From contig JBIKRV010000016.1 of NCBI GenBank assembly GCA_044348985.1, positions 5,725 to 69,724 on the forward strand: DNA of 64,000 nt, written 5' to 3'. The position numbers and the translations under genes were made by a program. The DNA is from Chitinophagaceae bacterium. GTDB taxonomy: Bacteria > Bacteroidota > Bacteroidia > Chitinophagales > Chitinophagaceae. Position 1 is the first letter of the stretch, and every line of letters starts with the position of its first letter. Below, one piece after another: positions 1 through 64,000 of the stretch. The notes beneath the pieces were generated by a model. It worked only from the letters and a program-made list of their open reading frames with translations. It had not been told where the DNA came from and did not search any database.

Positions 1-19
1 TTGAACGGATTAAATAGAT

Positions 20-72
20 GAACACAGATTTTTTATCAGTGTAAATCCGCTTAATCTGTGTGATCTGTGTTC
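20..72. repeat. CACAGA/TCTGTG-type imperfect palindromic intergenic element
   Basis: gaacacagat (20-29) pairs with atctgtgttc (63-72), with an inner cggatt/aatccg pairing. Same motif family as 733-810, 7279-7360, 56096-56171 and 57524-57600. Confidence 0.6.
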
Positions 73-87
73 CATCAAATAAAAGCC

Positions 88-732
88 ATGCAACATTCAT
101 TTACAAATAGTGATTCAATACGTCCTTCATTATTTAAAGATGGAAAGCTGAACATCAATGAGTATTTATTAATTGTACAACCACATGAAGATTTGTATAA
201 CAAGATGATGCACATTAAACAGTCGTTTGCTCAAAAATATGATTGCCCATTAGCTGCATACACAAAGCCACATATTACACTCATCAATTTTGTACAATGG
301 GAAATGCAGGAGCCAAAGTTAATACATCAATTAAACAGTGCAATTGCAGTCAACCATCCTTTTTTAGTAACTATAAACGGATTTGGCAGTTTCCCAACAC
401 ATACCATTTATGCCAATATTCAAACCAAAAACAATTTGGTGCATTTGGTAAAATCGCTGAAAACCATTCAACGTATTTTAACCCTTGATAATAAAAACAA
501 ACCTCATTTTATTACCGAGCCACATTTAACCATTGCAAGAAAACTATTGCCTTGGCAATATGAAAAAGCCTGGTTGGAGTATAGCAATACGCCATTAACA
601 GCAAGCTTTATGGTAAATGAATTGGTGTTACTGAAAAGACAAGTAGATACGAAAAAATATACCGTACTAACCAGCTTTCCATTGCTTAGTAAAACTGACA
701 TAAGTGTACAAACAGCACTTTTATTTAATTAA
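88..732 (+). CDS. 2H phosphoesterase superfamily protein (LigT / 2'-5' RNA ligase-like)
   Basis: Two H-x-T-x motifs (KPHITLINF and EPHLTIARK). The track ORF 67..732 begins at a GTG inside the upstream palindrome; the first ATG is at 88. Confidence 0.75.
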   Translation: MQHSFTNSDSIRPSLFKDGKLNINEYLLIVQPHEDLYNKMMHIKQSFAQKYDCPLAAYTKPHITLINFVQWEMQEPKLIHQLNSAIAVNHPFLVTINGFGSFPTHTIYANIQTKNNLVHLVKSLKTIQRILTLDNKNKPHFITEPHLTIARKLLPWQYEKAWLEYSNTPLTASFMVNELVLLKRQVDTKKYTVLTSFPLLSKTDISVQTALLFN

Positions 733-810
733 CCACAGTATTAAATGAGTAGAGCACAGAGTTGTACAGAACTCAATATTACTCTGTGATAACCTCTGCG
801 TTACTCTTTG
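733..810. repeat. CACAGAG/CTCTGTG-type palindromic intergenic element
   Basis: cacagagt (755-762) is the reverse complement of actctgtg (781-788), followed by a ctctgcg tail. Confidence 0.6.
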
Positions 811-825
811 GTTTAAAATGCTTAG

Positions 826-1932
826 ATGAAAAATATCAACGATAATCCCAACGCCAAACCCAAACCTTCATCATCCAATGAGGTGGACTATTTAAAAGGT
901 CGTGGAGCACAAATCAATACTCCCAATAAATTTCTAAAAAATCAAACAGTAAAAGAACATGTAGAAGCAATTGATGATTGGACAGAAAAAAATACCGCCA
1001 CCATTTACTTAGAAGACAAAGCCAAAAGCATTGTAAATAAAGTCGATAGTCCCGATGTTGGTATGTGGTACAGCATGAATCCATACCAAGGTTGTGAGCA
1101 TGGTTGTATTTATTGTTATGCCCGAAATGCCCATGAATACTGGGGTTACAGTGCAGGGTTGGATTTTGAACGCAAAATTATTGTAAAGAAAAATGCACCT
1201 GAATTACTGCGTAAGTTTTTAATGAACAAAAACTGGCAGTGTATGCCCATCAGCTTAAGTGGTAATACAGATTGTTATCAGCCGGCTGAACAAAAATTTA
1301 AACTTACCAGGCAGTTGTTAGAAGTATGCAACGAGTTTAATCAACCCGTAGGCATGATTACTAAAAATGCAGGCATGTTGAGAGATAAAGATTTACTACA
1401 AGAAATGGCCAGGAAAAATCTCATTAGTATTTTGGTAAGCATTACAAGTTTTAACGAAGACTTACGTCGTGTGATGGAGCCACGAACCACCACAGCAGCC
1501 CAACGTTTACGCATTATACATGAATTGAGCAACGCAGGTGTACGCATGGGTGTAATGTTAGGACCCATGATACCCGGTTTAAATGAACATGAAATGCAAC
1601 GCATTATGAAAGCCGCAGCCGATAATGGTGCAACCTTTAGTGCCTATACTTTTATACGATTGAATGGTGTCATTAAACTCATGTTTCATGATTGGTTGTA
1701 CAAAAATTTTTCCGACCGTGCCGATAAAGTTTGGCATTTAATAGAAAACGCACATGGTGGTAAAGTAAACGATAGCCGTTATGGCATTCGAATGCGTGGT
1801 GAAGGCCCTATCAGCGATTTGGTACGTCAGCAGTTTGTTAAATACAATAAACTCTACGGTCTCAATGCTGAACGTTGGGGATTGGATACTACACAATTTA
1901 GAAGGCCTGGCGAACAAGGGAAATTGTTTTAA
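826..1932 (+). CDS. radical SAM protein (PA0069/SplB-like family)
   Basis: CxxxCxxC cluster motif CEHGCIYCY and an N-terminal GRGAQINTPNKF motif. 368 aa. Confidence 0.8.
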   Translation: MKNINDNPNAKPKPSSSNEVDYLKGRGAQINTPNKFLKNQTVKEHVEAIDDWTEKNTATIYLEDKAKSIVNKVDSPDVGMWYSMNPYQGCEHGCIYCYARNAHEYWGYSAGLDFERKIIVKKNAPELLRKFLMNKNWQCMPISLSGNTDCYQPAEQKFKLTRQLLEVCNEFNQPVGMITKNAGMLRDKDLLQEMARKNLISILVSITSFNEDLRRVMEPRTTTAAQRLRIIHELSNAGVRMGVMLGPMIPGLNEHEMQRIMKAAADNGATFSAYTFIRLNGVIKLMFHDWLYKNFSDRADKVWHLIENAHGGKVNDSRYGIRMRGEGPISDLVRQQFVKYNKLYGLNAERWGLDTTQFRRPGEQGKLF

Positions 1933-1993
1933 CATAAGAAAAAATGTTATAAAACGGGCTGTAGTATTTCAATGAAACATTTATATCATTGCA

Positions 1994-2054
1994 CAGCCAA
2001 TAGCTATCGGCTGTGGGATACTTCAGCTTCGTTCAGTACAGGGCTGTATCACAA
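1994..2054 (+). repeat. ~60-nt interspersed repeat with AGCCnATAnCTATCGGCT palindrome, copy 1
   Basis: About 80% identical by eye to 52576-52632 in the same orientation (cagccaatagctatcggctgtgggatacttc...tcagtacaggg). Confidence 0.7.
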
Positions 2055-2062
2055 CTTAATAT

Positions 2063-3292
2063 TTATTCTTCAGCTTGTTTCCCAATAAATTCTTTTGGGT
2101 TTTTACCAGTTAACTTTTTAAATGCCCTGTTAAAAGTGGCTTTGCTGTTAAAGCCTGCATCATAGGCAATGCTCATAATGGTGAGGTTTGCATTGGCTGT
2201 ATCCTGCAGTTTTTGTTTTACCTCTTCAATCCTGTAAAAATTAATAAAGTCGTTAAAGTTCATAGCAAAACTTTGGTTAATGACTTTAGATAAAAAAGAA
2301 GGATTGGTGTTTAAATCTTTTGCCAGATCCGTTAAGGTTAATTCAGGGTTTTGATATTTTTTTTGATGTACCACTGCATCCAATACTTTTTCTTTCCAAA
2401 TACTATTTATTGACGCTTGTTCTTCTTTAGGCAACTCAATAACAGTTACATCTTCATAATTGATATCTTCTGTAGTTGTGGCTTGTGGTGCTGCCAATTG
2501 TAAAGGCAATTGGTATTTTAAAAAATCGAGCTCGTACTTTATTTTGGTTTCAATAGAATTGCTGTAACCTGTAATAGCAATATAATAAAAGAGTAAGGCA
2601 AATAATAAATAATACCACCACTCTTCTTGATAATTTAAACCTTCGCCCAATAAGTTTAACAAGCCCAATACCAATGATGAGAAAAAGTAAATAAAATAGG
2701 CAATCAAAAAATTACGTACCCATTTAAAGGTAACTGTATCAGCAAAAGACAATTCCTGCACAATAAATTTTCGGTAATTGTTGTAATAACGCAAACACAA
2801 AATGAGGTACACCAAAATGCTCACCAAACCAGCAGCAATGTACCATGTTTGAAAGTCAGGATCGTTGTCTCCGTCCATTAAAAAATATTGTTTCAAAACA
2901 ATTCTATCCGTTACAGCAACAACGATATTCCACACAATAAAAGCCAATCCTGGTGCTAAATGCAGCCATTGTTTTTTGGTAAATTGAAATGTTGGATTTA
3001 ATAAACTCTGCACATAAAAAAAGATAACTGGCCCAATTAATAACGTGTGATGAAAAGGCATATAGAACAAAAAATTTCTACATTCTAAACAAAGTTTACC
3101 ATCGTACCAACCTGCAAAACCCAACATCCATGGGCATATATAAAATATGGAGAGTAATAAAAACAAGCTTAACCATTTATCGCTGCTTCGTTCGTGTTGT
3201 ATGCCTTTACGCAATAGTAAAAAAGCATACACCAAGCCGTGTACAAAAAATATAAGCAGTAAACCACTGAATCGGTTAAAATGAAATGGCAT
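2063..3292 (-). CDS. membrane-anchored AraC family transcriptional regulator
   Basis: Multiple hydrophobic N-terminal helices and a C-terminal AraC HTH (IAYDAGFNSKATFNRAFKKLTGKNPKEF). Confidence 0.85.
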   Translation of the reverse strand: MPFHFNRFSGLLLIFFVHGLVYAFLLLRKGIQHERSSDKWLSLFLLLSIFYICPWMLGFAGWYDGKLCLECRNFLFYMPFHHTLLIGPVIFFYVQSLLNPTFQFTKKQWLHLAPGLAFIVWNIVVAVTDRIVLKQYFLMDGDNDPDFQTWYIAAGLVSILVYLILCLRYYNNYRKFIVQELSFADTVTFKWVRNFLIAYFIYFFSSLVLGLLNLLGEGLNYQEEWWYYLLFALLFYYIAITGYSNSIETKIKYELDFLKYQLPLQLAAPQATTTEDINYEDVTVIELPKEEQASINSIWKEKVLDAVVHQKKYQNPELTLTDLAKDLNTNPSFLSKVINQSFAMNFNDFINFYRIEEVKQKLQDTANANLTIMSIAYDAGFNSKATFNRAFKKLTGKNPKEFIGKQAEE

Positions 3293-3346
3293 AAGTTGAA
3301 GATAACAGAAAAAAGGATAAAATGTTTGATTGGAATATCTTCAAAA

Positions 3347-3427
3347 GAGGTCTGCTCTGGCAGAGCAGACCTCTTTATAGGGATTATCTCCAAGAGTGGT
3401 CTGCTTTTTAAAAAGCAGACCACTCTT
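3347..3427 (+). repeat. REP-like composite element (two hairpins), left of RAYT gene
   Basis: Hairpin 1 at 3347-3373 (gaggtctgctctg g cagagcagacctc). Hairpin 2 at 3392-3427 is a perfect 18+18 palindrome. Collinear with 4168-4246. Confidence 0.85.
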
Positions 3428-3448
3428 GGAAAAACCACTCTATGAAAA

Positions 3449-4123
3449 TTATTCGTCATCATCTGCTAATTCATGAGCATAATAATATTCTACTTGTTCA
3501 ATGTGTGTCTTCATAAATGCTTCTTTACCACCAAACCAATCTAATACAAACGCCCTTTGAATATTGGTTGACTGATTAGATATAACAGCTTGATAAGAAC
3601 TCCATTTATAAGTTTGAAAATGATTGTGTATTTTATGCTTCAATACATTGGCATGAACATATACAATAAGTCTTGTTAGATGCAATGCAGTATCAACTAT
3701 ACATCTTCGAAACGGGCTATTGAATAAATTTCCTTCCCGATTAAAAAATGTATTAAAGGCTTTTGTATAAGACGTAAACAACGAGTTGAATTGTCTTTCA
3801 ATTAATTTTTCTATTTCTAATTTTTTATCAGTAGCGTCCAAAAATTGTTCCTGCACTTTGGTTCTTTCATCATATGTAAGTGCTTGTAAATATTGGGTAA
3901 TTGCTTGTACAGATTTTATTTGAATAACAAAATGTACATGATTGGGTAATAAAGTCCAAACAAGTGTTTCAGCAAAGGGTGAAATATATTTTTGAAATTT
4001 ATTGAGGAAGAAAATTCTATTCTCATCTGTTCTAAACAATAACTCTTTATTGTTGGTACGTGCAGTAATATGATAAATAAATTCTGCTTCGAAGCTTGCT
4101 TGATATTTAGCATTAATAGGCAT
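3449..4123 (-). CDS. IS200/Y1-type HUH transposase-like protein (REP-associated tyrosine transposase, RAYT-like)
   Basis: HUH motif in LLPNHVHFVIQ. C-terminal YVHANVLKHKI...YKWSSYQ resembles the RAYT YIHxNPV...W.SSY pattern. Flanked by REP-like hairpins. Confidence 0.75.
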   Translation of the reverse strand: MPINAKYQASFEAEFIYHITARTNNKELLFRTDENRIFFLNKFQKYISPFAETLVWTLLPNHVHFVIQIKSVQAITQYLQALTYDERTKVQEQFLDATDKKLEIEKLIERQFNSLFTSYTKAFNTFFNREGNLFNSPFRRCIVDTALHLTRLIVYVHANVLKHKIHNHFQTYKWSSYQAVISNQSTNIQRAFVLDWFGGKEAFMKTHIEQVEYYYAHELADDDE

Positions 4124-4167
4124 AGATACAAGTATTATGCATTAAAGATAATATATCTATATATAAA

Positions 4168-4246
4168 GCGGTCTTCTCTGGCAGAGAAGACCGCTTTATG
4201 GGGATTATCTTCAAGAGTGGTCTGCTTTTACAAAGCAGACCACTCT
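4168..4246 (+). repeat. REP-like composite element (two hairpins), right of RAYT gene / downstream of leuS
   Basis: Hairpin 1 at 4168-4194 (gcggtcttctctg g cagagaagaccgc) and hairpin 2 at 4214-4246. Differences from the left copy are compensatory within the stems. Confidence 0.85.
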
Positions 4247-4252
4247 ATATAA

Positions 4253-7135
4253 TTATATCACCACATTAATCATCTTATTCTTCACAAAAATGATTTTCTT
4301 AGGTGGATTTCCTTCTAACCATTTTTGTACAATTTCATTGGCTAAAACAACAGGTTCAACATCTGCTTGTACAGCATCTATTGGAAACGTAAGTGTAGTA
4401 CGCATTTTACCATTAATACTTACCGGATATTCTTTACTGCTTTCTGTTGTATAGCTTGCATTGTACACAGGATAAGCAGCATCTAAAATAGAATTTGTAT
4501 TACCCAATGTTGACCATAATTCTTCTGCAATATGTGGAGCATAAGGCGTTAATAAAATGAGCACTTGTTCTAAAATGGCTTTCTTATTACATTTTAAATC
4601 TGCCAAATCGTTTACACAAACCATGAATGCAGAAACTGCTGTGTTGTAAGAAAAACGTTCGGTGTCTTCATCAATTTTTTTGATGGTTTTGTGCAACACT
4701 TTTAATTCTTCAGCAGTTGGTGTGTCGTTGTTCCAAATGGGTTTGCCTTCTACAGGTTGACCATTGTTGTAAGTGGTATCGCTGTAAAACAAACGCCATA
4801 ATTTTTTCAAGAAACGGTGTACCCCTTCAATACCTTTAGTATCCCAGGGTTTACTTTGCTCCACAGGACCTAAGAACATTTCATACATACGGAATGTGTC
4901 TGCTCCATATTGTTCACACAGTTCATCTGGATTAACTGTGTTGTATTTAGATTTGGACATTTTTTCTACTTCACCAGATGCAAGGAAGTCTACTTTGTCC
5001 GTTACATAAATCGCTTGTTTAAAAAAATCTCTCCATTTCTTTATTTCACTTATATTAACCGCATACCCATCTACAGCTTGAACAATAATTCTCACTGGTA
5101 TAGGTCCTGATTGATACTCAATTTCTATGTTTGAGTGTTCGGAATTGGGAAAAGCATCTAAAATATTTGAATCAAAATAGTTTTTATTAGATAAAAACTT
5201 GTTACGTAAATGTTCAGATAAAAAAACACTTTTCAAAACCCAAGGAGTTTTAGTTTTATCAACAACATTTGCAATTAAATATATAAACCTACTACTTCCC
5301 TGTATCATCCCTTGATTCAACAGCTTCTTAAATGGTTCATCAAAACCAATATAACCTAAGTCGTACAATACTTTCGTCCACATACGGCTGTACAATAAAT
5401 GTCCAACAGCATGTTCCGTACCACCAATGTATAAATCAACACTGTTCCAGTAATCACTCACTTTTCTATCAACAAATGCTGCTGTATTATTGGGATCCAT
5501 GTAACGCAAAAAATACCAGGACGAACCTGCGTAACCAGGCATGGTAGATGTTTCTCTTCTGCCTTCAGGTGTGTTTACCCAATCAGTAATATTGGCCAAT
5601 GGGCCTTCACCTTCTGGGCCTGGGCCATATTTTTCTACATGTGGTAATTCTAACGGTAATTGGTTTACATCAAGTGCAGTAGGCACACCATCTTTATCCC
5701 AAATTATTGGGAAAGGTTCACCCCAATAACGTTGGCGACTAAAGCCTGCATCTCTCATTTTAAAATTCACCTTACGCTTGCCAATTCCCATTGCTTCAAT
5801 CTTATCATTGGCAACACCAATGGCATCTTTCATCAACAATCCATTTAAAAAACCACTGTTTTCTAGTATTGCTTCTTTGGTTGGATTGGCTTCCTTTCCA
5901 TTAAAATGTGCACCAATAATATTGGTAACAGGAATATTAAAATGTTGAGCAAATCTAAAATCACGTTCATCGCCACAAGGCACAGCCATAATTGCCCCTG
6001 TACCATAACCTGCTAATACATATTCAGCAATCCAAATAGGAATTTCTACACCATTAAAAGGATTAATGGCATAAGCACCTGTAAAACAACCTGATACTTG
6101 CTTTACGTCGGCCTGTCTTTCTCTGTCACTTCTGCTTTTTACATACGTCATGTAATCTTCAACAGCAGCAGCTTGTTCAGGAGATTTTATTTCATTAACC
6201 AAATCCAGCTCAGGAGCCAACACCATAAAGTCAACACCAAAAATGGTATCAGGACGAGTAGTATAAACCTTTAATTTTTTATCAGAACCTTTAATAGCAA
6301 ACTCTACTTCAGCACCTTCACTTCTGCCAATCCAGTTGCGTTGCATTTCTTTCATGCTTTCGCTAAAGTCCACTGTTTCTAAGCCTTGCAGCAATCTATC
6401 GGCATAAGCTGTGATGCGTAAATACCATTGCCTCATTTTCTTTTTCACCACAGGGTGACCACCTCTTTCACTTACACCATTTACCACTTCATCATTGGCC
6501 AATACTGTTCCCAATGCTTCACACCAATTTACTTCTCCAAAAGAAGAGAAAGCCAAACGACGTTTCATGAGCCATTCTTCCTGCTCAGCTTTAGAAAAAC
6601 CATTCCATTGTTCAGCAGTAAAATGATTGCAACCTTTGGTAGCATATTTTTCAACCAACTCAGCAATAGGCCTTGCTTTTTGTTGAGTGTTACAGAAATA
6701 GCTGTTGTATAATTCTAAAAATATTTTCTGTGTCCACTTGTAATAATTGGGGTCGCTGGTTTGCACTTCACGTTCCCAATCGTAACAAAAACCAATTTTA
6801 TCTAACTGACTTTTAAACGTAGCAATATTCTTCTTAGTAGTTTCTGCAGGATGCTGACCAGTTTCAATAGCATATTGTTCAGCTGGTAAACCAAAACTGT
6901 CGAATCCCATAGGATGCAGCACATTAAAGCCTTTCAGGCGTTTGTACCTGCTGTAAATATCGCTGGCAATATAACCTAAAGGATGACCAACATGCAAACC
7001 TGCACCACTTGGATAAGGAAACATATCCAACACATAATACTTGGGCTTTGTAGATTCATTGGATACTTTATATACCTTATTTTCTTTCCACTTATTCTGC
7101 CACTTTTTTTCTATTTCTCTGAATTTGTAATCCAT
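4253..7135 (-). CDS. leuS: leucine--tRNA ligase
   Basis: 960 aa. HIGH-type motif (LHVGHPLGY), KMSKS motif present, and the class Ia LeuRS N-terminus MDYKFREIEKKWQ. Confidence 0.97.
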   Translation of the reverse strand: MDYKFREIEKKWQNKWKENKVYKVSNESTKPKYYVLDMFPYPSGAGLHVGHPLGYIASDIYSRYKRLKGFNVLHPMGFDSFGLPAEQYAIETGQHPAETTKKNIATFKSQLDKIGFCYDWEREVQTSDPNYYKWTQKIFLELYNSYFCNTQQKARPIAELVEKYATKGCNHFTAEQWNGFSKAEQEEWLMKRRLAFSSFGEVNWCEALGTVLANDEVVNGVSERGGHPVVKKKMRQWYLRITAYADRLLQGLETVDFSESMKEMQRNWIGRSEGAEVEFAIKGSDKKLKVYTTRPDTIFGVDFMVLAPELDLVNEIKSPEQAAAVEDYMTYVKSRSDRERQADVKQVSGCFTGAYAINPFNGVEIPIWIAEYVLAGYGTGAIMAVPCGDERDFRFAQHFNIPVTNIIGAHFNGKEANPTKEAILENSGFLNGLLMKDAIGVANDKIEAMGIGKRKVNFKMRDAGFSRQRYWGEPFPIIWDKDGVPTALDVNQLPLELPHVEKYGPGPEGEGPLANITDWVNTPEGRRETSTMPGYAGSSWYFLRYMDPNNTAAFVDRKVSDYWNSVDLYIGGTEHAVGHLLYSRMWTKVLYDLGYIGFDEPFKKLLNQGMIQGSSRFIYLIANVVDKTKTPWVLKSVFLSEHLRNKFLSNKNYFDSNILDAFPNSEHSNIEIEYQSGPIPVRIIVQAVDGYAVNISEIKKWRDFFKQAIYVTDKVDFLASGEVEKMSKSKYNTVNPDELCEQYGADTFRMYEMFLGPVEQSKPWDTKGIEGVHRFLKKLWRLFYSDTTYNNGQPVEGKPIWNNDTPTAEELKVLHKTIKKIDEDTERFSYNTAVSAFMVCVNDLADLKCNKKAILEQVLILLTPYAPHIAEELWSTLGNTNSILDAAYPVYNASYTTESSKEYPVSINGKMRTTLTFPIDAVQADVEPVVLANEIVQKWLEGNPPKKIIFVKNKMINVVI

Positions 7136-7278
7136 ATTTTAAATTGTCGAATGATCGAATTAATGAATGGTCGAATTTTTATTTTGTAACGAACTGTGGT
7201 ATTTCATGGCATCGCCTGTTGTGTCACTCACTTCAAGGGTCTGAACAATATTCATCTTTTATCGAAGCGTATTTTTTA

Positions 7279-7360
7279 CCACTAAGTTCACTAGGGTTTG
7301 CACAAGGAACACAAGGGTTTTATTGTGCACTTTGTGCTTCTTTTCTTTGTGTTCTTTGTG
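7279..7360. repeat. CACAAGG/CTTTGTG palindromic intergenic element (variant of CACAGAG family)
   Basis: cacaaggaacacaagg (7301-7316) pairs with ctttgtgttctttgtg (7345-7360) as an imperfect inverted repeat. Confidence 0.55.
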
Positions 7361-7403
7361 TTTTTAAAAAAAGCTCACCAAAGAACCAAACCTTGAATGG
7401 AGT

Positions 7404-7425
7404 CCTTCGACTAACGCTCAGGATA
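7404..7425 (+). repeat. CCTTCGAC..GCTCAGGAT short interspersed motif
   Basis: ccttcgactaacgctcaggata. Related copies lie at 55994-56013 (reverse strand) and 14262-14283. Confidence 0.5.
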
Positions 7426-7542
7426 AACTTGCCGTCAACAGTTGATTCTTGTACTGTAGCTGGTTACCAAAATTGCTTCTAACAAAACTTTAACCTGTAT
7501 AACGCAGCACAATGGCAATCTTTATGCACACCACACCGTTTA

Positions 7543-7575
7543 TTTGCAGCAAATGTAGGTGTTTGCCTACATTTG
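7543..7575 (+). promoter_or_regulatory. candidate Bacteroidetes sigma-A promoter for ftsX (TTTG -33, TAcaTTTG -7)
   Basis: TTTG at 7543-7546 and TACATTTG at 7568-7575 with a 21-nt spacer, about 30 nt upstream of the ftsX ATG. Overlaps the inverted repeat caaatgtagg/cctacatttg. Confidence 0.35.
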
Positions 7576-7605
7576 TTGGTGTTGTAAACCCTTTAAAATT
7601 AAAGT

Positions 7606-8481
7606 ATGTCAGCAGCTGGAAAAGCATCCTTAAAACGTGGTCAGCCAAACTACATTTATAGCATTATTGGTGTTGCACTGGTATTGTTTATGATGGGTAT
7701 TATGGGCTGGTTTTTCTTGAACAGTAAAGAAATTGCCACCAAGTTTAAAGAAGACATTCGTATTAATGTGTATTTGCGTACGCTGAATAAAGATACGATT
7801 GGACAAATTCAGCAGTTTATTGCCAAACAACCGTATGCTAAAGATGTACGTTACATTAACAAGGAAGAAGCCAAAAAATTGTGGAATAAAGAAAACAATG
7901 AAGATTGGGCTAAGATTTTAGATGTAAATCCATTGCCTGAAAGCATTGATTTTTATGCCAAGGCCGATTATGTAAACAACGACAGTTTGCAAGGCATTGT
8001 AAAAAGTATTACTTCGAATTATAGCAATCAAATTACCGAAGTAAATTATCCGCCAGTATTGGTAAGTAGCTTAGATGCCAAAGCCAAACAAATTGGTTTA
8101 ATATTTTTGGTAATTGCCATTATACTTTGTGTGATTGTAATTTTTAGTATCGATAATACCATTCGTTTAGCCATGTTTAGCAATCGTTTTTTAATTAAAA
8201 CCATGCAAATGGTGGGTGCAACACGTGGTTTTATTTCGAAACCTATGAATATTAGGGCTGTGGTAAATGGTTTGATCAGTGGTGGTATTGCAGTTGCCTT
8301 GTTGTTTATTTTAATTGGTTGGGCCGAAAATCATTTTCCTGAATTGAAACAAATACGTGATACCAAACTGACCTTAACCCTTTTTGGTGGTATGATTGTG
8401 ATTGGTGTTTTAATAAGCCTGTACAGCACCCACAGAAGTGTGTTAAAGTATTTGAAAATGAAACTGGATGATTTGTACTAG
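7606..8481 (+). CDS. ftsX: cell division protein FtsX-like permease
   Basis: 291 aa. N-terminal TM, periplasmic domain and three C-terminal TM helices of FtsX type. Conserved ftsX-DUF3098-uppP neighbourhood. Confidence 0.85.
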   Translation: MSAAGKASLKRGQPNYIYSIIGVALVLFMMGIMGWFFLNSKEIATKFKEDIRINVYLRTLNKDTIGQIQQFIAKQPYAKDVRYINKEEAKKLWNKENNEDWAKILDVNPLPESIDFYAKADYVNNDSLQGIVKSITSNYSNQITEVNYPPVLVSSLDAKAKQIGLIFLVIAIILCVIVIFSIDNTIRLAMFSNRFLIKTMQMVGATRGFISKPMNIRAVVNGLISGGIAVALLFILIGWAENHFPELKQIRDTKLTLTLFGGMIVIGVLISLYSTHRSVLKYLKMKLDDLY

Positions 8482-8586
8482 TCTGGTCGACAGACAATAG
8501 TCAACAGTTAATACAAATCAAAAAACTATGGACTATCGACCATTGACTATTCACTTTTCCCTATATTGCAACTCTTAATTAATTGT

Positions 8587-8835
8587 ATGAGCGATAAAAA
8601 CAAACAAACAGAAAGCCTTTTTAATAAAGACAATTATTTGTGGATGGGTATTGGTGCTGTAATAATTGTTATTGGTATGTTTTTAATGAGTGGTGGCAAA
8701 AACGAAGACCCTAAAGTGTACGATTATAACCAAGTGTATGGTTTTACTAGGGTTACAGTAGCTCCAATCTTAATTTTATTGGGTTTTGCGGTGGAAATTT
8801 TTGCGATTTTCAAGAAATCGAAAAGTGCTGAATAA
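8587..8835 (+). CDS. DUF3098-like small membrane protein
   Basis: Two TM helices (NYLWMGIGAVIIVIGMFLMSGG and VAPILILLGFAVEIFAIF). First ATG at 8587; the track ORF starts at a TTG at 8566. Confidence 0.7.
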   Translation: MSDKNKQTESLFNKDNYLWMGIGAVIIVIGMFLMSGGKNEDPKVYDYNQVYGFTRVTVAPILILLGFAVEIFAIFKKSKSAE

Positions 8836-8863
8836 GTATATTTTCAGTTCAAATTAATACAAA

Positions 8864-8888
8864 AGCGATGAGGGTCATCGCTTTTTTT
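8864..8888 (+). terminator. rho-independent terminator
   Basis: Stem agcgatga / tcatcgct with a ggg loop, followed by a T-run. Confidence 0.65.
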
Positions 8889-8917
8889 GTTTCTTTACGC
8901 ATCTCAACCAACCCAAT

Positions 8918-9715
8918 ATGAATACCATTCAATCTATTATTATTGCTATTGTAGAAGGCTTAACAGAGTTTTTACCTGTATCATCAACAGGCCACATGAT
9001 TATTACCAGCTCTTTAATGGGCATTGGTAAAGATGATTTTACAAAATTGTTTGAAGTAGCCATTCAATTAGGAGCCATACTTTCTGTAGTGGTTTTATAC
9101 TGGAAAAAATTCTTCGATTTCAGCAAATGGCAATTTTATATAAAGTTGATGGTTGCTGTAATTCCTGCATTGGTATTGGGCAAATTATTATCCGATAAAA
9201 TTGATGATTTATTGGAAAGTCCAACCACTGTTGCAGTAAGTTTACTAGTTGGTGGAATTATTTTATTGTTTATAGATAAGCTGTTTAAAAAGCCTGTAAT
9301 TCAGGAAGAGAAAGAGATCAGTTATGTCAAAGCTTTAATCATTGGTTTTTGGCAATGTATTGCAATGGTGCCTGGCGTTAGTCGTAGTGCAGCCAGCATT
9401 ATTGGTGGAATGCAACAAAAGCTTACCAGAAATTTAGCTGCTGAATTTTCTTTCTTTTTAGCTGTACCAACCATGGCAGCTGCAACTGGTTATAAATTAT
9501 TGAAAACGTATAAAGAACATCCAGAAGTATTACAAAACAAACAAAACTTACTGTTATTAGGTATTGGAAATGTGGTGGCCTTTGTAGTAGCATTATTGGC
9601 CATTAAATTCTTTATTGGCTTTTTACAAAAACACGGTTTTAGGTTATTTGGTTGGTATAGAATTATAATTGGCATTGCATTACTGGCTTTAATTTATGCC
9701 GACTATTTAAAATAA
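8918..9715 (+). CDS. uppP: undecaprenyl-diphosphate phosphatase
   Basis: BacA/UppP hallmarks: [17 protein letters not shown] near the N-terminus and a polytopic 265-aa protein. Confidence 0.93.
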
Positions 9716-9779
9716 ATACCCAACAGCCGCTATTGCATTTGTACAAGAAAAGTATTCTCTTTATAATAAAATCAATTTT

Positions 9780-10235
9780 ATGCTTAAAAGAATATGTACC
9801 CTAGCAATGATGGTTGTTTTGTTTGCAGCCTGCAGTATTTTTTCGCCCTATGGCAAAAAAGTAACCATCAACAATTCGTTGGAAATTTATATTAAAGGAG
9901 ATAGCACCACAGAAACGGATGCTAGAAAGTTGGGTGATTATCTTACCAAAACTTGGAAAGATATTACCAACAAGAAATCTTTTCAGCTGATTAAAGAAAA
10001 TGGTGGTTACACTGTAAAAATGGTGGTGGATACAGAGAAATTAAAAGCTGATAGTACTTTGGATATAAGTTTTATGGCTTTGCGTATGCTTATTGCCGAT
10101 GAAGTTTTTAAAGGCAGTAAAGTAAAACTGGTACTTACCGATAACAAATTTAAAGATGTAAAAACGTTTGATGATACTCCTGCTGCTGAAACACCTACAA
10201 CTGCAGCTGGTGATTCGAGTGGCATAAAAAAATAA
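9780..10235 (+). CDS. hypothetical lipoprotein
   Basis: Signal peptide with lipobox Cys (VLFAACS). No recognisable domain. Confidence 0.6.
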   Translation: MLKRICTLAMMVVLFAACSIFSPYGKKVTINNSLEIYIKGDSTTETDARKLGDYLTKTWKDITNKKSFQLIKENGGYTVKMVVDTEKLKADSTLDISFMALRMLIADEVFKGSKVKLVLTDNKFKDVKTFDDTPAAETPTTAAGDSSGIKK

Positions 10236-10260
10236 TTTCGTTTAATATACACTAATTAAA

Positions 10261-10297
10261 AGGTTTGATTTCACAAGAATCAAACCTTTATTGTTTT
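10261..10297 (+). terminator. rho-independent terminator
   Basis: 10-bp stem aggtttgatt / aatcaaacct followed by a T-rich tail. Confidence 0.65.
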
Positions 10298-10337
10298 ATC
10301 GGCTGAATAGTTATCTTTAAAATCCAAAATCAAACGA

Positions 10338-11645
10338 ATGCAAACAGCCTCAAAAAAAGTAGTGAATGCATGGGCCATGTACGACTGGGCAAATAGCGTT
10401 TACAATTTAGTAATTACCTCAACTATGTTTCCTGCATATTATGAAGCTGTAACCAAAGGACACAACAATGAAGTAAGAATTTTAGGTAGAACATTTGTAA
10501 ACACTTCTTTATACAATTATGCATTGGCTGTGGCATTCTTAATTGTGGCTATTATGTCGCCAATTTTATCTTCTATTGCCGATTACAAGGGTAACAAAAA
10601 ATCGTTTCTGCGTTTCTTTTGTACATTGGGGAGTATAGCTTGTAGTGGCTTATTTTTCTTTGATGCAAACCATGTTGGTTTAGGTATTGTTTTAATGATA
10701 TTGGCTTGCATTGGCTATTGGAGCAGTTTGGTTTTTTACAATTCCTACTTACCAGAAATTGCTGCTGAAGAGGATAGAGACCGAGTTAGTGCTAAAGGAT
10801 TTTCTATGGGTTATATTGGCAGTGTTTTGTTACAAATTATTTGCTTTGTTCTACTGTTTAAACAAAGCTGGTTTGGCTTAAATACGGATGGACAAGCTTT
10901 ACAAATTTCCTTTTTATTAGTTGGTATATGGTGGTTTAGTTTTGCCCAAAGAACCTTATTTATTTTACCTAAGGGAACACCCAGTGCCAACCGACCAGAA
11001 AAGAACGTTTTTGTAAATGGATTTATAGAACTAAAAAAAGTGTGGCGTCAACTCACCCATTTACCAGTTTTAAAACGTTTTTTATTCGCTTTTTTCTTTT
11101 ACAATATGGGCGTACAAACAGTGATGTTGGCAGCTACATTGTATGGCAAAAGTGAATTGGAAATTCCGACCACCAACTTAATCATTTCTATTCTATTGAT
11201 TCAATTGGTTGCCATTCCAGGGGCTATTTTAATGTCTAAATTATCCAGCAAAATTGGTAACCTGCAAACCTTAATGATTGCTGTTACCGTTTGGATTGGG
11301 CTTTGCATTGCAGGATATTTATTACCTAAAGGCAACATCAATGCATTTTATGGATTGGCTGCTTTTGTTGGTTTTGTAATGGGTGGTATACAAAGTTTAA
11401 GTCGTTCAACTTACGCCAAATTAATGCCTGAAACAAAAGACACTACTTCCTTCTTCAGCTTTTTTGATGTAACTGAAAAAGTGGCCATTGTAATTGGTAT
11501 GTTCGGCTTTGGTTATATTACTGAACTGGCTGGAGGCTCTCAACGAAACTCTGTTTTATCGTTAACAGGACTTTTTGTGATTGGATTAATACTACTCTAT
11601 TTTACCATTCTTGTTCAAAAAAAGAAAAAACATGCAACTGTATAG
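10338..11645 (+). CDS. MFS transporter (UMF1/Atg22-like)
   Basis: 435 aa with about 12 TM segments. N-terminus VVNAWAMYDWANSVY is typical of the UMF1 family. Confidence 0.75.
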   Translation: MQTASKKVVNAWAMYDWANSVYNLVITSTMFPAYYEAVTKGHNNEVRILGRTFVNTSLYNYALAVAFLIVAIMSPILSSIADYKGNKKSFLRFFCTLGSIACSGLFFFDANHVGLGIVLMILACIGYWSSLVFYNSYLPEIAAEEDRDRVSAKGFSMGYIGSVLLQIICFVLLFKQSWFGLNTDGQALQISFLLVGIWWFSFAQRTLFILPKGTPSANRPEKNVFVNGFIELKKVWRQLTHLPVLKRFLFAFFFYNMGVQTVMLAATLYGKSELEIPTTNLIISILLIQLVAIPGAILMSKLSSKIGNLQTLMIAVTVWIGLCIAGYLLPKGNINAFYGLAAFVGFVMGGIQSLSRSTYAKLMPETKDTTSFFSFFDVTEKVAIVIGMFGFGYITELAGGSQRNSVLSLTGLFVIGLILLYFTILVQKKKKHATV

Positions 11646-12501
11646 TATAGAAACAGAAAATTTTAAACTCGACGGAGGTGCTATGTTTGGCGTTGTGCCA
11701 AAAAGTATTTGGAACAAACTGAACCCAGCCGATGAAAATAATTTATGCAGCTGGGCTATGCGTTGTTTATTGATTGAAGATGGCAATCGCTTAATATTGG
11801 TGGATACTGGCATTGGCAATAAACAAGATGCTAAATTTATGGGGCATTATTATTTGCATGGAGAAAATACTTTAGACAAATCTCTAGCCAAACATGGTTT
11901 CAGCAAAGCCGATATTACTGATGTTTTCTTAACCCATTTGCATTTTGATCATTGTGGTGGAAGCATTGAACGTGTAAACGACCAATTGGTTCCTGCATTT
12001 AAAAATGCTACTTACTGGAGCAATGAAGTTCACTGGAAATGGGCTACTCAACCCAATGATAGAGAAAAAGCTTCTTTCTTAAAAGACAATATTTTACCGA
12101 TTGAGCAAAGTGGACAGTTAAAATTTATTGACACACCAACTGAAACTTTACAACAAACAGGTAAACTTTCTACAGCTACTTTCACAAATAATATTAGTGT
12201 TCGTTTTGTACATGGCCACACCGAAGCTATGATGTTGCCACAAATAAATTATAGAGGCAAAACACTGGTGTACATGGCAGATTTATTGCCAAGTACAGGT
12301 CATATTCCTTTGCCTTATGTAATGGCGTATGATATGTTTCCATTAACAACTTTAAATGAGAAGAAATCTTTTTTAACTGAAGCTGTTGAGAATAACTATG
12401 TATTACTTTTTGAGCATGATGTAGTAAATGAATGCTGTACTTTACAACAAACTGAAAAAGGAATACGACAAGGAGAAATACTTAAAATACAAGATCTATA
12501 A
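11632..12501 (+). CDS. MBL-fold metallo-hydrolase
   Basis: HLHFDHCGG (HxHxDH) motif. First ATG at 11632; the track start at 11611 overlaps the upstream gene. Confidence 0.8.
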   Translation: MQLYSIETENFKLDGGAMFGVVPKSIWNKLNPADENNLCSWAMRCLLIEDGNRLILVDTGIGNKQDAKFMGHYYLHGENTLDKSLAKHGFSKADITDVFLTHLHFDHCGGSIERVNDQLVPAFKNATYWSNEVHWKWATQPNDREKASFLKDNILPIEQSGQLKFIDTPTETLQQTGKLSTATFTNNISVRFVHGHTEAMMLPQINYRGKTLVYMADLLPSTGHIPLPYVMAYDMFPLTTLNEKKSFLTEAVENNYVLLFEHDVVNECCTLQQTEKGIRQGEILKIQDL

Positions 12502-12504
12502 AAT

Positions 12505-12534
12505 AAGAAAGGGCTGCAATTGCAACCCTTTCTT
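12505..12534. terminator. bidirectional terminator hairpin between convergent genes
   Basis: Near-perfect palindrome aagaaagggctgcaattgcaaccctttctt. Confidence 0.65.
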
Positions 12535-12544
12535 GTAAAATATT

Positions 12545-13981
12545 CTACTCTTCGGCTGAAGCATCTTCAACAACCAAAGGCTCAGTTTTTTCTATCTCAA
12601 ATTTATCTTTCAGTTCAACAATTTTACCCCAGCCACCCACAATATTTCTTAAATTATGAATGCCTTGTTTCTTCATTAAAGAAATGGCAATTACACTTCT
12701 GTAACCACCAGCACAATGCACATACAGGTTTTGGTTGTCTTCAAAATCAGCCATTGTTCCTGGGTCAGATAATGTTGCTAATGGAATGTTGATGGCTTGT
12801 TTTAAATGCCCTTCATCGTACTCAGTATCTTTTCTAACATCTACCACAACTAAGTTTTCATCAAACGGAATATCCATTGCCAATTCATCATTCTCAACAT
12901 CAATTACCAAATCAACTTTTTCACCTGCATTTTTCCATGCTTCAAATCCACCTTTTAAATAACCACCAAATTGATCAAAACCAACCCTTGTTAAACGTAC
13001 AATACTTTCTTTTTCTTTCCCTTCTTCTGTAACTAAAATAATGGTTTTATCAAATGGCAATAAACTACCAGCCCATTCAGCAAACTTTCCTTCCAAACCA
13101 ATAAAAATACTTTCCGGAATAAAGCCTTCTGTAAACACCGACGCAGGTCGTGTATCAAGTATCAGCACATTTTCTTCAGCAGCTTTTGTTTTAAATGCTT
13201 CAATACTTAAAGGCTGCAAACCTATTTCTAACAAGGCATCTAAGCTTTCATATCCTTCTTTATTAATTTTTGCATTAATAGGAAAATATTGTGGTGGAGC
13301 AGCCAATCCATCGGTTACTGCTTTCACAAAATCGATTTTGGTGGTTTGTTGCAATGCATAATTACTTTGCTTTTGTTCGCCAATGGTGCTGTACGTTTCA
13401 GGACCTAAATTTTTGCCGCAACTACTGCCAGCTCCATGTGCAGGATACATAATTACCTCATCGGCTAAAGGCATAATTTTAGCTTGTAAACTTTCGTATA
13501 ACATACCAGCCAAATCTTCCATGGTTAAGTCAGCACCTTTTTGTGCTAAATCTGGTCGGCCAACATCTCCAACAAATAAAGTATCTCCTGTAAAAATTGC
13601 ATGATCTTTTCCAGCTTCATCTTTCACCAAAAAACAACTGCTTTCTAATGTGTGTCCAGGAGTATGTAATACTTGAACACTAATTTTTCCCAATGTAAAA
13701 ACTTCACCATCTTTTGCAACATGCACCGAAAATTTGGTTACTGTATCAGGACCATACACAATCGTTGCCCCTGTTGCTGCTGCTAAGTCTAAATGCCCAC
13801 TAACAAAATCGGCATGAAAATGCGTTTCAAAAATGTACTTAATTTTTACGCCACGTTCATTAGCCAATTGTAAATATTCATCAATGTCTCTTAATGGATC
13901 TACAACAGCAGCCTCTCCCTCACTTTCTATAAAATAAGCAGCCTCACTTATGCAGCCAGTATATAATTGTTTAATACGCAT
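12545..13981 (-). CDS. MBL-fold (persulfide dioxygenase-like) / rhodanese fusion protein
   Basis: ETHFHADFVSGH metal motif, C-terminal rhodanese domains and active-site loop HCAGGYRS. Probable start MRIKQLY at 13981; the track ORF extends to 14137. Confidence 0.8.
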   Translation of the reverse strand: MRIKQLYTGCISEAAYFIESEGEAAVVDPLRDIDEYLQLANERGVKIKYIFETHFHADFVSGHLDLAAATGATIVYGPDTVTKFSVHVAKDGEVFTLGKISVQVLHTPGHTLESSCFLVKDEAGKDHAIFTGDTLFVGDVGRPDLAQKGADLTMEDLAGMLYESLQAKIMPLADEVIMYPAHGAGSSCGKNLGPETYSTIGEQKQSNYALQQTTKIDFVKAVTDGLAAPPQYFPINAKINKEGYESLDALLEIGLQPLSIEAFKTKAAEENVLILDTRPASVFTEGFIPESIFIGLEGKFAEWAGSLLPFDKTIILVTEEGKEKESIVRLTRVGFDQFGGYLKGGFEAWKNAGEKVDLVIDVENDELAMDIPFDENLVVVDVRKDTEYDEGHLKQAINIPLATLSDPGTMADFEDNQNLYVHCAGGYRSVIAISLMKKQGIHNLRNIVGGWGKIVELKDKFEIEKTEPLVVEDASAEE

Positions 13982-14216
13982 ACAAATTATTTGCTGCAAA
14001 TATACAAATCTGAAATTGGGAGCTGTTGAACGAGGTGTTCTACCATTTGCGATACAAGAAAAATATGGGGCTATGTGCTGTAGAATATATTTCAACTGTG
14101 GTTCACCGCCCACCTCCAATTTTTTTGTAGCCAACACACAAAGCCAATTACAAAAAAGATTTCCGGCTAAGCAGTGCAGCTTTTGGGCTTTAAGTTAAGA
14201 AAGAAGCTGTCTGTTT

Positions 14217-14283
14217 GAGCTTGTCGAAAACGGGTTTATAAGTAGGTTTCTTCACACCGCCTTCGACAAGCTCAAGCTGACAA
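14217..14283. repeat. palindromic intergenic element (GAGCTTGTCGAA ... TTCGACAAGCTC)
   Basis: Perfect 12-bp inverted repeat (14217-14228 / 14262-14273) with a 33-nt spacer. The right arm continues as ccttcgacaagctcaagctgac, related to the 7404 motif. Confidence 0.65.
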
Positions 14284-14376
14284 TCCATTATTTAAATGAC
14301 TTTACCTTACAGCCTTTACTTTGGAATATTATTGAGCAATTCATTCTCAATAAACAATTCGTAATTAATAATTCTA

Positions 14377-15924
14377 TTACCCAGCCCAGCCCTCTCTATC
14401 CAAACTCCTGTATTGAATAGCTTCTGCTAAATGCTCAGCTTTTATATTTTCACTGGCTCCTAAATCGGCAATGGTTCTAGCAACTTTTAAAATTCTGTCG
14501 TAGGCTCTTGCACTTAAATTCAATCTTTCCATCGCTTTTTTTAATAAAGCTTCACTGGGTTTATCTAATATACAAATTTCTCTCAATTGCTTGCTGCTTA
14601 TTTGAGCGTTGGCATATAAACCTTCATGTTCTTTATAACGTTCCAATTGTATTGCTCTTGCAGCAATAACCCGTTCACGAATTTGTTCAGAGTTTTCTCC
14701 CTTGCTGTTGTTGTTACTCAATTCGCTAAAAGCAACAGGTGTAACTTCTACATGCAAATCAATTCTGTCTAATAACGGACCACTAATTTTATTCAAATAT
14801 TTTTGAACTGTTCCCGGCGGACAAGTACATTCTTTTTCAGGATGATTGTAATATCCACAGGGGCAGGGGTTCATGCTTGCAATCAGCATAAAATTCGCAG
14901 GAAAATCAATGGCAATTTTTGCACGGCTAATCGTTACACGTCTTTCTTCCATTGGCTGACGCATGACTTCTAAAACGGTTCTTTTAAATTCAGGTAATTC
15001 ATCTAAAAAAAGTACACCATTGTGTGCTAAGGAAATTTCACCTGGCTGTGGCGTTCCACCTCCACCAACTAAAGCAACATCTGAAATAGTATGATGCGGA
15101 CTTCTAAAAGGTCGTTTAGAAACCAAGCTGCTGTTCTCAGGTAACTTACCTGCTACACTATGAATTTTAGTAGTTTCTAAGGCTTCATGCAAACCCAATG
15201 GAGGAAGAATGGTAGGCAATCTTTTTGCCAACATGGTTTTTCCAGCACCAGGTGGACCAATTAAAATAGCATTATGCCCACCTGCTGCTGCAATTTCTAA
15301 TGCCCGTTTAATATTTTCTTGACCTTTAACATCACTAAAGTCAAAATCGAATTCATATTGATTGGCAAAAAATTCTTCTCGGGTATTTACAATTACAGGT
15401 TTTAATGAAGATTCATCTCCAAAAAATTTCACTACTTCATTTATATGCTCAACACCATACACAGCCAAATTATTTACCATTCCAGCTTCTCTTGCATTGG
15501 CTTTAGGAACAATCAGTCCCTTGAAGCCTTCTTTTCTGGCTTGTATTGCAATGGGTAATGCACCTTTTATTGACTGCACAGTTCCGTCAAGGCTTAGTTC
15601 GCCCATTAAAACAAAATCTTTCAATCGTTCAGGTTCGGCAATTTGTTCACTTGCACCCAATACACCTATAGCAATAGGCAAGTCGAAAGCACTCCCTGTT
15701 TTTTTAATATCGGCTGGAGCTAGATTGATTACAATTTTTGTACGTGGAAAGCTTAAATCATTGGTTTTAATGGCACTTTCAATACGCTGTAAGCTTTCTT
15801 TCACCGCATTATCTGGTAGTCCTACAATATAATATTTCAAATCGCCACCGCTTACATTTACTTCAATGGTTATTGAAATTGCTTCTACCCCATAAACAGC
15901 ACTGCCAAAGGTTTTTACCAGCAT
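14377..15924 (-). CDS. comM: YifB/ComM family Mg-chelatase-like AAA+ ATPase
   Basis: Lon-protease-like N-terminal domain and Walker A LIGPPGAGKTMLAKRLP. 515 aa, with the C-terminal Mg_chelatase_C region. Confidence 0.92.
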   Translation of the reverse strand: MLVKTFGSAVYGVEAISITIEVNVSGGDLKYYIVGLPDNAVKESLQRIESAIKTNDLSFPRTKIVINLAPADIKKTGSAFDLPIAIGVLGASEQIAEPERLKDFVLMGELSLDGTVQSIKGALPIAIQARKEGFKGLIVPKANAREAGMVNNLAVYGVEHINEVVKFFGDESSLKPVIVNTREEFFANQYEFDFDFSDVKGQENIKRALEIAAAGGHNAILIGPPGAGKTMLAKRLPTILPPLGLHEALETTKIHSVAGKLPENSSLVSKRPFRSPHHTISDVALVGGGGTPQPGEISLAHNGVLFLDELPEFKRTVLEVMRQPMEERRVTISRAKIAIDFPANFMLIASMNPCPCGYYNHPEKECTCPPGTVQKYLNKISGPLLDRIDLHVEVTPVAFSELSNNNSKGENSEQIRERVIAARAIQLERYKEHEGLYANAQISSKQLREICILDKPSEALLKKAMERLNLSARAYDRILKVARTIADLGASENIKAEHLAEAIQYRSLDREGWAG

Positions 15925-15945
15925 AATACGCTTCTATAAAAGTGT

Positions 15946-16656
15946 TTATTGATTAATTGACTCAAAAACATTTAATAAAATTGCTTCTGGATTAAACATA
16001 AATGAACCCTCATCTACAATTGCAGAAACATCCTTAATTTTTTTGAATTCCTTGGTTACACCGCTTGAAGTAAGCTTAATTTTTTTCAAGCCTTTAACTC
16101 CTTCTTCTGCATAGTAGTAATCTACCAATAAATCGTACTGACGTAAATCGGACTGCAGAATGTTATCTGAAACAATGCCCAAATCCGACTTATATTTCTT
16201 ATACAAAGAATATTTCTTACCAATAGCCAATGGCTGAAAAAAACTGTTTTCATTACTACCCAAACTAAACGAAGAAACAAATTTTACATTGGCTTTATAA
16301 TCGGTGGTATTTACACCAACTTTAAAAGAATCTACATCAGCTACTTTTTTTGTTGCCAATGGTTTGTTGCTTTTATCATAGATATTTATTACTTGAGTAA
16401 ACGTGTTATAACTCACCAAAACATCTACATAAGAACCATCTTTTAAATAAATAGAAGCAGGTAAATCTCCTCCAAAATAAAAAGCTGTACCTCTTACTTT
16501 ATAAGCACCAACTCTATCTAAGCCACCACCAACACCATTTTTATCTAACATTAGTTTATTAAAAGCCTGTGCTGGGTCGGTAAAAGCTGCACTTTGTGCA
16601 TTGGCTAAACTGAAGGTTACCAACAATAATACAAATTGAACAACGATTTTTTTCAT
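15946..16656 (-). CDS. hypothetical secreted protein
   Basis: Cleavable signal peptide (LANAQS). Last gene of the SusC/SusD strand block. Confidence 0.6.
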   Translation of the reverse strand: MKKIVVQFVLLLVTFSLANAQSAAFTDPAQAFNKLMLDKNGVGGGLDRVGAYKVRGTAFYFGGDLPASIYLKDGSYVDVLVSYNTFTQVINIYDKSNKPLATKKVADVDSFKVGVNTTDYKANVKFVSSFSLGSNENSFFQPLAIGKKYSLYKKYKSDLGIVSDNILQSDLRQYDLLVDYYYAEEGVKGLKKIKLTSSGVTKEFKKIKDVSAIVDEGSFMFNPEAILLNVFESINQ

Positions 16657-16672
16657 AACTATTATTTTAATT

Positions 16673-16704
16673 AAAAAGCCACACTAAGATAGTGTGGCTT
16701 TTTG
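16673..16704. terminator. bidirectional rho-independent terminator
   Basis: aaaaa gccacact aagat agtgtggc ttttt. Confidence 0.7.
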
Positions 16705-16727
16705 AAAGTATTGATTTATTTTGACAA

Positions 16728-17708
16728 TTATCTTGGTCCTACATAAAACAATGTGTCAAATATTTGCAAGGTTGGTCTACCTGGTTGTGTCATAATAATT
16801 GCTGCAAAAATATTTCTGGTTGCAGGATCCCATCTACTTGTGGTTATTGCGGTATTCATTGCAAAAGCTCTACCATTGGGAGGATTTACAAAATCGTTAG
16901 AAGCGGCAGTCATTGCATTTGTAGTTTCATTAAAAGTAAATTTAGGAGCAGTAGAACCAAAACCAGACCAAGTTGGTGTTGTAGTTTGTATAGGATGAAT
17001 ATAAGTGATAAAACCCCAAGCATCATACATTTTAACACTATTTGCTCCAGCAGTAATCATGTGAATAGATCCTTGGCTTGAAGTAGATCCAGGCCAAGTA
17101 AATGGTGTGTTTGCAATACCATATCCTGCTGCCCAATCAAGCAATTTAGCCCTTAATCTATAAGTTCCATCATATTTATTTTTGATACTAATTTTCACCA
17201 AAATGTCTTTTAAGTTAGATGCAATAGTATAACCAGCCTCATCAACACTAGCAATAGTTAAACCCATTGCATAAGACAATGTAGGATCCACCAAACTTGC
17301 ATTTGGAATAGCTATTTCAAAATTACCCATTTGTGAGCCTTTTGGAATTTTAACCTTAAAACTAACAACTGAGTGTGCTGAGGTTGGCAATGGGACTAAG
17401 CTTGTACCATTAGCTGTATTGTAATCAGCAATCAATGTTGGTTTTAGTACAAGGTTAACATTAACATCGGCTTGTGCAACTTGCCCAGCTTCTAAATTAA
17501 TATTAAAAAGTGTAACTACTTGTGGAGTTGCCTTTGCATCAATAGCAAAGTCTTTTGCTGGAGACTCTGGCATTGATACACCTAAAGACATACCAGTGGG
17601 GTCTTTAATGCCATACTCTTGATTATCGTATCCCTTATCTTTTAAACAACCAGTAAAAACTGCAGCTACAAAAAGCAAGGAACTAAGTTTTATAATATTT
17701 TTTTTCAT
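16728..17708 (-). CDS. PUL-associated surface lipoprotein (SusE/F- or DUF1735-like)
   Basis: Lipobox (AAVFTGCLKD) and position immediately downstream of the SusD-like gene. Start MKKNII at 17708. Confidence 0.6.
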   Translation of the reverse strand: MKKNIIKLSSLLFVAAVFTGCLKDKGYDNQEYGIKDPTGMSLGVSMPESPAKDFAIDAKATPQVVTLFNINLEAGQVAQADVNVNLVLKPTLIADYNTANGTSLVPLPTSAHSVVSFKVKIPKGSQMGNFEIAIPNASLVDPTLSYAMGLTIASVDEAGYTIASNLKDILVKISIKNKYDGTYRLRAKLLDWAAGYGIANTPFTWPGSTSSQGSIHMITAGANSVKMYDAWGFITYIHPIQTTTPTWSGFGSTAPKFTFNETTNAMTAASNDFVNPPNGRAFAMNTAITTSRWDPATRNIFAAIIMTQPGRPTLQIFDTLFYVGPR

Positions 17709-17743
17709 TTGATAATATTTTATTTTATAATAAATATACATTA

Positions 17744-19318
17744 TTAACGATCCCAGAATATTTTTGTTTGAGCAGTAATTGCACCTTGGGCACTTACAGC
17801 TGCAGCGTTATAGTTATATTCATTTTGTGGATACATTAATCTGGTAGGTATTTTATTGCTACCGACACCTGGAGAAACTGATAGTTTAGGCCCAGTTGCA
17901 TAACCACTATTTCCACCACCATAAATAATGTCAGTTCTTCTCCAATCAGTCCAAACTTCTAAAGGGTTAATTGCATTTAAAGCAAACATTTTTTGAGACA
18001 AGATGGTATAATTTTTATCGCCAGTTGCTGTTGCAGTTGGTGAAGCTGGAGTTGAAGCAGCACTAATATCGCAATCAGTATAAGTAGCATTAAAACTTAA
18101 ATAGGTAGTTGCGGCTGTTACTGCATTAGGAACATTTAACCATTTAAATGATTCGGTTACTGCATTGGCTAACATAGTAGTAGCATTACCTGTTATAAAA
18201 CCTCGTTGTATGGCTTCAGCTTGTAAAAACATACTTTCGGCAGCAGAAAAAACCATTTGAGCACTATCAAAATTTCTGCCAACACCTGGTCCAATTAGTG
18301 ATAAACTGCCAAAAGCATTTTGAGTTAATGGTGGTAATCCATAATCAACTCCAACATAAGCAGTTCCAGTACCACCAGCTGGTGCATAAAAACGATTTCT
18401 TCTTGGGTCTCCATTCCATGTATAATATTCTATACCCCATTTGTTAGCAGCATAATATCGATTACTACCAGTTTGGTTTCCAGCATTGTCCTTAATGTAT
18501 AAATTAAAAAAAGGATTTGGTTTATCTTGTCGGTAACCTGGTTGTGCTTGTACATTTTCATTTGCACCTAAAAAACCGGAAAAACCTGTAACATTAAATT
18601 TAGCCAACTCAGCAGTTCTATTAAATTCAGAACTTGGTACTTTAAATAAATGAATAATCATTCTTAATCTTAAAGTATTGGCAAATCTTATCCAAGAACC
18701 GGCATTCCCTTTAAAATAAATGTCGTTCTCAATGATTCCCTTGTTAGGACCAGTTGTACTAGCGGTACCTAATAAAGTTATAGCAGTATCTAACTGTTTA
18801 AACAAGTCTTTATATACATCAAGACCATTATCGTAACTGGGAGTTATCAAACCCTCAGCACCTTTTCCTGCTTGTGAATAAGGTACATTATTATAAACAT
18901 CTACTAAAATTGCTGTGTTATGAGTTCTCATAATTCTGGCAATAGCCTCATAAAATCCAGCTCCCCCAGCTTTTGCCTTTTCAATTACTATTTGGTAATC
19001 ATAATTATTATCTAACAAGCCATTCCAGATTCCATTTCCGAAACCAGTTGTTATAGAGTATGTTTCTTCGACAGAAGCAGCAGAAAAGCTTCCACTTCTT
19101 GCCCAATAGCCCATCCAGTTTTGCATAAATCCCCAAGATGTTGCTATTGAATTTGCAGATGCACTTAATGCGGCTGGTAAAACTACATCGTAGGTAACGT
19201 TACCAGCAGTAACATTATTTGGATTGGCATTAATATCGAAGTATGATTTTTTACAACTTTGGTTTGCAATCATTACTGTAGCAAGTACCAAGGTTATTAT
19301 AGAGATTTTTTTCATCAT
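17744..19318 (-). CDS. SusD/RagB family nutrient-binding outer membrane lipoprotein
   Basis: Lipobox (IANQSCKK), 524 aa, adjacent to a SusC-like gene, with the characteristic C-terminal W..R end. Confidence 0.88.
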   Translation of the reverse strand: MMKKISIITLVLATVMIANQSCKKSYFDINANPNNVTAGNVTYDVVLPAALSASANSIATSWGFMQNWMGYWARSGSFSAASVEETYSITTGFGNGIWNGLLDNNYDYQIVIEKAKAGGAGFYEAIARIMRTHNTAILVDVYNNVPYSQAGKGAEGLITPSYDNGLDVYKDLFKQLDTAITLLGTASTTGPNKGIIENDIYFKGNAGSWIRFANTLRLRMIIHLFKVPSSEFNRTAELAKFNVTGFSGFLGANENVQAQPGYRQDKPNPFFNLYIKDNAGNQTGSNRYYAANKWGIEYYTWNGDPRRNRFYAPAGGTGTAYVGVDYGLPPLTQNAFGSLSLIGPGVGRNFDSAQMVFSAAESMFLQAEAIQRGFITGNATTMLANAVTESFKWLNVPNAVTAATTYLSFNATYTDCDISAASTPASPTATATGDKNYTILSQKMFALNAINPLEVWTDWRRTDIIYGGGNSGYATGPKLSVSPGVGSNKIPTRLMYPQNEYNYNAAAVSAQGAITAQTKIFWDR

Positions 19319-19344
19319 TTACTTGTTTTGAATGTTTGCAAAAA

Positions 19345-22300
19345 TTAGAAATTAAGCGTAAGGTTGGCACCCCAAATTCTTGTAGGTGGTGTGTTAAATG
19401 AATTGTTTACACCTTGTGCATTACCAGTTGTGTTTGAAAACTCTGGATCTGTCCATTGATTGTTTTCAGGTAAGAAAACCAATAAATTTCTACCAGTAAC
19501 TGTGAAAGTTGCACCTTTTATAGGAACATGCCTACCAAAGATTTTTGTTGGTATATTATAGCTTAAGGCAACCTCTCTTAACTTCCAGAAATCTGCACTA
19601 GTTAAATAGTTAGAATTGATAGCTCTGTTATAAGCAGATTGCTCCCAGAAACCATAACCACCACTTTGTGTATAAACACTTGTGTTAGGAACGAATTTAC
19701 CAGTCCCATCATCATACACTGAATTAGGGAAAATAAAGCGTTGACGACCATTTTGACCACTTCTGTAAGAGATTCCAGTGAAATCCATATCTGGACCAAT
19801 ACCATTGTAAACTTGTGCACCACCTCTATAATCGGCCACAATATTTAAACTTAACCTCTCATAATTTAAGCTCAAGGTCATACCCAAATAATGAGTAGGA
19901 ATGGTTTGTCCAAATCTTCTTAGGTTTGGATCTTGACTAGGGAAACCTGTGGTTCTATCAACAATTACACGTCCTTCTGCATCTCTTAAATAGTCTGTTA
20001 ATTTGAAAGTATAAGCAGGGAAGTCTTTAATGATAAAGTTACCATTGCCAATACCTAATTCATCAACACCACCATCCAATACTTTATATACTTTATTCTT
20101 TTGTATAGAATAGTTTACTTTAAAGTCTGCGGTAAACTTATTAATTTTAATTAACGGAGTTAATTTTAAATCAAATTCCAATCCTTCGTTAACAAAAGAT
20201 GCTGCGTTTTGTAAAATTCCTGTAAATCCAGAAGATATTGAAGCTGCACCAGTTAATATTTGATTTGAATTATCTTGTTTGTAATAGGTGAATTCGAAAT
20301 TAATTTTATTTTTATTCAACCCTAAATCTAATCCTACTTCAGTGGTATTAACAAATTCAGGCTGAAGTGAAGACGGTCTAAGTGTATTGCTTGCTGAATA
20401 ACCCAACAAATTACCAAAAGGGAAACTTGCACCAGCACCAAATGTGTTTTCTAAATTATAAGGGTTAAGTGCGTTTGTGTTACCAGTTTTAGCCAAAGCA
20501 CCTCTTACTTTTAGCATAGAAATAAAATTAATATTTTTAATTGCTGGTATAGCATCGCTCAAAACTGCAGAAAGGTTTACACTTGGGTAAAAATACCTAA
20601 TTGCAGCAGGATCGAAATTTTGACCATTAGCTAAAAGAGAACTTTCTTCCATATTAGCACTCACTTCTGCAAAAGCCCAGTTGTTGTAACTAAATTGTGC
20701 TTTAGCATAGTAACGTTGTAATCTTGTTTTAGAAAACCCTTCGCTTGCAAAAGGTTCGCCTCTTCTAGCTGCAACATTAAACACTGTCGCCACCCCTAAC
20801 GGAGATGCAGAAACACTTGTTGAATCTGACTGTGTTTCTCTGAATAGATGACCAACGAGTCCATCTAACTTAAATTTACCAAATTGTTTACGAACATTTA
20901 AAAAGAATTCGCCAGTAAATCTGCTTGAATTAAAACTAGAAGACCTAGTAGAAGCTGCTAAGTCTGTACCTGCAATGTATTTATTAGATGCTTTTGCAGA
21001 ATCAGAATAAACAAACGCTCCATTATTTGATTTTCTTGTTTGACCATTAACCGTACCGCCTACACGATAAGTTGCAGTTAACCAATCTGTAATTTTATAG
21101 TTTAATTCTACGTTGGCCAAAACGTCATGATCTCTTCCTGTTTGTCTTTCGTTGTCAATCTCAAAATACGGATTAGCATAATAATCACTAAAATAATTAT
21201 TAGGATTACCCCAATCTGCAGGATTTCTCCATTCTTTAAACTGGGTTAAAGGAATGTGCATTGGTGTGTTAAATACTAACCAATAAATGTCACCAGTTGT
21301 TACATCAAAATTTTGTTGCGTATAAGTAACGTTAAAAGTTGCTTTAAAACGATTGTACTCTTTAATAGCAGAAACCCTAGCACTGGTTCTATGGTTTCTA
21401 TCCTTAGGAACAATACCTTTTATATTTACATCTTGTACGCTTAAGTAAAAATCACCTGTTGAAAAAGAAAAATCATTTTGTGTTGTAATACCAGTATTAA
21501 AAAACTTTCTTTTTTCGTCTGGTTTAGCAGTATAATCTGTCATATAATTCTGACCAGTTATGGTATTTTTACGACCAATCATCACTTGGCTACCATCAAA
21601 ACGAGGGCCATAAGTTTGGTTTTCAACAGGGTCGTAAATACCATTTCCATTAGCATCTTGTGCAGTACCACTACCAAATTCTGTTTGTAATTTAGGCATT
21701 AAAGAAATAGTTTCTAACTGAACAGTTGAACTAAATGTAATAGTAGGCTTGGATTTGCTACCTTTTTTGGTTGTGATAACAATAGCACCATTTACACCAT
21801 CACCACCATATAAAGCAGTTGCAGATGCAGATTTAAGTATAGTTACATCGGCAATATCATTTGGATTAATTGAGTTAATGTAACTCAAAGCAATAGGTAC
21901 ACCATCTAAAATTAACATAGGTTGGTTGTTACCAGTTAAAGAACGAATACCACGTAAAGTAATTCTAGTATCTGCAAATACACCATTGTTGGTGGTAGTT
22001 ACATTTAAACCAGAAACCTTACCTGTTAATCCATTTTGTAAATTAACCACTTTGGCTTGTGTTAATTCAGCAGCTTTTACATTTGCTACCGAATAACCTA
22101 GCTCTTTCTTTTTTGTAGTTTGTCCCAAAGAAGTAGTTACTACGATTTCAGTAGATAACTCAGTCTTGTTCAAAACAGGCTTAACTGTGTTAGTAGTACC
22201 AATTTTAACTTCAACCGTAGCATATCCTACTGCAGAAATTACCAGTACATCACCAGTTTTAGCATTTACTTTAAAAGCACCAGTAGCATCGGCAGCTACC

Positions 22301-22449
22301 CCAGTTTGTGTGCCTTTAATAACTACAGATGCAAAAGGAACAGCTTCTCCTTTATCATCTGTTACTGTACCCGAAATAACACGGGTTTGGGCAGTTGCTA
22401 TCAATGTAGTGAATAGCGTAACCACCATTAACAATACCATTTTTCTCAT
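19345..22449 (-). CDS. SusC/RagA family TonB-linked outer membrane protein
   Basis: N-terminal carboxypeptidase-regulatory-like domain (ISGTVTDDKGEAVPFASVVIKGT), plug motif NGAIVITTKKG, 1034 aa, C-terminal aromatic residue (F). Confidence 0.93.
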   Translation of the reverse strand: MRKMVLLMVVTLFTTLIATAQTRVISGTVTDDKGEAVPFASVVIKGTQTGVAADATGAFKVNAKTGDVLVISAVGYATVEVKIGTTNTVKPVLNKTELSTEIVVTTSLGQTTKKKELGYSVANVKAAELTQAKVVNLQNGLTGKVSGLNVTTTNNGVFADTRITLRGIRSLTGNNQPMLILDGVPIALSYINSINPNDIADVTILKSASATALYGGDGVNGAIVITTKKGSKSKPTITFSSTVQLETISLMPKLQTEFGSGTAQDANGNGIYDPVENQTYGPRFDGSQVMIGRKNTITGQNYMTDYTAKPDEKRKFFNTGITTQNDFSFSTGDFYLSVQDVNIKGIVPKDRNHRTSARVSAIKEYNRFKATFNVTYTQQNFDVTTGDIYWLVFNTPMHIPLTQFKEWRNPADWGNPNNYFSDYYANPYFEIDNERQTGRDHDVLANVELNYKITDWLTATYRVGGTVNGQTRKSNNGAFVYSDSAKASNKYIAGTDLAASTRSSSFNSSRFTGEFFLNVRKQFGKFKLDGLVGHLFRETQSDSTSVSASPLGVATVFNVAARRGEPFASEGFSKTRLQRYYAKAQFSYNNWAFAEVSANMEESSLLANGQNFDPAAIRYFYPSVNLSAVLSDAIPAIKNINFISMLKVRGALAKTGNTNALNPYNLENTFGAGASFPFGNLLGYSASNTLRPSSLQPEFVNTTEVGLDLGLNKNKINFEFTYYKQDNSNQILTGAASISSGFTGILQNAASFVNEGLEFDLKLTPLIKINKFTADFKVNYSIQKNKVYKVLDGGVDELGIGNGNFIIKDFPAYTFKLTDYLRDAEGRVIVDRTTGFPSQDPNLRRFGQTIPTHYLGMTLSLNYERLSLNIVADYRGGAQVYNGIGPDMDFTGISYRSGQNGRQRFIFPNSVYDDGTGKFVPNTSVYTQSGGYGFWEQSAYNRAINSNYLTSADFWKLREVALSYNIPTKIFGRHVPIKGATFTVTGRNLLVFLPENNQWTDPEFSNTTGNAQGVNNSFNTPPTRIWGANLTLNF

Positions 22450-22736
22450 GTGCTTGGAGTTTTTAAGTCTTTACGTTAAGGTTGTAAATATATAGATTCT
22501 GAATTAAAAGTTAAAAAAACTTAAAAATCAAAATTTAACAACCTTATACAAGTTCTTTTGGCATAAAACTATGTAAAACTGCTGCACTTATTCTAAAAAA
22601 TAAAACATATTAAATAATATAATTTGAATTATGTTTAAAATCAGTGAGTTAAAATATACCTACTGCACATAAAAGCAAAATATTTTAATAAAACAAATTC
22701 TCGGTTTTTATACCTCAGGCTTTTACCTTTGCCAGC

Positions 22737-23618
22737 ATGATAATTTTAGATGGTAAAATAGCTGCAGCATCCGTAAAAGAGCAATTAAAACAAGAAATTG
22801 ATGCACTTTTAGCTGCTGGAAAAAGAACTCCACACTTAGCAGCCATTTTAGTTGGAAATAACGGTGCCAGCGAAACTTATGTAGCTAGCAAAGCAAAAAA
22901 TTGCGAAGATGTTGGTTTTCAATCGAGTTTAATACGTTTGGATGCCTCAATTACCGAAGCTGAGCTATTGCAGAAAATTAAAGAATTAAACAATAATGAT
23001 TCAATTGATGGCATTTTAGTACAATTACCCTTACCCAAGCACATTAGTGAAGCAAAAGTGATTGAAACCATTGCTGCTGAAAAAGATGTGGATGGGTTTC
23101 ACCCCATTAGTGCTGGAAAATTAGTACAAGGTTTGCCCACTTTTATACCAGCAACACCTTATGGAATTATGTTGATGCTAGAACATTTTAATATTGAAAC
23201 CAAAGGAAAACATGCTGTAGTAATTGGAAGAAGCAATATTGTTGGCCGACCAATGAGCATTTTACTAAGCAGCAACGTAAAAAGAGGCAATTGCACGGTT
23301 ACCATTTGTCATAGTCATACGCCCAACCTTGAAGAAATGTGTTTGCAAGCAGATATTATCGTTGCAGCATTGGGTAAACCTGAATTTGTAAAAGCCAACA
23401 TGGTAAAAGATGGAGCTGTTGTTATTGATGTGGGCATTACAAGAGTTGAAGACGCAACAGCTAAAAAAGGTTTTCGAATAAAAGGTGATGTTGCTTTTGA
23501 TGAAGTGGCTCCAAAAACAAGTGCTATTACACCTGTACCTGGTGGTGTTGGATTAATGACCATTGCTGGATTACTTAAAAATACATTGCAAGCTTATAGA
23601 GAAAAGGTGGAAGGATAA
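22737..23618 (+). CDS. folD: bifunctional methylenetetrahydrofolate dehydrogenase/cyclohydrolase
   Basis: MIILDGK...LAAILVGNNGASETYV...VQLPLP...GRSNIVGRPM are classic FolD motifs. Confidence 0.95.
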   Translation: MIILDGKIAAASVKEQLKQEIDALLAAGKRTPHLAAILVGNNGASETYVASKAKNCEDVGFQSSLIRLDASITEAELLQKIKELNNNDSIDGILVQLPLPKHISEAKVIETIAAEKDVDGFHPISAGKLVQGLPTFIPATPYGIMLMLEHFNIETKGKHAVVIGRSNIVGRPMSILLSSNVKRGNCTVTICHSHTPNLEEMCLQADIIVAALGKPEFVKANMVKDGAVVIDVGITRVEDATAKKGFRIKGDVAFDEVAPKTSAITPVPGGVGLMTIAGLLKNTLQAYREKVEG

Positions 23619-23670
23619 AGGTGAAAGCGGAAATCGTAAGTCGTGAATCGTAAGTGGGCAGTGAGGATAG
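23601..23670 (+). repeat. purine-rich degenerate heptanucleotide array (period 7)
   Basis: aaaaggt ggaagga taaaggt gaaagcg gaaatcg taagtcg tgaatcg taagtgg. It spans the folD stop codon. Confidence 0.6.
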
Positions 23671-23698
23671 AAATAATTTTATAATTGAAAATTAAAGT

Positions 23699-24367
23699 TT
23701 GGAAAACAATCAATCTCAAATAATCAACCAGCAATCTTTACTTCCTGTAATGGAAAGCTTTTACACCTTACAGGGTGAAGGATTTTATGCTGGAAGAGCA
23801 GCTTATTTTATACGACTTGGTGGTTGCGATGTTGGCTGTGTTTGGTGCGATGTAAAAGAAAGTTGGGATGCGAATGCTCATCCAAAGTTTACTATACAAC
23901 AAATAGTTGACAAAGCAGTTAAAGAATCTGGAATCAGTAACCTCAAACCCTCAACCTTACACCTTAAACCTTTGGTAGTAATTACTGGTGGAGAACCATT
24001 ATTACACAATTTAGATGAACTTACCACTGCATTACAAACAGCAGGATTTGAAACCAATATCGAAACAAGTGGTTCATCGCCTTTAAGTGGCAATTGGAAC
24101 TGGATTTGCTTATCGCCCAAAAAATTTAAAGCTCCATTAAATGAAGTTGTAAAATCAGCCAACGAATTAAAAGTAGTTGTTTTTAATAAACATGATTTCG
24201 ACTGGGCCGAAACCTATGCAGTACAAGTGAATCCAAATTGTAAATTATTCTTGCAAGCCGAGTGGGATAAAAAAGAAATAGTTACTCCACTAATTATAGA
24301 TTATATAAAATCCAATCCAAAATGGGAATTGAGTGTGCAAATTCACAAGTATATTAACGTTCCATAA
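23699..24367 (+). CDS. queE: 7-carboxy-7-deazaguanine synthase (radical SAM)
   Basis: LPVMESFYTLQGEG and FIRLGGCDVGCVWCD motifs. Start uncertain: TTG at 23699 or ATG at 23750. Contains the in-frame heptamer-array insert NLKPSTLHLKP. Confidence 0.85.
   Translation: MENNQSQIINQQSLLPVMESFYTLQGEGFYAGRAAYFIRLGGCDVGCVWCDVKESWDANAHPKFTIQQIVDKAVKESGISNLKPSTLHLKPLVVITGGEPLLHNLDELTTALQTAGFETNIETSGSSPLSGNWNWICLSPKKFKAPLNEVVKSANELKVVVFNKHDFDWAETYAVQVNPNCKLFLQAEWDKKEIVTPLIIDYIKSNPKWELSVQIHKYINVP
23939..23973 (+). repeat. pyrimidine-rich heptanucleotide array inside queE
   Basis: aacctca aaccctc aacctta cacctta aaccttt, five degenerate 7-mers translated in-frame. Confidence 0.7.
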
Positions 24368-24426
24368 CTTGTTTTTTAACAAGGTTTAATTTTTCGTTTG
24401 CCAATATTGCTGCAAGTTTACAGTCA

Positions 24427-26340
24427 ATGAAAAAATATCTGCTCGTCATATTATGTTTTGGTTTTTTTCAACTTCAGGCTCAAACCTATCAGCCTGAAAA
24501 AATTAAAAAAAAAGCTATTCAATATTATGAACAAGCCATCGAATATTTAAGAGATCAATCTTACCAAGAATCTATTCCTTTTTTGCAAAAAGCGATTGCT
24601 GCCGATACCAACTATGTGGATGCAATTTTATCATTAGCTGGCGTTTATGGTCAACTAAAAAAACATGATTTATCTGTTACTAATTACGAATGGGCAAAAC
24701 AAAAAGATACCACATATTTTAAACAATATCATTTGCCTTACTCTATCAATTTAGCTGGTATGGGTAAATTTAAAGAAGCATTGGATGCAGTAAACTACTT
24801 TTTATCTATTCCAAAAATTAGTCCAAACAGTATTAAAGCTGGCAAGTTTAGAAAACGTTGCTACGAATTTGCTTTTGAATACGAGGCTACACACCCCATA
24901 AGTAACTATGTTTTTGCTCCTGAAAATTTAGGCGATAGTGTTAATAGTGAAAGGAGTGAATACTATCCAAGTATTACAATTGATGACAGTCTTTTGGTTT
25001 TTACCAGACATGGAGTTGGTTACAGAGAAGATTTTATGCAAAGCAAAATTGATAACAAAATCTACAAAAAAGCAACATTGATTAATGGTGATATCAATAT
25101 GGAACCATCTAAAGGTGCCATTACAGTTTCTGCAGATGGTGAATGGATGATTTTTGCAGGCAACTTTGGAAGAAAAAAAGGCTTTGGCGATTTTGATTTA
25201 TACATTTCTTTTTATACGCCTGACGGATGGAGTGAACCAGAAAATTTAGGGCCCAACATCAATACAGAATTTTGGGAAAGTAGCCCAAGTTTAAGCCCTG
25301 ATAAACGTGTATTATATTTTAGCAGTAATCGTTACGGTGGTGCTGGTGGCAAAGATTTATACTACAGTATTCGAATGTCCAATGGTAAGTTTGGAGAAGC
25401 TATAAATATGGGTGATAGTATTAATACCTCTGGCGATGAGTACGCCCCTTTTATACATGCAGATAATTCCACTTTCTTTTTTACGAGCGATGGTTTACAA
25501 GGATATGGAGGCTCAGATTTATTCATCATGCGTAAAGGTGAAGATGGTAGTTGGAGCAAGCCAGAAAACTTAGGTTACCCAATAAATACTGTGGATGATG
25601 AAGGTAGTTTTGCTGTAAGTGCAGATGGACTCACAGCCTATTATGCTAGTGATAGAAGTGATAGCCGTGGCGGATTAGATTTATATAAATTTAAGCTGAG
25701 AAACGACATCCGTCCTGCTAGAACTTTGTACGTCAAAGGAAAAGTATTTGATAAAAATACTGGCAAGGGTTTACCATGTACAGTTGAACTAATAGATAAC
25801 AGCAATGGTAAAGCTTTAATGAAAATTCAAACCGATGAATTGGGCGAATATTTTATTACATTGCCTAAAGGAAAGGATTACACATTTACTGTAAATCGAA
25901 AAGGTTATTTTTTTTATACAGAACTCTATGAACTTAAAAATAAAGAAGCTGATAGTACTTATAAAAAAGATATTCCATTACAACCAGTTGCATTAAATAC
26001 TAGTGTTGTGTTGAACAATATTCAGTTTGAAGTTGGCTCATATAAATTATTATCCGTTAGCTTAATTGAGTTAGACAAACTATTACAAATACTTGCCGAA
26101 AACCCTACACTTAAAGTTGAAATAAGTGGCCACACAGATAACTTAGGTAATGCTGTAGATAACTTTAAATTGAGTAGCAACCGTGCAAAAGCGGTTGTTG
26201 ATTATTTAATTTCAAAAAGTACTGCTGCTAACAGACTTTCTTATAAAGGTTACGGTTCTTCCAAACCAATAGCAGATAACTCAACAGAAAAAGGTAGGGC
26301 TAAAAATAGAAGAACTGAATTTACCGTTGTTGGTTTGTAA
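24427..26340 (+). CDS. OmpA family protein with TPR and TolB-like (PD40) beta-propeller repeats
   Basis: Signal peptide, TPR-like N-terminus, repeated S.DG....F.S.R PD40-like units, and a C-terminal OmpA domain (GHTDNLGN...NRRTEF). Confidence 0.88.
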   Translation: MKKYLLVILCFGFFQLQAQTYQPEKIKKKAIQYYEQAIEYLRDQSYQESIPFLQKAIAADTNYVDAILSLAGVYGQLKKHDLSVTNYEWAKQKDTTYFKQYHLPYSINLAGMGKFKEALDAVNYFLSIPKISPNSIKAGKFRKRCYEFAFEYEATHPISNYVFAPENLGDSVNSERSEYYPSITIDDSLLVFTRHGVGYREDFMQSKIDNKIYKKATLINGDINMEPSKGAITVSADGEWMIFAGNFGRKKGFGDFDLYISFYTPDGWSEPENLGPNINTEFWESSPSLSPDKRVLYFSSNRYGGAGGKDLYYSIRMSNGKFGEAINMGDSINTSGDEYAPFIHADNSTFFFTSDGLQGYGGSDLFIMRKGEDGSWSKPENLGYPINTVDDEGSFAVSADGLTAYYASDRSDSRGGLDLYKFKLRNDIRPARTLYVKGKVFDKNTGKGLPCTVELIDNSNGKALMKIQTDELGEYFITLPKGKDYTFTVNRKGYFFYTELYELKNKEADSTYKKDIPLQPVALNTSVVLNNIQFEVGSYKLLSVSLIELDKLLQILAENPTLKVEISGHTDNLGNAVDNFKLSSNRAKAVVDYLISKSTAANRLSYKGYGSSKPIADNSTEKGRAKNRRTEFTVVGL

Positions 26341-26375
26341 TTAAATTAAAATTATATTTGGACAAACGTTATTGT

Positions 26376-26594
26376 ATGAAATCAATTGCAATTGAAAGTG
26401 TTATTTGGAAAGAAGATGAGCATTTTGTTGCCCAATGTTTAAATGTTGATGTATCATCATTTGGTTCGAGCAAAGAAGAAGCATTGGCCAATTTAAAAGA
26501 GGCTGTTGAACTATTTTATGAAGACCAACAAACAGTTGAATTTAGAAATATTGAACAGCCAGAAATTTTTCATTCAGAAATAGTGTATGCCTAA
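26376..26594 (+). CDS. hicB: HicB-like antitoxin
   Basis: Small acidic protein (WKEDEHFVAQCLNVDVSSFGSSKEEALANLKEAVE) overlapping the hicA start by 8 nt. Confidence 0.7.
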   Translation: MKSIAIESVIWKEDEHFVAQCLNVDVSSFGSSKEEALANLKEAVELFYEDQQTVEFRNIEQPEIFHSEIVYA

Positions 26595-26799
26595 ACTATA
26601 CTCATCTAACCATCTTATTAAAATTTTGATGGCACATGGCTTTGAATGGATTTCACAAAAAGGAAGTCATATAAAATTGAGAAAAGTTGGAGAACCTACC
26701 TTAACTGTAATTATCCCTGCTGAAAGAAAGGCTATTCCCCATGGAACGTTTCGTTCCATTTGCAGACAAAGTAATTTACAACCATCCGATTTTGAGTAA
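26587..26799 (+). CDS. hicA: HicA (YcfA-like) mRNA interferase toxin
   Basis: 70 aa. LIKILMAHGFEWISQKGSHIKL carries the HicA GSH motif. Confidence 0.8.
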   Translation: MPKLYSSNHLIKILMAHGFEWISQKGSHIKLRKVGEPTLTVIIPAERKAIPHGTFRSICRQSNLQPSDFE

Positions 26800-26803
26800 G
26801 CAT

Positions 26804-27901
26804 ATGAATAAAGATTTACTCCATCAAATAGCACTCACTTTAATTTCAGGAATTGGACCTGTACAAGCCAAGCAATTATTGGAGCATTTTGGAAATGCTG
26901 AAAGTATTTTTAAAGCAAAGAAAAAAGACTTAAGTGCAGTAGAAGGCATTGGAGAAATAAAAGCCAAACAAATTAAAGATTTTAATCAATTTAAAGAGGC
27001 TGAAGAAGAAATAAAATTTACTGAAAAACACCATATACAATGCTTGTTTTTAAACAATGAAAATTATCCTAAACGTTTACTACATTGTTACGATGCTCCA
27101 ACACTTTTGTATTACAGGGGCAACGCCAATTTAAACAACAGCAAAATAATAAGCATTATTGGCACAAGAACTAATACTGATTACGGCAAACAAGTAACCG
27201 AAGATATAATTGCTGAATTACAGCCTTACAATGCTTTAATTATAAGTGGATTGGCTTATGGTATAGATGCTGTAGCACACAAGGCTGCAGTAAAAAATAA
27301 TATAGCAACTGTTGGTGTATTGGCTCATGGATTAGATACGATTTATCCTGCACAGCACAAATCACTTGCAAAAGACATGCTGTTAAATGGAGGGTTACTA
27401 ACCGAATTCAGAAAAAATGTAAAAGCTGATCGTTATAATTTTCCACAACGAAATAGAGTTGTAGCTGGCATGGCCGATGCAATCATTGTTATAGAAACTG
27501 CTGCAAAAGGTGGAAGTATGATAACAGCAGAATTAGCCTATAATTACAACAAAGATTTATTTGCCATACCCGGTAAAATTTATGATGGAAAAAGTAGTGG
27601 TTGCCTAAAACTCATTCAACAAAACAAAGCAGTATTACTTTCTAACACAGCACAATTAATTGAAGAAATGGGTTGGCAAGAAAAGAAGAAACAACCTAAA
27701 AAACAAAGAGAATTATTTATCGAATTATCGACTGAAGAAAAAATAGTTGTTGACTTATTAAAACAAAAAGAAACTATCTCTATAGATGAATTATTTCTAC
27801 AAAGTGGTTTAAGCAGCAGCTCTGTTGCAGGTGCAATTTTAAGTTTAGAATTACAAAATGTAGTATTAAGCCTACCTGGAAAAATGTATAGGTTAATTTA
27901 A
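26804..27901 (+). CDS. dprA: DNA-processing protein DprA
   Basis: IGPVQAKQLLEHFG SAM-like N-terminus and Rossmann core (GLAYGIDAVAHKAA, NFPQRNR). Start at 26804; the track ORF is extended upstream. Confidence 0.92.
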   Translation: MNKDLLHQIALTLISGIGPVQAKQLLEHFGNAESIFKAKKKDLSAVEGIGEIKAKQIKDFNQFKEAEEEIKFTEKHHIQCLFLNNENYPKRLLHCYDAPTLLYYRGNANLNNSKIISIIGTRTNTDYGKQVTEDIIAELQPYNALIISGLAYGIDAVAHKAAVKNNIATVGVLAHGLDTIYPAQHKSLAKDMLLNGGLLTEFRKNVKADRYNFPQRNRVVAGMADAIIVIETAAKGGSMITAELAYNYNKDLFAIPGKIYDGKSSGCLKLIQQNKAVLLSNTAQLIEEMGWQEKKKQPKKQRELFIELSTEEKIVVDLLKQKETISIDELFLQSGLSSSSVAGAILSLELQNVVLSLPGKMYRLI

Positions 27902-27911
27902 TTAGTTGCCT

Positions 27912-27927
27912 GTTGCTGGTTGCAGGT
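27912..27927 (+). repeat. left arm of perfect 16-bp inverted repeat flanking four-helix-bundle gene
   Basis: gttgctggttgcaggt is the exact reverse complement of 28390-28405. It is embedded in the heptamer array gttgcct gttgctg gttgcag gttacag. Confidence 0.9.
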
Positions 27928-27963
27928 TACAGGTACTTAATTATTCAAATGTAAACCCTCATT

Positions 27964-28344
27964 ATGAAATCTTATAGAGAATTAGAAGTGTATAAAATTT
28001 CAAAAACATTGGCTATCCGAATTCATAAAATGAGTTTGACTTTACCGAAATTTGAATTATATGAAGAAGGCAGCCAAATAAGACGTTCTTCAAAAGCTGT
28101 AACTTCTGCAATTGTGGAAGGATATGGCAGAAGAAATTACAAAACTGAGTTTTTGCGTTACCTAACATTTGCATTAACTGAATGCGATGAAACAATTCTA
28201 CACATTGAATTTTTGTTTGAAACAGAATCATTAAAAGATGAACTAACATACAAAGAACTTATCGAAGAATATCAGCAACTCAGCAAAAGACTAAATGCTT
28301 TTATGCAATGGGTAGATAAAAATTGGCTCACCAAAACGAAGTAG
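27964..28344 (+). CDS. four-helix-bundle protein (23S rRNA intervening-sequence protein / Avd-like family)
   Basis: 126 aa. YRELEVYKIS...LPKFELYEEGSQIRRSSKAVTSAIVEGYGRR...ECDETILHIEF is the family signature. Confidence 0.85.
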   Translation: MKSYRELEVYKISKTLAIRIHKMSLTLPKFELYEEGSQIRRSSKAVTSAIVEGYGRRNYKTEFLRYLTFALTECDETILHIEFLFETESLKDELTYKELIEEYQQLSKRLNAFMQWVDKNWLTKTK

Positions 28345-28389
28345 TGAAGAAAGTTACAAGTTGCTGACTACTAGTACTGGAAACTAGAA

Positions 28390-28405
28390 ACCTGCAACCA
28401 GCAAC
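28390..28405 (-). repeat. right arm of perfect 16-bp inverted repeat flanking four-helix-bundle gene
   Basis: acctgcaaccagcaac, the reverse complement of 27912-27927. Confidence 0.9.
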
Positions 28406-28436
28406 TTTTATAAACTTCATTTGTTACATATCTTCT

Positions 28437-29951
28437 ATGCCATTAATTTTGCTCATGGCAACAATAAAATCTCCACGCTCTACAACTTACAACAACCGAA
28501 CTTTTATTGATGGTTTAACTTTCGACGATGTATTGCTTGTTCCTGCCTACAGTCAGGTTTTACCAAGAGAAGTCAACATCAGTTCTCATCTTACCAAAGA
28601 AATCGTATTAAATGTTCCTATGCTTTCTGCAGCTATGGATACTGTTACTGAAGCCAATTTAGCCATTGCATTGGCCAGAGAAGGTGGTTTGGGCATTTTA
28701 CACAAAAACATGAGCATCGAACGTCAGGCCGAACAAGTTCGTAAAGTAAAACGTAGCGAAAGTGGTATGATCATCGACCCTGTTACTTTATTTGTGGATG
28801 CTACCATTGGCGATGCTTTGCGTTTAATGAAAGAAAATAAAATTGGTGGTATTCCTATAATAGATAAAGGTCAAAAATTGGTAGGTATTCTAACCAATCG
28901 TGATTTACGTTTTGAAACAGATAAAAAACGTAAAGTGATTGAAGTAATGACCAAAGAAAAATTGATTACTGCACCTGAAGGAACAGATTTAAAGAAAGCA
29001 GAAGCAATTTTACGCAATTATAAAATTGAAAAATTACCTGTTGTAAACAAACAAGGCAAGTTGGTTGGTCTAATAACCTACCGAGATATTTTACAATTGA
29101 CCAATCACCCAAATGCAGTGAAAGATAGTTATGGTCGTTTATTGGTAGGTGCAGCGTTGGGTATTACAGGCGATTTAATGCAACGTGCCGAAGCATTGAT
29201 TCATGTTGGTGTAGATGTGGTTACATTAGATAGTGCACATGGACATAGCAAGGGTGTTATCGAAGCACTAAAAGCGTTGAGAAAGAACTTCAAGAAATTA
29301 CAAATTATAGCTGGCAACGTAGGTACGTCAACTGGTGCTTTGGCATTGGCAAATGCTGGAGCCAATTGTGTTAAAGTGGGTATTGGACCAGGCAGCATTT
29401 GTACCACACGTATTGTTGCAGGTGCAGGTGTACCACAACTTACTGCTGTTATGGAAGCCAGCCATGCATTGAAAGGAAAAAATATTCCGGTGATTGCCGA
29501 TGGTGGCATTCGTTATACAGGCGATATGGTAAAAGCTTTAGCTGCTGGAGCCAATGTGGTTATGATGGGAAGTGTATTTGCTGGTGTAGAAGAAAGCCCT
29601 GGCGATACCATTATTTACGAAGGACGTAAGTTTAAAGAATATCGTGGTATGGGTAGTTTAGGTGCAATGAGCCAAGGCAGTGGCGACAGATATTTTCAGG
29701 ATGTAGAAGATGATGTAAAAAAATATGTACCAGAAGGTATTGAAGGTCGTGTTGCATTTAAAGGAAACTTAAGTGAAATCGTTTATCAATATATTGGTGG
29801 GTTACGTAGTGGTATGGGCTATTGTGGTGCAAAAAATATTGCTGAACTGCAAAAAGCAACATTTGTAAAAATTACCAATGCAGGTATGAAAGAAAGCCAT
29901 GCACATGATGTAGATATTACCAAAGAAGCTCCTAATTATAGTAGAAAATAA
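28437..29951 (+). CDS. guaB: IMP dehydrogenase
   Basis: [14 protein letters not shown], a CBS pair and the catalytic loop [11 protein letters not shown]. An alternative start is at 28455. Confidence 0.96.
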
Positions 29952-29976
29952 TAGTTAGAATTCTAATCTTATAAAA

Positions 29977-30005
29977 ATGCCACACTTTAAAAGTGTGACA
30001 TTTTT
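29977..30005 (+). terminator. rho-independent terminator of guaB
   Basis: atgccacactt taa aagtgtgacat followed by ttttt. Confidence 0.65.
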
Positions 30006-30298
30006 ATAAATAGGTTTTTGTGTTTCCAGCTATAGTATTTTAATTGAACTTCAGTAGCATCGTTGCAAATCCTGCTGAATAGCAGGGCACCCTTCAACTT
30101 TAGTATTTTACTGAGCAATAAAAAAAAATTCAACACTGAAAGCCAAAGATGGAAAAAATGTTTACAAGAAAATAGTTTTACCAAGGTTTCTTGTAACAAA
30201 AATTCGGTAAGTAGTCGGTCATAATTAAAGTAACATAATTACGTTATAGAATTATAGGAAGATTATTTAAACAAATAAATGTAACATCTCAAGAAAAA

Positions 30299-30673
30299 TT
30301 GTTTCTACAAAACGGTTATAAATATGGAGACTCAGCAGGTTATGGACTTCGTTGTCAAATAATTCTTCTTAAATCACAAGGTTATAGAAGGTCATCGGTT
30401 GAGTCAATTACAGGTTGTTGTCGTCTTACCGTTAACAGAACAGTAAACCGCTACTTAAGTAAAGGATTTGCAGGTTTAGCAACCAAGCATGGTCAGGGTC
30501 GAAAAAGCATATTGGATTCAACTGATTTAGCAGTAGTAAAACTAGCTGTTCAGCAAGAGCGACAACGCTTGAAACAAGCACATAAAATGATTGAGGAAAA
30601 TACAGGTAAGAAGATGAGTCAGTCTACGCTGACCCGTTTTTTAAAACTCATGACTGCCGTTACAAACGAATAA
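30299..30673 (+). CDS. IS630 transposase, N-terminal HTH part (orfA)
   Basis: RCQIILLKSQGYRRSSVESITGCCRLTVNRTVNRYLSKGFAGL is a typical IS630 HTH. There is no in-frame ATG; the frame is open from 30239, so the start is uncertain. Confidence 0.7.
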   Translation: MFLQNGYKYGDSAGYGLRCQIILLKSQGYRRSSVESITGCCRLTVNRTVNRYLSKGFAGLATKHGQGRKSILDSTDLAVVKLAVQQERQRLKQAHKMIEENTGKKMSQSTLTRFLKLMTAVTNE

Positions 30674-30735
30674 GAAAGCGTCCTAAAGGGCATCCAGATA
30701 AAGCCTATTATACGCTTAAAATTCAACAATTACAG

Positions 30736-31272
30736 TTGTTAGAACAAAAGAGTGAGACTGGAGAAATAGACTTGTATTATGGCGATGAGACTAGAATATC
30801 GGAAGAGGGTTATGTTCCTTATGGCTGGCAATTTAAGGATGAAAATATTGCAATAAAGTCGTCAAGACGCAGTCACATTAACTGTTTTGGTATAATAACA
30901 AGAAGCAACAAATTTATTTATCAAACCACTACAGAAACAATTACTGCTGACTTTATTATAGAGCAACTAGACATGTTTTCATGGACAATAAAAAAGCATA
31001 CAGTAATTGTATTAGATAATGCAAAAGTTCATCGTTGTCACAAAGTAAAAATGATGCAAAAAGTGTGGGCTAAAAGAAAGCTTTTTATTTTCTTTCTACC
31101 ACCTTACTCACCTCAATTGAATATCATAGAAAGGCTTTGGAAAGAAATTAAAGCCAGATGGATTAGTGTAAAAGATTATGAAAATCAACAGCAGTTATTC
31201 TACTCAGTTGAACTTATTTTAAAAGCTATTGGACACGGTTTAAAACTTTACTTTAAACCAATGAAATTATGA
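30736..31272 (+). CDS. IS630 transposase, DDE catalytic part (orfB; frame open from ~30643)
   Basis: YGDETRISEEG, VLDNAKVH and PPYSPQLNIIERLWKEIK form the DDE triad. This is the -1 frame relative to orfA. Confidence 0.8.
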   Translation: MLEQKSETGEIDLYYGDETRISEEGYVPYGWQFKDENIAIKSSRRSHINCFGIITRSNKFIYQTTTETITADFIIEQLDMFSWTIKKHTVIVLDNAKVHRCHKVKMMQKVWAKRKLFIFFLPPYSPQLNIIERLWKEIKARWISVKDYENQQQLFYSVELILKAIGHGLKLYFKPMKL

Positions 31273-31428
31273 TACTTTTATTTTGACTGACTACTTACCA
31301 TTTTAAAATGTTACAGGATTTTTGTTACGCACAAGCCATTGAAATTCAATACAATAGATTTCTAGAGTTTAGTAACAATGGTAAAATAATTTGTTACAAC
31401 AAACTATGAACTCACTGTTGATGCTTGT

Positions 31429-31507
31429 CTGTCATGTCGACGATAGGAGACATCTGCCCAACTTTTGTGCAAATGCCCAGCAGATTTCTCGTTCCTCGAA
31501 ATGACAG
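31429..31507. repeat. palindromic intergenic element (CTGTCATgTCGA ... TCGAaATGACAG)
   Basis: Inverted arms at 31429-31440 and 31496-31507. The right half agcagatttctcgttcctcgaaatgacag recurs at 35235-35263 in direct orientation. Confidence 0.6.
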
Positions 31508-31538
31508 GTAATATGCTACAGCAGAATATTATTGAAAA

Positions 31539-32471
31539 CTAATTAGGTGTTACAAAAACAGCACCTAAACCATTTACACCAGAAAGCTTTGTAGCTACTC
31601 CATTTTTCCATAACACCCCACCGTTACTATCAAAACCTGCAACATATACATCTGTACCCAACACAAATACTGAAATTGCTTCACCCATTCCAGACGCTGA
31701 TAAACTAGTTGCTACCCCGTTTTTCCAAAGCGTAGGAACATAGTTGCCACCAGAACCAATTTGATCTCCTATTCTACCAGCTACATAAACATCAGAACCT
31801 GATACAAAAACAGAATAGGCAATACCAGTAGTCGCTAAGGTTGTTGCAAATCCATTTTTCCATAAAACAGGACGATTAGAGTTGGTATATCCTGTTATAT
31901 AAACATCATTATTTAATACATATATAAAATTTGCACCAGCGTTAGGAGTTAAAGTTGTTAATATCACATTTTTCCACATTGCTGCACTATATAAACCGCT
32001 ATTTAATGTATAACCAGCAACATAAATATCAGAACCTGATACAAATACTGATCTTACACTAGAGCCAGTAGGATAAGCTGTAACAGCACCATTCTTCCAA
32101 ACAAAACTTGTCCCAGCAACATAAACATCAGAACCAGCAACATAAACAGAGCTTGCATTAGCATTACCGCCACTTGATAACTGGTTTATTACCCCATTTT
32201 TCCACAATACAGCACCGCTACTATTTTTTCCTGCCACATAAATGTCAGAGCCTGAAACAAAAATGGAATTAGCAGTTGCATTTGGAGCTAATGTTGTAAC
32301 TACTCCATTTTTCCATACTACTGCATCTCCATTACTATTACTTCCAACAATATAAACGTTTGGACTAGTTGGTTGAGAACTTTGACTTATATCATTACCA
32401 TTTTTTGAACAAGAAATGAAGAAAAGTACAAATAAGCCTGTTGATAAATAACTGTATATTTTCATTCTCAA
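31539..32471 (-). CDS. seven-repeat (WKNG ... SDVYVAG) beta-propeller-like lipoprotein
   Basis: Lipobox (LFFISCSKN). Seven units of about 36-45 aa, each with (V/L/M)WKNG...T.L and S(V/I)(F/Y)V.GSD(V/I)YVAG. Confidence 0.7.
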   Translation of the reverse strand: MRMKIYSYLSTGLFVLFFISCSKNGNDISQSSQPTSPNVYIVGSNSNGDAVVWKNGVVTTLAPNATANSIFVSGSDIYVAGKNSSGAVLWKNGVINQLSSGGNANASSVYVAGSDVYVAGTSFVWKNGAVTAYPTGSSVRSVFVSGSDIYVAGYTLNSGLYSAAMWKNVILTTLTPNAGANFIYVLNNDVYITGYTNSNRPVLWKNGFATTLATTGIAYSVFVSGSDVYVAGRIGDQIGSGGNYVPTLWKNGVATSLSASGMGEAISVFVLGTDVYVAGFDSNGGVLWKNGVATKLSGVNGLGAVFVTPN

Positions 32472-32500
32472 AATTTTATTTTTTTTACATTATTCAGAAA

Positions 32501-32752
32501 TTACCTACGCAAATCCCTTTCCTCCCTAGCATAAATAGCATCTATTATTTTTTTAAACTCTATCTTATTCATTTTATCCTCAAGAAGCACTATTGAAGTG
32601 TTTCTTTTTTTAAACAGTAAAATTTTCTTTCTAACCAAATTATCGTCGGTAATGAGAACTTCATAAATTGTTCTTTCTATATCTTTAATTTCAAGTTTTC
32701 TATATTTAGCGTTGAACGCAGCATTCATTAAATACAATTTTTGATATCCCAT
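32501..32752 (-). CDS. hypothetical protein (83 aa)
   Basis: Intact ORF co-oriented and tightly spaced within the island operon. No recognisable motif. Confidence 0.4.
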   Translation of the reverse strand: MGYQKLYLMNAAFNAKYRKLEIKDIERTIYEVLITDDNLVRKKILLFKKRNTSIVLLEDKMNKIEFKKIIDAIYAREERDLRR

Positions 32753-32807
32753 TTATAAATGTTTTATTATTATAAGACTTGCTTTATTACATTTATCATA
32801 ACCTTTA

Positions 32808-33278
32808 TTATTTATAATTAAAAACATAAGGATCAAGGTCTCCTTTACTATCTTTCAATTTATACATACCAGCCAAATCTAGTATATCAGCCTTTGAACT
32901 CCAATCCATTTTATTTAAATCAGTATACTTTCTTAATTCATTAAGTTGATATCCTTGAAAAATAAGGTGTGGCCAACTTGCAGTTTTTTTATTCCCATAC
33001 CCATCATCTCCAGTAATTATGAAATTAATATCTACTTTACTTATTTCAGGATTTTCTTTTAATACTTTCCAGACATGATCTAATATGTAGCTATAATTAG
33101 AGCCTTGACCGAATAGTATAGATGTATTTGCATCTAATGAAACATTAGTACTGCCAACATAGGTGTTCCCATTTACAGATCCTGTAACTTTCTTTGACTC
33201 ATTGTTGGAAGATGAATTACTACAGTTAGTTATTAAAATACAGATAATATAGATGGCACAAAGATTTATAATTCTCAT
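32808..33278 (-). CDS. hypothetical lipoprotein (156 aa)
   Basis: Signal peptide with lipobox (ILITNCSNSS). Confidence 0.55.
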   Translation of the reverse strand: MRIINLCAIYIICILITNCSNSSSNNESKKVTGSVNGNTYVGSTNVSLDANTSILFGQGSNYSYILDHVWKVLKENPEISKVDINFIITGDDGYGNKKTASWPHLIFQGYQLNELRKYTDLNKMDWSSKADILDLAGMYKLKDSKGDLDPYVFNYK

Positions 33279-33333
33279 TTTGATAAACTTTAGATATTAA
33301 TAAATATATTTTTTCTTATTTATTGATAAAAAG

Positions 33334-33561
33334 TCATTCCAAACCTTCAATAATAATTAAATGAAAGGGATTTAAGGGGTCGATAAATTTATTGTGAGCT
33401 TTACATTTTTCTGAAATGAACTTTTCAACCTCAAAATTCAATTTAGTAACCGCTAACCCTTCTGTTTCAGTTGTGGGAATAATAAAAAACCGTACTATTT
33501 TTTTTGTTTCATTTACTAAAAGTGTTTCTTGGTATACTTTCATAAACTCAGTGTTAACCAT
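33334..33561 (-). CDS. hypothetical protein (75 aa)
   Basis: Intact ORF, first in the minus-strand string. No recognisable motif. Confidence 0.35.
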   Translation of the reverse strand: MVNTEFMKVYQETLLVNETKKIVRFFIIPTTETEGLAVTKLNFEVEKFISEKCKAHNKFIDPLNPFHLIIIEGLE

Positions 33562-33806
33562 AATTTTAGGGATTTAAATTTTATTCTATTGAAACTCAAA
33601 ATTCAATATGTTATTTCAAACTATTTGATTAATAGAAAAAATCTTGGTAATATAATTAGGTGTTATTATTAATTCAATAAATCGCCTTCTGCAAGCTGAT
33701 TATTATGTATATAAATATTAGTAAATAACCAAATTGATAATCGAATACTATTGCAAACAACCAACGAATTACATTAAATACTATTTTTATGTTGTAAGTA
33801 TTTGTT

Positions 33807-35213
33807 ATGAAGATTAAACTAACCTGCTTTATTGTGCTTTTGTATTCGGTGAAAGTTGCGTATGCCCAAACAAAAAATAGCTTCCCAATAAAAAATTTGA
33901 TGCAAGACAGTTTACCTGTTACATTTATTTCTCATACTAATGAACACCTGCTTCCTAATTCCAATGGAGATAAAATAGTGCTAAGAGATGAGTATTTTAT
34001 AAAAAAAGGAAGTGACCTATATGTTTTTATAGATGGTAGTGGAAGACTTTACAAAACATTTTTAGATAGTTTAAATAATTACACTTTTAAAAGAATAGAT
34101 TCAACTACGCATTTTGGATACAATATCGGATCTTTCGGGTTTTGTTATAATAATAGAATATACAATTTAGGTGGTTATGGTATTTGGAGAATTAATGGTC
34201 AGTTAAGGGTTTACAATGAAAAAGCAAATGAATGGGATATAGTAAAACTGAATAAAGAGTTGCCTATTTTAGGAGATGAGAGCCTGCTTTGGTATGATAT
34301 AGTTGGTAAAAAAATTTATGTTGGTTATTATACCCCAAAAAACGAAGCAGAGAAAACAGCACTAAAAGAGATTGAGTTTATAGACGATGTAATGGTTTTG
34401 GATCTTGAAAAAACAGAATGGAGTAAGCTAGGCACATTAAACTCATATATAAAAACAAATCTCCCAAATATTCGAACAATCACCCATAGTCCATGGGGCT
34501 TATTAGTAATGTTTTCAGATAAAATTACTCTCCTCGATTATAAACAAAACAGGTTAATGAGTTTATCTGAGTACCATAAAGAATATCAAATATTGCAACG
34601 TAAGCTCTTTAATAAAAATATTTACTTCAAAGATTCTACTCTTTTTTATGGAAACAATACTGAACAAACTTTGGATTCTGTTCAGTTTCATTATTCAGAT
34701 TTTGTGCCAACTGGTCAATATATTTTTACTTCAAATGATTGGGGAGCAAACGGTGTAAAAATTAGTATAATCAGTATTCTGTCAATAGCTGGCTTAGGTT
34801 TTTTTATACATAAGTTCAGGAAAAAGAATGCGATTGTAGTAGAAAGAGAAAAAAGTGATTTGATTGAAAGTGCTTTGAACTATGAACAACCTGAAATTAT
34901 TGATGATTCAAATATTCCTGAATTATTTGAGCAAAGGGAAAAGCAGGTATTAGAATTAATAATAGAAAAATCGCTAAAGGCAGAAATTACGAATACAGAT
35001 GATTTAAACAGGGTATTGGGTTTAAGTAAAAAAGCAATAGAAATACAAAAGAAGCAGAGAAGCGATGTAATTGTTAGTATCAATAAAAAGTATGCATTTG
35101 TAAGTAAATCCAATGAAGTTTTAATTGATAAAAAAAGAGCAGAATTTGACAAACGCTCTTTTGAATATTTTATCGAACTTGAAAAGTTGGGATTAATAAA
35201 AAAACACCTTTAA
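33807..35213 (+). CDS. single-pass membrane protein: extracytoplasmic Kelch/beta-propeller-like domain + cytoplasmic HTH-like tail
   Basis: Signal peptide (KVAYAQT), Kelch-like strands (RIYNLGGYGIWRINGQLRVYNEKANEWDIV; KIYVGYY), TM helix ISIISILSIAGLGFFI, and the tail REKQVLELIIEKSL...TDDLNRVLGLSKKAIE. Confidence 0.55.
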   Translation: MKIKLTCFIVLLYSVKVAYAQTKNSFPIKNLMQDSLPVTFISHTNEHLLPNSNGDKIVLRDEYFIKKGSDLYVFIDGSGRLYKTFLDSLNNYTFKRIDSTTHFGYNIGSFGFCYNNRIYNLGGYGIWRINGQLRVYNEKANEWDIVKLNKELPILGDESLLWYDIVGKKIYVGYYTPKNEAEKTALKEIEFIDDVMVLDLEKTEWSKLGTLNSYIKTNLPNIRTITHSPWGLLVMFSDKITLLDYKQNRLMSLSEYHKEYQILQRKLFNKNIYFKDSTLFYGNNTEQTLDSVQFHYSDFVPTGQYIFTSNDWGANGVKISIISILSIAGLGFFIHKFRKKNAIVVEREKSDLIESALNYEQPEIIDDSNIPELFEQREKQVLELIIEKSLKAEITNTDDLNRVLGLSKKAIEIQKKQRSDVIVSINKKYAFVSKSNEVLIDKKRAEFDKRSFEYFIELEKLGLIKKHL

Positions 35214-35234
35214 CCAGCTTTCATTAAAGTACTT

Positions 35235-35263
35235 AGCAGATTTCTACTACGTCGGAATGACAA
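35235..35263 (+). repeat. direct-repeat partner of 31479-31507
   Basis: agcagatttctactacgtcggaatgacaa against agcagatttctcgttcctcgaaatgacag. Confidence 0.55.
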
Positions 35264-35417
35264 AAATGCCATTCAAACTTTCTGTTCATTAAAGAACAAG
35301 TCGGTGAAGTGTGCGACGTCAATGCAGCTGAACAAACATACTAAAGCCGACTATAAAAAAATGAAACGATAAAAAAATCCCAAATGCAAAACATTTGAGA
35401 TTTAGATTCTAATCCAT

Positions 35418-35675
35418 TTATTCATAAACATCTTTTCTATTTCCGATTGTGATTACATCTATAGTTAAAATTTTATCAAAGATTTCATAGATTATTCTGT
35501 AATCACCCACCCTTATTCTACAACCACTTCTACCTTTCAATTTTTTATATCCATTAGGCCTAGGGTTAAAAGCCAAGTTTGCTATAGCTGTTAATATTGG
35601 CTTTGTAAGCTTATCATCTATTTTGTCTAATTGTTTTTCTGCTTGCTTAGTTAATGTAACGGTGTACTTAGGCAT
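35418..35675 (-). CDS. RelE/ParE family type II toxin
   Basis: 85 aa. KLKGRSGCRIRVGDYRIIYEIFDKILTIDVITIGNRKDVY is the classic RelE/StbE C-terminus. Confidence 0.85.
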   Translation of the reverse strand: MPKYTVTLTKQAEKQLDKIDDKLTKPILTAIANLAFNPRPNGYKKLKGRSGCRIRVGDYRIIYEIFDKILTIDVITIGNRKDVYE

Positions 35676-35865
35676 TTTTTACTTTTCTGTTTTTCAAATA
35701 ATCAGTAAGTAATATTCTTTTCCCGTCATCATTTTGCTTGGCTTTATCATACAGGCGTATATCTTCTAATTCTTCTAAATCTTCCAATATTTTTTGATAA
35801 TCTTTTATTGGCAACAACACTGCTGTTTTTTTACCATTATTATCAGTTACAAATTGAGTTTTCAT
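35668..35865 (-). CDS. type II antitoxin (partner of RelE-like toxin)
   Basis: 65 aa. Overlaps the toxin start by 8 nt. Contains KTAVLLPIKDYQKILEDLEELEDIRLY. Confidence 0.7.
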   Translation of the reverse strand: MKTQFVTDNNGKKTAVLLPIKDYQKILEDLEELEDIRLYDKAKQNDDGKRILLTDYLKNRKVKNA

Positions 35866-35921
35866 ATTTTATATTAATTATGTAAAGGTAGATTAAACCT
35901 AATCAACACTCAAAACAAAAA

Positions 35922-35948
35922 CCCCAAATTTCATTAAGAAATTTGGGA
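35922..35948 (-). terminator. rho-independent terminator downstream of rny
   Basis: Stem cccaaatttc / gaaatttggg with a T-run on the minus strand. Confidence 0.6.
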
Positions 35949-35974
35949 TTTTCAATTTGTTCTTTTATTAATAT

Positions 35975-37540
35975 TTATCTGGCTAAGTTCACCGCTCTTT
36001 TTTCACGAATTACAGTTACTTTAATTTGGCCAGGATAGGTCATTTCGGTTTGAATTTTTTGGGCAATTTCAAAACTCAATTTATCGCTATCACCATCGGT
36101 TACTTTATCTGCTTCTACAATTACACGTAGTTCACGTCCGGCTTGAATAGCATATGCTTTTTCTACACCAGTATAAGCCATTGCCAAATTTTCTAAATCT
36201 TTTATACGCTGAATGTACTGTTGCATAATTTCTCTTCTTGCACCAGGACGAGCACCACTAATGGCATCGCAAGCCTGAATAATTGGAGAAATTACAAACA
36301 ACATTTCCATTTCGTCGTGGTGAGCACCAATTGCATTAACAACAGCTGGATTTTCGCCATATTTTTCGGCCAATTTTGCTCCTAATAAAGCATGGCTTAA
36401 TTCAGTTTCTTCATCTGGTACTTTACCAATATCGTGTAATAAACCTGCACGTTTTGCCAATTTTGGATTCATACCCAATTCGGCAGCCATTACACCACAT
36501 AAATTAGCTGTTTCACGACTGTGCATTAACAGGTTTTGACCATAAGAACTACGGAAACGCATTTTACCAACAATACGTACCAACTCTTTATGCAAACCAT
36601 GAATGCCCAACTCAATTACTGTTCTTTCGCCAATTTCCACGATTTGCTCTTCTAACTGACGACGGGTTTTTTCTACCACTTCTTCAATACGTGCAGGATG
36701 AATACGGCCATCGGCAACCAAACGCTGTAAACTTAAACGAGCAATTTCTCTACGTAATGGATCGAAAGAAGACAATACAACTGCTTCAGGCGTATCATCT
36801 ACAATTAAATCTACACCTGTGGCAGCTTCTATTGCACGTATGTTACGACCTTCACGACCAATAATTTGTCCTTTAATTTCATCGCTTTCTAATTGAAATA
36901 CAGTTACAGTATTTTCAATTGTTTGCTCTGCAGCTGTACGCTGTATAGATTGAATAACAATTTTACGGGCTTCTTTATTGGCTTTTTGCTTAGCATCTTC
37001 AATAATTTCCTGTTGTAAAGTCAATGCTTGTGTATGTGCTTCGTTCTTTAAGCTCTCGATTAATTGATTTTTTGCTTCTTCGGCCGTTAAACCAGCAATT
37101 TTCTCTAACCTGCGAATATGTTCTTCTTGGTGTTTTTCTAATTCAGTACGTTTTTGATTCACCACTTCAATTTGGCGGTTCAGGTTTTCTTTAATGGCAT
37201 CATTTTCTTTAACCTGTTTTTCTATACCAGCTTCTTTTTGGTTAATAGAAAGTTCTTTTTGTTTAATTCTGTTCTCGGCCTCGCTGATTTTTTTGTTACG
37301 TTCTAAAACTTCCTTTTCATGTTCGGCTTTTAGTTGTACAAATTTCTCTTTTGCCTCAAGTTGTTTTTCTTTTTTAATGGTTTCGGCTCTTAATTCAGCC
37401 TCTTTAATAATGGTTTGTGCCTGAGATTCGGCACTTTCAATTTGTTTTTTAGTGTCTTTGGAAAAAATAATTTTGCCAACTACTACACCAATGATTAAGC
37501 AAATAGCACCTATTATTATCGATAATACGATTGGGTCCAT
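35975..37540 (-). CDS. rny: ribonuclease Y
   Basis: N-terminal TM, long coiled coil, KH domain ([11 protein letters not shown]) and HD domain (LLHDIGK). 521 aa. Confidence 0.96.
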
Positions 37541-38016
37541 GTTTGTGAAATTTTTTTAAATGGTTCAAAATCAAATATTTCGTTTCATAGTTCCTGCTAC
37601 TGAACAAACAAACGAAGAGTGGCGAAGATAATTAAATAGCAATAAGAAATTTCATGTATTTGCAGTTTGTTTGGTGTGTACAAACGATAAAATCAATAGC
37701 TTATAATTAAGTTTTGTAAACTTCCATTTTTGGTTTAACTAAAAACGGAACTGGGTTCTCAAATTGAATATTCATTTCCATTTTGGGGATAACTTTTAGA
37801 AAAAGAAAGTCTTCTTGCTTTAGCTTAAACTTTTTATTTAATTGATTTTCAATGAAAAAAAATTTTTTATTTATTATGACATTGCTTGACATCTAGTTTG
37901 CAATTATCTGTATATCTTTATCAATACAATACCTTTCGCAAAAACATACATCCAAATTATTCTTGGCATTAACCTGAAAAGTAGATTATCTTTTATACAA
38001 CAATATAATTCAGGAA

Positions 38017-38436
38017 ATGAAAAAGTTTTTACAGTTAACTCTGGTAGCAATTTTGTTTGCATCGTGCAGTAAACAAAACGATTTAGTTGAGCCACCCATC
38101 GATCCATTTGGTGTAAGCCAATTATTTTTTCAAGATTTAAATCTTGCAGTTTATTCAATCAAAGCATCCAACAACAATTCAACAGGTGTTAAAATAAATT
38201 TTTCAACTTTATACGAAAAGAATATTACCAAATTAGAGTTGATGAGTGGCGAAACACCCAATTATTTATGTGCCATTCATGCAGAAAATTTAAATGTCAA
38301 TAGTACCCAATTAAAGAGTTATCAAATAACTGAATCCAATCCAAAAGCATCTACCATGTATTACAAGATTAGATACAGCTTAAAAAATGGAGATTCGGGT
38401 TATACCAAAGTTTTAAAGTTTCAGCGTGGAAACTAA
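38017..38436 (+). CDS. hypothetical lipoprotein
   Basis: Lipobox (ILFASCSKQ). 139 aa. Confidence 0.55.
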   Translation: MKKFLQLTLVAILFASCSKQNDLVEPPIDPFGVSQLFFQDLNLAVYSIKASNNNSTGVKINFSTLYEKNITKLELMSGETPNYLCAIHAENLNVNSTQLKSYQITESNPKASTMYYKIRYSLKNGDSGYTKVLKFQRGN

Positions 38437-38484
38437 TATCACCAATGTTATAGTTTAATCGTAAAATATACTAGCCAGAAAACA

Positions 38485-38514
38485 AAACCTCGGAATTTAT
38501 TATATCCGAGGTTT
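38485..38514. terminator. bidirectional terminator hairpin between convergent genes
   Basis: Stem aaacctcgga / tccgaggttt. Confidence 0.6.
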
Positions 38515-38515
38515 A

Positions 38516-38815
38516 TTATTTTATATCGTTTAGCATTTTATTTAACTGATTTTCAAAAGCCTGTAATTTTTTTGAGGTTTCACTCAACTGAATCATAGCT
38601 TCTCCGGTTTTATTTTGCTCTGTTGCAAACCACAATAAAGCCATACTTACATAATCCTGCATGTCTTTTCCTGCAAAGTTTTCTTTGTATTCCATGATTT
38701 TATCGTTAATCAATTTTACTGTTTTTCGTATCAGCTCTTCTTCATGTACTTCAATTTTAAGGCGATAAGTTCTATCGGCAATTAAAATATTTGCGGGAAT
38801 TAACTCTTCGAACAT
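38516..38815 (-). CDS. zapA: cell division protein ZapA
   Basis: IADRTYRLKI...VKLINDKIMEYKENFAGKDMQDYVSMALL is the ZapA signature. Start MFEEL at 38815. Confidence 0.85.
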   Translation of the reverse strand: MFEELIPANILIADRTYRLKIEVHEEELIRKTVKLINDKIMEYKENFAGKDMQDYVSMALLWFATEQNKTGEAMIQLSETSKKLQAFENQLNKMLNDIK

Positions 38816-38841
38816 AAACTGTATAAACTTTTTTGAAAAAA

Positions 38842-39138
38842 TTATACCGATGCATTTAAAAGCAATAAACATTTATCAATTTCTTGTAGGTACTTATCTA
38901 TTTTTTTCTGTAAAGCCATTTTATCTGCACTAGTGTTTTGTTGCTGTACTAAACCTGAAATGACCATTTTTTGGTGCAAACTTTGGTTTAGCTCATAATT
39001 ATTTGCTGCATAATTTTTATTAAGCTCCAATTGTTTTTTTAATTGCTCATTCTCTTTTTGCAGCAACTGATATTGCTTCAGCAATTGCTGAAGCTTAGCT
39101 TGTAGATTTTTTAACTGTACATCAATCTCAGGATACAT
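38842..39138 (-). CDS. coiled-coil protein upstream of zapA
   Basis: 98 aa with heptad-rich sequence (LQAKLQQLLKQYQLLQKENEQLKKQLE). Confidence 0.55.
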   Translation of the reverse strand: MYPEIDVQLKNLQAKLQQLLKQYQLLQKENEQLKKQLELNKNYAANNYELNQSLHQKMVISGLVQQQNTSADKMALQKKIDKYLQEIDKCLLLLNASV

Positions 39139-39176
39139 AAATCAGTTACAGGTTTGAATAACTTATTATGAAGCTA

Positions 39177-41600
39177 TTACTTTCTTATTACGGCAGCTAA
39201 TTCTTTTTTAAATTGCTGTATCAGCTTGTCCATCATACCATCAATTTCTTTATCAGTAAGAGTTTTTTCTTCATCTAAGAAAGTAAAATTTACTGCCATC
39301 GATTTTTTATCAACGCCCAGTTTATCACTTTCAAAAACATCAAATAAACGAACCTGCTGCAGTTTGTTCAGCTTTAATTTTTTGATATTTTGTTCAATTG
39401 AATCGAAGCTGGTATTGCTACTTACAACCATTGCCAAATCTCTTTGTACCGCAGGAAATTTGCCTACTTCTTTATAAATTATTTTATTACTGGTAACCAT
39501 TTGCACTAAGGTTACATAATTGATATCTATGTAAAAAACAAGTTGTTTAATATCGAAGCTATTCAGTTGATTTTTTGAAACCTCTTTAATTACTCCTACT
39601 TTCTCTTTACCAACAAAGATGTTTAAGCACAATTCATTGCCCTCGGCTTTTTCGAATTGAATATTGCCAAAACCAGCCAATGCTACAATTGCTTGTACAA
39701 TACCTTTCGCACTATAAAAATCCTGCTGCTTACTCTTTTCATTCCAAACATCTTCATGATTAGAACCTGTAATATATAAAGCCAAATGTTCTTTTTCTGA
39801 ATAATGACCAACTGCAATTGTATGATAACTTTTGCCAAATTCAAACAATTGTAAATTGTTGTTTCGTCTGTTAATGTTGTAGGATAATGATTCCAGTCCA
39901 GTTTCCAACATGCCTGGTCTCAGCACATCTAAATCAGCACTTAAATTATTCATCATTTTTACTGTAGAAGCCAATGTTTCCTCAGTAAAATATTTACTAT
40001 TGGTAATAGAATTGGTAAAAATTTCATTGAAACCACGGCCAACTAAATAGTTAGAGATTTTTTCTTTTAAATTCTCTTTTACACTCATTTCATCTACCGA
40101 TGGAGAAATGGTAATTGTTGCAGGAATGTCAATATTATCCAATCCATCTATTCGTACAATTTCTTCAACAATATCTGCAGGTAAACTAATATCTGGTTTA
40201 CTGTAAGGCACAGCTACACGAACTTCATCCATTCCTTCTTTTACAATCTCAAAACCTAAGCTGGTTAAAATTCTTGTAATGGCATCTTGATGGTAATTTT
40301 TACCACTTAATTTTTTTAAATAGTGGTACTTGATAGAAACCTGAGCCCTTTCTTTTGGTGTAGGATAAACATCAATTACTTCACTCGAAATTGTGCCTCC
40401 TGCAACTTCTTTAATTAATAAAGCTGCACGTTTCAACACATTTACAGTATTCGAAATATCAACACCTTTTTCAAATCTTGTAGCAGCATCAGTTCTTAAT
40501 CCATGATGAACAGATGATTTACGGATGCTTACAGAATTGAAACAGGCACTTTCTAAAAATATACTTGTTGTAGTTGCTTTTACTCCACTGGTTAGCCCAC
40601 CAAACACACCACCAATACACATTGGATTATTATTTCCATCGCAAATCATTAAATCCTGTGCAGTTAGTTTTCTTTCTTTTTCATCTAAAGAAACAAATGC
40701 AGTTCCCTCGGCTAAATTTTTAACCTTAACATGGTTGCCCTTAATTTCATTTGCATCAAACGCATGCAATGGCTGGCCAGTTTCATGTAAAATATAATTG
40801 GTAATATCTACAATATTATTAATACTTCTAACACCTATAGCTAGTAGTTTGTTTTTCAACCAATCTGGGCTTTCTTTTACGGTTACTCCTGTAATACTAA
40901 CGCCACTGTAACGTGGGCAAGCAGCTGTATTTTCAACAGTTACCTGAATAGGTAAATTAGTGTTATCAGCTTTTAAATTATTGGTGAAAATATTTTTAGC
41001 CTTCGTCTCTTTTTTATTATGGTGTGTTAAATAAGCACACACATCTTTTGCAACACCATAATGGCTCATGGCATCCATTCTATTGGGTGTTAAACCAATT
41101 TCAATAATGGTATCGTGGTATGGTTTAAAATAATCTGTAGCTGGTGATCCCACAGTTACGTCATGTGGCAAAACCATAATTCCATCGTGGCTTGTTCCAA
41201 TACCAATTTCATCTTCGGCACAAATCATTCCATAGCTTTCAACATTTCTTATTTTAGCTACTTTCATGGTTAAGGGTTCTCCACTAACAGGATAAATAGT
41301 TGTACCAACAGTTGCAACAACCACTTTTTGTCCAGCAGTAACATTTGCTGCACCACAAACCACTTGCAATGGCTCGTTAGCACCAACATTTACTTTTGTA
41401 ATTTTTAATTTATCGGCATTGGGGTGTGGTTCGCAGCTTAATACTTCTCCAATTACCAATCCTTTTAAACCACCTTTTATGTTTTCATAACTTTCCATAC
41501 TTTCTACCTCTAACCCAATAGAAGTAAGAATTTTAGATAACTTCTCTGGTTCAATAACTTCTGGTAAATACTCACTTAACCAATTGTAACTAATCGTCAT
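39177..41600 (-). CDS. pheT: phenylalanine--tRNA ligase beta subunit
   Basis: MTISYNWLSEYLP N-terminus, tRNA-binding domain (CEPHPNADKLKITKV), B3/4 and B5 domains. Start at 41600; the track ORF is extended. Confidence 0.95.
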   Translation of the reverse strand: MTISYNWLSEYLPEVIEPEKLSKILTSIGLEVESMESYENIKGGLKGLVIGEVLSCEPHPNADKLKITKVNVGANEPLQVVCGAANVTAGQKVVVATVGTTIYPVSGEPLTMKVAKIRNVESYGMICAEDEIGIGTSHDGIMVLPHDVTVGSPATDYFKPYHDTIIEIGLTPNRMDAMSHYGVAKDVCAYLTHHNKKETKAKNIFTNNLKADNTNLPIQVTVENTAACPRYSGVSITGVTVKESPDWLKNKLLAIGVRSINNIVDITNYILHETGQPLHAFDANEIKGNHVKVKNLAEGTAFVSLDEKERKLTAQDLMICDGNNNPMCIGGVFGGLTSGVKATTTSIFLESACFNSVSIRKSSVHHGLRTDAATRFEKGVDISNTVNVLKRAALLIKEVAGGTISSEVIDVYPTPKERAQVSIKYHYLKKLSGKNYHQDAITRILTSLGFEIVKEGMDEVRVAVPYSKPDISLPADIVEEIVRIDGLDNIDIPATITISPSVDEMSVKENLKEKISNYLVGRGFNEIFTNSITNSKYFTEETLASTVKMMNNLSADLDVLRPGMLETGLESLSYNINRRNNNLQLFEFGKSYHTIAVGHYSEKEHLALYITGSNHEDVWNEKSKQQDFYSAKGIVQAIVALAGFGNIQFEKAEGNELCLNIFVGKEKVGVIKEVSKNQLNSFDIKQLVFYIDINYVTLVQMVTSNKIIYKEVGKFPAVQRDLAMVVSSNTSFDSIEQNIKKLKLNKLQQVRLFDVFESDKLGVDKKSMAVNFTFLDEEKTLTDKEIDGMMDKLIQQFKKELAAVIRK

Positions 41601-41912
41601 AATTATATATATACTTAATAGGCAGCGAAGATAATGTTTTAAGCGTTGGAGTAGTAACTGCTGATTGTTGCACAAGTACTTTTTAAAAATGGAAATATTT
41701 AAACTGTTTAAGCAACCATAGAAGGTTTATAAATAAAGTATTGTACCTACTTTTTTAATAAGCTACTTTACCTATTTTCTCTCTACTTTTCTACCATTTT
41801 ATCCATTTCTATAAAAAAATAGCAGCTTTTATCGCTCTTTTAGTTACAACTATTTATCAATTTTTCGACGTTTTTAGTTAAAATTTCTTTCTGCACATAA
41901 TTTGTGAACAAA

Positions 41913-42007
41913 TGCAACAGATTGACTAATAACTTTTGTAGATTGTGGAAAAGCAGTGGTTTCTATGTGAATCAAGGCTGTTCAACTGTTAGTTTACATG
42001 TGAACAG
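41913..42007 (+). promoter_or_regulatory. cluster of four co-oriented DnaA-box-like 9-mers upstream of dnaB
   Basis: tgtgaacaa (41913), tgtggaaaa (41944), tgtgaatca (41966) and tgtgaacag (41999). Each matches 7-8 of 9 positions of TGTGNATAA. An A/T tract follows at 42018-42042. Confidence 0.3.
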
Positions 42008-42162
42008 CTGTGCAGTAAAAATCATAAAAAAAAATTTTTAAGTCCACTTAAACTACTTCATATTCGCTGTCCTTTCATTGTGATAACAATTTCTTAATAC
42101 TGAAATTATAATTGCAATAAAGTAGCAAGTTTTACTAACCGTTCTAACAGATTTTTGACTAA

Positions 42163-43749
42163 ATGGAAATTGTATCGAATACCACCCGAGATAAAAAAAG
42201 AAGAAAAGCCAGTGTAGATTTAAGCACCATGGTATATGGCAAAGTGCCACCTCAAGCTAGAGAATTGGAGGAAGCTGTTTTGGGTGCTATCATGCTAGAA
42301 AAAGGTGCTTTTGATGCAGCTACAGATGCCAACTTAAAAGCTGAATGCTTTTATGTAGAAGCACACCAAATTATTTTTAAGGCCATGCAGGATATGCAGC
42401 AACGCAGCATTCCTATTGATATTTTGACAGTTGTTGAAGAACTAAAAAGAAAAGAACAGCTAGAAATTGTTGGTGGTCCTTATTATGTTACCAAACTTAC
42501 CAATGCCGTTGTAAGTACTGCCAATATCGATGCTCATGCAAGAATCATTTTGCAAAAATTTATTCAACGTGAGTTAATTCGTATTAGTGGCGAAATTATT
42601 GGTGATGCTTATGAAGACAGCACCGATGTTTTTGATTTGTTAGATGATAGCGAAACAAAAATGTTCAATATCACCAACAATTATCTAAAGAAAAATTTTG
42701 AAGATATTGGTTCAGTTTTAGCAACCACCATCAATAAAATTGATGCACTAAGAACCAAGACCGATGAAATCAGTGGTATTCCAAGTGGTTTCAGCAATTT
42801 AGACAGAATAACTTATGGATGGCAACCTACCGATTTAATTATTCTGGCTGCCCGTCCTGCCGTGGGTAAAACAGCATTTGCACTTAACCTTGCACGTAAT
42901 GCAGCATTGCATCCTACAAAACCTGTAGGTGTTGGATTTTTTAGTTTAGAGATGAGTGCCAGCCAATTGGTAACACGTATTTTAAGTGCCGAAAGTGAAA
43001 TTATGTTGGAGAAAATTTCACGAGGTAAATTAGAAGACCATGAGTATGCACAATTACATGCAAAAGGCATTAAACGTTTAGAAACAGCACCTTTATATAT
43101 CGATGATACAGCTGCTTTAAACATTTTTGAATTCAGGGCAAAAGCTCGTCGATTGGTAAATAAACACAAAGTGGGTATTATCATTATCGACTACTTGCAA
43201 TTAATGAGTGGCTCTAACGATAAAGGTGGCAATCGTGAACAAGAAATCTCCTCTATCTCTCGTAACCTTAAAGCTCTTGCAAAAGAATTAAGTGTGCCCA
43301 TTATTGCTTTATCTCAGTTAAGCCGTGCAGTTGAAACACGTAAAGAAAGTAAAATGCCACAGTTGAGCGATTTACGTGAATCAGGTGCAATTGAACAAGA
43401 TGCCGATATGGTAATGTTCATTTATCGTCCTGAGTATTATGAAGTAACTGCTGGTGCAAATGGAGAAGACACCAGGGGATTAACAGAAATAAAAATTGCT
43501 AAACACCGTAATGGTTCTTTAGATACCATACAATTAAGAGCAAATTTATCGATACAAAAATTCGAAGTTTGGGATGCCAACGATGGTGGTGGTGGTTTTA
43601 CTATGCCAAGCAGTAATTGGAAACCTGTAGGTCCATCGCCAATTGGTGGTGGTGCAGCTCCAGCTGTAGATGGAGGTAAATTTTTTGTACAAGGCAGTAA
43701 AATGAATACTGGCGATTTCGATGAAGGTTTCGACGAACAACCATTTTAA
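42163..43749 (+). CDS. dnaB: replicative DNA helicase
   Basis: PPQARELEEAVLGAIM N-terminus and Walker A ARPAVGKTAFALNLA. 528 aa, no intein-sized insert. Confidence 0.96.
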   Translation: MEIVSNTTRDKKRRKASVDLSTMVYGKVPPQARELEEAVLGAIMLEKGAFDAATDANLKAECFYVEAHQIIFKAMQDMQQRSIPIDILTVVEELKRKEQLEIVGGPYYVTKLTNAVVSTANIDAHARIILQKFIQRELIRISGEIIGDAYEDSTDVFDLLDDSETKMFNITNNYLKKNFEDIGSVLATTINKIDALRTKTDEISGIPSGFSNLDRITYGWQPTDLIILAARPAVGKTAFALNLARNAALHPTKPVGVGFFSLEMSASQLVTRILSAESEIMLEKISRGKLEDHEYAQLHAKGIKRLETAPLYIDDTAALNIFEFRAKARRLVNKHKVGIIIIDYLQLMSGSNDKGGNREQEISSISRNLKALAKELSVPIIALSQLSRAVETRKESKMPQLSDLRESGAIEQDADMVMFIYRPEYYEVTAGANGEDTRGLTEIKIAKHRNGSLDTIQLRANLSIQKFEVWDANDGGGGFTMPSSNWKPVGPSPIGGGAAPAVDGGKFFVQGSKMNTGDFDEGFDEQPF

Positions 43750-43760
43750 TACATTCTAAT

Positions 43761-43795
43761 AATGGTCTGCTTTAAAAGGTAGACCATTGTTTTTT
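43761..43795 (+). terminator. rho-independent terminator of dnaB (REP hairpin-2-like stem)
   Basis: aatggtct gctttaaaaggt agaccatt followed by a T-run. It shares GGTCTGCTTTAAAA with the REP hairpins at 3392 and 4214. Confidence 0.65.
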
Positions 43796-44242
43796 ATGCC
43801 CTTTTCTTTTGGGGCTTTCATCCATGAGTTCATTACTCAACTGTAGTTCTGGCCTGCCCGTTCCGTTCAGGCGGCTTTACGTTGCTGCCTAAATACGTTG
43901 CTTTGGGCATTCACTGCAATCCAGCAGCCAGTCATCTAAAGAATATCTTTCAACAATACTAACATTTGTGAGCATACAATCTCTTGCAAACCCTTGCCAG
44001 CCTTAAAACCCATCAAAATTTGTTAACGCAATTTTTTCAAAAAAAATGTTGCTGGTTTTATAAACAACTGTACTTTTACGCCCATAAATGAATACAAGAA
44101 CACAACATAGTATCCCGTGTTTCGTTCCCAGACCACGACGTGGTTGCTGATAGGACGAGCAGTTGGCAATTGCCCCTATCAGTGAATTTCTCCCAGAACA
44201 TTCAATGCAGTGCCAAAATTTTCATTTTAATTCTTTTACAAG

Positions 44243-44950
44243 TTGGAACATAATAACATTATCATTCGTGTGGCAACACACATTGATACGCATTACGCAA
44301 AACGCATTACAGACGAAATGGAATCGTCTGCTAAAGCTAGAGGTACAGGTATTGCTAAACGCACTCCAGAATATGTAGCAGTTAAAATGTTGGAGGAAAA
44401 AGCAGTTATTGCTGTAACTACAACTGGCCAATGGGTTGGATTTTGTTACATTGAAGCATGGCAACATGGAGAATTTGTAGCAAACAGTGGTTTAATTGTT
44501 GCACCAGAATATAGAAAAAGTGGCGTAGCCAAGTTGATTAAAAAAAGAGTATTTGAACTCAGCCGAGAAAAATATCCCAGCTCAAAAATATTTGGTTTAA
44601 CCACAGGCTTGGCTGTTATGAAAATTAACAGTGAATTAGGTTATGAGCCTGTTACCTACAGTGAGCTTACCAATGATGAAGAATTTTGGGCAGGCTGTAA
44701 AAGCTGTGTGAATTATGATATTTTAATGAGTAAGGAAAGAAAAAACTGTATGTGTACGGCTATGTTGTTTGATCCAGCAGATCATTATGAGCCAAAAGAA
44801 ACCAAAGAATATTTCGAGCAAAATAGTAAGGTTTTCGAACGTTTACAACGTTTAAAAGAAAGCAAACTATTAAGAAGATTTCTAAAAAAAGATGATGGTA
44901 AAGGTGGTGGCGGAACAAAATCTTTGTTGAGATCCTTTTTAAATTTCTAA
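44243..44950 (+). CDS. GNAT family acyltransferase, first gene of Bacteroidetes-type arginine operon (putative N-acyl-glutamate synthase)
   Basis: GNAT core (GLIVAPEYRKSGVAKLIKKRVF) and position ahead of argG-argC. Apparent TTG start. Confidence 0.7.
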   Translation: MEHNNIIIRVATHIDTHYAKRITDEMESSAKARGTGIAKRTPEYVAVKMLEEKAVIAVTTTGQWVGFCYIEAWQHGEFVANSGLIVAPEYRKSGVAKLIKKRVFELSREKYPSSKIFGLTTGLAVMKINSELGYEPVTYSELTNDEEFWAGCKSCVNYDILMSKERKNCMCTAMLFDPADHYEPKETKEYFEQNSKVFERLQRLKESKLLRRFLKKDDGKGGGGTKSLLRSFLNF

Positions 44951-44963
44951 AAATCAATATTGC

Positions 44964-45022
44964 CGGTAAGACAGTAAGAAAAGAAAAATTACAAACTTAA
45001 CTTTACCGACTTTCTTTCTTCC
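44964..45022. repeat. imperfect inverted heptamer-array hairpin between GNAT gene and argG
   Basis: cggtaagacagtaagaaaagaaa pairs imperfectly with ctttaccgactttctttcttcc. Confidence 0.4.
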
Positions 45023-45043
45023 CTGCAAAATAAAAGATTATAT

Positions 45044-46249
45044 ATGAGTAAGAAAATTATACTAGGCTTTTCTGGTGGTTTAGATACCAGCTTTTGTGTA
45101 AAATATTTTACCGAAGAATTTGATTACGAAGTACACAGCATTATTGTAAATACAGGTGGTTTTAGCAACGAAGAACTAAAACAAATTGAAGAACATGCTT
45201 ATAAATTGGGTGTAAAAACACACACCACAATTAATGCAGTAAAAAGTTACTACGATTCAATCATTAAATATTTAGTGTTTGGAAATGTATTAAAAAACAA
45301 TACCTATCCATTAAGTGTAAGTGCTGAAAGATTGGTGCAAGCTTTACATATTGCCGACCATGTAAAAGCCCTTGACGCAGATGCTGTTGCACATGGAAGT
45401 ACTGGTGCTGGTAACGACCAGGTACGTTTTGATATGGTTTTTCATATTGAAATTCCTGGTGTAGAAATTATTACGCCAATACGTGATTTAAAGTTGAGTA
45501 GAGAAGCTGAGATTGAATACTTAACATCCAAAGGTGTTGAAATGAATTTTGCAAAAGCTGCTTACTCTATTAATAAAGGATTATGGGGCACCAGCGTTGG
45601 TGGACGAGAAACTTTAAACAGCAAAGGTTTATTGCCAGAAAGTGCCTGGCCAACACAAGTAACTAAGCATAATGCAGAAGAAGTCGAATTGCATTTTGAA
45701 AATGGTGAACTCATTAGTGTAAACAATAAAACATTTGAACACCCAAGTGAAGCTATTCAATATTTACAAACATTGGCTGGACCATTTGGTATTGGTCGTG
45801 ATGTACATGTTGGTGATACAATTATTGGTATTAAAGGTCGTCTAGGTTTTGAAGCTGCTGCACCAATGGTTATTTTAAAAGCACATCATGCTTTAGAAAA
45901 GCATGTACTTACCAAATGGCAATTACAATGGAAAGATACATTGGCTCAATTTTATGGCAACTGGTTACACGAAGGTCAAATTTTAGATCCTGTAATGAGA
46001 GATATTGAGGCTTACTTAGAAAAAAGTCAGCGTACGGTTACAGGTAAAGTTTTTGTACAATTGTTGCCTTATCGTTTTCAAATTATTGGTATAGAAAGTA
46101 AGCACGATTTAATGAACAGTGCTTTTGGCAAATATGGTGAAATGAATACAGGTTTTACAGGTGAAGATGTTCGTGGATTCAGCAAAATATTTGGCAACCA
46201 AACTTCAATTTATCATAAAGTAAATGCTGCTGCACATGAAGAAGGTTAA
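45044..46249 (+). CDS. argG: argininosuccinate synthase
   Basis: ILGFSGGLDTS ATP-binding motif. 401 aa. Confidence 0.95.
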   Translation: MSKKIILGFSGGLDTSFCVKYFTEEFDYEVHSIIVNTGGFSNEELKQIEEHAYKLGVKTHTTINAVKSYYDSIIKYLVFGNVLKNNTYPLSVSAERLVQALHIADHVKALDADAVAHGSTGAGNDQVRFDMVFHIEIPGVEIITPIRDLKLSREAEIEYLTSKGVEMNFAKAAYSINKGLWGTSVGGRETLNSKGLLPESAWPTQVTKHNAEEVELHFENGELISVNNKTFEHPSEAIQYLQTLAGPFGIGRDVHVGDTIIGIKGRLGFEAAAPMVILKAHHALEKHVLTKWQLQWKDTLAQFYGNWLHEGQILDPVMRDIEAYLEKSQRTVTGKVFVQLLPYRFQIIGIESKHDLMNSAFGKYGEMNTGFTGEDVRGFSKIFGNQTSIYHKVNAAAHEEG

Positions 46250-47237
46250 TGTTGGTATCATTGGAGGTGCAGGCTACACGGGTGGTGAATTAATTAGAAT
46301 ATTGATTAATCATCCAAACGCAAACATTGCTTATGTACAAAGCAAAAGCAATGCAGGTAATTTAATTTCATCGGTTCATGGAGATTTGATTGGAGAAACT
46401 GAATTGACATTTTCAGCTGAACACCATTTTGATATTGATGTTGTTTTTTTATGTGCAGGACATGGTGAAGGAAAGAAATTTGTTGCTGACAACGATATTC
46501 CGTCTGGAGTAAAAATTATTGATATTGGCAACGATTTTCGATTAAAAGCTGATGCCAATTTTAAAGGCAGAAATTTTGTTTACGGCTTACCCGAATTAAA
46601 TAAAGCAGCTATTCAACATGCCAACAGTATTGCCAATCCTGGTTGTTTTGCAACAGCTATTCAATTGGGTTTATTGCCATTGGCAAAAACAGGATTGTTA
46701 ACCGATATTTATACAACAGGTATTACAGGCAGTACAGGTGCTGGACAAAGTTTAAGTGCCACTTCTCATTTTAGTTGGAGAGCCAATAATATTCAGGCTT
46801 ATAAAACATTAACTCATCAGCACTTAGGAGAAATAAAGGAAAGCATAGATGCAATTAGTCTTCGCTTCAATAATCCCCCTTTAGGGAATAGGGGTGACTT
46901 AAGCTTTGTTCCTTGGCGTGGTGATTTTACCAGAGGTATCTTTGTAAGCTCTACACTTGCCTGTGATTTATCTCTTCCAGAGCTAACTGTTTTGTACAAC
47001 GATTTTTATAATGATTCAGCATTTACAACAGTTAGTGAAACAGCTGTACATTTAAAGCAAGTAGTCAATACCAATAAAGCTGTGATTCAATTAGAAAAAG
47101 TAGGTAACAAACTAGTTGTTCATTCTGCAATTGACAATTTATTAAAAGGTGCTTCAGGACAAGCAGTACAGAATATGAATTTAATGTTTGGTCTTGATGA
47201 GAGAGCTGGACTTAATTTAAAAGCAAATTATTTCTGA
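46236..47237 (+). CDS. argC: N-acyl-gamma-glutamyl-phosphate reductase
   Basis: GIIGGAGYTGGELIRIL NAD motif and catalytic NPGCFAT. Contains the in-frame 21-nt element (NPPLGNRGD). Confidence 0.93.
   Translation: MKKVNVGIIGGAGYTGGELIRILINHPNANIAYVQSKSNAGNLISSVHGDLIGETELTFSAEHHFDIDVVFLCAGHGEGKKFVADNDIPSGVKIIDIGNDFRLKADANFKGRNFVYGLPELNKAAIQHANSIANPGCFATAIQLGLLPLAKTGLLTDIYTTGITGSTGAGQSLSATSHFSWRANNIQAYKTLTHQHLGEIKESIDAISLRFNNPPLGNRGDLSFVPWRGDFTRGIFVSSTLACDLSLPELTVLYNDFYNDSAFTTVSETAVHLKQVVNTNKAVIQLEKVGNKLVVHSAIDNLLKGASGQAVQNMNLMFGLDERAGLNLKANYF
46874..46894 (+). repeat. 21-nt GC-rich element, copy A (inside argC)
   Basis: tccccctttagggaatagggg. 20 of 21 positions match copy D. Confidence 0.85.
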
Positions 47238-47308
47238 GGCGAAAGGCAAAAGGTAGAAGGCATATGGTAAAAGACGAAGAGAGGAAGGAGAAGAGGGAAA
47301 AAGCAAGC
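47238..47308 (+). repeat. purine-rich heptanucleotide array (left arm of four-helix-bundle cassette 2)
   Basis: gcgaaag gcaaaag gtagaag gcatatg gtaaaag acgaaga gaggaag gagaaga. It resembles the complement of the right arm at 47789-47870. Confidence 0.65.
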
Positions 47309-47414
47309 ATAAATAGGAGTCGTTTTAAAATAGATGAAAGGCAGAAGGAAAACCCAAATGATTATTTGTTTTCTTTGCCTTAAACCCTAAACCCTCCACC
47401 TCAAACCATTAAAC

Positions 47415-47777
47415 ATGCGTGATTACAAGAAATTAGATGTTTGGAAAAAATCTCACGAAATGTACATGTTCGTTAAAAGAAATATTGCTCCTAAATTTCC
47501 AAAAGAAGAAAGATATGAATTAACATCACAATTATTAAGAGCTGCTTTATCTGTTCCTTTAAACATTGTAGAAGGATGTGGTAGATTTACAGATAAAGAT
47601 TTTGCCAAACTTTTAGATACATCACTAGGTTCTACCAACGAAACTGATTATTGCTGTTTTGCAGCTTTAGAACTGAATTACATTACAAATACTGAATACG
47701 AAACAATTAATAAATTAATCAATGAAGTAAGGGCAATGTTAATTGCGTTTTTAAAACACCTAAGATCTAAAGAATAA
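47415..47777 (+). CDS. four-helix-bundle protein (23S rRNA IVS protein / Avd-like family)
   Basis: 120 aa. YKKLDVWKKSHEMYMFV...FPKEERYELTSQLLRAALSVPLNIVEGCGR is the family signature. Paralogous to 27964..28344. Confidence 0.85.
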   Translation: MRDYKKLDVWKKSHEMYMFVKRNIAPKFPKEERYELTSQLLRAALSVPLNIVEGCGRFTDKDFAKLLDTSLGSTNETDYCCFAALELNYITNTEYETINKLINEVRAMLIAFLKHLRSKE

Positions 47778-47788
47778 CATTACATTTT

Positions 47789-47870
47789 TAACCTTTACAC
47801 CCTCTACCTTAACCCTTTTACCTTACATCTTATACCTTAAACCCTACACCTTAAACCTTTCACCTTTTAT
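47789..47870 (+). repeat. pyrimidine-rich heptanucleotide array (nnACCTT x ~11), right arm of cassette 2
   Basis: aaccttt acaccct ctacctt aaccctt ttacctt acatctt atacctt aaaccct acacctt aaacctt tcacctt. Confidence 0.75.
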
Positions 47871-47873
47871 CTT

Positions 47874-49016
47874 ATGCCTTTATTCGACGTTTACCCACTT
47901 AACCCAATCACCATTACAAGAGCCCATGGTTCTTATGTTTGGGACGATAGCAATACCAGATATTTAGACATGTATGGCGGTCATGCAGTAATTAGCATTG
48001 GTCATACACACCCTTATTGGGTAGAAGCTATTAAAGAGCAAATGGATAAAATATCTTTTTATTCCAATTCAGTTGTTATGCCTATTCAACAGCAATTGGC
48101 TGAAAAATTAGGTAAGGTTTCGGGTAAAGAAGATTATCAATTGTTCTTATGCAACAGTGGTGCCGAGGCCAATGAAAATGCCATTAAACTAGCCAGCTTT
48201 CATAACGGAAGAAAAAAAGTAATTGCTTTCAGTAAATCATTTCATGGTCGTACCTCATTAGCAGTTGCTGCAACCGATAATAAAAATATTGTAGCACCAG
48301 TGAATGAAACGGATAATATTATTTTTCTTCCTTTTAACGATGAAGCTGCATTACAACAATGCTTTAATAAACAAGGCAATGAAATTTCATCTGTAATCAT
48401 CGAAGGTATTCAAGGAGTTGGTGGCATTAATGTTGCCAATAATTCTTTCTTAAAACTCATTAGAACTTTGTGTGATCAATACAATGCAATTTATATTGCT
48501 GATAGTGTACAATGTGGTTACGGACGTAGTGGTAAATTCTTTGCACATGATTATGCAGGCGTAAATGCCGATATTTATTCTATGGCAAAGGGCATGGGCA
48601 ATGGTTTTCCAATTGGTGGTATTTTAATTGCTCCAAAACTGCATGCCAAACATGGTATGTTGGGTACAACTTTTGGTGGCAATCCATTAGCTTGTGCTGC
48701 TGCAATTGCTGTGATAGATGTATTAGAAGATGATAATTTAATTGCTAAATCGAATGAACTGGGTAATTATTTGATGGCTGAATTACAAAAAATTAAAGGC
48801 ATTATCAACGTTCGTGGTCGTGGTTTAATGATAGGTTTTGAAATGACAGAAGCATTAAAAGATTTAAAAAAACAATTGCTATTCGATAGAAAAATATTTA
48901 CAGGAGAAGCCAAACCCAATGTAATTCGATTACTTCCGTCTTTAGCAATTACTAAAGATCAAGTAGATGTATTTTTACAAAACGTACGAGAGTTGGCAGC
49001 AGTTGCAAAAGCATAA
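47874..49016 (+). CDS. argD: acetyl/succinyl-ornithine aminotransferase (class III PLP aminotransferase)
   Basis: Class III aminotransferase layout (GGHAVISIGH, NSGAEANE, DSVQCGYGRSGKFF, SMAKGMGNGFPIGG) within the arg operon. Confidence 0.88.
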   Translation: MPLFDVYPLNPITITRAHGSYVWDDSNTRYLDMYGGHAVISIGHTHPYWVEAIKEQMDKISFYSNSVVMPIQQQLAEKLGKVSGKEDYQLFLCNSGAEANENAIKLASFHNGRKKVIAFSKSFHGRTSLAVAATDNKNIVAPVNETDNIIFLPFNDEAALQQCFNKQGNEISSVIIEGIQGVGGINVANNSFLKLIRTLCDQYNAIYIADSVQCGYGRSGKFFAHDYAGVNADIYSMAKGMGNGFPIGGILIAPKLHAKHGMLGTTFGGNPLACAAAIAVIDVLEDDNLIAKSNELGNYLMAELQKIKGIINVRGRGLMIGFEMTEALKDLKKQLLFDRKIFTGEAKPNVIRLLPSLAITKDQVDVFLQNVRELAAVAKA

Positions 49017-49020
49017 TTTT

Positions 49021-49071
49021 TTATGAACTGAGCATTGGTACAATGCCCAACTGTAGTGGCGTCGCACACTT
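49021..49071 (+). repeat. post-gene interspersed repeat (TTATGAACTG...AACTGTAGTGGCGTCGCACACTT), copy 1
   Basis: Shares ttatgaactg and aactgtagtKgcgtcgcacactt with 56038-56065. Both lie just after a stop codon (argD and argE). Confidence 0.7.
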
Positions 49072-49147
49072 GTACATTAGAATATAGCTGAACTGTTATA
49101 AGCCTCGATTTGTGTCCACATGAATCGAAATAAAAATTTAAAATATT

Positions 49148-50386
49148 ATGATTCAATACAATCGTTTTACACTTTCTAACGGACTAAAAGTTTTGGTGCA
49201 TGAAGATAGCAGCACGCCAATGGCTGTAGTAAATATCATGTACAATGTGGGTGCTAGAGATGAAAACCCCAACCAAACAGGCTTTGCTCATTTGTTTGAA
49301 CACTTGATGTTTGGTGGCAGTATTAACATTCCAGATTATGATGAGCCATTACAACGTGCAGGTGGAGAAAACAATGCTTACACCACCAACGACTTAACCA
49401 ATTATTACTGCACTTTACCAGCAGAAAATATTGAAACTGCATTTTGGTTAGAAAGTGACCGCATGTTGAGTTTGGCTTTTAGTGAAAAGAGTTTAGAAGT
49501 GCAACGCAAAGTGGTTTGCGAAGAGTTTAAAGAACATTACATTAACAAGCCTTATGGCGATGTATGGAATAAAATGCGAAACTTAGCTTACGATGTGCAT
49601 CCTTATAAATGGATGACCATTGGCAAAGAATTAAGCCATGTTGAAAATGCAATGATTGAAGATGTAAAAGCTTTTTTCTTTAAGTTCTATCGTCCATCAA
49701 ATGCAATTTTGGTAGTTGCAGGAAATGTACAAACAGCCGACGTAAAGCGATTGGCAGAAAAATGGTTTGGCGATATTCCGAGTGGAGAAAAATACGAAAG
49801 AAATTTGCCACAAGAACCCAAACAACAACAAGCCAAATTTTTAGAAGTAAAAGCCGATGTACCTTTAGATGCGTTGATTAAAACCTGGCATATCGAAGCT
49901 CGTTTAACCAAAGGCTATTATGTAGCTGATTTAATTACTGAAGTTTTAGGTGGTGGTGGTTCATCTCGTTTGTATCAGTCGTTGGTAAAAGAAAAACAAT
50001 TGTTCAGCAATTTAGATTGTTACCACTTTGGAAGTGTTGAAGCTGGTTTATTGGCCATTGAAGGGAAACTGGTGAAAGGCATAAAAATGGAAGATGCAGA
50101 AAAAGCAGTGCAGGAAGAATTGGAAAAAATAAAGACCACTTTAATTAGCGATGCTGAATTACAAAAAGTAATTAATCGTACCGAAAGTGTGATTACGTTT
50201 GAAGACATGGGTGTTATGAGCCGAGCCAATAGCTTAGCCATGTATGAATTATTAGGTGATGCAGAATTAATGAATACAGAGTTTTCGAAGTATCAAGAAG
50301 TTACTATTCAAGATATTCAGCAGTATGCACAAAAAATATTTGATGACAAAAACAGTAGTACGATACATTACTATAGTAAAAATTAA
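49148..50386 (+). CDS. M16 (pitrilysin) family zinc peptidase, active subunit
   Basis: HxxEH zinc motif HLFEHLMF. 412 aa. Confidence 0.9.
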   Translation: MIQYNRFTLSNGLKVLVHEDSSTPMAVVNIMYNVGARDENPNQTGFAHLFEHLMFGGSINIPDYDEPLQRAGGENNAYTTNDLTNYYCTLPAENIETAFWLESDRMLSLAFSEKSLEVQRKVVCEEFKEHYINKPYGDVWNKMRNLAYDVHPYKWMTIGKELSHVENAMIEDVKAFFFKFYRPSNAILVVAGNVQTADVKRLAEKWFGDIPSGEKYERNLPQEPKQQQAKFLEVKADVPLDALIKTWHIEARLTKGYYVADLITEVLGGGGSSRLYQSLVKEKQLFSNLDCYHFGSVEAGLLAIEGKLVKGIKMEDAEKAVQEELEKIKTTLISDAELQKVINRTESVITFEDMGVMSRANSLAMYELLGDAELMNTEFSKYQEVTIQDIQQYAQKIFDDKNSSTIHYYSKN

Positions 50387-50413
50387 TTTGTAGATTTGGG
50401 AAAATAACATGTT

Positions 50414-50602
50414 ATGTCAATTACAAAAACACAAATCATAGAAGCTATCCAAGCAATGCCTAAAGAGGAGTTTACAGATATTGATGAGGTATTGGAAGAA
50501 ATTGTTTTGTTGGATAAAATTGAACAGGGTTTAGAAGCAATGAGAAAAGGAGAAGTTGTATCGGAAACAGAAGCTCATAAAATAATGGATGCATGGCAAT
50601 AG
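50414..50602 (+). CDS. type II antitoxin (partner of ParE-like toxin)
   Basis: 62 aa, acidic. Overlaps the toxin start by 10 nt. Confidence 0.6.
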   Translation: MSITKTQIIEAIQAMPKEEFTDIDEVLEEIVLLDKIEQGLEAMRKGEVVSETEAHKIMDAWQ

Positions 50603-50904
50603 TAAATTATACGCTACCAGCATTACAGGATTTGAAAGACATACGTGATTACATTGCTAAAGATTCTGTTGTTAACGCAAAACGTTTTATTCAAGCTATA
50701 AAAGACCACATTACAATACTCAATAAATATCCTGAAATAGGTAATCAAGTTTTTCCAAATCGATATAACAACCTAAGACAGTTACTACACAAAGCTTATC
50801 GTATTATTTATTATTATGAAAATGATGTTGTAACTATTATAACAATTCATCATCAATCAAGATTAGTCGAAAACATAAAAGTTGTAAAAGACTTTACAAA
50901 ATAA
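50593..50904 (+). CDS. ParE/RelE family toxin (plasmid-stabilisation type)
   Basis: ALQDLKDIRDYIAKDS...AKRFIQAIKDHITILNKYPEIG...YRIIYYYENDVVTIITIHHQSR is a ParE-like pattern. Confidence 0.8.
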   Translation: MAIVNYTLPALQDLKDIRDYIAKDSVVNAKRFIQAIKDHITILNKYPEIGNQVFPNRYNNLRQLLHKAYRIIYYYENDVVTIITIHHQSRLVENIKVVKDFTK

Positions 50905-50905
50905 A

Positions 50906-52186
50906 ATGACAAACAGAACACAAGCCCCCAACATATTAGATGCAGTTGAATTAGACTTGCAACTAAAACCTATAGAACAATTTAAACTAGATAATCAAGT
51001 GCCTGTTTATGCCTTTGATGGTGGTGCACAAGATGTACTGCTAGTTGAATTTGTTTTTTATGCAGGCAACTGGTACGAGGATAAAAATATTGTTGCCGGC
51101 ACTACCAACTTTATGTTGAAGAATGGCACAAAAAATAAATCGGCTTTTGCTATAAACGATCATTTTGAATTTCATGGTGCTTTCTTAAATAGAAATTGTT
51201 ACAATGAAACTGCAACTGTTACGCTGCACACGTTAAATAAACATTTACCAAAATTATTACCAGTAGTAGCAGAGCTTTTTACAGATAGTATTTTCCCCGA
51301 AGAAGAACTGGCTATTTACAAAAAAAATCAAAACCAGCGTTTAGAAGTTAGTTTAAAAAAATGCGATTTTGTTGCCAACCGTTTAATTGATGAATATGTA
51401 TATGGGTTGCATCATCCTTATGGAAAATATACTTCTACTGTAGATTATGATGCTTTGCAAAGAGAAGAATTGGTAAAGTTTTATCAAGAATTTTATACAC
51501 ATGGCAAGTGCATGATTTTTGTTGCAGGAAAATTACCTGCCGATATACAAGAGCAACTGAATAACAACTTTGGTCAATTACCTTTCAGTCCTCAAAAAAA
51601 CAGTGAAAGAGCTTACAATATTGCACCAGCAACAGAGAAAAAGCAGCTTATTATTAACGATGAAAATGGTGTGCAAGGTGCTATACGTTTGGCTCGTCCT
51701 TTTCCGAACAGGCACCATCCTGATTTTATGAGAGTGCAAATACTGAACAATATTTTTGGTGGCTTTTTTGGCAGTCGTTTAATGAGTAATATAAGAGAAG
51801 ATAAAGGTTATACCTATGGCATACATTCTTATGTACAAAACCACATTCATGAATCTGCCTGGATGATTAGTACAGAAGCTGGCCGTGCTGTTTGTGAAGC
51901 AACCATTGAGGAAACCTACAAAGAAATGGGCATTCTAAGAGATGAGTTGGTAGATGAAGAAGAACTAAACTTAGTGAGAAACTTTATGATGGGTAGCTTA
52001 TTAGGCGATTTAGATGGACCATTTCAAATTATTGCACGTTGGAAAAACTATATACTAAATAATCTTACTGAACAATATTTTTATAACTCTATCGAAACCA
52101 TAAAAACCATTAGTGCCGAAGAATTACAAGACTTGGCTAAGAAATATTTAAACCCTGAAGATTTTTATGAATTGACGGTAGTGTAA
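50906..52186 (+). CDS. M16 family peptidase-like protein, non-catalytic partner subunit
   Basis: M16 fold length and pattern without an HxxEH motif. Paired with 49148..50386. Confidence 0.8.
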   Translation: MTNRTQAPNILDAVELDLQLKPIEQFKLDNQVPVYAFDGGAQDVLLVEFVFYAGNWYEDKNIVAGTTNFMLKNGTKNKSAFAINDHFEFHGAFLNRNCYNETATVTLHTLNKHLPKLLPVVAELFTDSIFPEEELAIYKKNQNQRLEVSLKKCDFVANRLIDEYVYGLHHPYGKYTSTVDYDALQREELVKFYQEFYTHGKCMIFVAGKLPADIQEQLNNNFGQLPFSPQKNSERAYNIAPATEKKQLIINDENGVQGAIRLARPFPNRHHPDFMRVQILNNIFGGFFGSRLMSNIREDKGYTYGIHSYVQNHIHESAWMISTEAGRAVCEATIEETYKEMGILRDELVDEEELNLVRNFMMGSLLGDLDGPFQIIARWKNYILNNLTEQYFYNSIETIKTISAEELQDLAKKYLNPEDFYELTVV

Positions 52187-52198
52187 AATTAACAAATT

Positions 52199-52561
52199 AT
52201 GCAACAGTATATTACAAGAATACTTATCACCGCTGCAGCGGCTCTCATTGCTTCGTGGATGTTGAAAGGTGTAGAAATAGACAGTAGTTTAACTGCTATT
52301 TTAGTAGCTGTTGTATTAGGCTTATTGAACACTTTTGTAAAGCCAGTTTTAATATTACTAACCATTCCTATTACTGTATTTACGTTAGGCTTATTTCTGT
52401 TGGTAATTAATATTGTTATTGTAAAGTGGGTAGCCACATTGGTTCCAGGATTTACTGTTGCCAATTGGTGGGCTGCTTTGTGGTTTAGTATAATTGTATC
52501 TGTTTTTTCTACAGTTATTCAAAGCTTAGCCAAAACAAATAATATAGAAAATGAGGAGTAA
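52199..52561 (+). CDS. phage-holin-family / DUF360-like small membrane protein
   Basis: 120 aa with four TM segments. FVKPVLILLTIPITVFTLGLFLLVIN is typical of the PF04020 family. Confidence 0.65.
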   Translation: MQQYITRILITAAAALIASWMLKGVEIDSSLTAILVAVVLGLLNTFVKPVLILLTIPITVFTLGLFLLVINIVIVKWVATLVPGFTVANWWAALWFSIIVSVFSTVIQSLAKTNNIENEE

Positions 52562-52575
52562 AGAATAAAGCGTTG

Positions 52576-52632
52576 AAGCCGATATCTATCGGCTGTGCGA
52601 TACTTCGAGTTAGCTCAGTACAGGCTACACAA
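52576..52632 (+). repeat. ~60-nt interspersed repeat with AGCCGATAnCTATCGGCT palindrome, copy 2
   Basis: aagccgatatctatcggctgtgcgatacttcgagttagctcagtacaggct, matching 1994-2054. Confidence 0.7.
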
Positions 52633-52688
52633 TTGTTCAATAGTAATTCTGAAGTAGGCAAAATAATATTTATAAAAAACACAAATAA

Positions 52689-52710
52689 TCCCCCCTTTAG
52701 GGGATAGGAG
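52689..52710 (+). repeat. 21-nt GC-rich element, copy B (ends 1 nt before argF' ATG)
   Basis: tcccccctttaggggataggag, preceded by aataa as in copy A. Confidence 0.8.
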
Positions 52711-52711
52711 T

Positions 52712-53710
52712 ATGAAACAATTTATTTCTGTAAACGATGTTGCAAACATCAATGAATTGGTAGCAAAAGCATTGGCGTATAAAGCCAATCCTTTTGTTGA
52801 CAAAACCTTGGGAGCCAATAAACGTATTGGTTTATTGTTTTTAAATCCAAGTTTGCGTACACGTTTAAGTACACAGGTTGCTGCCAGTAATTTAGGCATG
52901 GAAGCCATTGTGTTCAATGTAGATAAAGAAGGCTGGGCATTGGAGTTTGAAGAAGGAGCAATTATGAGTGGCACAACTGTTGAACACATTAAAGATGCTG
53001 CACCAATTTTGGGGAATTATTTTGATATTTTAGCTATCAGAACATTTCCTTCTTTGGCTAACAAAGAAGATGATTACAGCGAAATGTACATTAAGCAATT
53101 TATAAAATATGCAGGTGTACCTGTGGTTAGTTTAGAGAGTGCAACCTTACACCCTTTACAATCACTTACAGATATCATTACAATTAGAGAAGATTTGAAC
53201 CTTAAACCTCAAACCTTAAACCTTAAACCTCGTATTGTTCTCACTTGGGCTCCACATGTAAAGCCTTTGCCACAATGTGTTGCCAATAGTTTTGCTCAAT
53301 GGATCAATGCATGGGGAGAAGCAGATTTTGTTATCACCCATCCTGAAGATTATGAACTGAGTGAAGAATTTACCAAAGGAGCTACCATAATACATAACCA
53401 AGATGAAGCCTTGAAAAATGCAGATTATGTGTATGTAAAAAACTGGAGTACGTTTACCGATTATGGCAAGATCTATGAAAATAATCCACGTTGGATGATG
53501 ACTAATGATAAGTTGGCTTTAACCAATAATGCCAAAGTAATGCACTGCTTACCAGTGAGAAGAAATGTTGAATTGAGTGATGAAGTTTTAGATGGACCTA
53601 ATAGTTTGGTAACACAAGAAGCAGGTAACAGAGTTTGGGCAGCACAGACAGTATTGAGTGAACTGCTAAGCCCCTATCCCCTAAAGGTGGACGATAACGT
53701 TCTACTATAA
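52712..53710 (+). CDS. argF': N-succinyl/N-acetyl-ornithine carbamoyltransferase
   Basis: FLNPSLRTRLS carbamoyl-phosphate motif and HCLPVRRN motif, within a Bacteroidetes-type arg operon. Carries an internal heptamer array and a C-terminal extension from element copy C. Confidence 0.88.
   Translation: MKQFISVNDVANINELVAKALAYKANPFVDKTLGANKRIGLLFLNPSLRTRLSTQVAASNLGMEAIVFNVDKEGWALEFEEGAIMSGTTVEHIKDAAPILGNYFDILAIRTFPSLANKEDDYSEMYIKQFIKYAGVPVVSLESATLHPLQSLTDIITIREDLNLKPQTLNLKPRIVLTWAPHVKPLPQCVANSFAQWINAWGEADFVITHPEDYELSEEFTKGATIIHNQDEALKNADYVYVKNWSTFTDYGKIYENNPRWMMTNDKLALTNNAKVMHCLPVRRNVELSDEVLDGPNSLVTQEAGNRVWAAQTVLSELLSPYPLKVDDNVLL
53197..53231 (+). repeat. tandem heptanucleotide repeat (AACCTTA x ~4.9) inside argF'
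   Basis: aacctta aacctca aacctta aacctta aacctc, translated as NLKPQTLNLKP. Confidence 0.85.
53671..53691 (-). repeat. 21-nt GC-rich element, copy C (reverse; in argF' 3' end)
   Basis: The reverse complement is tccacctttaggggatagggg, matching copy D at 20 of 21 positions. Translated as SPYPLKVD. Confidence 0.85.
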
Positions 53711-53720
53711 CGATTCTTTT

Positions 53721-54917
53721 ATGAAAGAAAATATGTTTTACGGAGCAAGCAATTTAATTTTTCAGCGTGCTGAAGAATTGAGGAATCGTATGACATCTGC
53801 TGAAGAATTATTGTGGAAGCAAATTCATATAAATGAGTGGAAACAGAAATTTAGGAGACAACATCCTATAGCAAACTATGTAGTTGATTTTTATTGTCAT
53901 GCTTTAAAGCTGGTGATTGAACTGGATGGCGGAATTCACGAAGTAGAAGATGTAAAAAAATATGACGAGTATAGGGAAGCACATTTGAAAGAATTAGGAT
54001 TAACTGTACTTCGATTTAAGAACGAAGAAGTGTTTAAAGAAAATAAATCAGTGCTAAAGACCATTGAAAATGTTGTGAATCAGCTTAAAAGTCCCCCTTT
54101 AGGGGATAGGGGCAAGGAGCAATTATACGTTATAAAAATTGGTGGAAATATTATAGATGATGAAAGTAAACTTGCGTCATTCTTACAATCATTTGCTACA
54201 ATTAAAGGAAAGAAAATATTAATCCATGGTGGTGGAAAATTGGCTACTAAAGTTGCAGAAGGAATGAACATTCAGCAACAAATGGTTGATGGAAGAAGAA
54301 TTACAGATGCCGAAACATTGAAGGTTGTTACCATGGTGTACGCAGGTTTTATCAATAAAAATATTGTTGCACAATTGCAAGCCAGTAACTGCAATGCTAT
54401 TGGACTGACAGGAGCAGATGGCAACGCAATACTTGCTCACAAACGTGTTTCTAGCTCCCCTTTAGGGGTTGGGGGCATTGATTATGGTTTTGTAGGAGAT
54501 GTTAATGCTGTAAATGCAGATTTACTGAACAGTTTATTGCAACAAAACATTGCAGTTGTTTTAGCTCCAATCACACACAATAAAGAAGGACAATTACTAA
54601 ACACCAATGCCGATACCATTGCCCAGGAAACAGCTAAAGCAATGAGTGCTTTATATGAAACTTCATTGATTTATTCTTTTGAAAAAGCTGGTGTATTGCT
54701 AGATGTGGAAGATGAAACAAGTGTAATTAACTCCATCAATCCAGCATCATATGAGTCTTTAAAAGAAAAGGGGGCAATTTTCGCTGGTATGATTCCAAAA
54801 TTAGACAATGCTTTTGCTGCTGTTGAAAGTGGTGTAAGCAAAGTGATTATTGGCAAAGCAGAACAATTACAACAACTGATAGATGGTACAGCTGGAACAA
54901 CCATCAACAACAAATAA
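53721..54917 (+). CDS. argB: DUF559 (Vsr-like endonuclease fold) domain fused in-frame to acetylglutamate kinase
   Basis: Residues 1-~125 carry LLWKQI...KFRRQHPIANYVVDFYCHALKLVIELDGGIHE...LGLTVLRFKNEEV (DUF559). Residues ~133-398 carry LYVIKIGGNIID, ILIHGGGK and DYGFVGDV (ArgB). There is no stop or canonical start codon between them. Confidence 0.85.
   Translation: MKENMFYGASNLIFQRAEELRNRMTSAEELLWKQIHINEWKQKFRRQHPIANYVVDFYCHALKLVIELDGGIHEVEDVKKYDEYREAHLKELGLTVLRFKNEEVFKENKSVLKTIENVVNQLKSPPLGDRGKEQLYVIKIGGNIIDDESKLASFLQSFATIKGKKILIHGGGKLATKVAEGMNIQQQMVDGRRITDAETLKVVTMVYAGFINKNIVAQLQASNCNAIGLTGADGNAILAHKRVSSSPLGVGGIDYGFVGDVNAVNADLLNSLLQQNIAVVLAPITHNKEGQLLNTNADTIAQETAKAMSALYETSLIYSFEKAGVLLDVEDETSVINSINPASYESLKEKGAIFAGMIPKLDNAFAAVESGVSKVIIGKAEQLQQLIDGTAGTTINNK
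54092..54112 (+). repeat. 21-nt GC-rich element, copy D (DUF559/ArgB junction)
   Basis: tccccctttaggggatagggg, translated as SPPLGDRG. Confidence 0.85.
54456..54475 (+). repeat. 21-nt GC-rich element family, copy E (inside ArgB domain)
   Basis: tcccctttaggggttggggg, translated as SSPLGVGG. Confidence 0.75.
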
Positions 54918-54923
54918 ATAATT

Positions 54924-55994
54924 ATGACTACCTCTATTGATAACTTATTTTCAGAATCAGTTGAACTGTTAAAACAACTCATTGCAACACCATCATTCTC
55001 TAAAGAAGAAAATGATACTGCCGAAATTATTTGTGCTTTTTTCGATAAACACAACATACCACATGCTCGTGTAGGCAATAATATTTATGCCAAGAACAAG
55101 CATTATGATGCTGCTAAAAAAAGCATATTATTAAACTCTCACCACGATACTGTAAAACCCAATAAAGGCTATACACTAGACCCATTTACCCCAATTGAAA
55201 AAGAGGGTAAATTATTTGGTTTGGGAAGTAATGACGCAGGTGGCTGTTTGGTTTCTTTGATAGCAACTTTTTTATTTTACTACGATAGAAATGATACCAC
55301 TTACAATGTAGTTTTTGCAGCAAGTGCCGAAGAAGAAATTAGTGGCGTTAATGGAATTGAATTGGTATTGCCTTACTTAGGTGCCATTGATTGTGGCATT
55401 GTTGGCGAACCAACCAAATTAGAAATGGCTGTTGCAGAACGTGGCTTGATGGTGATTGATTGTACTGCTGAAGGTCGTGCTGGTCATGCAGCTCGTAAAG
55501 AAGGTGAAAGTGCTTTGTACAAAGCTGTGGATGATATTAATTGGATTCGTAATTATCATTTTGCAAGAGTAAGCAGCCTGTTAGGCGAAAGCATGTTAAC
55601 TGCAACTGTTATAGAAACAGACAACAAACAACACAATGTTGTGCCTGCACAATGCAAATTTGTAATTGATGTTCGGGTGAATGAACTGTACACATTTGAT
55701 GAAATTTTAGAAGAACTTAAAAACAATCTGAAAAGTAAATTCAAGCCTCGAACAACAAGAATGAAATCGACTTCTATTTCATTAGAGCATCCATTGGTAA
55801 AAGCTGGATTGGCATTGGGCAAAGGTTATTATGGAAGTCCAACCACAAGCGATAAAGCATTGATGCCTTTCTCTACTTTAAAAATGGGACCAGGCGATAG
55901 TGCAAGAAGTCATACAGCCGATGAATACATTTATTTGGATGAGATAAAGAATGGTATTGAAACGTATATTAACTTGTTGAATCAGTTGTTGTAA
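54924..55994 (+). CDS. argE: M20 family metallo-hydrolase (acyl-ornithine deacylase)
   Basis: M20 motifs LLNSHHDTV, GSNDAGG and EEEISG. Position between argB and argH. Confidence 0.8.
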   Translation: MTTSIDNLFSESVELLKQLIATPSFSKEENDTAEIICAFFDKHNIPHARVGNNIYAKNKHYDAAKKSILLNSHHDTVKPNKGYTLDPFTPIEKEGKLFGLGSNDAGGCLVSLIATFLFYYDRNDTTYNVVFAASAEEEISGVNGIELVLPYLGAIDCGIVGEPTKLEMAVAERGLMVIDCTAEGRAGHAARKEGESALYKAVDDINWIRNYHFARVSSLLGESMLTATVIETDNKQHNVVPAQCKFVIDVRVNELYTFDEILEELKNNLKSKFKPRTTRMKSTSISLEHPLVKAGLALGKGYYGSPTTSDKALMPFSTLKMGPGDSARSHTADEYIYLDEIKNGIETYINLLNQLL

Positions 55995-56013
55995 TTCTGA
56001 GCGTAGTCGAAGG
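55994..56013 (-). repeat. CCTTCGAC..GCTCAG short interspersed motif (reverse copy)
   Basis: The reverse complement is ccttcgactacgctcagaat; compare 7404-7425. Confidence 0.5.
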
Positions 56014-56037
56014 GTTTGGTAACGAGCTGCATAACAT

Positions 56038-56065
56038 TTATGAACTGTAGTTGCGTCGCACACTT
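56038..56065 (+). repeat. post-gene interspersed repeat, copy 2
   Basis: ttatgaactgtagttgcgtcgcacactt; compare 49021-49071. Confidence 0.7.
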
Positions 56066-56095
56066 TTGGTTTTTGAATAAAACTGAACTTTTTTT

Positions 56096-56171
56096 CACCG
56101 CAGAGAACAGGAGTTAAAGAGCATACGCAGAGACTCAGCGAAAACCTCTGCTTCTCTTGTACTCTGCGGTA
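56096..56171. repeat. CGCAGAG/CTCTGCG palindromic intergenic element upstream of argH
   Basis: accgcagag (56097-56105) pairs with ctctgcggt (56162-56170), with internal cgcagagac / cctctgc. Confidence 0.65.
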
Positions 56172-56189
56172 AAATTAAAATGATAAAAA

Positions 56190-57521
56190 ATGAAACTTTG
56201 GCAAAAAGATAAAGCATCATTAAAAGAAGTGGAAACATTTACGGTAGGTAAAGATCCTGAGTTTGATTTAATGCTTGCTCCTTTTGATGTTTTAGGAAAT
56301 ATAGCTCATGCTAAAATGTTAGCAACAGTTGGCTTATTAACCCAATTAGAAGCAGAGCAATTAACAGAAGAACTAAAAAAAATATACGCTCAAATTCCAA
56401 ATCCCAAATTCCAAATTCCCCAAGGCGTTGAAGACATTCATTCTTATGTGGAATTTCTACTCACAGAAAAGCTCGGTGACATTGGTAAAAAAATTCACTC
56501 AGCCCGTAGCAGAAATGATCAGGTTTTGGTAGATGTAAAACTCTTTTTAAGAAATGAAATTGAAGAAATGGTGAATGCCATTCAACCATTCTTTCAATTA
56601 TTGCAACAACAAAGCGAAGCTTTTAAAAATCATTTATTACCCGGCTATACACATTTACAAATAGCTATGCCCAGCAGTTTTGGTTTGTGGTTTGGAGCCT
56701 ATGCAGAGAGTTTGGTAGATGATGTTACTACCTTACATGCAGCCTATCAGGTAGTGAATAAAAATCCTTTAGGCAGTGCTGCAGGTTATGGTTCTTCTTT
56801 TCCCATCAACAGAACATTAACCACACAATTATTGGGCTTTGCTGATTTGAATTACAATGTGGTGTATGCACAAATGGGCAGGGGAAAAGCTGAACGAATT
56901 ACAGCACAGGCATTAGCCAATGTGGCTGATACATTGAGCAGGTTAAGTATGGATATGACTTTGTACTTAAACCAGAATTTCGACTTCGTTTCTTTTCCAA
57001 CAGAGTTAACAACAGGCAGCAGTATTATGCCTCATAAAAAAAATCCCGATGTATTTGAATTAATAAGAAGTCATTGCAACAGAATAAAAGCATTGCCCAA
57101 TGAAATTACCCTAATGACTACCAATTTGCCAAGTGGTTATCATAGAGATTTACAATTATTGAAAGAACATTTGTTTCCTGCATTTCAAACATTGAAAGAT
57201 TGTATTAATATGGCTGCATTAATGCTCAGCAATATTTCTGTAAAAGAAAATATTGTAGCCGATGAAAAGTACAAATACATTTTTAGTGTGGAAGAAGTCA
57301 ATAAACTCGTGTTACAAGGCGTACCATTCAGAGATGCGTACAAACAAGTTGGTCTTGCTATTGAAGCCAATCAATTTACTTATTCAACTGAAGTAAACCA
57401 TACACACAAAGGCAGTATTGGCAATTTATGTACTGAACAAATTAATGGTATGATGCAAACTACATTAGGCAAGTTTGAATTCGAAAAAGTACATGCGGCA
57501 ATTGATAGCTTGTTGAAATAA
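56190..57521 (+). CDS. argH: argininosuccinate lyase
   Basis: Fumarate-lyase signature GSSIMPHKKNPD and SARSRNDQV. 443 aa. Confidence 0.96.
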   Translation: MKLWQKDKASLKEVETFTVGKDPEFDLMLAPFDVLGNIAHAKMLATVGLLTQLEAEQLTEELKKIYAQIPNPKFQIPQGVEDIHSYVEFLLTEKLGDIGKKIHSARSRNDQVLVDVKLFLRNEIEEMVNAIQPFFQLLQQQSEAFKNHLLPGYTHLQIAMPSSFGLWFGAYAESLVDDVTTLHAAYQVVNKNPLGSAAGYGSSFPINRTLTTQLLGFADLNYNVVYAQMGRGKAERITAQALANVADTLSRLSMDMTLYLNQNFDFVSFPTELTTGSSIMPHKKNPDVFELIRSHCNRIKALPNEITLMTTNLPSGYHRDLQLLKEHLFPAFQTLKDCINMAALMLSNISVKENIVADEKYKYIFSVEEVNKLVLQGVPFRDAYKQVGLAIEANQFTYSTEVNHTHKGSIGNLCTEQINGMMQTTLGKFEFEKVHAAIDSLLK

Positions 57522-57523
57522 TG

Positions 57524-57600
57524 AACCACAGGGCAAAGAAGCAAGGAAGTTTAACTTATAAATCTCTGCGTTAACTCCCCATCTCTGTGCCTCTGCGGTA
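57524..57600. repeat. CTCTGYG-type intergenic element downstream of argH / terC
   Basis: gaaccacaggg ... atctctgcg ... atctctgtgcctctgcggt. Confidence 0.55.
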
Positions 57601-57605
57601 AGTAC

Positions 57606-58406
57606 CTACTTCGCCATATCACCACCTTTATGCTCTGTTTCTTCTTTCAAAACAGGTTCTCTCAACTCAACTGGTTTGGTGCTTTTCTTTCTCATTTGAA
57701 GGTTCAATAATTCTACCCCAAATGAAAAAGCCATGGCAAAATAAACATAGTTTTTAAGGTGCAACATTTCTGCAGCATGATGGTCCCAACCTTCTACCAA
57801 TAGTGTAAAACCAATCATTACCAAGAACGATAATGCCAACATCTTTATAGTTGGATGGTTATGTATAAATCCTGCGATTTTTGAACTGAATAAAAACATT
57901 ATAATCATTGCTATAACAACTGCAGCCACCATTATTTCAATATGTTTAGCAGTACCACCAGCAGTAATAATACTGTCGAAACTGAAAACCATATCAATCA
58001 TCATAATTTGTGCCACTGCATTGGCAAAAGACAATGGTTTCGATTTGCCTGCATAACCACTCTCCTCTTCACCTTCAAGTTTATGATGAATTTCTTTTAC
58101 CGTTTTATACATTAAAAACAAACCACCACCCAACATAACCAAACTTGCTAAATCAAACGATTTACCAAATGCTCCAAATACTTCTTTACCTTTTTGAGCC
58201 AATAACCAGGTTAATCCATACAATAACAGACAGCGTATAAAAATGCCTGTAAACATCCAGGTTAAACGGGCTTTAGGTTGTTTTTCTTTCGGCAAACGGT
58301 TCATAATAATGCTTACAAAAATTACATTATCAATGCCCAAGACAATTTCTAAAATAACCAATACAAAAAAACTAATAATACTTTCTGATGTAAATAAATG
58401 TTCCAT
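57606..58406 (-). CDS. TerC family integral membrane protein
   Basis: LEIVLGIDNVIFV and FSFDSIITA motifs. Start MEHLF at 58406; the track ORF is extended. Confidence 0.88.
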   Translation of the reverse strand: MEHLFTSESIISFFVLVILEIVLGIDNVIFVSIIMNRLPKEKQPKARLTWMFTGIFIRCLLLYGLTWLLAQKGKEVFGAFGKSFDLASLVMLGGGLFLMYKTVKEIHHKLEGEEESGYAGKSKPLSFANAVAQIMMIDMVFSFDSIITAGGTAKHIEIMVAAVVIAMIIMFLFSSKIAGFIHNHPTIKMLALSFLVMIGFTLLVEGWDHHAAEMLHLKNYVYFAMAFSFGVELLNLQMRKKSTKPVELREPVLKEETEHKGGDMAK

Positions 58407-58564
58407 TAATGCTAATATTTGAGTGGCAAATATAGGTGTACAAAAAAGGCGAAACATTACATATTAATTTCAGGTTTAAGCTGGTTGGACTATTTATAGG
58501 TTTTTTAAGGTGGTTTCTTGGGCAGCATTTCAGCGGTTCCCCGTATCTTTATCAATCCCCAAAA

Positions 58565-61500
58565 ATGAACAATTTAAGAATGAAAAAGGTTTTCTTATTA
58601 CTATTGGCTTGTTTATCATTTTTTATAAATGTAAATGCACAAAATAAATCGAATAAAGGCAAAGAGTTTTGGGTTGCATGGGGGCATAATGTTTTACCAG
58701 CTGGAACATCAGCTGGAGCCACAAGTAAATTATCAATTTATTTAAGTGCTGAACAAACTTCGAATATTACAATTTCTATTCCTGGTACATCATTTTCTAC
58801 CATAACAGATGTGATTAATGCAGGTCAAGTTAAAACCTATCAAATTACACTTACCAGCATAATGCTTACAACCGAAGGAATTATTAGTAACAAATCTATA
58901 CACGTTGAAAGCGATGCAGATATTGTTGCTTATGCTCATCAGTATGGGCAAAATTCAGCAGGAGCAACCATGTTAATGCCTGTAGAAACCTATGGCTATA
59001 CCTACTATTCTTTGAATTATACACAAATAAGCAACATGTTAGGTAATGGAACAGCTGGAACAGGTTGTTATTCTTGGTGCTATGCAATTGCTAGTGAAGA
59101 TAATACTAAATTACAGATAACTCCATCTACATTAACAGAAGGAGGGAGTACTGCCAATACTACTTTTACAATTAATCTAAATAAAGGGCAGATTTATAAT
59201 TTTTTTGGTAAGAATAATGGTGGGTCGAATCCATATTTTGGGAATGATCTTACAGGAAGTAAAATTGTATCAGTTGCAGATATAAATGGAATTTGTCATC
59301 CAATTGCAGTTTTTTCTGGCTCAAGTAGAATGCTTGTTAATGCTACAAACGGTGGCGATGTTTTGCAACAGCAAATTTTTCCAGCCAGTGCATGGGGTAC
59401 AAGATACCTAACAGTACCAAGTTCTTCTTCAACTAATATTTCATCTTTTAATAACAATTTTTACAGGATTGCAGTTCGAAATCCGACTACAAATGTTAAA
59501 CGCAATGGAGTCGTTTTAACTAATTTGCAAAATAATTTTTTTATGAATACTCAAGTAGTCAACCAGATTATATAGAAGCTGATGGTCCTATTTTAGTTGC
59601 CCAATTTTTCCCATCTTCGAGTGCTCCAGGTTTTTTAGGCTCTGCTGGCGATCCTGAAATGATTTATTTAAGCCCAATAGAACAAGCAATAAAAAAAGCT
59701 GTTTTTTACAATACTACTAAAGAATCGATAAGTGTTCAATATGTTTCAGTAGTTGTTCCTTCTACAGGCCTTAATTCATTAACTATTGATGGTAGTAACT
59801 CCTTTAATTATATAGGATTTCATCCTCAAAATTTTGCCTATAGAATAGTGCTGAAATCAGTAACTGGCGATGCTCAACATACCATTTCATGCGATTCTAG
59901 TTTTATTGCCTCTACTTATGGTTTAGGATCTGCTGAAAGCTATGGCTACAACGCAGGTACTTTAATCAACAACTTAAATGCCATTGGTGCTGTACAAAAT
60001 ACATTTGGTACAAGTTCTACTACTACTACTTGTCCAAAATCGCCATTTCAATTTTCGATGCAAGTTGCTTATAAGCCAACAAAAATGGTATGGAACTTAA
60101 GTACAGTTGGTGCAAATTTAGGTCCTGTAAATGCCGATACAACTGTACTAAATCCAATTCCGAAAGACAGCAGTATAGTAAATGGAAGAAAATATTACAC
60201 CTATAATTTGCCGAGAGAATATACATTTAGTGATACTGGAACCTATATAATTCCTATTACTTGTACTGCATTAGAAATAGACAATTGCAACAATACAGAA
60301 GATGTAACCTATACCGTTCGTGTAAACCCTGGACCCAAGGCCGATTTCACTTGGGCATATTCTGGTTGTGTATCGGATACTGCTTATTTAACAGGCATAC
60401 CAATTCCATTGGGTCATACCATTAATAAATACAGGTGGTTTTTTGACGACAATTCGCAAGACAGCGTAATTAATGCCAAGAAAAAGTTTAATACCCAAGG
60501 GGTACATCCCACAAAATTCAGGGTTATCAGTACAATAGGTTGTATTGGCGATAGTACCAAAATTGTTACCACCACTGCATCACCAATTGCTACTTTTGGC
60601 ATGAACCCATTACAATCCTGTGGTAGTGCAACAGTAACTTTTACCGATACATCTTCTTTTGCAGGTTCTCCCTTAAATGTTTTTTACTGGGATTTTGGCA
60701 ACGGAAATACTGTTACCTCAACTACCAATGCTGCTCAAACCCAAAACTATCCTAGCTGGGGTACTTATATTGTTAAACACTATGCTGGCGTTACTGGTGG
60801 ATGCAGAAGTGATACGTCTTTTAGAACTTTAAAAGTGTATGCCAACCCAACTGTTAACTTTAGTTACACTTTAGGTTGTTTACAAGATAGTACTGTTCAG
60901 TTTACAGACAATACTACTGTACCGGATGCACAAACTTATACATGGAGTTGGAATTTTGGCGACCCTGCAAGTGGTGCAAACAATATTTCTACTTTACAAA
61001 ATCCAACACATCGTTACACTGCTTATGGCACCTATATGGTAACACTTACAGTTACTACAGCCAATGGTTGCAGCAGTAGTATTACAAAACCATATACGGT
61101 AAGTGGGTTCTCATCGACCATTCTGTATGATGTGGTCAACGAAAACAGTTTATGTGCACAATCTTTGGTTAAGCTAAATAATTTGGCTGTTATTACCCAA
61201 GACTCGATTTATAAAATTGATATCTACTGGGATTTTGCCAATAACCCAACTGTTTTCGAAACAGACAATGCTCCAACACAAGGAGAGCAATACACCCATC
61301 AATACCTAAACTTCACCACACCATTAACCAAAACATACACCATTAAATGGGTGGTTTATTCGAAAGGTGGTTGTATCAGTGAAAAAATAAAAACCATTAC
61401 CCTAAATGCAACACCTGCTGTAACATTTACTACCCTGCAAGGTAAATGTATAAATACTACTTTAAGCAGTGTTGCCAATGGCAGTGTTACCAACGGTATT

Positions 61501-64000
61501 ACCGGAGGTACATTTACGTACAGTGGTAATGGAACAGATGCCGCAGGCAATTTCAATCCTGCAACAGCAGGTGTTGGTGTGCACCCAATTAAATACGTTT
61601 ATATCAGTAGTTTTGGTTGTAAAGACAGTACTACACAAAACATAAGAGTATTCCCTAAACCGCTAAGTAAGTTTGGCTACCTACGTAATGTTTGCTTAGG
61701 TGATAGTATTCGTTTTAAAGATTCTGCAACAATTAGCTCTGGTAAAATCATTAACTGGAATTGGGATTTTGGCGATGCAACCAATGCTTTACGTTTGGAT
61801 AGTAATGCCTTCTTTAAAAGTTATGGTACAGCCAATACATTTACAGTAAAACTGGCGGTAACCAGTGATAGTTTGTGTGTGAGTGATACTTTCCCATTAA
61901 ATGTTACGGTTCGCCAACGACCAGTTTCTACCATCACTGCATCTGCAAGATTGTGTAAGGACACATTGGTAACTTTCACACCAACATCTAGTTTTGCAGG
62001 TGGCACTATTCAATCTTGGTACTATAATTTTGCCAACACACAAACCATTACTACCAACAATAGTAACCCTGTTACAACAACCTACTTAACACCTGGTTCT
62101 TATACTGTAAAACATGCAGTAAATGCAGGTTTGGGTTGTACCAGTGATACAGCTTTTTTACCTATTACCATATATGCAAATCCAGTTGCCAATTTTACCA
62201 TGAGTACTGGTTGTTTAAATGATAGTACAGCAATATTTACAGATGCCACTACGGTAAGTGATGGACAAGCATTTACTTGGAACTGGAATTTTGGCGATCC
62301 TATTAGTGGTGCAAACAATACATCTGCCAATCAAAATCCAACGCACCGTTACACACAATATAACAGTTATCCTGTTGCATTAAAAACTACAACCTCTAAT
62401 GGTTGTACAGGCAGTATTGTTAAGAATTTTTCAGTATTTGGGTTTGTACCAACAGTTACATTCAGTGTTGTTAACGATTTACAATTGTGCAGCAGTAAAC
62501 CAGTTACAATAACCCATCAAACACCTATTACCATCGATTCAATTTATAAATTGGAACTATATTGGGACTTTGCAAATAATCCAACTGCATTTACAACAGA
62601 CAATACACCAACATTAAACGAAGTGTACAACAACAGTTATCCTGTTTTCTTTGCACCAGCATCAAAAACATATACGGTAAAAATAAAAGCGTTTAGTAAA
62701 GGTGGTTGTACTAGCGAAACCACAAAAATCATTACCGTAAATGCAATGCCTCAGTTAAGTTACAACAACATAACTGGTGTTTGTATAAATAGTGTAAACA
62801 CTACTGTAGCAACTGCTACAGTAAATAATGGGGTAATTGGTATTGGTAAATATTATGGCAATGGAACAGATACTTTAGGCAACTTTAATCCAGCAACTGC
62901 TGGTGTTGGTTTACATACCATAAAATATGTGTTTACAACAGCAGGAGGTTGTAAAGATTCTGCCACAGCACAAATACGTGTATTCCCTAAACCATCTGCT
63001 GGTTTTGCGATTACCAACAATATTTGTTTAAGCGATTCTGTGTACATAAAAGATACATCGAATGTAATTACAGGTTCAATTAAAGAACGTCGTTGGGATT
63101 TTGGTGACGGCACAACCAATACCAAATTTAACGCAACTCCTTTTTATAAAAAATACAGCAGCTTTAACAACTTTACGGTTAAACTATATACTATTAGCGA
63201 TAGTTTATGTGTAAGCGATACAGTAAGCAAACCTGTAACGGTATATCCGTTGCCTGTTGTTGCATTCACACCTCCATCTGGGGTTTGTATGCCATTAGGC
63301 GAAGCCAGGTTTATCAATCAAAGTGCCATTAACGGGGGTACAGTAAACAGCTTAAGTTATGTATGGAATTTTGGCGATAATTCGGCCACCACTCCTGTGG
63401 TAAATCCAACACATTATTTCACAGCATCAGGACCATTTAATATTAAATTAATTGCCACTTCTTTGCAAGGCTGTAAAGATTCATTAACCACACCATTAAC
63501 TGCATTCTACCAACAGCCTATTGCCAGCTTTAGTATTGTTGGCGATACGCTTTGTCCGTTTAAACCCATTTTATTCAGCGATAACAGTACTGCTCCTGCA
63601 AGTACCATTAGTCAATGGATTTGGACATTTAGCACAGGCGATAGTGCATTTATACAAAATGTAACTAAATCGTTTGGTACAAATGGAATTTATACAGCCA
63701 CTTTATTGGTTAAAAACCCAGATGGTTGTACTTCTAACCCAATCAGTAAATCGGTTACTATTTATAAACAACCGATTGTAGATGCAGGATTAACGGTTTA
63801 TACTCCTGAAGGTGTATCTGTTCCAATGCATACAACCATTAACGATTCAGTTGCATTTAAATATAAGTGGACACCATCAATTTACTTAAATGATGATACT
63901 TTACTGAATCCAATTTGCACACCAACATTTACCACCACTTATAAAATTACAGCTACCGCACCCGGTAATTGTATTGCAACAGATACAGTAAAAGTGGTGG
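58565..64000 (+). pseudogene. very large secreted adhesin-like protein (IgGFc-binding-like N-terminal domain + many PKD repeats; gliding/T9SS-cargo type), interrupted by a frameshift at a T7 tract; 3' end beyond window
   Basis: Signal peptide (FFINVNAQ). N-domain motifs GKEFWVAWGHN, then after the shift ADGPILVAQFF...GDPEMIYLSPIEQ. Repeated W(D/N)FGDG PKD signatures. Frame 2 stops at 59575, and frame 1 is open from 59536 to the window end. Confidence 0.8.
60601..63270 (+). repeat. two tandem copies of a 1335-bp (445-aa) multi-PKD module within the adhesin gene
   Basis: ggaattttggcga occurs at 60950 and 62285, and tgggaYtttgc at 61228 and 62563. Both pairs are exactly 1335 nt apart, and the divergent similarity is collinear throughout. 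Confidence 0.8.

What the first reader, a model, noticed from the sequence alone, without database searches (positions are those of the whole stretch)
46874..54475. 21-nt GC-rich mini-element scattered five times through the arginine operon, three or four times in-frame inside enzymes
There are five copies of consensus TCCCCCTTTAGGGGATAGGGG. Copy A (46874-46894, +) lies in argC and reads NNPPLGNRGD. Copy B (52689-52710, +) ends 1 nt before the argF' ATG. Copy C (53671-53691, -) lies in the last 13 codons of argF' and reads SPYPLKVD. Copy D (54092-54112, +) sits at the DUF559/ArgB junction and reads SPPLGDRG. Copy E (54456-54475, +) lies in the ArgB domain and reads SSPLGVGG. The element is a CCCC-TTTA-GGGG mini-hairpin plus a second GGGG run, which makes 3 x 7 nt, and it stands out sharply in an A/T-rich background. 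In the forward orientation, two of the three frames hit TAG (ccc ctt TAG; agg gga TAG). All three forward intragenic copies use the single open frame (CCC CCT TTA GGG GAT AGG GG). That pattern is expected if insertions land in any frame and only non-disruptive ones survive. I did not spot the motif elsewhere in the 64 kb, so it is strongly clustered in one operon. The in-frame colonisation of essential genes recalls Rickettsia palindromic elements. I know of no described equivalent in Bacteroidota.
Basis: partly seen in the sequence, partly recalled or inferred. Interest (0 to 1): 0.75.

Follow-up and report, generated by a model that had tools for sequence, protein, structure and literature searches.

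The report
21-nt hairpin repeat tied to DUF559 nuclease
A 21-base GC-rich hairpin repeat found across Bacteroidota has been written in frame into arginine-biosynthesis enzymes here; two of the five copies are the inverted ends of a small DUF559 nuclease gene fused to ArgB, and that nuclease probably spreads or maintains the repeat.

Summary
Five copies of Y-CCCC-TTYA-GGGG-WTR-GGGG-Y (32-43 bits each; best score in shuffles 13) lie at the stated coordinates, and there are no others in the 64 kb.

The copies are not all equivalent:
- C (-) and D (+) are 23-nt inverted repeats. They bracket a DUF559 (Vsr-like) endonuclease ORF that sits exactly in the argF'/argB junction and reads through into ArgB.
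- B abuts the argF' start codon.
- A and E are 7-8-residue inserts in ArgC and ArgB, absent from solved homologues; E lies in a low-confidence loop of the AlphaFold model.

The repeat is dispersed across Bacteroidota (more than 120 genomic stretches), with about half of the copies inside long ORFs.

New results:
- In 80 metagenomic DUF559 loci chosen without regard to the repeat, it is 20-50 times denser within 250 nt of the gene, in the -/+ orientation, and the two arms match each other.
- Arg operons with the DUF559 insert hold 5-10 copies; Terrimonas-type operons without it hold 0-1.

Best reading: a REP/RAYT-like system whose enzyme is a DUF559 nuclease. No description was found in Rfam or in the searchable literature. 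The mechanism is inferred, not shown.

The parts
46874..46894 (+). Copy A: solo 21-nt repeat in frame in argC (NNPPLGNRG).
   Evidence: 33.5 bits. The same site is occupied in L002, L003 and L004. Terrimonas-type ArgC has a shorter loop there (PDSD/PGSD). T. maritima 1VKN has an 8-residue gap there.
52689..52711 (+). Copy B: solo repeat in the argF' 5' leader, ending 1 nt before the ATG at 52712.
   Evidence: 32.4 bits. It is conserved but degenerate in L001. There is no start codon in the 11 open codons upstream. The arrangement GGGG-N-ATG recurs in 15 of 244 copies.
53670..53692 (-). Copy C: left inverted arm of the DUF559 unit. It overlaps the last codons of argF'.
   Evidence: I1: 23 nt, 96% complementary to D. 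The argF' tail is read in three different frames of this arm in five genomes. Empty-site orthologues end ...SEILRSNG*.
53721..54089 (+). DUF559 (Vsr-like PD-(D/E)XK) endonuclease coding part, with no stop codon; it reads through into argB.
   Evidence: Pfam PF04480, E 2.9e-31. PDB 3HRL, E 4e-20. dN/dS is 0.09 and 0.03 against L001 and L004. The D56/E67/D69/H73 block is nearly invariant in 20 orthologues.
54091..54113 (+). Copy D: right inverted arm. It encodes the linker SPPLGDRG between DUF559 and ArgB.
   Evidence: 41.3 bits. Nearly invariant in five genomes, including third codon positions (one T-to-C and the A/G variant position differ), while neighbouring pS is 0.7-0.9. pLDDT is below 50 and the segment is coil at residues 127-129. 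P0013 keeps the argB ATG directly after it.
54114..54917 (+). ArgB (acetylglutamate kinase) domain. It has no ATG, GTG or TTG of its own upstream of the KIGG motif.
   Evidence: Pfam PF00696, sequence, PDB 2BTY. Empty-site orthologues start MDKLFIIKIGG and overlap argF' by 8 nt.
54454..54476 (+). Copy E: solo repeat in frame in an ArgB loop (SSPLGVGG).
   Evidence: 42.9 bits. Absent from L001, which is 92% identical in DNA. There is a 7-residue gap in 2BTY. pLDDT is below 50 and the segment is coil at residues 245-253.

Best explanation
The five copies belong to a family of 21-nt hairpin repeats, Y-CCCC-TTYA-GGGG-WTR-GGGG-Y, that is found across Bacteroidota. The family is genetically coupled to DUF559 (Vsr-like PD-(D/E)XK) endonuclease genes in the way REP sequences are coupled to RAYT transposases.

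In this lineage, one DUF559 gene bracketed by two inverted copies (C and D) sits exactly in the formerly overlapping argF'/argB junction. The DUF559 ORF has no stop codon, so it is translated through arm D into ArgB.

Inferred steps: the nuclease recognises the whole 21-nt unit and, by nicking or cutting followed by repair, copies it into nearby DNA and keeps existing copies at consensus. Because the unit is 7 codons long it never shifts the frame. Selection removes copies that bring a stop codon or land in structured parts of a protein. What remains is copies in loops, at protein termini and in leaders. Long residence of the nuclease gene in the operon has filled the arg genes with solo copies (A, B and E here; up to 10 in relatives).
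For: Shown:
1. C and D are inverted repeats flanking the DUF559 part.
2. In 80 metagenomic DUF559 loci picked by protein only, 30 have the repeat within 250 nt and 17 have the -/+ pair. Density is 1.45/kb within 250 nt against 0.00-0.08/kb further out (six copies in about 140 kb). Orientation is right(+) 30, left(-) 19, wrong 7.
3. The two arms of one locus differ by a median of 2/21. Arms of different loci differ by a median of 7/21.
4. Arg operons with DUF559 (window, L001-L004) hold 33 copies in 45.5 kb and none in 94.5 kb of flanks. Syntenic Terrimonas-type operons without DUF559 (L205-L208) hold 1, 0, 1 and 0. L006, where DUF559 is secondarily deleted, holds 1. T. pollutisoli does carry the repeat elsewhere (L038).
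5. Solo copies turn over quickly and recur at the same sites. E and the argH N-terminal copy differ between the window and L001. The empty state of the argH site (DKASL) is shared by the window and L205-L208, yet that site is filled in both L001 and L003. Copies in one ArgB loop sit in different frames in L003 and L004.
6. The DUF559 domain is under purifying selection, dN/dS 0.03-0.09.
7. The repeat's DNA stays at consensus across genomes whose synonymous sites are saturated, and decayed copies occur where DUF559 is absent (L208 SPSGIVS).
8. The second G run is as conserved in solo copies as the hairpin is. That fits recognition by a protein.
Against: - No biochemistry exists for this DUF559 clade. 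A PD-(D/E)XK nuclease alone is not known to insert 21-nt units.
- No target-site duplication or clean 21-nt boundary is seen in the two freshest events. Both are +15 nt with nearby substitutions.
- Stand-alone DUF559 genes show no halo of solo copies beyond their two arms.
- The operon comparison is five loci against five from two clades, so it is not phylogenetically independent.
- Most copies in genomes are far from any DUF559 in the 8-kb stretches held.
- The strong polarity of copies at CDS borders is not predicted by this model.
Confidence: 0.5

Rival explanations
1. The repeat is a host cis-element that marks gene borders on DNA or mRNA. An inverted pair around an intergenic spacer could form a roughly 20-bp stem used for RNase III processing, transcript stabilisation or coupling of translation. 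DUF559 genes would merely tend to sit in, or be tolerated in, such bracketed spacers.
For: The G-rich end abuts CDS starts (12 cases at exactly 1 nt) or stops (17 cases with the stop inside the repeat). The C-rich end faces the spacer. Neighbouring copies are -+ in 61 cases against 4 that are +-. Copies at fixed sites keep their DNA sequence over deep divergence.
Against: Positions inside genes vary between close relatives. Solo copies lack a pairing partner yet conserve all 21 nt. The hairpin is only 4-5 bp and folds no better than shuffles. Operons of the same pathway work with 0-1 copies. The base rate of bracketed spacers is low (one in this 64-kb window), which cannot give 17-30 of 80 DUF559 loci. 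Part of the start/stop proximity follows from stops inside the repeat and from the way ORFs were called.
Confidence: 0.2
2. DUF559 here is a very-short-patch-type mismatch nickase. Its cognate site is the repeat, perhaps methylated by an unlinked cytosine methyltransferase. It protects the GC-rich sites from C-to-T decay and drives near-cognate sequences toward consensus. The copies themselves arise by another route.
For: DUF559 has the Vsr-like fold. A DUF559 protein of Caulobacter (VsrA) is functionally linked to a GC-rich methylated motif, although its gene is unlinked to the methylase gene (PMC12907096). The repeat persists unchanged in 34-46% GC genomes and decays where DUF559 is absent. 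Both fresh gains look like partial rewriting of a weakly similar sequence (TCATTA to TCCCCTTTA).
Against: Repair of mismatches cannot add 15-21 nt. No methyltransferase gene lies next to the DUF559 gene in the window or in the four related arg loci whose genes were listed. It does not explain why the nuclease gene is bracketed by an inverted pair.
Confidence: 0.15
3. The repeat is an ordinary miniature transposable element moved in trans by an unidentified transposase. DUF559 genes and arg genes are only frequent landing sites.
For: It is dispersed and multi-copy, shows presence/absence polymorphism, and inverted pairs are common.
Against: The unit gained or lost is a single 15-21-nt copy, not a pair with a conserved interior. 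Spacers between paired copies are unrelated, 12-175 nt long, and contain real gene starts. No target duplication is seen. No transposase lies in the window near the copies. The matched arms and -/+ geometry around DUF559 are not explained.
Confidence: 0.1
4. The peptides are ancestral, selected parts of the enzymes, or the matches are chance or compositional.
For: A, C and D occupy the same sites in several genera.
Against: Zero matches are expected by chance. The argF' tail is read in three different frames of the same DNA. Orthologues at 80% identity and solved structures lack the segments. Codons are G/C-ending in a 34.5% GC genome and are conserved at silent positions.
Confidence: 0.02

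Closest known systems
REP sequences and their RAYT transposases (REPtrons/REPINs; Nunvar 2010, Bertels & Rainey 2011 PMC3116915, Di Nocera 2013 PMC3733652)
   Same: Both are 20-40-nt GC-rich hairpin repeats dispersed in hundreds of copies. In both, an enzyme gene is bracketed by two inverted cognate copies and the flanking copies match the gene's own variant. REPs can also overlap stop codons and lie inside ORFs (PMC3733652).
   Different: The enzyme here is a DUF559 PD-(D/E)XK nuclease, not an IS200-like Y1 transposase. There is no GTAG or CGTC tag. About half of the copies are intragenic and in frame. The unit gained or lost is a singlet, not a REPIN doublet with a fixed spacer. The phylum is Bacteroidota.
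Rickettsia palindromic elements (Ogata et al. 2000/2002; from my own knowledge and as summarised in PMC3733652)
   Same: Both are palindromic repeats inserted in frame into housekeeping proteins, tolerated in surface regions, and add peptide segments with no apparent function.
   Different: Rickettsia elements are roughly 100-150 bp (30-50 residues), have no associated enzyme gene, and occur in Rickettsia. The element here is 21 nt (7 residues) and is linked to DUF559.
Small dispersed repeats of Nostoc/Anabaena (Elhai et al. 2008, Genome Res 18:1484; paper not held, cited from memory)
   Same: Both are 21-27-nt hairpin-forming units that appear or disappear singly between related genomes, with no target duplication and no transposase of their own. 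Both occur in genomes that also carry heptamer tandem repeats.
   Different: The cyanobacterial repeats have a different sequence. As far as I recall they are mostly intergenic or nested in other repeats and have no associated nuclease. Here there is a gene association and in-frame coding copies.
Free-standing homing endonucleases of the Vsr-like EDxHD family (I-Bth0305I; from my own knowledge) and Vsr/VsrA repair nickases (PMC12907096)
   Same: Both involve a small Vsr-fold nuclease gene lying between host genes, with sequence-specific action on a GC-rich site.
   Different: Homing copies the nuclease gene into an empty allele; it does not scatter 21-nt sites. Vsr enzymes repair mismatches and their genes are not bracketed by their own sites.

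Membership tests
REP/RAYT system | Short (20-40 nt) imperfect palindromic repeat present in many dispersed copies. | tested here: met
   The core is 21 nt with a CCCC/GGGG hairpin. The scan stopped at 120 genomic stretches.
REP/RAYT system | Enzyme gene flanked by inverted cognate repeats. | tested here: met
   Window arms C and D. 17-30 of 80 unbiased DUF559 loci show the same arrangement. The two arms of a locus match each other.
REP/RAYT system | The enzyme is an IS200/IS605-like Y1 (HUH) transposase. | tested here: not met
   The flanked ORF is Pfam DUF559 with the Vsr-like fold.
REP/RAYT system | Conserved GTAG (or CGTC) tetranucleotide at one end. | tested here: not met
   The logo has no such tag.
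Rickettsia palindromic elements | In-frame insertion into functional ORFs at permissive sites. | tested here: met
Rickettsia palindromic elements | Length of about 100-150 bp and sequence homology to RPE families. | tested here: not met
   The unit is 21 nt. The consensus is unrelated to RPE families (my own knowledge); no RPE consensus was available to align.
MITE | Terminal inverted repeats around a conserved non-coding interior, with a target-site duplication. | tested here: not met
   Spacers between -+ copies are 12-175 nt, unrelated, and contain gene starts. No duplication is seen at filled versus empty junctions.
Homing endonuclease gene | The nuclease gene is present or absent at an otherwise conserved site. 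| tested here: met
   Filled site (window, L001-L004) against empty site with an 8-nt argF'/argB overlap (L205-L208), in the same synteny.
Homing endonuclease gene | The enzyme cleaves the empty allele and is copied into it. | not testable with these tools
   This needs cleavage assays on the ...GAGATATTACGATCAAATGGATAAAC... junction.
Vsr-type very-short-patch repair | Vsr-like PD-(D/E)XK fold with catalytic residues kept. | tested here: met
   PF04480; 3HRL at E 4e-20. D56, E67, D69 and H73 are kept in at least 90% of 20 orthologues.
Vsr-type very-short-patch repair | Cognate cytosine methyltransferase and T:G nicking in the site. | not testable with these tools
   No methylase lies next to the gene in the window. 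Unlinked pairs are known (PMC12907096). Methylome data and enzyme assays are needed.
Described RNA families (Rfam 15) | Match at or near the gathering score. | tested here: not met
   Only chance-level hits in the window. In nine related loci, only hits far below the gathering scores (at most 38 bits against 65-117), to plant miRNA-precursor, Wolbachia sRNA and IS009 models.

The most novel reading that the evidence does not exclude
DUF559 endonucleases, a large family with no assigned function, are the enzymes of a previously unrecognised kind of ultra-small mobile DNA. A 21-nt, 7-codon hairpin unit is written by the nuclease into nearby DNA, including essential genes, and is kept at consensus by it. 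Fusion of one such nuclease to ArgB, and its long residence in the operon, turned the arginine operon of a Chitinophagaceae clade into a hot spot that keeps adding 7-residue loops to its enzymes.
Probability: 0.35. Interest if true: 0.85.

Novelty: new variant of a known kind. Interest (0 to 1): 0.72.

Why it matters
If the link is causal, four things follow:
- It gives a function to DUF559, a widespread domain of unknown function.
- It adds a second, unrelated enzyme class (a PD-(D/E)XK nuclease) to the REP/RAYT way of life.
- It shows that REP-like DNA can be a steady source of small in-frame insertions in core metabolic enzymes of free-living Bacteroidota, not only in reduced intracellular genomes.
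- It offers a clean natural experiment (arg operons with and without the nuclease insert) and a short defined substrate for biochemistry.

There is also a practical point. These copies create spurious N- and C-terminal extensions, fused genes and odd 'PLGDGG/PFRGWG/PNP*' tails in annotations of Bacteroidota genomes.

Tried and rejected
1. Arg-specific operator or riboswitch-like element. All copies in the first five loci lay in arg operons, which suggested a regulatory site for a DUF559-ArgB 'trigger enzyme'. Rejected: about 110 of 120 genomic hits are not near arg genes, copy positions vary between relatives, and operons without DUF559 have 0-1 copies.
2. Pairs as the mobile unit (MITE or REPIN-like). 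Rejected: the spacers are unrelated and contain gene starts, and close relatives differ by single copies.
3. Rfam scans of the window and of nine related loci found nothing above chance or near threshold.
4. Literature searches on DUF559, the DNA motif, the peptides and RPE-like elements in Bacteroidetes gave no description. PLGVRG hits are protease substrates. Elhai 2008 is not held.
5. Aligning the GNAT-argG intergenic regions to decide whether bracketed spacers are homologous to unbracketed ones failed, because the sequences are too divergent.
6. Folding of single copies gives a hairpin of about -9.5 kcal/mol, no better than shuffles, so structure alone is not informative.
7. A halo of solo copies around stand-alone DUF559 genes was looked for and not found beyond 250 nt.

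Full report
**The observation**

A search for TCCCCCTTTAGGGGATAGGGG with up to 3 mismatches finds four copies, against 0 expected in shuffles. The hairpin core finds the fifth. A weight matrix built from 218 copies in other genomes scores the five at 32-43 bits. Nothing else in the 64 kb exceeds 12 bits, and the best score in shuffles is 13.3. The window has 34.5% GC. Gene identities were confirmed with Pfam. The gene order is GNAT, argG, argC, a 23S_rRNA_IVP ORF, argD, two M16 peptidases with a ParE toxin between them, a holin-like ORF, argF', DUF559-argB, argE, argH.

Copies C (53670-53692, -) and D (54091-54113, +) are 23-nt inverted repeats, 96% complementary. They bracket the DUF559 coding part (53721-54089).
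- That ORF has no stop codon and runs through arm D into ArgB.
- There is no ATG, GTG or TTG between the DUF559 part and the catalytic KIGG motif of ArgB.
- In P0013 the argB ATG is still present directly after the arm.

**The fusion is old**

More than 100 protein clusters from Chitinophagaceae carry PF04480+PF00696 at 65-90% identity, always with the linker S-P-P-L-G-D-(G/R)-G. The DUF559 part is under purifying selection as strong as ArgB:

| Comparison | DUF559 dN/dS | ArgB dN/dS |
|---|---|---|
| window vs L001 | 0.09 | 0.11 |
| window vs L004 | 0.03 | 0.13 |

The 21 nt of arm D are nearly identical in five genomes, third codon positions included, while neighbouring synonymous sites are saturated (pS 0.7-0.9). 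The domain matches PDB 3HRL (E 4e-20), an 'endonuclease-like protein' without known function.

**Empty site**

Terrimonas-type Chitinophagaceae (ArgB about 80% identical to that of L006, a Chitinophagaceae relative) have a 261-residue ArgB. Its gene overlaps argF' by 8 nt, in the same synteny as L003. The unit [arm - DUF559 - arm] therefore occupies exactly the argF'/argB junction. No target duplication is visible. In L006 most of the DUF559 has been deleted again, leaving its C-terminal tail and arm D, so ArgB does not need it.

After SE(I/L)L, the argF' tail is read in three different frames of arm C in five genomes: SPYPLKV..., KPLSPKGGR*, SPHPLKGS*, KAPIP*. The DNA is what is conserved, not the peptide.

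**Solo copies are insertions**

In 20 ArgB orthologues, motif-coded peptides (SPLGDGG, PPSGDGG, PLQGMGA, SPFRGRG and others) appear and disappear at five or more sites, mostly adding 6-7 residues.
- E is a 7-residue gap against T. maritima NAGK 2BTY.
- A is an 8-residue gap against ArgC 1VKN.
- In an AlphaFold model of the fusion (mean pLDDT 76), the segments encoded by D and E are coil with pLDDT below 50.

The window and its closest relative L001 (92% DNA identity) differ by single copies:
- E is present only in the window.
- L001 has a copy at the argH N-terminus that the window lacks.
- L001 has a copy in an argF' loop where the window has a heptamer array.

The empty argH state (DKASL) is shared by the window and four Terrimonas-type genomes, yet the site is filled in both L001 and L003. 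In one ArgB loop, L003 and L004 carry copies in different frames. So insertions recur in the same permissive loops. The two freshest events are +15 nt with adjacent substitutions, not clean 21-nt insertions. This remains unexplained.

**The family**

Most are Chitinophagaceae and Ferruginibacter; others are Paludibacter, Mucilaginibacter and Sphingobacteriales. About 110 of the 120 are not near arg genes.

The logo of 244 copies gives Y-CCCC-TTYA-GGGG-WTR-GGGG-Y, with a weaker A-R-Y upstream. The flank on the C side is AT-rich and G-poor.

Of 247 copies, 119 lie in open frames of at least 600 nt. Of the 87 forward copies among these:
- 73 use the P-L-G-D/V-G/R-G frame.
- All 5 in the CCC-CTT-xAG frame have the TTC variant, which removes TAG. 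TTC is 18% overall.
- All 9 in the P-F-R-G frame avoid ATA/TTA.

**Polarity at gene borders**

Neighbouring copies are -+ in 61 cases, +- in 4, -- in 14 and ++ in 13. A simple ORF caller gives the following:
- The G-rich end abuts a gene start (12 cases at exactly 1 nt, as in copy B) or a gene stop (17 cases with the stop inside the repeat, giving xPNP*).
- The C-rich end faces 15-200 nt of spacer.
- Sense copies inside genes pile up in the first tenth of the ORF. Antisense copies pile up in the last tenth.

Part of this follows from stops within the repeat and from the way ORFs were called. The -+ excess and the flank composition do not depend on ORF calling. I have no firm explanation for this polarity.

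**Link to DUF559**

A metagenome search with a DUF559 alignment returned 80 loci chosen without regard to the repeat.
- 30 have the repeat (up to 3 mismatches) within 250 nt, and 17 have the canonical -/+ pair.
- Others carry related hairpin inverted repeats of up to 51 nt, including in 65% GC DNA.
- Density is 1.45/kb within 250 nt and 0.00-0.08/kb from 250 to 1500 nt. Orientation is right(+) 30, left(-) 19, wrong 7.
- The two arms of one locus differ by a median of 2 of 21 positions. Arms of different loci differ by a median of 7.

This is the anatomy of a RAYT gene and its REPs, with a different enzyme.

**Why the arg operon**

| Loci | Copies in arg span | Copies in flanks |
|---|---|---|
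| DUF559-containing arg operons (window, L001-L004) | 33 in 45.5 kb | 0 in 94.5 kb |
| Four DUF559-less operons (L205-L208) | 1, 0, 1, 0 | 0 |
| L006 (DUF559 secondarily deleted) | 1 | 0 |

The DUF559-less operons also show decayed relics, such as L208 SPSGIVS in the argF' loop. One of those genomes, T. pollutisoli, does carry the repeat elsewhere (L038). About 5 of the 120 random genomic hits fall in arg operons, which make up roughly 0.2% of a genome.

Stand-alone DUF559 genes have no such halo. I attribute the halo to local action plus the long residence of this copy in a conserved operon. The flanking genes differ between genomes, so they are recent neighbours. Tethering of the nascent nuclease domain during translation of ArgB is a further, speculative, contribution.

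**Mechanism**

Shown: the gene-repeat association, the matching of arms, the correlation with operon copy number, the turnover of single copies, avoidance of stops, and DNA-level conservation.

Inferred: that the nuclease recognises the 21-nt unit, and that its nicking or cutting with repair copies and homogenises the unit.

Rivals:
- A host border element acting on mRNA.
- A VSP-type repair nickase that preserves a (possibly methylated) site. This is suggested by the Caulobacter DUF559 protein VsrA (PMC12907096).
- An ordinary MITE moved in trans.
- An ancestral peptide.

The last is excluded. The others are weighed in the report sections.

**Comparison and novelty**

The element works like REP/RAYT, but two defining features are not met: there is no Y1 transposase and no GTAG/CGTC tag. 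It affects proteins as Rickettsia palindromic elements do, but it is five to seven times shorter and has an associated gene. In size and behaviour it resembles the cyanobacterial small dispersed repeats (cited from memory). Rfam has no matching family. The held literature has 25 papers that mention DUF559, and none of the 22 listed titles or abstracts concerns repeats. I rate it a new variant of a known kind.

**Limits**
- The genome scan was truncated.
- The ORF calls are crude.
- The operon comparison covers two clades only.
- Nothing here tests enzyme activity.

Noticed in passing
window 47381-47395, 47775-47882, 53198-53230, 23939-23972, 56391-56419; L206 18760-18788: Heptamer tandem arrays form a second small-repeat system. 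AACCTTA-type arrays bracket the 23S_rRNA_IVP (four-helix-bundle) ORF at 47415-47777. The same heptamer (x4.7) lies in frame inside argF' (LNLKPQTLNLKPR, a 6-residue gap against B. fragilis 1JS1). That is the very loop where L001 carries a 21-nt hairpin copy. CAAATTC x4 lies inside argH. An IVP ORF in L206 also has a heptamer array (CAGGTAA x4) beside it.
   Followed up: partly
window 49049-49071 and 56043-56065: A third repeat family. AACTGTAGTKGCGTCGCACACTT occurs twice, after argD and after argE (0 expected by chance). Its core GTGTGCGACGCNAC occurs in 11 of the 208 fetched Bacteroidota loci. Its function is unknown.
   Followed up: partly
window 54114-54140: argB has lost its own start codon (AAG where P0013 has ATG). 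In this genome ArgB can therefore be made only as a DUF559 fusion or from a non-standard start.
   Followed up: partly
window 49148-52561: The arg operon is interrupted between argD and argF' by two M16 peptidase genes, a ParE-family toxin ORF (50593-50904) and a holin-like (PF04020) ORF. Relatives (L002-L004, L205-L208) lack this block, and L001 has a different upstream context.
   Followed up: no
L023 (reverse strand, about 3810-3850); L165, L199, L137: Related hairpin variants with longer stems flank other DUF559 genes, in one case in the same MAG as L004. An example is CCCCTAACCCCTCTCCAAAGGAGAGGGG, which gives peptides like PNPSPKERG or GEGLGVR. The 21-nt element is therefore one member of a wider set of hairpins linked to DUF559.
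   Followed up: partly
L054, L102, L087, L066, L007 (Paludibacter): In Paludibacter the copies carry extra conserved flanks (GGGG-AATTATGCAAGT... and ...AATACTAACTTAGTT-CCCC). This suggests a longer composite element in that genus.
   Followed up: no
window 56093-56174 and 57575-57601: There are short repeats containing CTCTGCGGTAA around argH, and an inverted pair at 56093-56113 / 56154-56174. L003 has similar TCTGCG repeats upstream of argH.
   Followed up: no

What the first reader, a model, noticed from the sequence alone, without database searches (positions are those of the whole stretch)
53671..54917. DUF559 endonuclease-like cassette with 21-nt terminal inverted repeats, translationally fused to acetylglutamate kinase
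ORF 53721..54917 (398 aa) consists of a complete DUF559/Vsr-fold module followed, without a stop codon, by a complete ArgB. The DUF559 part carries ...RRQHPIANYVVDFYCHALKLVIELDGGIHE...LGLTVLRFKNEEV. The ArgB part carries LYVIKIGGNIID, ILIHGGGK and DYGFVGDV. The DUF559 part is bracketed by inverted copies of the 21-nt element at 53671-53691 and 54092-54112, which match at 20 of 21 positions. Together they define a 442-bp unit that looks like a minimal TIR-bounded cassette dropped between argF' and argB. In-frame codons between copy D and the VIKIGG motif are ggc aag gag caa tta tac gtt ata aaa. None of them is ATG, GTG or TTG. ArgB can therefore apparently only be made as an N-terminal DUF559 fusion or from a non-canonical internal start. 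The left repeat also rewrites the C-terminus of ArgF'.
Basis: partly seen in the sequence, partly recalled or inferred. Interest (0 to 1): 0.7.

Follow-up and report, generated by a model that had tools for sequence, protein, structure and literature searches.

The report
Nuclease cassette fused onto arginine kinase
A small nuclease-like gene bracketed by inverted GC-rich repeats sits exactly between two arginine-synthesis genes and has become the obligatory front end and start codon of the enzyme ArgB; the same bracketed cassette turns up at other gene junctions and inside other genes, so it looks like an undescribed kind of selfish mobile module.

Summary
ORF 53721..54917 encodes a complete DUF559 (Vsr-fold nuclease) domain fused to a complete ArgB. 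A 23-nt inverted repeat brackets the DUF559 part.

The event is neither private nor recent. At least 120 protein clusters from Chitinophagaceae carry the same fusion. In most of the relatives checked the same two arms are present, conserved at synonymous codon positions.

About 60 related genomes show the empty site (argF' stop, then ATG-argB). The window's AAG (54114-54116) occupies the position of that lost ATG. ArgB therefore depends on the cassette's start codon.

DUF559 is under strong purifying selection (dN/dS about 0.09) and tracks host phylogeny. It has nonetheless decayed independently in several lineages.

The arms belong to a dispersed, strictly polarised mini-repeat family. Close pairs are always convergent (37 versus 0). 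Extra copies occur in 11 of 12 arg loci that carry DUF559 but only 8 of 61 empty ones.

DUF559 homologues elsewhere are also bracketed by GC-rich hairpin inverted repeats. Examples are umuD|umuC, hisH|hisA, and insertions inside SpoU and HsdR.

Best reading: an old, once-mobile nuclease cassette locked in by translational dependence. It may be the partner nuclease of the mini-repeats, as RAYT is for REPINs. That mobility mechanism is inferred, not shown.

The parts
52690..52710 (-). Solo copy of the mini-repeat. It lies one base upstream of the argF' ATG (52712), in the same orientation as the right arm.
52712..53710 (+). argF' (carbamoyltransferase). Its last roughly 12 codons are encoded by the left arm and the spacer.
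53670..53692 (+). Left arm of the inverted repeat (GCCCCTATCCCCTAAAGGTGGAC). It is read in frame as the ArgF' tail SPYPLKVD.
53693..53720 (+). Spacer holding the last argF' codons, the stop codon (53708-53710) and a 10-nt gap before the cassette's ATG. The equivalent spacers of L001, L003 and L008 look similar by eye.
53721..54089 (+). DUF559 / Vsr-fold nuclease module (aa 1-123). It carries the only canonical start codon of the fusion ORF. D56, E67, D69 and H73 are at least 90% conserved.
54091..54113 (-). Right arm of the inverted repeat (GTCCCCCTTTAGGGGATAGGGGC). It is read in frame as the disordered linker SPPLGDRG.
54114..54116 (+). AAG (K132), at the position of the ancestral argB ATG. 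Relatives have AAG, AAA or AGG here. ATG is kept only in L004 and P0013.
54114..54917 (+). ArgB (acetylglutamate kinase) module, including the stop codon.
54457..54477 (-). Diverged copy of the mini-repeat inserted in frame inside ArgB (SSSPLGVGG). It is predicted to be a disordered loop. It is absent from many homologues but present at the same site in P0011 and P0038.
46874..46894 (-). Copy of the mini-repeat lying in frame inside argC, read as PPLGNRG.

Best explanation
Shown:
- A unit of about 440 bp lies exactly at the argF'/argB operon junction. It runs left arm, short spacer, ATG plus a 123-codon DUF559 (Vsr/PD-(D/E)XK-fold nuclease) ORF, then right arm.
- The left arm is translated as the new tail of ArgF'. 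The right arm is translated as a disordered linker.
- ArgB's own ATG has decayed to AAG, so no canonical start remains between the arm and the kinase core.
- The arrangement is old. It is shared across many Chitinophagaceae lineages, DUF559 evolves under strong purifying selection in step with its neighbours, and it has been deleted or pseudogenised independently several times.
- In the decayed cases ArgB continues from the ORF's original start or from a remnant-internal start.

Inferred:
- ArgB is therefore made from the cassette's ATG as a DUF559-ArgB protein of about 44 kDa.
- The cassette is, or was, a selfish mobile module. It lands at tight operon junctions or in frame inside genes and rides on host transcription.
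- At this site it became hard to lose once ArgB lost its start codon.
- The arms belong to a dispersed, polarised GC-rich hairpin mini-repeat family. DUF559 may be that family's cognate nuclease, recognising or cutting the hairpin ends, in the way RAYT serves REP/REPIN elements.
- In the mRNA the two arms can pair and loop out the insert. This may limit polarity on the downstream gene.
For: Fusion and domains.

Not an artefact: the exact protein is on 15 independent contigs.

Widespread: at least 120 clusters have both Pfam domains at 65-89% identity. Twelve of the 80 loci kept from the species-representative scan carry it, and DUF559 and ArgB are in the same frame in all 12.

Empty site: about 60 loci read '...stop, M(D/E)KLYVIKIGG'. 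The window's K132 aligns with that Met.

Arms in relatives: L001-L005, L007 and L085 have both arms. The linker codons CCC CCT TTA GGG GAT GGG GGC are nearly identical at third positions. Elsewhere, invariant four-fold sites average 0.36 identity and pS is about 0.75.

Selection: dN/dS is 0.08-0.09 for DUF559 against 0.11 for ArgB.

Vertical signal: DUF559 pairwise identity correlates with that of ArgF' (r = 0.80) and ArgB (r = 0.73).

Independent decay: L009 appears to be an in-frame internal deletion that keeps the first codons (MNTNINIYEAS against MKENMFYGAS, my reading). L015, L037 and L167 are remnants or pseudogenes.

Same architecture elsewhere:
- umuD|DUF559|umuC has a 25-nt inverted repeat with the same CCCCTAAAGGGG core, and its right arm abuts the umuC ATG.
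- hisH|DUF559-hisA.
- Inside SpoU, 37-nt inverted repeat.
- Inside HsdR, 36-nt inverted repeat.
- A stand-alone copy with a 26-nt inverted repeat.
- In-frame fusions to HisF, TrpF, DegT and methyltransferases, and an internal insertion in a Type ISP protein, with repeat-like peptides on both sides of DUF559 where both sides are coding. P0132 continues into a tail that I read, from memory, as a ribosomal protein L15 C-terminus.

Link to the mini-repeats: extra copies occur in 11 of 12 DUF559-bearing arg loci against 8 of 61 empty loci (Fisher p = 2e-7). Pairs within 700 nt are 37 convergent against 0 divergent.

RNA: the minimum-energy and centroid folds of 53655-54130 both contain the arm-arm stem (z = -4.7).
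Against: - No nuclease or transposition activity is shown for any DUF559 protein.
- I saw no obvious target-site duplication in the listed pairs, and I ran no systematic test.
- Only one DUF559 copy is visible in 64 kb, and whole genomes could not be scanned. Copy number and the genome-wide link between DUF559 and the repeats are therefore untested.
- The sequences between paired arms are mostly not homologous to one another. This is unlike classical MITEs.
- Sequence next to the junction shows no co-conversion signal, so recent horizontal spread is not demonstrated.
- The clean empty sites are scattered across the tree. They are hard to derive by simple deletion, so the history of gains and losses is unresolved.
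- Strong conservation of DUF559 could instead reflect a host function.
- In-frame GTGs at 54030 and 54075 leave room for a shorter ArgB product.
Confidence: 0.65

Rival explanations
1. The arms are host operon-junction RNA elements and are not ends of the cassette. One orientation sits at gene 3' ends and the other at gene 5' starts. In the mRNA they pair and loop out intergenic spacers, for processing or translational coupling. DUF559 would then be an unrelated small gene that landed inside one such bracketed spacer.
For: The family is strongly polarised with respect to genes. Copies in the 'f' orientation lie at ORF N-termini (15) or internally (26), never at C-termini. Copies in the 'r' orientation lie at C-termini (8) or internally (8), never at N-termini. 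All 37 close pairs are convergent, and they bracket short, variable, AT-rich spacers. A solo copy abuts the argF' ATG. The long-range stem is predicted to be stable.
Against: DUF559 homologues are bracketed by GC-rich inverted repeats at other junctions and inside other genes (SpoU, HsdR), and the arm sequences differ from locus to locus. This points to a specific tie between DUF559 and its repeats. Empty argF'/argB junctions lack arms altogether. Repeat copies are about 9-fold commoner in arg loci that carry DUF559.
Confidence: 0.2
2. DUF559 is a homing-type endonuclease. Its target would be a closely spaced convergent pair of the mini-repeat, that is, two inverted half-sites. The gene would be copied into the spacer by repair, which separates the half-sites and protects the occupied site from further cutting. 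The arg copy would be one such homing event that later became fixed.
For: DUF559 always lies between convergent arms. Empty convergent pairs are abundant. The pattern of presence, absence and decay at a single site resembles a homing cycle. In both close pairs DUF559 has the lowest dS of the five neighbouring genes, 0.26 against 0.64-1.48 and 0.41 against 0.47-0.75. Vsr-like homing endonucleases exist: I-Bth0305I (PMC3239194) and the fractured-gene family (PMC2677866). One published classification places VSR, DUF559 and DUF2726 in a single group with 1cw0, 3hrl and 3r3p (PMC3424549).
Against: Clean empty arg junctions carry no arm pair that could be targeted. There is no co-conversion signal in the flanks. 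DUF559 divergence tracks the host. No cleavage data exist.
Confidence: 0.2
3. This is a host-beneficial domain fusion specific to ArgB. The DUF559 domain would have been recruited as a regulatory, oligomerisation or nucleic-acid-binding domain of acetylglutamate kinase, and the flanking repeats would be incidental.
For: Conservation is long-lasting and strong (dN/dS about 0.09). The fusion frame is maintained in all 12 loci.
Against: The same domain is fused to or inserted into many unrelated proteins (HisA, HisF, TrpF, DegT, SpoU, HsdR, methyltransferases), and most homologues are stand-alone. Several lineages deleted or pseudogenised it while keeping ArgB. Most Chitinophagaceae ArgB proteins lack it. 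The linker is predicted to be disordered (pLDDT below 50 at residues 124-130).
Confidence: 0.1
4. The fusion is an assembly or sequencing artefact, or a pseudogene. A missed stop or frameshift would separate two ordinary genes.
For: None was found beyond the absence of an ATG for ArgB.
Against: The identical protein occurs on 15 contigs from independent assemblies. More than 120 diverged homologues keep the open frame.
Confidence: 0.02

Closest known systems
REPtron / RAYT-REPIN systems (REP-associated tyrosine transposase flanked by inverted REP sequences; PMC3116915, PMC5581495, bioRxiv 10.1101/2021.07.10.451892)
   Same: A protein gene is bracketed by inverted copies of a short hairpin-forming repeat that is also dispersed through the genome as singlets and inverted doublets. 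The gene appears largely vertically inherited and is under purifying selection. Repeats are scarce where the gene is absent.
   Different: The protein is a DUF559 / Vsr-fold PD-(D/E)XK domain, not an HUH/Y1 transposase. The cassette is translationally fused to host genes. Repeat copies often lie in frame inside ORFs and are polarised towards gene starts and ends. The host is Bacteroidota. Genome-wide copy numbers were not tested.
Vsr-like (EDxHD) homing endonucleases: I-Bth0305I and the free-standing genes of 'fractured genes' (PMC3239194, PMC2677866)
   Same: They share the Vsr-type nuclease fold class (PMC3424549 puts VSR, DUF559 and DUF2726 in one group). They are selfish insertions into or between essential genes, and the site shows a pattern of presence, absence and decay.
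   Different: There is no intron or intein, and Pfam detects no Hint domain. This cassette is flanked by inverted hairpin repeats and is read through as part of the host protein. It sits in a chromosomal biosynthetic operon rather than in phage genes. Sequence membership in the EDxHD family was not tested.
Rickettsia palindromic elements and similar small repeats inserted in frame in ORFs (mainly from my own knowledge; PMC4316617 appeared in one search but I did not read it)
   Same: Short palindromic repeats are tolerated in frame inside protein-coding genes as extra loops. Examples here are argC at 46874, argB at 54457, and variable sites in homologues.
   Different: These repeats are about 20 nt rather than about 100-150 nt. 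They occur with a defined polarity at gene boundaries and are associated with a nuclease gene.
23S rRNA intervening-sequence ORF elements (four-helix-bundle / PF05635 proteins bracketed by stem-forming inverted repeats); element biology from my own knowledge
   Same: A small ORF is enclosed by inverted repeats that can form a long-range RNA stem within a host transcript. One such ORF lies in this same operon (47415-47777).
   Different: The protein family and the repeats are different. The host transcript is an mRNA with translational read-through, not an rRNA. RNase III processing was not tested.

Membership tests
DUF559 (PF04480), Vsr-like PD-(D/E)XK nuclease fold | Profile match above the curated threshold across the whole domain | tested here: met
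   The match scores 108 bits against a cutoff of 20.6 and covers profile positions 5-108 of 109. The closest solved structure is 3HRL, E 4.4e-20.
DUF559 (PF04480), Vsr-like PD-(D/E)XK nuclease fold | Conserved acidic and histidine residues of the active site | tested here: met
   D56, E67, D69 and H73 are at least 90% conserved in the 18-sequence alignment. I assigned these residues to the active site from the motif, not from a structural superposition.
DUF559 (PF04480), Vsr-like PD-(D/E)XK nuclease fold | Endonuclease activity | not testable with these tools
   This needs biochemistry.
Acetylglutamate kinase ArgB (TIGR00761 / PF00696) | Equivalog-level profile match, kinase fold and arg-operon context | tested here: met
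   TIGR00761 scores 195.8 against 151.3. Foldseek's top hits are NAGK structures, led by 2buf at E 5e-22. The gene is flanked by argF' and argE/argH.
TIR-bounded DNA transposon or MITE | Terminal inverted repeats at the exact boundaries of the inserted segment, judged against empty sites | tested here: met
   The arms are 23 nt. In the empty loci printed in the argF' reading frame, ArgF' ends 3-4 codons after '...EIL' and argB starts at an ATG.
TIR-bounded DNA transposon or MITE | Target-site duplication | tested here: inconclusive
   I saw no obvious direct duplication flanking the arms or the 37 pairs. I did not search systematically.
TIR-bounded DNA transposon or MITE | Several copies of the same unit within one genome, and a recognised transposase | not testable with these tools
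   Only one DUF559 lies in the 64-kb window, and whole genomes were not available. DUF559 is not, to my knowledge, a recognised transposase family.
REPtron (RAYT flanked by REP/REPIN) | Gene flanked by inverted copies of a dispersed hairpin repeat | tested here: met
REPtron (RAYT flanked by REP/REPIN) | The gene encodes an HUH / IS200-IS605-type Y1 transposase | tested here: not met
   Pfam finds only DUF559 and related restriction-endonuclease-like domains. The locus is therefore not a member, only an analogue.
REPtron (RAYT flanked by REP/REPIN) | The repeat population depends on the presence of the gene | tested here: inconclusive
   Within arg loci the association is strong: 11 of 12 against 8 of 61, p = 2e-7. 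It was not tested genome-wide.
Homing endonuclease gene | Occupied, empty and degenerate alleles at one homologous site across related genomes | tested here: met
Homing endonuclease gene | Cleavage of the empty allele, with co-conversion of the flanks | tested here: inconclusive
   Protein sequence next to the junction shows no excess similarity between fusion-carrying loci. Cleavage cannot be tested here.
Intein | Hint / protein-splicing domain around the in-frame insert | tested here: not met
   Pfam at E up to 0.01 reports no Hint or intein domains. The insert is N-terminal, not internal.

The most novel reading that the evidence does not exclude
DUF559 proteins together with their flanking GC-rich hairpin inverted repeats may form an undescribed class of nuclease-driven mini mobile elements, apparently present in very different bacterial lineages. 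They would be functional analogues of RAYT/REPIN built on a Vsr-fold nuclease. They insert precisely at operon gene junctions or in frame inside genes, seed populations of about 20-nt polarised mini-repeats, and can become irreplaceable by capturing the translation start of an essential host enzyme, as with ArgB here.
Probability: 0.4. Interest if true: 0.85.

Novelty: new variant of a known kind. Interest (0 to 1): 0.72.

Why it matters
DUF559 is a very large family of unknown function, with more than 22,000 50%-identity clusters at E up to 0.001. These results give it a testable role: a nuclease that lives inside hairpin inverted repeats and inserts at gene junctions or in frame inside genes.

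If that is right, three things follow:
- It would add a non-HUH analogue to the REP/RAYT paradigm.
- It would account for many odd nuclease fusions to metabolic enzymes and restriction-modification proteins in databases, and for the short G/P-rich peptide inserts seen in Chitinophagaceae ArgB homologues.
- It would show one way a selfish insert becomes fixed: the host gene loses its own start codon.

In practice, ArgB annotations in this clade hide an extra nuclease domain, and gene callers disagree about the start (the 295-aa call P0029).

Tried and rejected
1. Arg-specific regulatory site. All 5 window copies and all 4 L085 copies of the mini-repeat lie within or directly beside arg genes. 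I therefore considered the arms to be operators or RNA sites bound by DUF559-ArgB. I rejected this as a general explanation because an exact-match metagenome scan found only 8 of 80 loci in arg clusters. Local enrichment remains unexplained.

2. Classical MITE with a conserved interior. The spacers between paired arms are 17-144 nt and mostly unrelated.

3. Recent horizontal spread with co-conversion of flanks. No signal was found.

4. A single-clade, one-off fusion. The fusion is scattered in the ArgF', ArgB and four-protein trees.

5. A known RNA family for the arms. Rfam gave no hit at E up to 1 over 44000-58000.

6. A defence or phage identity for DUF559. PADLOC and PHROGs gave only weak partial hits.

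7. Literature. Searches for DUF559, COG2852, Vsr-like with inverted repeats, the repeat core sequence, and ArgB with endonuclease fusion found no description of this cassette. One 2007 paper noted a DUF559 fused to a SPOUT methyltransferase.

8. Two further DUF559 loci (L209, L212) sat on contigs too short to test for flanking repeats. One look-up (P0137) returned nothing.
Full report
**1.

ORF 53721..54917 is an uninterrupted 398-codon frame. Pfam places a complete DUF559 domain at residues 15-119 (E 2.9e-31) and a complete amino-acid-kinase domain at residues 135-378 (E 5e-36). NCBIfam's argB equivalog model scores 195.8 bits against a cutoff of 151.3.

The AlphaFold model shows two separately folded domains. 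Its ArgB part matches solved acetylglutamate kinases. The closest solved relative of the N-terminal part is the DUF559 structure 3HRL (E 4e-20).

The inverted repeat is 23 nt long, at 53670-53692 and 54091-54113, and 96% complementary. At three mismatches or fewer the 21-mer has 4 matches in the window and none in 100 shuffles. No ATG, GTG or TTG lies between the right arm and the VIKIGG motif. In-frame GTGs do exist just upstream of the arm, at 54075 (V119) and 54030 (V104).

The identical protein is recorded on 15 contigs from independent JGI and Logan assemblies. The fusion is therefore not an assembly error.

**2. The fusion is shared, not private**

A search of the protein collection returned at least 120 clusters that carry both domains. 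They are 386-429 aa long and 65-89% identical, with named members from Chitinophagaceae and Flavisolibacter.

In an 18-sequence alignment the DUF559 domain is conserved about as well as ArgB. The linker peptide SPPLGD(R/G)G, with conservative variants, is present in every sequence. A Met at the start of the ArgB part is kept only in P0013.

**3. Empty sites define the insert**

A scan of one genome per species kept the 80 best-matching Chitinophagaceae arg loci. They fall into three groups:

| State of the argF'/argB junction | Loci |
|---|---|
| DUF559 in the same frame as ArgB | 12 |
| Short N-terminal extension or DUF559 remnant | 7 |
| Empty: argF' stop followed within 0-30 nt by ATG-argB (M(D/E)KLYVIKIGG) | about 60 |

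Aligning the junctions shows that the window's AAG (54114-54116, K132) lies exactly where the ancestral ATG was. Other fusion carriers have AAG, AAA or AGG there, and ATG survives only in L004 and P0013.

In the empty loci printed in the argF' frame, ArgF' ends 3-4 codons after '...EIL'. In fusion carriers the left arm begins right after '...EIL' and supplies the new tail.

**4. The arms are conserved in relatives at the nucleotide level**

L001-L005, L007 and L085 carry the left arm (GCCCCCATCCCCTAAAGGGG) in the last argF' codons. They carry the right arm (CCCCTTTAGGGGATGGGGGC) in the linker. L008 has lost the right arm, and in L006 both arms have decayed.

The linker codons CCC CCT TTA GGG GAT GGG GGC are nearly identical at their third positions. 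Invariant four-fold-degenerate codons elsewhere in the ORF average only 0.36 third-position identity, and synonymous sites between genera are saturated (pS about 0.75).

So the arms are constrained, or repeatedly homogenised, as DNA or RNA and not merely as peptide. In the Ferruginibacter-type loci checked (L010, L012, L014), copies flank DUF559 in direct orientation, and a further inverted copy lies at the argF' end in L010 and L012.

**5. Evolutionary behaviour**

- *Selection.* dN/dS for DUF559 is 0.08-0.09, against 0.11 for ArgB.
- *Vertical signal.* DUF559 pairwise identity correlates with that of ArgF' (r = 0.80) and ArgB (r = 0.73).
- *Patchy distribution.* Carriers are scattered through the ArgF', ArgB and four-protein trees (1303 columns). 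Several clades with 84-100% bootstrap support mix carriers with empty or remnant loci. Fitch parsimony needs 9 changes for 10 carrier tips.
- *Independent decay.* L009, the window's sister lineage, appears to keep the first roughly 10 codons and the right arm after an in-frame internal deletion (MNTNINIYEAS against MKENMFYGAS, my reading). L015 and L037 keep only the C-terminal part. L167 is a pseudogene with stop codons that still begins MKENIFY.
- *No co-conversion.* ArgF' and ArgB sequence next to the junction is not unusually similar among carriers.
- *Low dS.* In both close pairs DUF559 has the lowest dS of the five neighbouring genes: 0.26 against 0.64-1.48, and 0.41 against 0.47-0.75. 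This hints at occasional replacement of the cassette or at synonymous constraint.

The balance between gains and losses is unresolved. It is clear that the element is old, is functionally maintained in many lineages, and is dispensable in others.

**6. The arms belong to a dispersed, polarised mini-repeat family**

The window has five copies:
- in frame inside argC (46874);
- one base upstream of the argF' ATG (52690);
- the two arms (53671 and 54092);
- in frame inside argB (54457).

ArgB homologues carry further in-frame copies at other positions.

Of the 80 loci kept, only 8 are arg clusters. The repeat is therefore not arg-specific.

Within 700 nt, pairs are always convergent: 37 convergent, 0 divergent and 16 in the same orientation. 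That is the polarity of the arms around DUF559.

Relative to ORFs, the right-arm orientation occurs at N-termini or internally but never at C-termini. The left-arm orientation occurs at C-termini or internally but never at N-termini. Most copies lie outside ORFs.

Extra copies, beyond the two arms, occur in 11 of 12 DUF559-bearing arg loci and in 8 of 61 empty ones (Fisher p = 2e-7).

**7. The same cassette architecture exists elsewhere**

A search of 1.84 billion cluster representatives with the DUF559 domain found 22,756 hits at E up to 0.001. Most of the 150 best hits listed are stand-alone proteins of 120-160 aa. Among the longer hits are in-frame fusions or insertions involving unrelated proteins:
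- HisA, HisF, TrpF and a DegT aminotransferase;
- a sequence (P0132) that continues into what I read, from memory, as the C-terminal tail of ribosomal protein L15;
- a SpoU methyltransferase (internal insertion);
- HsdR (internal insertion);
- a Type ISP protein (internal insertion);
- DNA methyltransferases.

Wherever the flank is coding, short G/P-rich peptides of the repeat type border the DUF559 domain.

Every locus with enough flanking DNA showed GC-rich, hairpin-containing inverted repeats around DUF559:

| Locus | Context | Inverted repeat |
|---|---|---|
| L086 | hisH \| DUF559-hisA | Tandem upstream copies plus an inverted linker copy |
| L087 | Inside SpoU | 37 nt |
| L208 | Inside HsdR | 36 nt |
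| L210 | Stand-alone | 26 nt, 92% complementary |
| L211 | umuD \| DUF559 \| umuC | 25 nt, 88% complementary |

L211 shares the CCCCTAAAGGGG core with the window. Its right arm abuts the umuC ATG, and a TAG inside that arm ends DUF559. That TAG and the retained umuC ATG are the two features that separate a stand-alone cassette from the arg fusion.

**8. How it most likely works**

*Shown.* The cassette occupies a tight operon junction. It is positioned to be co-transcribed with the arg genes, and its ATG lies 10 nt after the argF' stop. Its ORF runs through the right arm into ArgB, and ArgB has no canonical start of its own.

*Inferred with good support.* ArgB is made as a DUF559-linker-ArgB protein. 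The linker (124-130) and the internal repeat-encoded loop (245-253) are predicted to be disordered. Loss of the ArgB ATG made the insert hard to remove. This explains why decayed lineages keep the ORF's original start or a start within the remnant.

*Inferred by analogy.* The DUF559 domain may be the nuclease that recognises the hairpin arms and maintains or propagates the mini-repeat family. This would be a RAYT/REPIN-like relationship built on a Vsr-fold enzyme. A homing-type variant, with cleavage between convergent arms, is also possible.

*RNA.* The arms are predicted to pair in the mRNA. The minimum-energy and centroid folds both contain the 22-bp stem (z = -4.7). That would loop out the insert and bring the upstream stop close to the downstream start. 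Whether this affects coupling or processing is untested.

**9. Relation to known systems and novelty**

The locus is a member of DUF559 and of ArgB. It is not a RAYT because it has no HUH domain. It is not an intein because it has no Hint domain. It is not shown to be a member of any recognised homing-endonuclease or transposase family.

It resembles three known kinds of element:
- REPtrons, in its bracketing by dispersed hairpin repeats;
- Vsr-like homing endonuclease genes (PMC3239194, PMC2677866), in its fold class and selfish insertion;
- Rickettsia-type palindromic elements, in the in-frame repeat inserts.

I found no description of this cassette, or of the DUF559-ArgB fusion, in the searchable literature. 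I rate it a new variant of a known kind. If the nuclease-repeat partnership is confirmed, it would amount to a new class of element.

Noticed in passing
window 47237-47873 (ORF 47415..47777): A second ORF bracketed by inverted repeats lies in the same operon. It encodes a four-helix-bundle / 23S-rRNA-IVS-family protein (TIGR02436 E 6.5e-30; PF05635). It fills the argC-argD spacer and is bracketed by 38-nt imperfect (71%) purine-rich / pyrimidine-rich inverted repeats with a 7-nt period. A 71%-identical copy sits at the same place in L167.
   Followed up: partly
window 46874-46894 and 54457-54477: Copies of the mini-repeat lie in frame inside argC (PPLGNRG) and argB (SSSPLGVGG). The argB copy is a low-confidence loop in the model (pLDDT below 50 at residues 245-253). 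ArgB homologues carry similar inserts at other positions.
   Followed up: partly
window 49148-52561: The arg cluster is interrupted between argD and argF' by a block of about 3.4 kb. The block holds two M16 peptidase genes, a small ORF plus ParE-toxin pair, and a Phage_holin_4_2-family membrane protein. In L167 argD is followed directly by argF'. In the 89%-identical relative L085 the gene upstream of argF' encodes RNase Y instead.
   Followed up: no
window 49049-49100 and 56043-56095: A motif of about 50 nt, AACTGTAGTnGCGTCGCACACTT...GAATAnAnCTGAACT, is shared by two intergenic regions. One follows argD and the other lies between argE and argH; the core is 96% identical. From memory, the GAATAAAACTGAAC part resembles an ARG-box half-site. 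It could be a regulatory element.
   Followed up: no
window 56093-56174 and 57527-57603: Another repeated hairpin-type intergenic element, ACCGCAGAG...CTCTGCGGTAA, occurs upstream of argH and downstream of argH.
   Followed up: no
window 53199-53249: A run of ACCTTAA-type 7-nt repeats lies inside argF' and encodes LNLKPQTLNLKP. It falls in a loop of variable length in ArgF' homologues and resembles the pyrimidine-rich arm next to the four-helix-bundle ORF.
   Followed up: partly
L086 2790-2960: A tandem array of about seven copies of GAAGCCCCGGCCCTAAAGGGAGAA fills the hisH-hisA spacer upstream of a DUF559-HisA fusion. This shows that the arm repeat can amplify locally.
   Followed up: no
L005 and L006; window and L085: In both close genome pairs DUF559 has the lowest synonymous divergence of the five adjacent genes (0.26 against 0.64-1.48, and 0.41 against 0.47-0.75). 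This could mean recent exchange of the cassette or synonymous constraint.
   Followed up: partly
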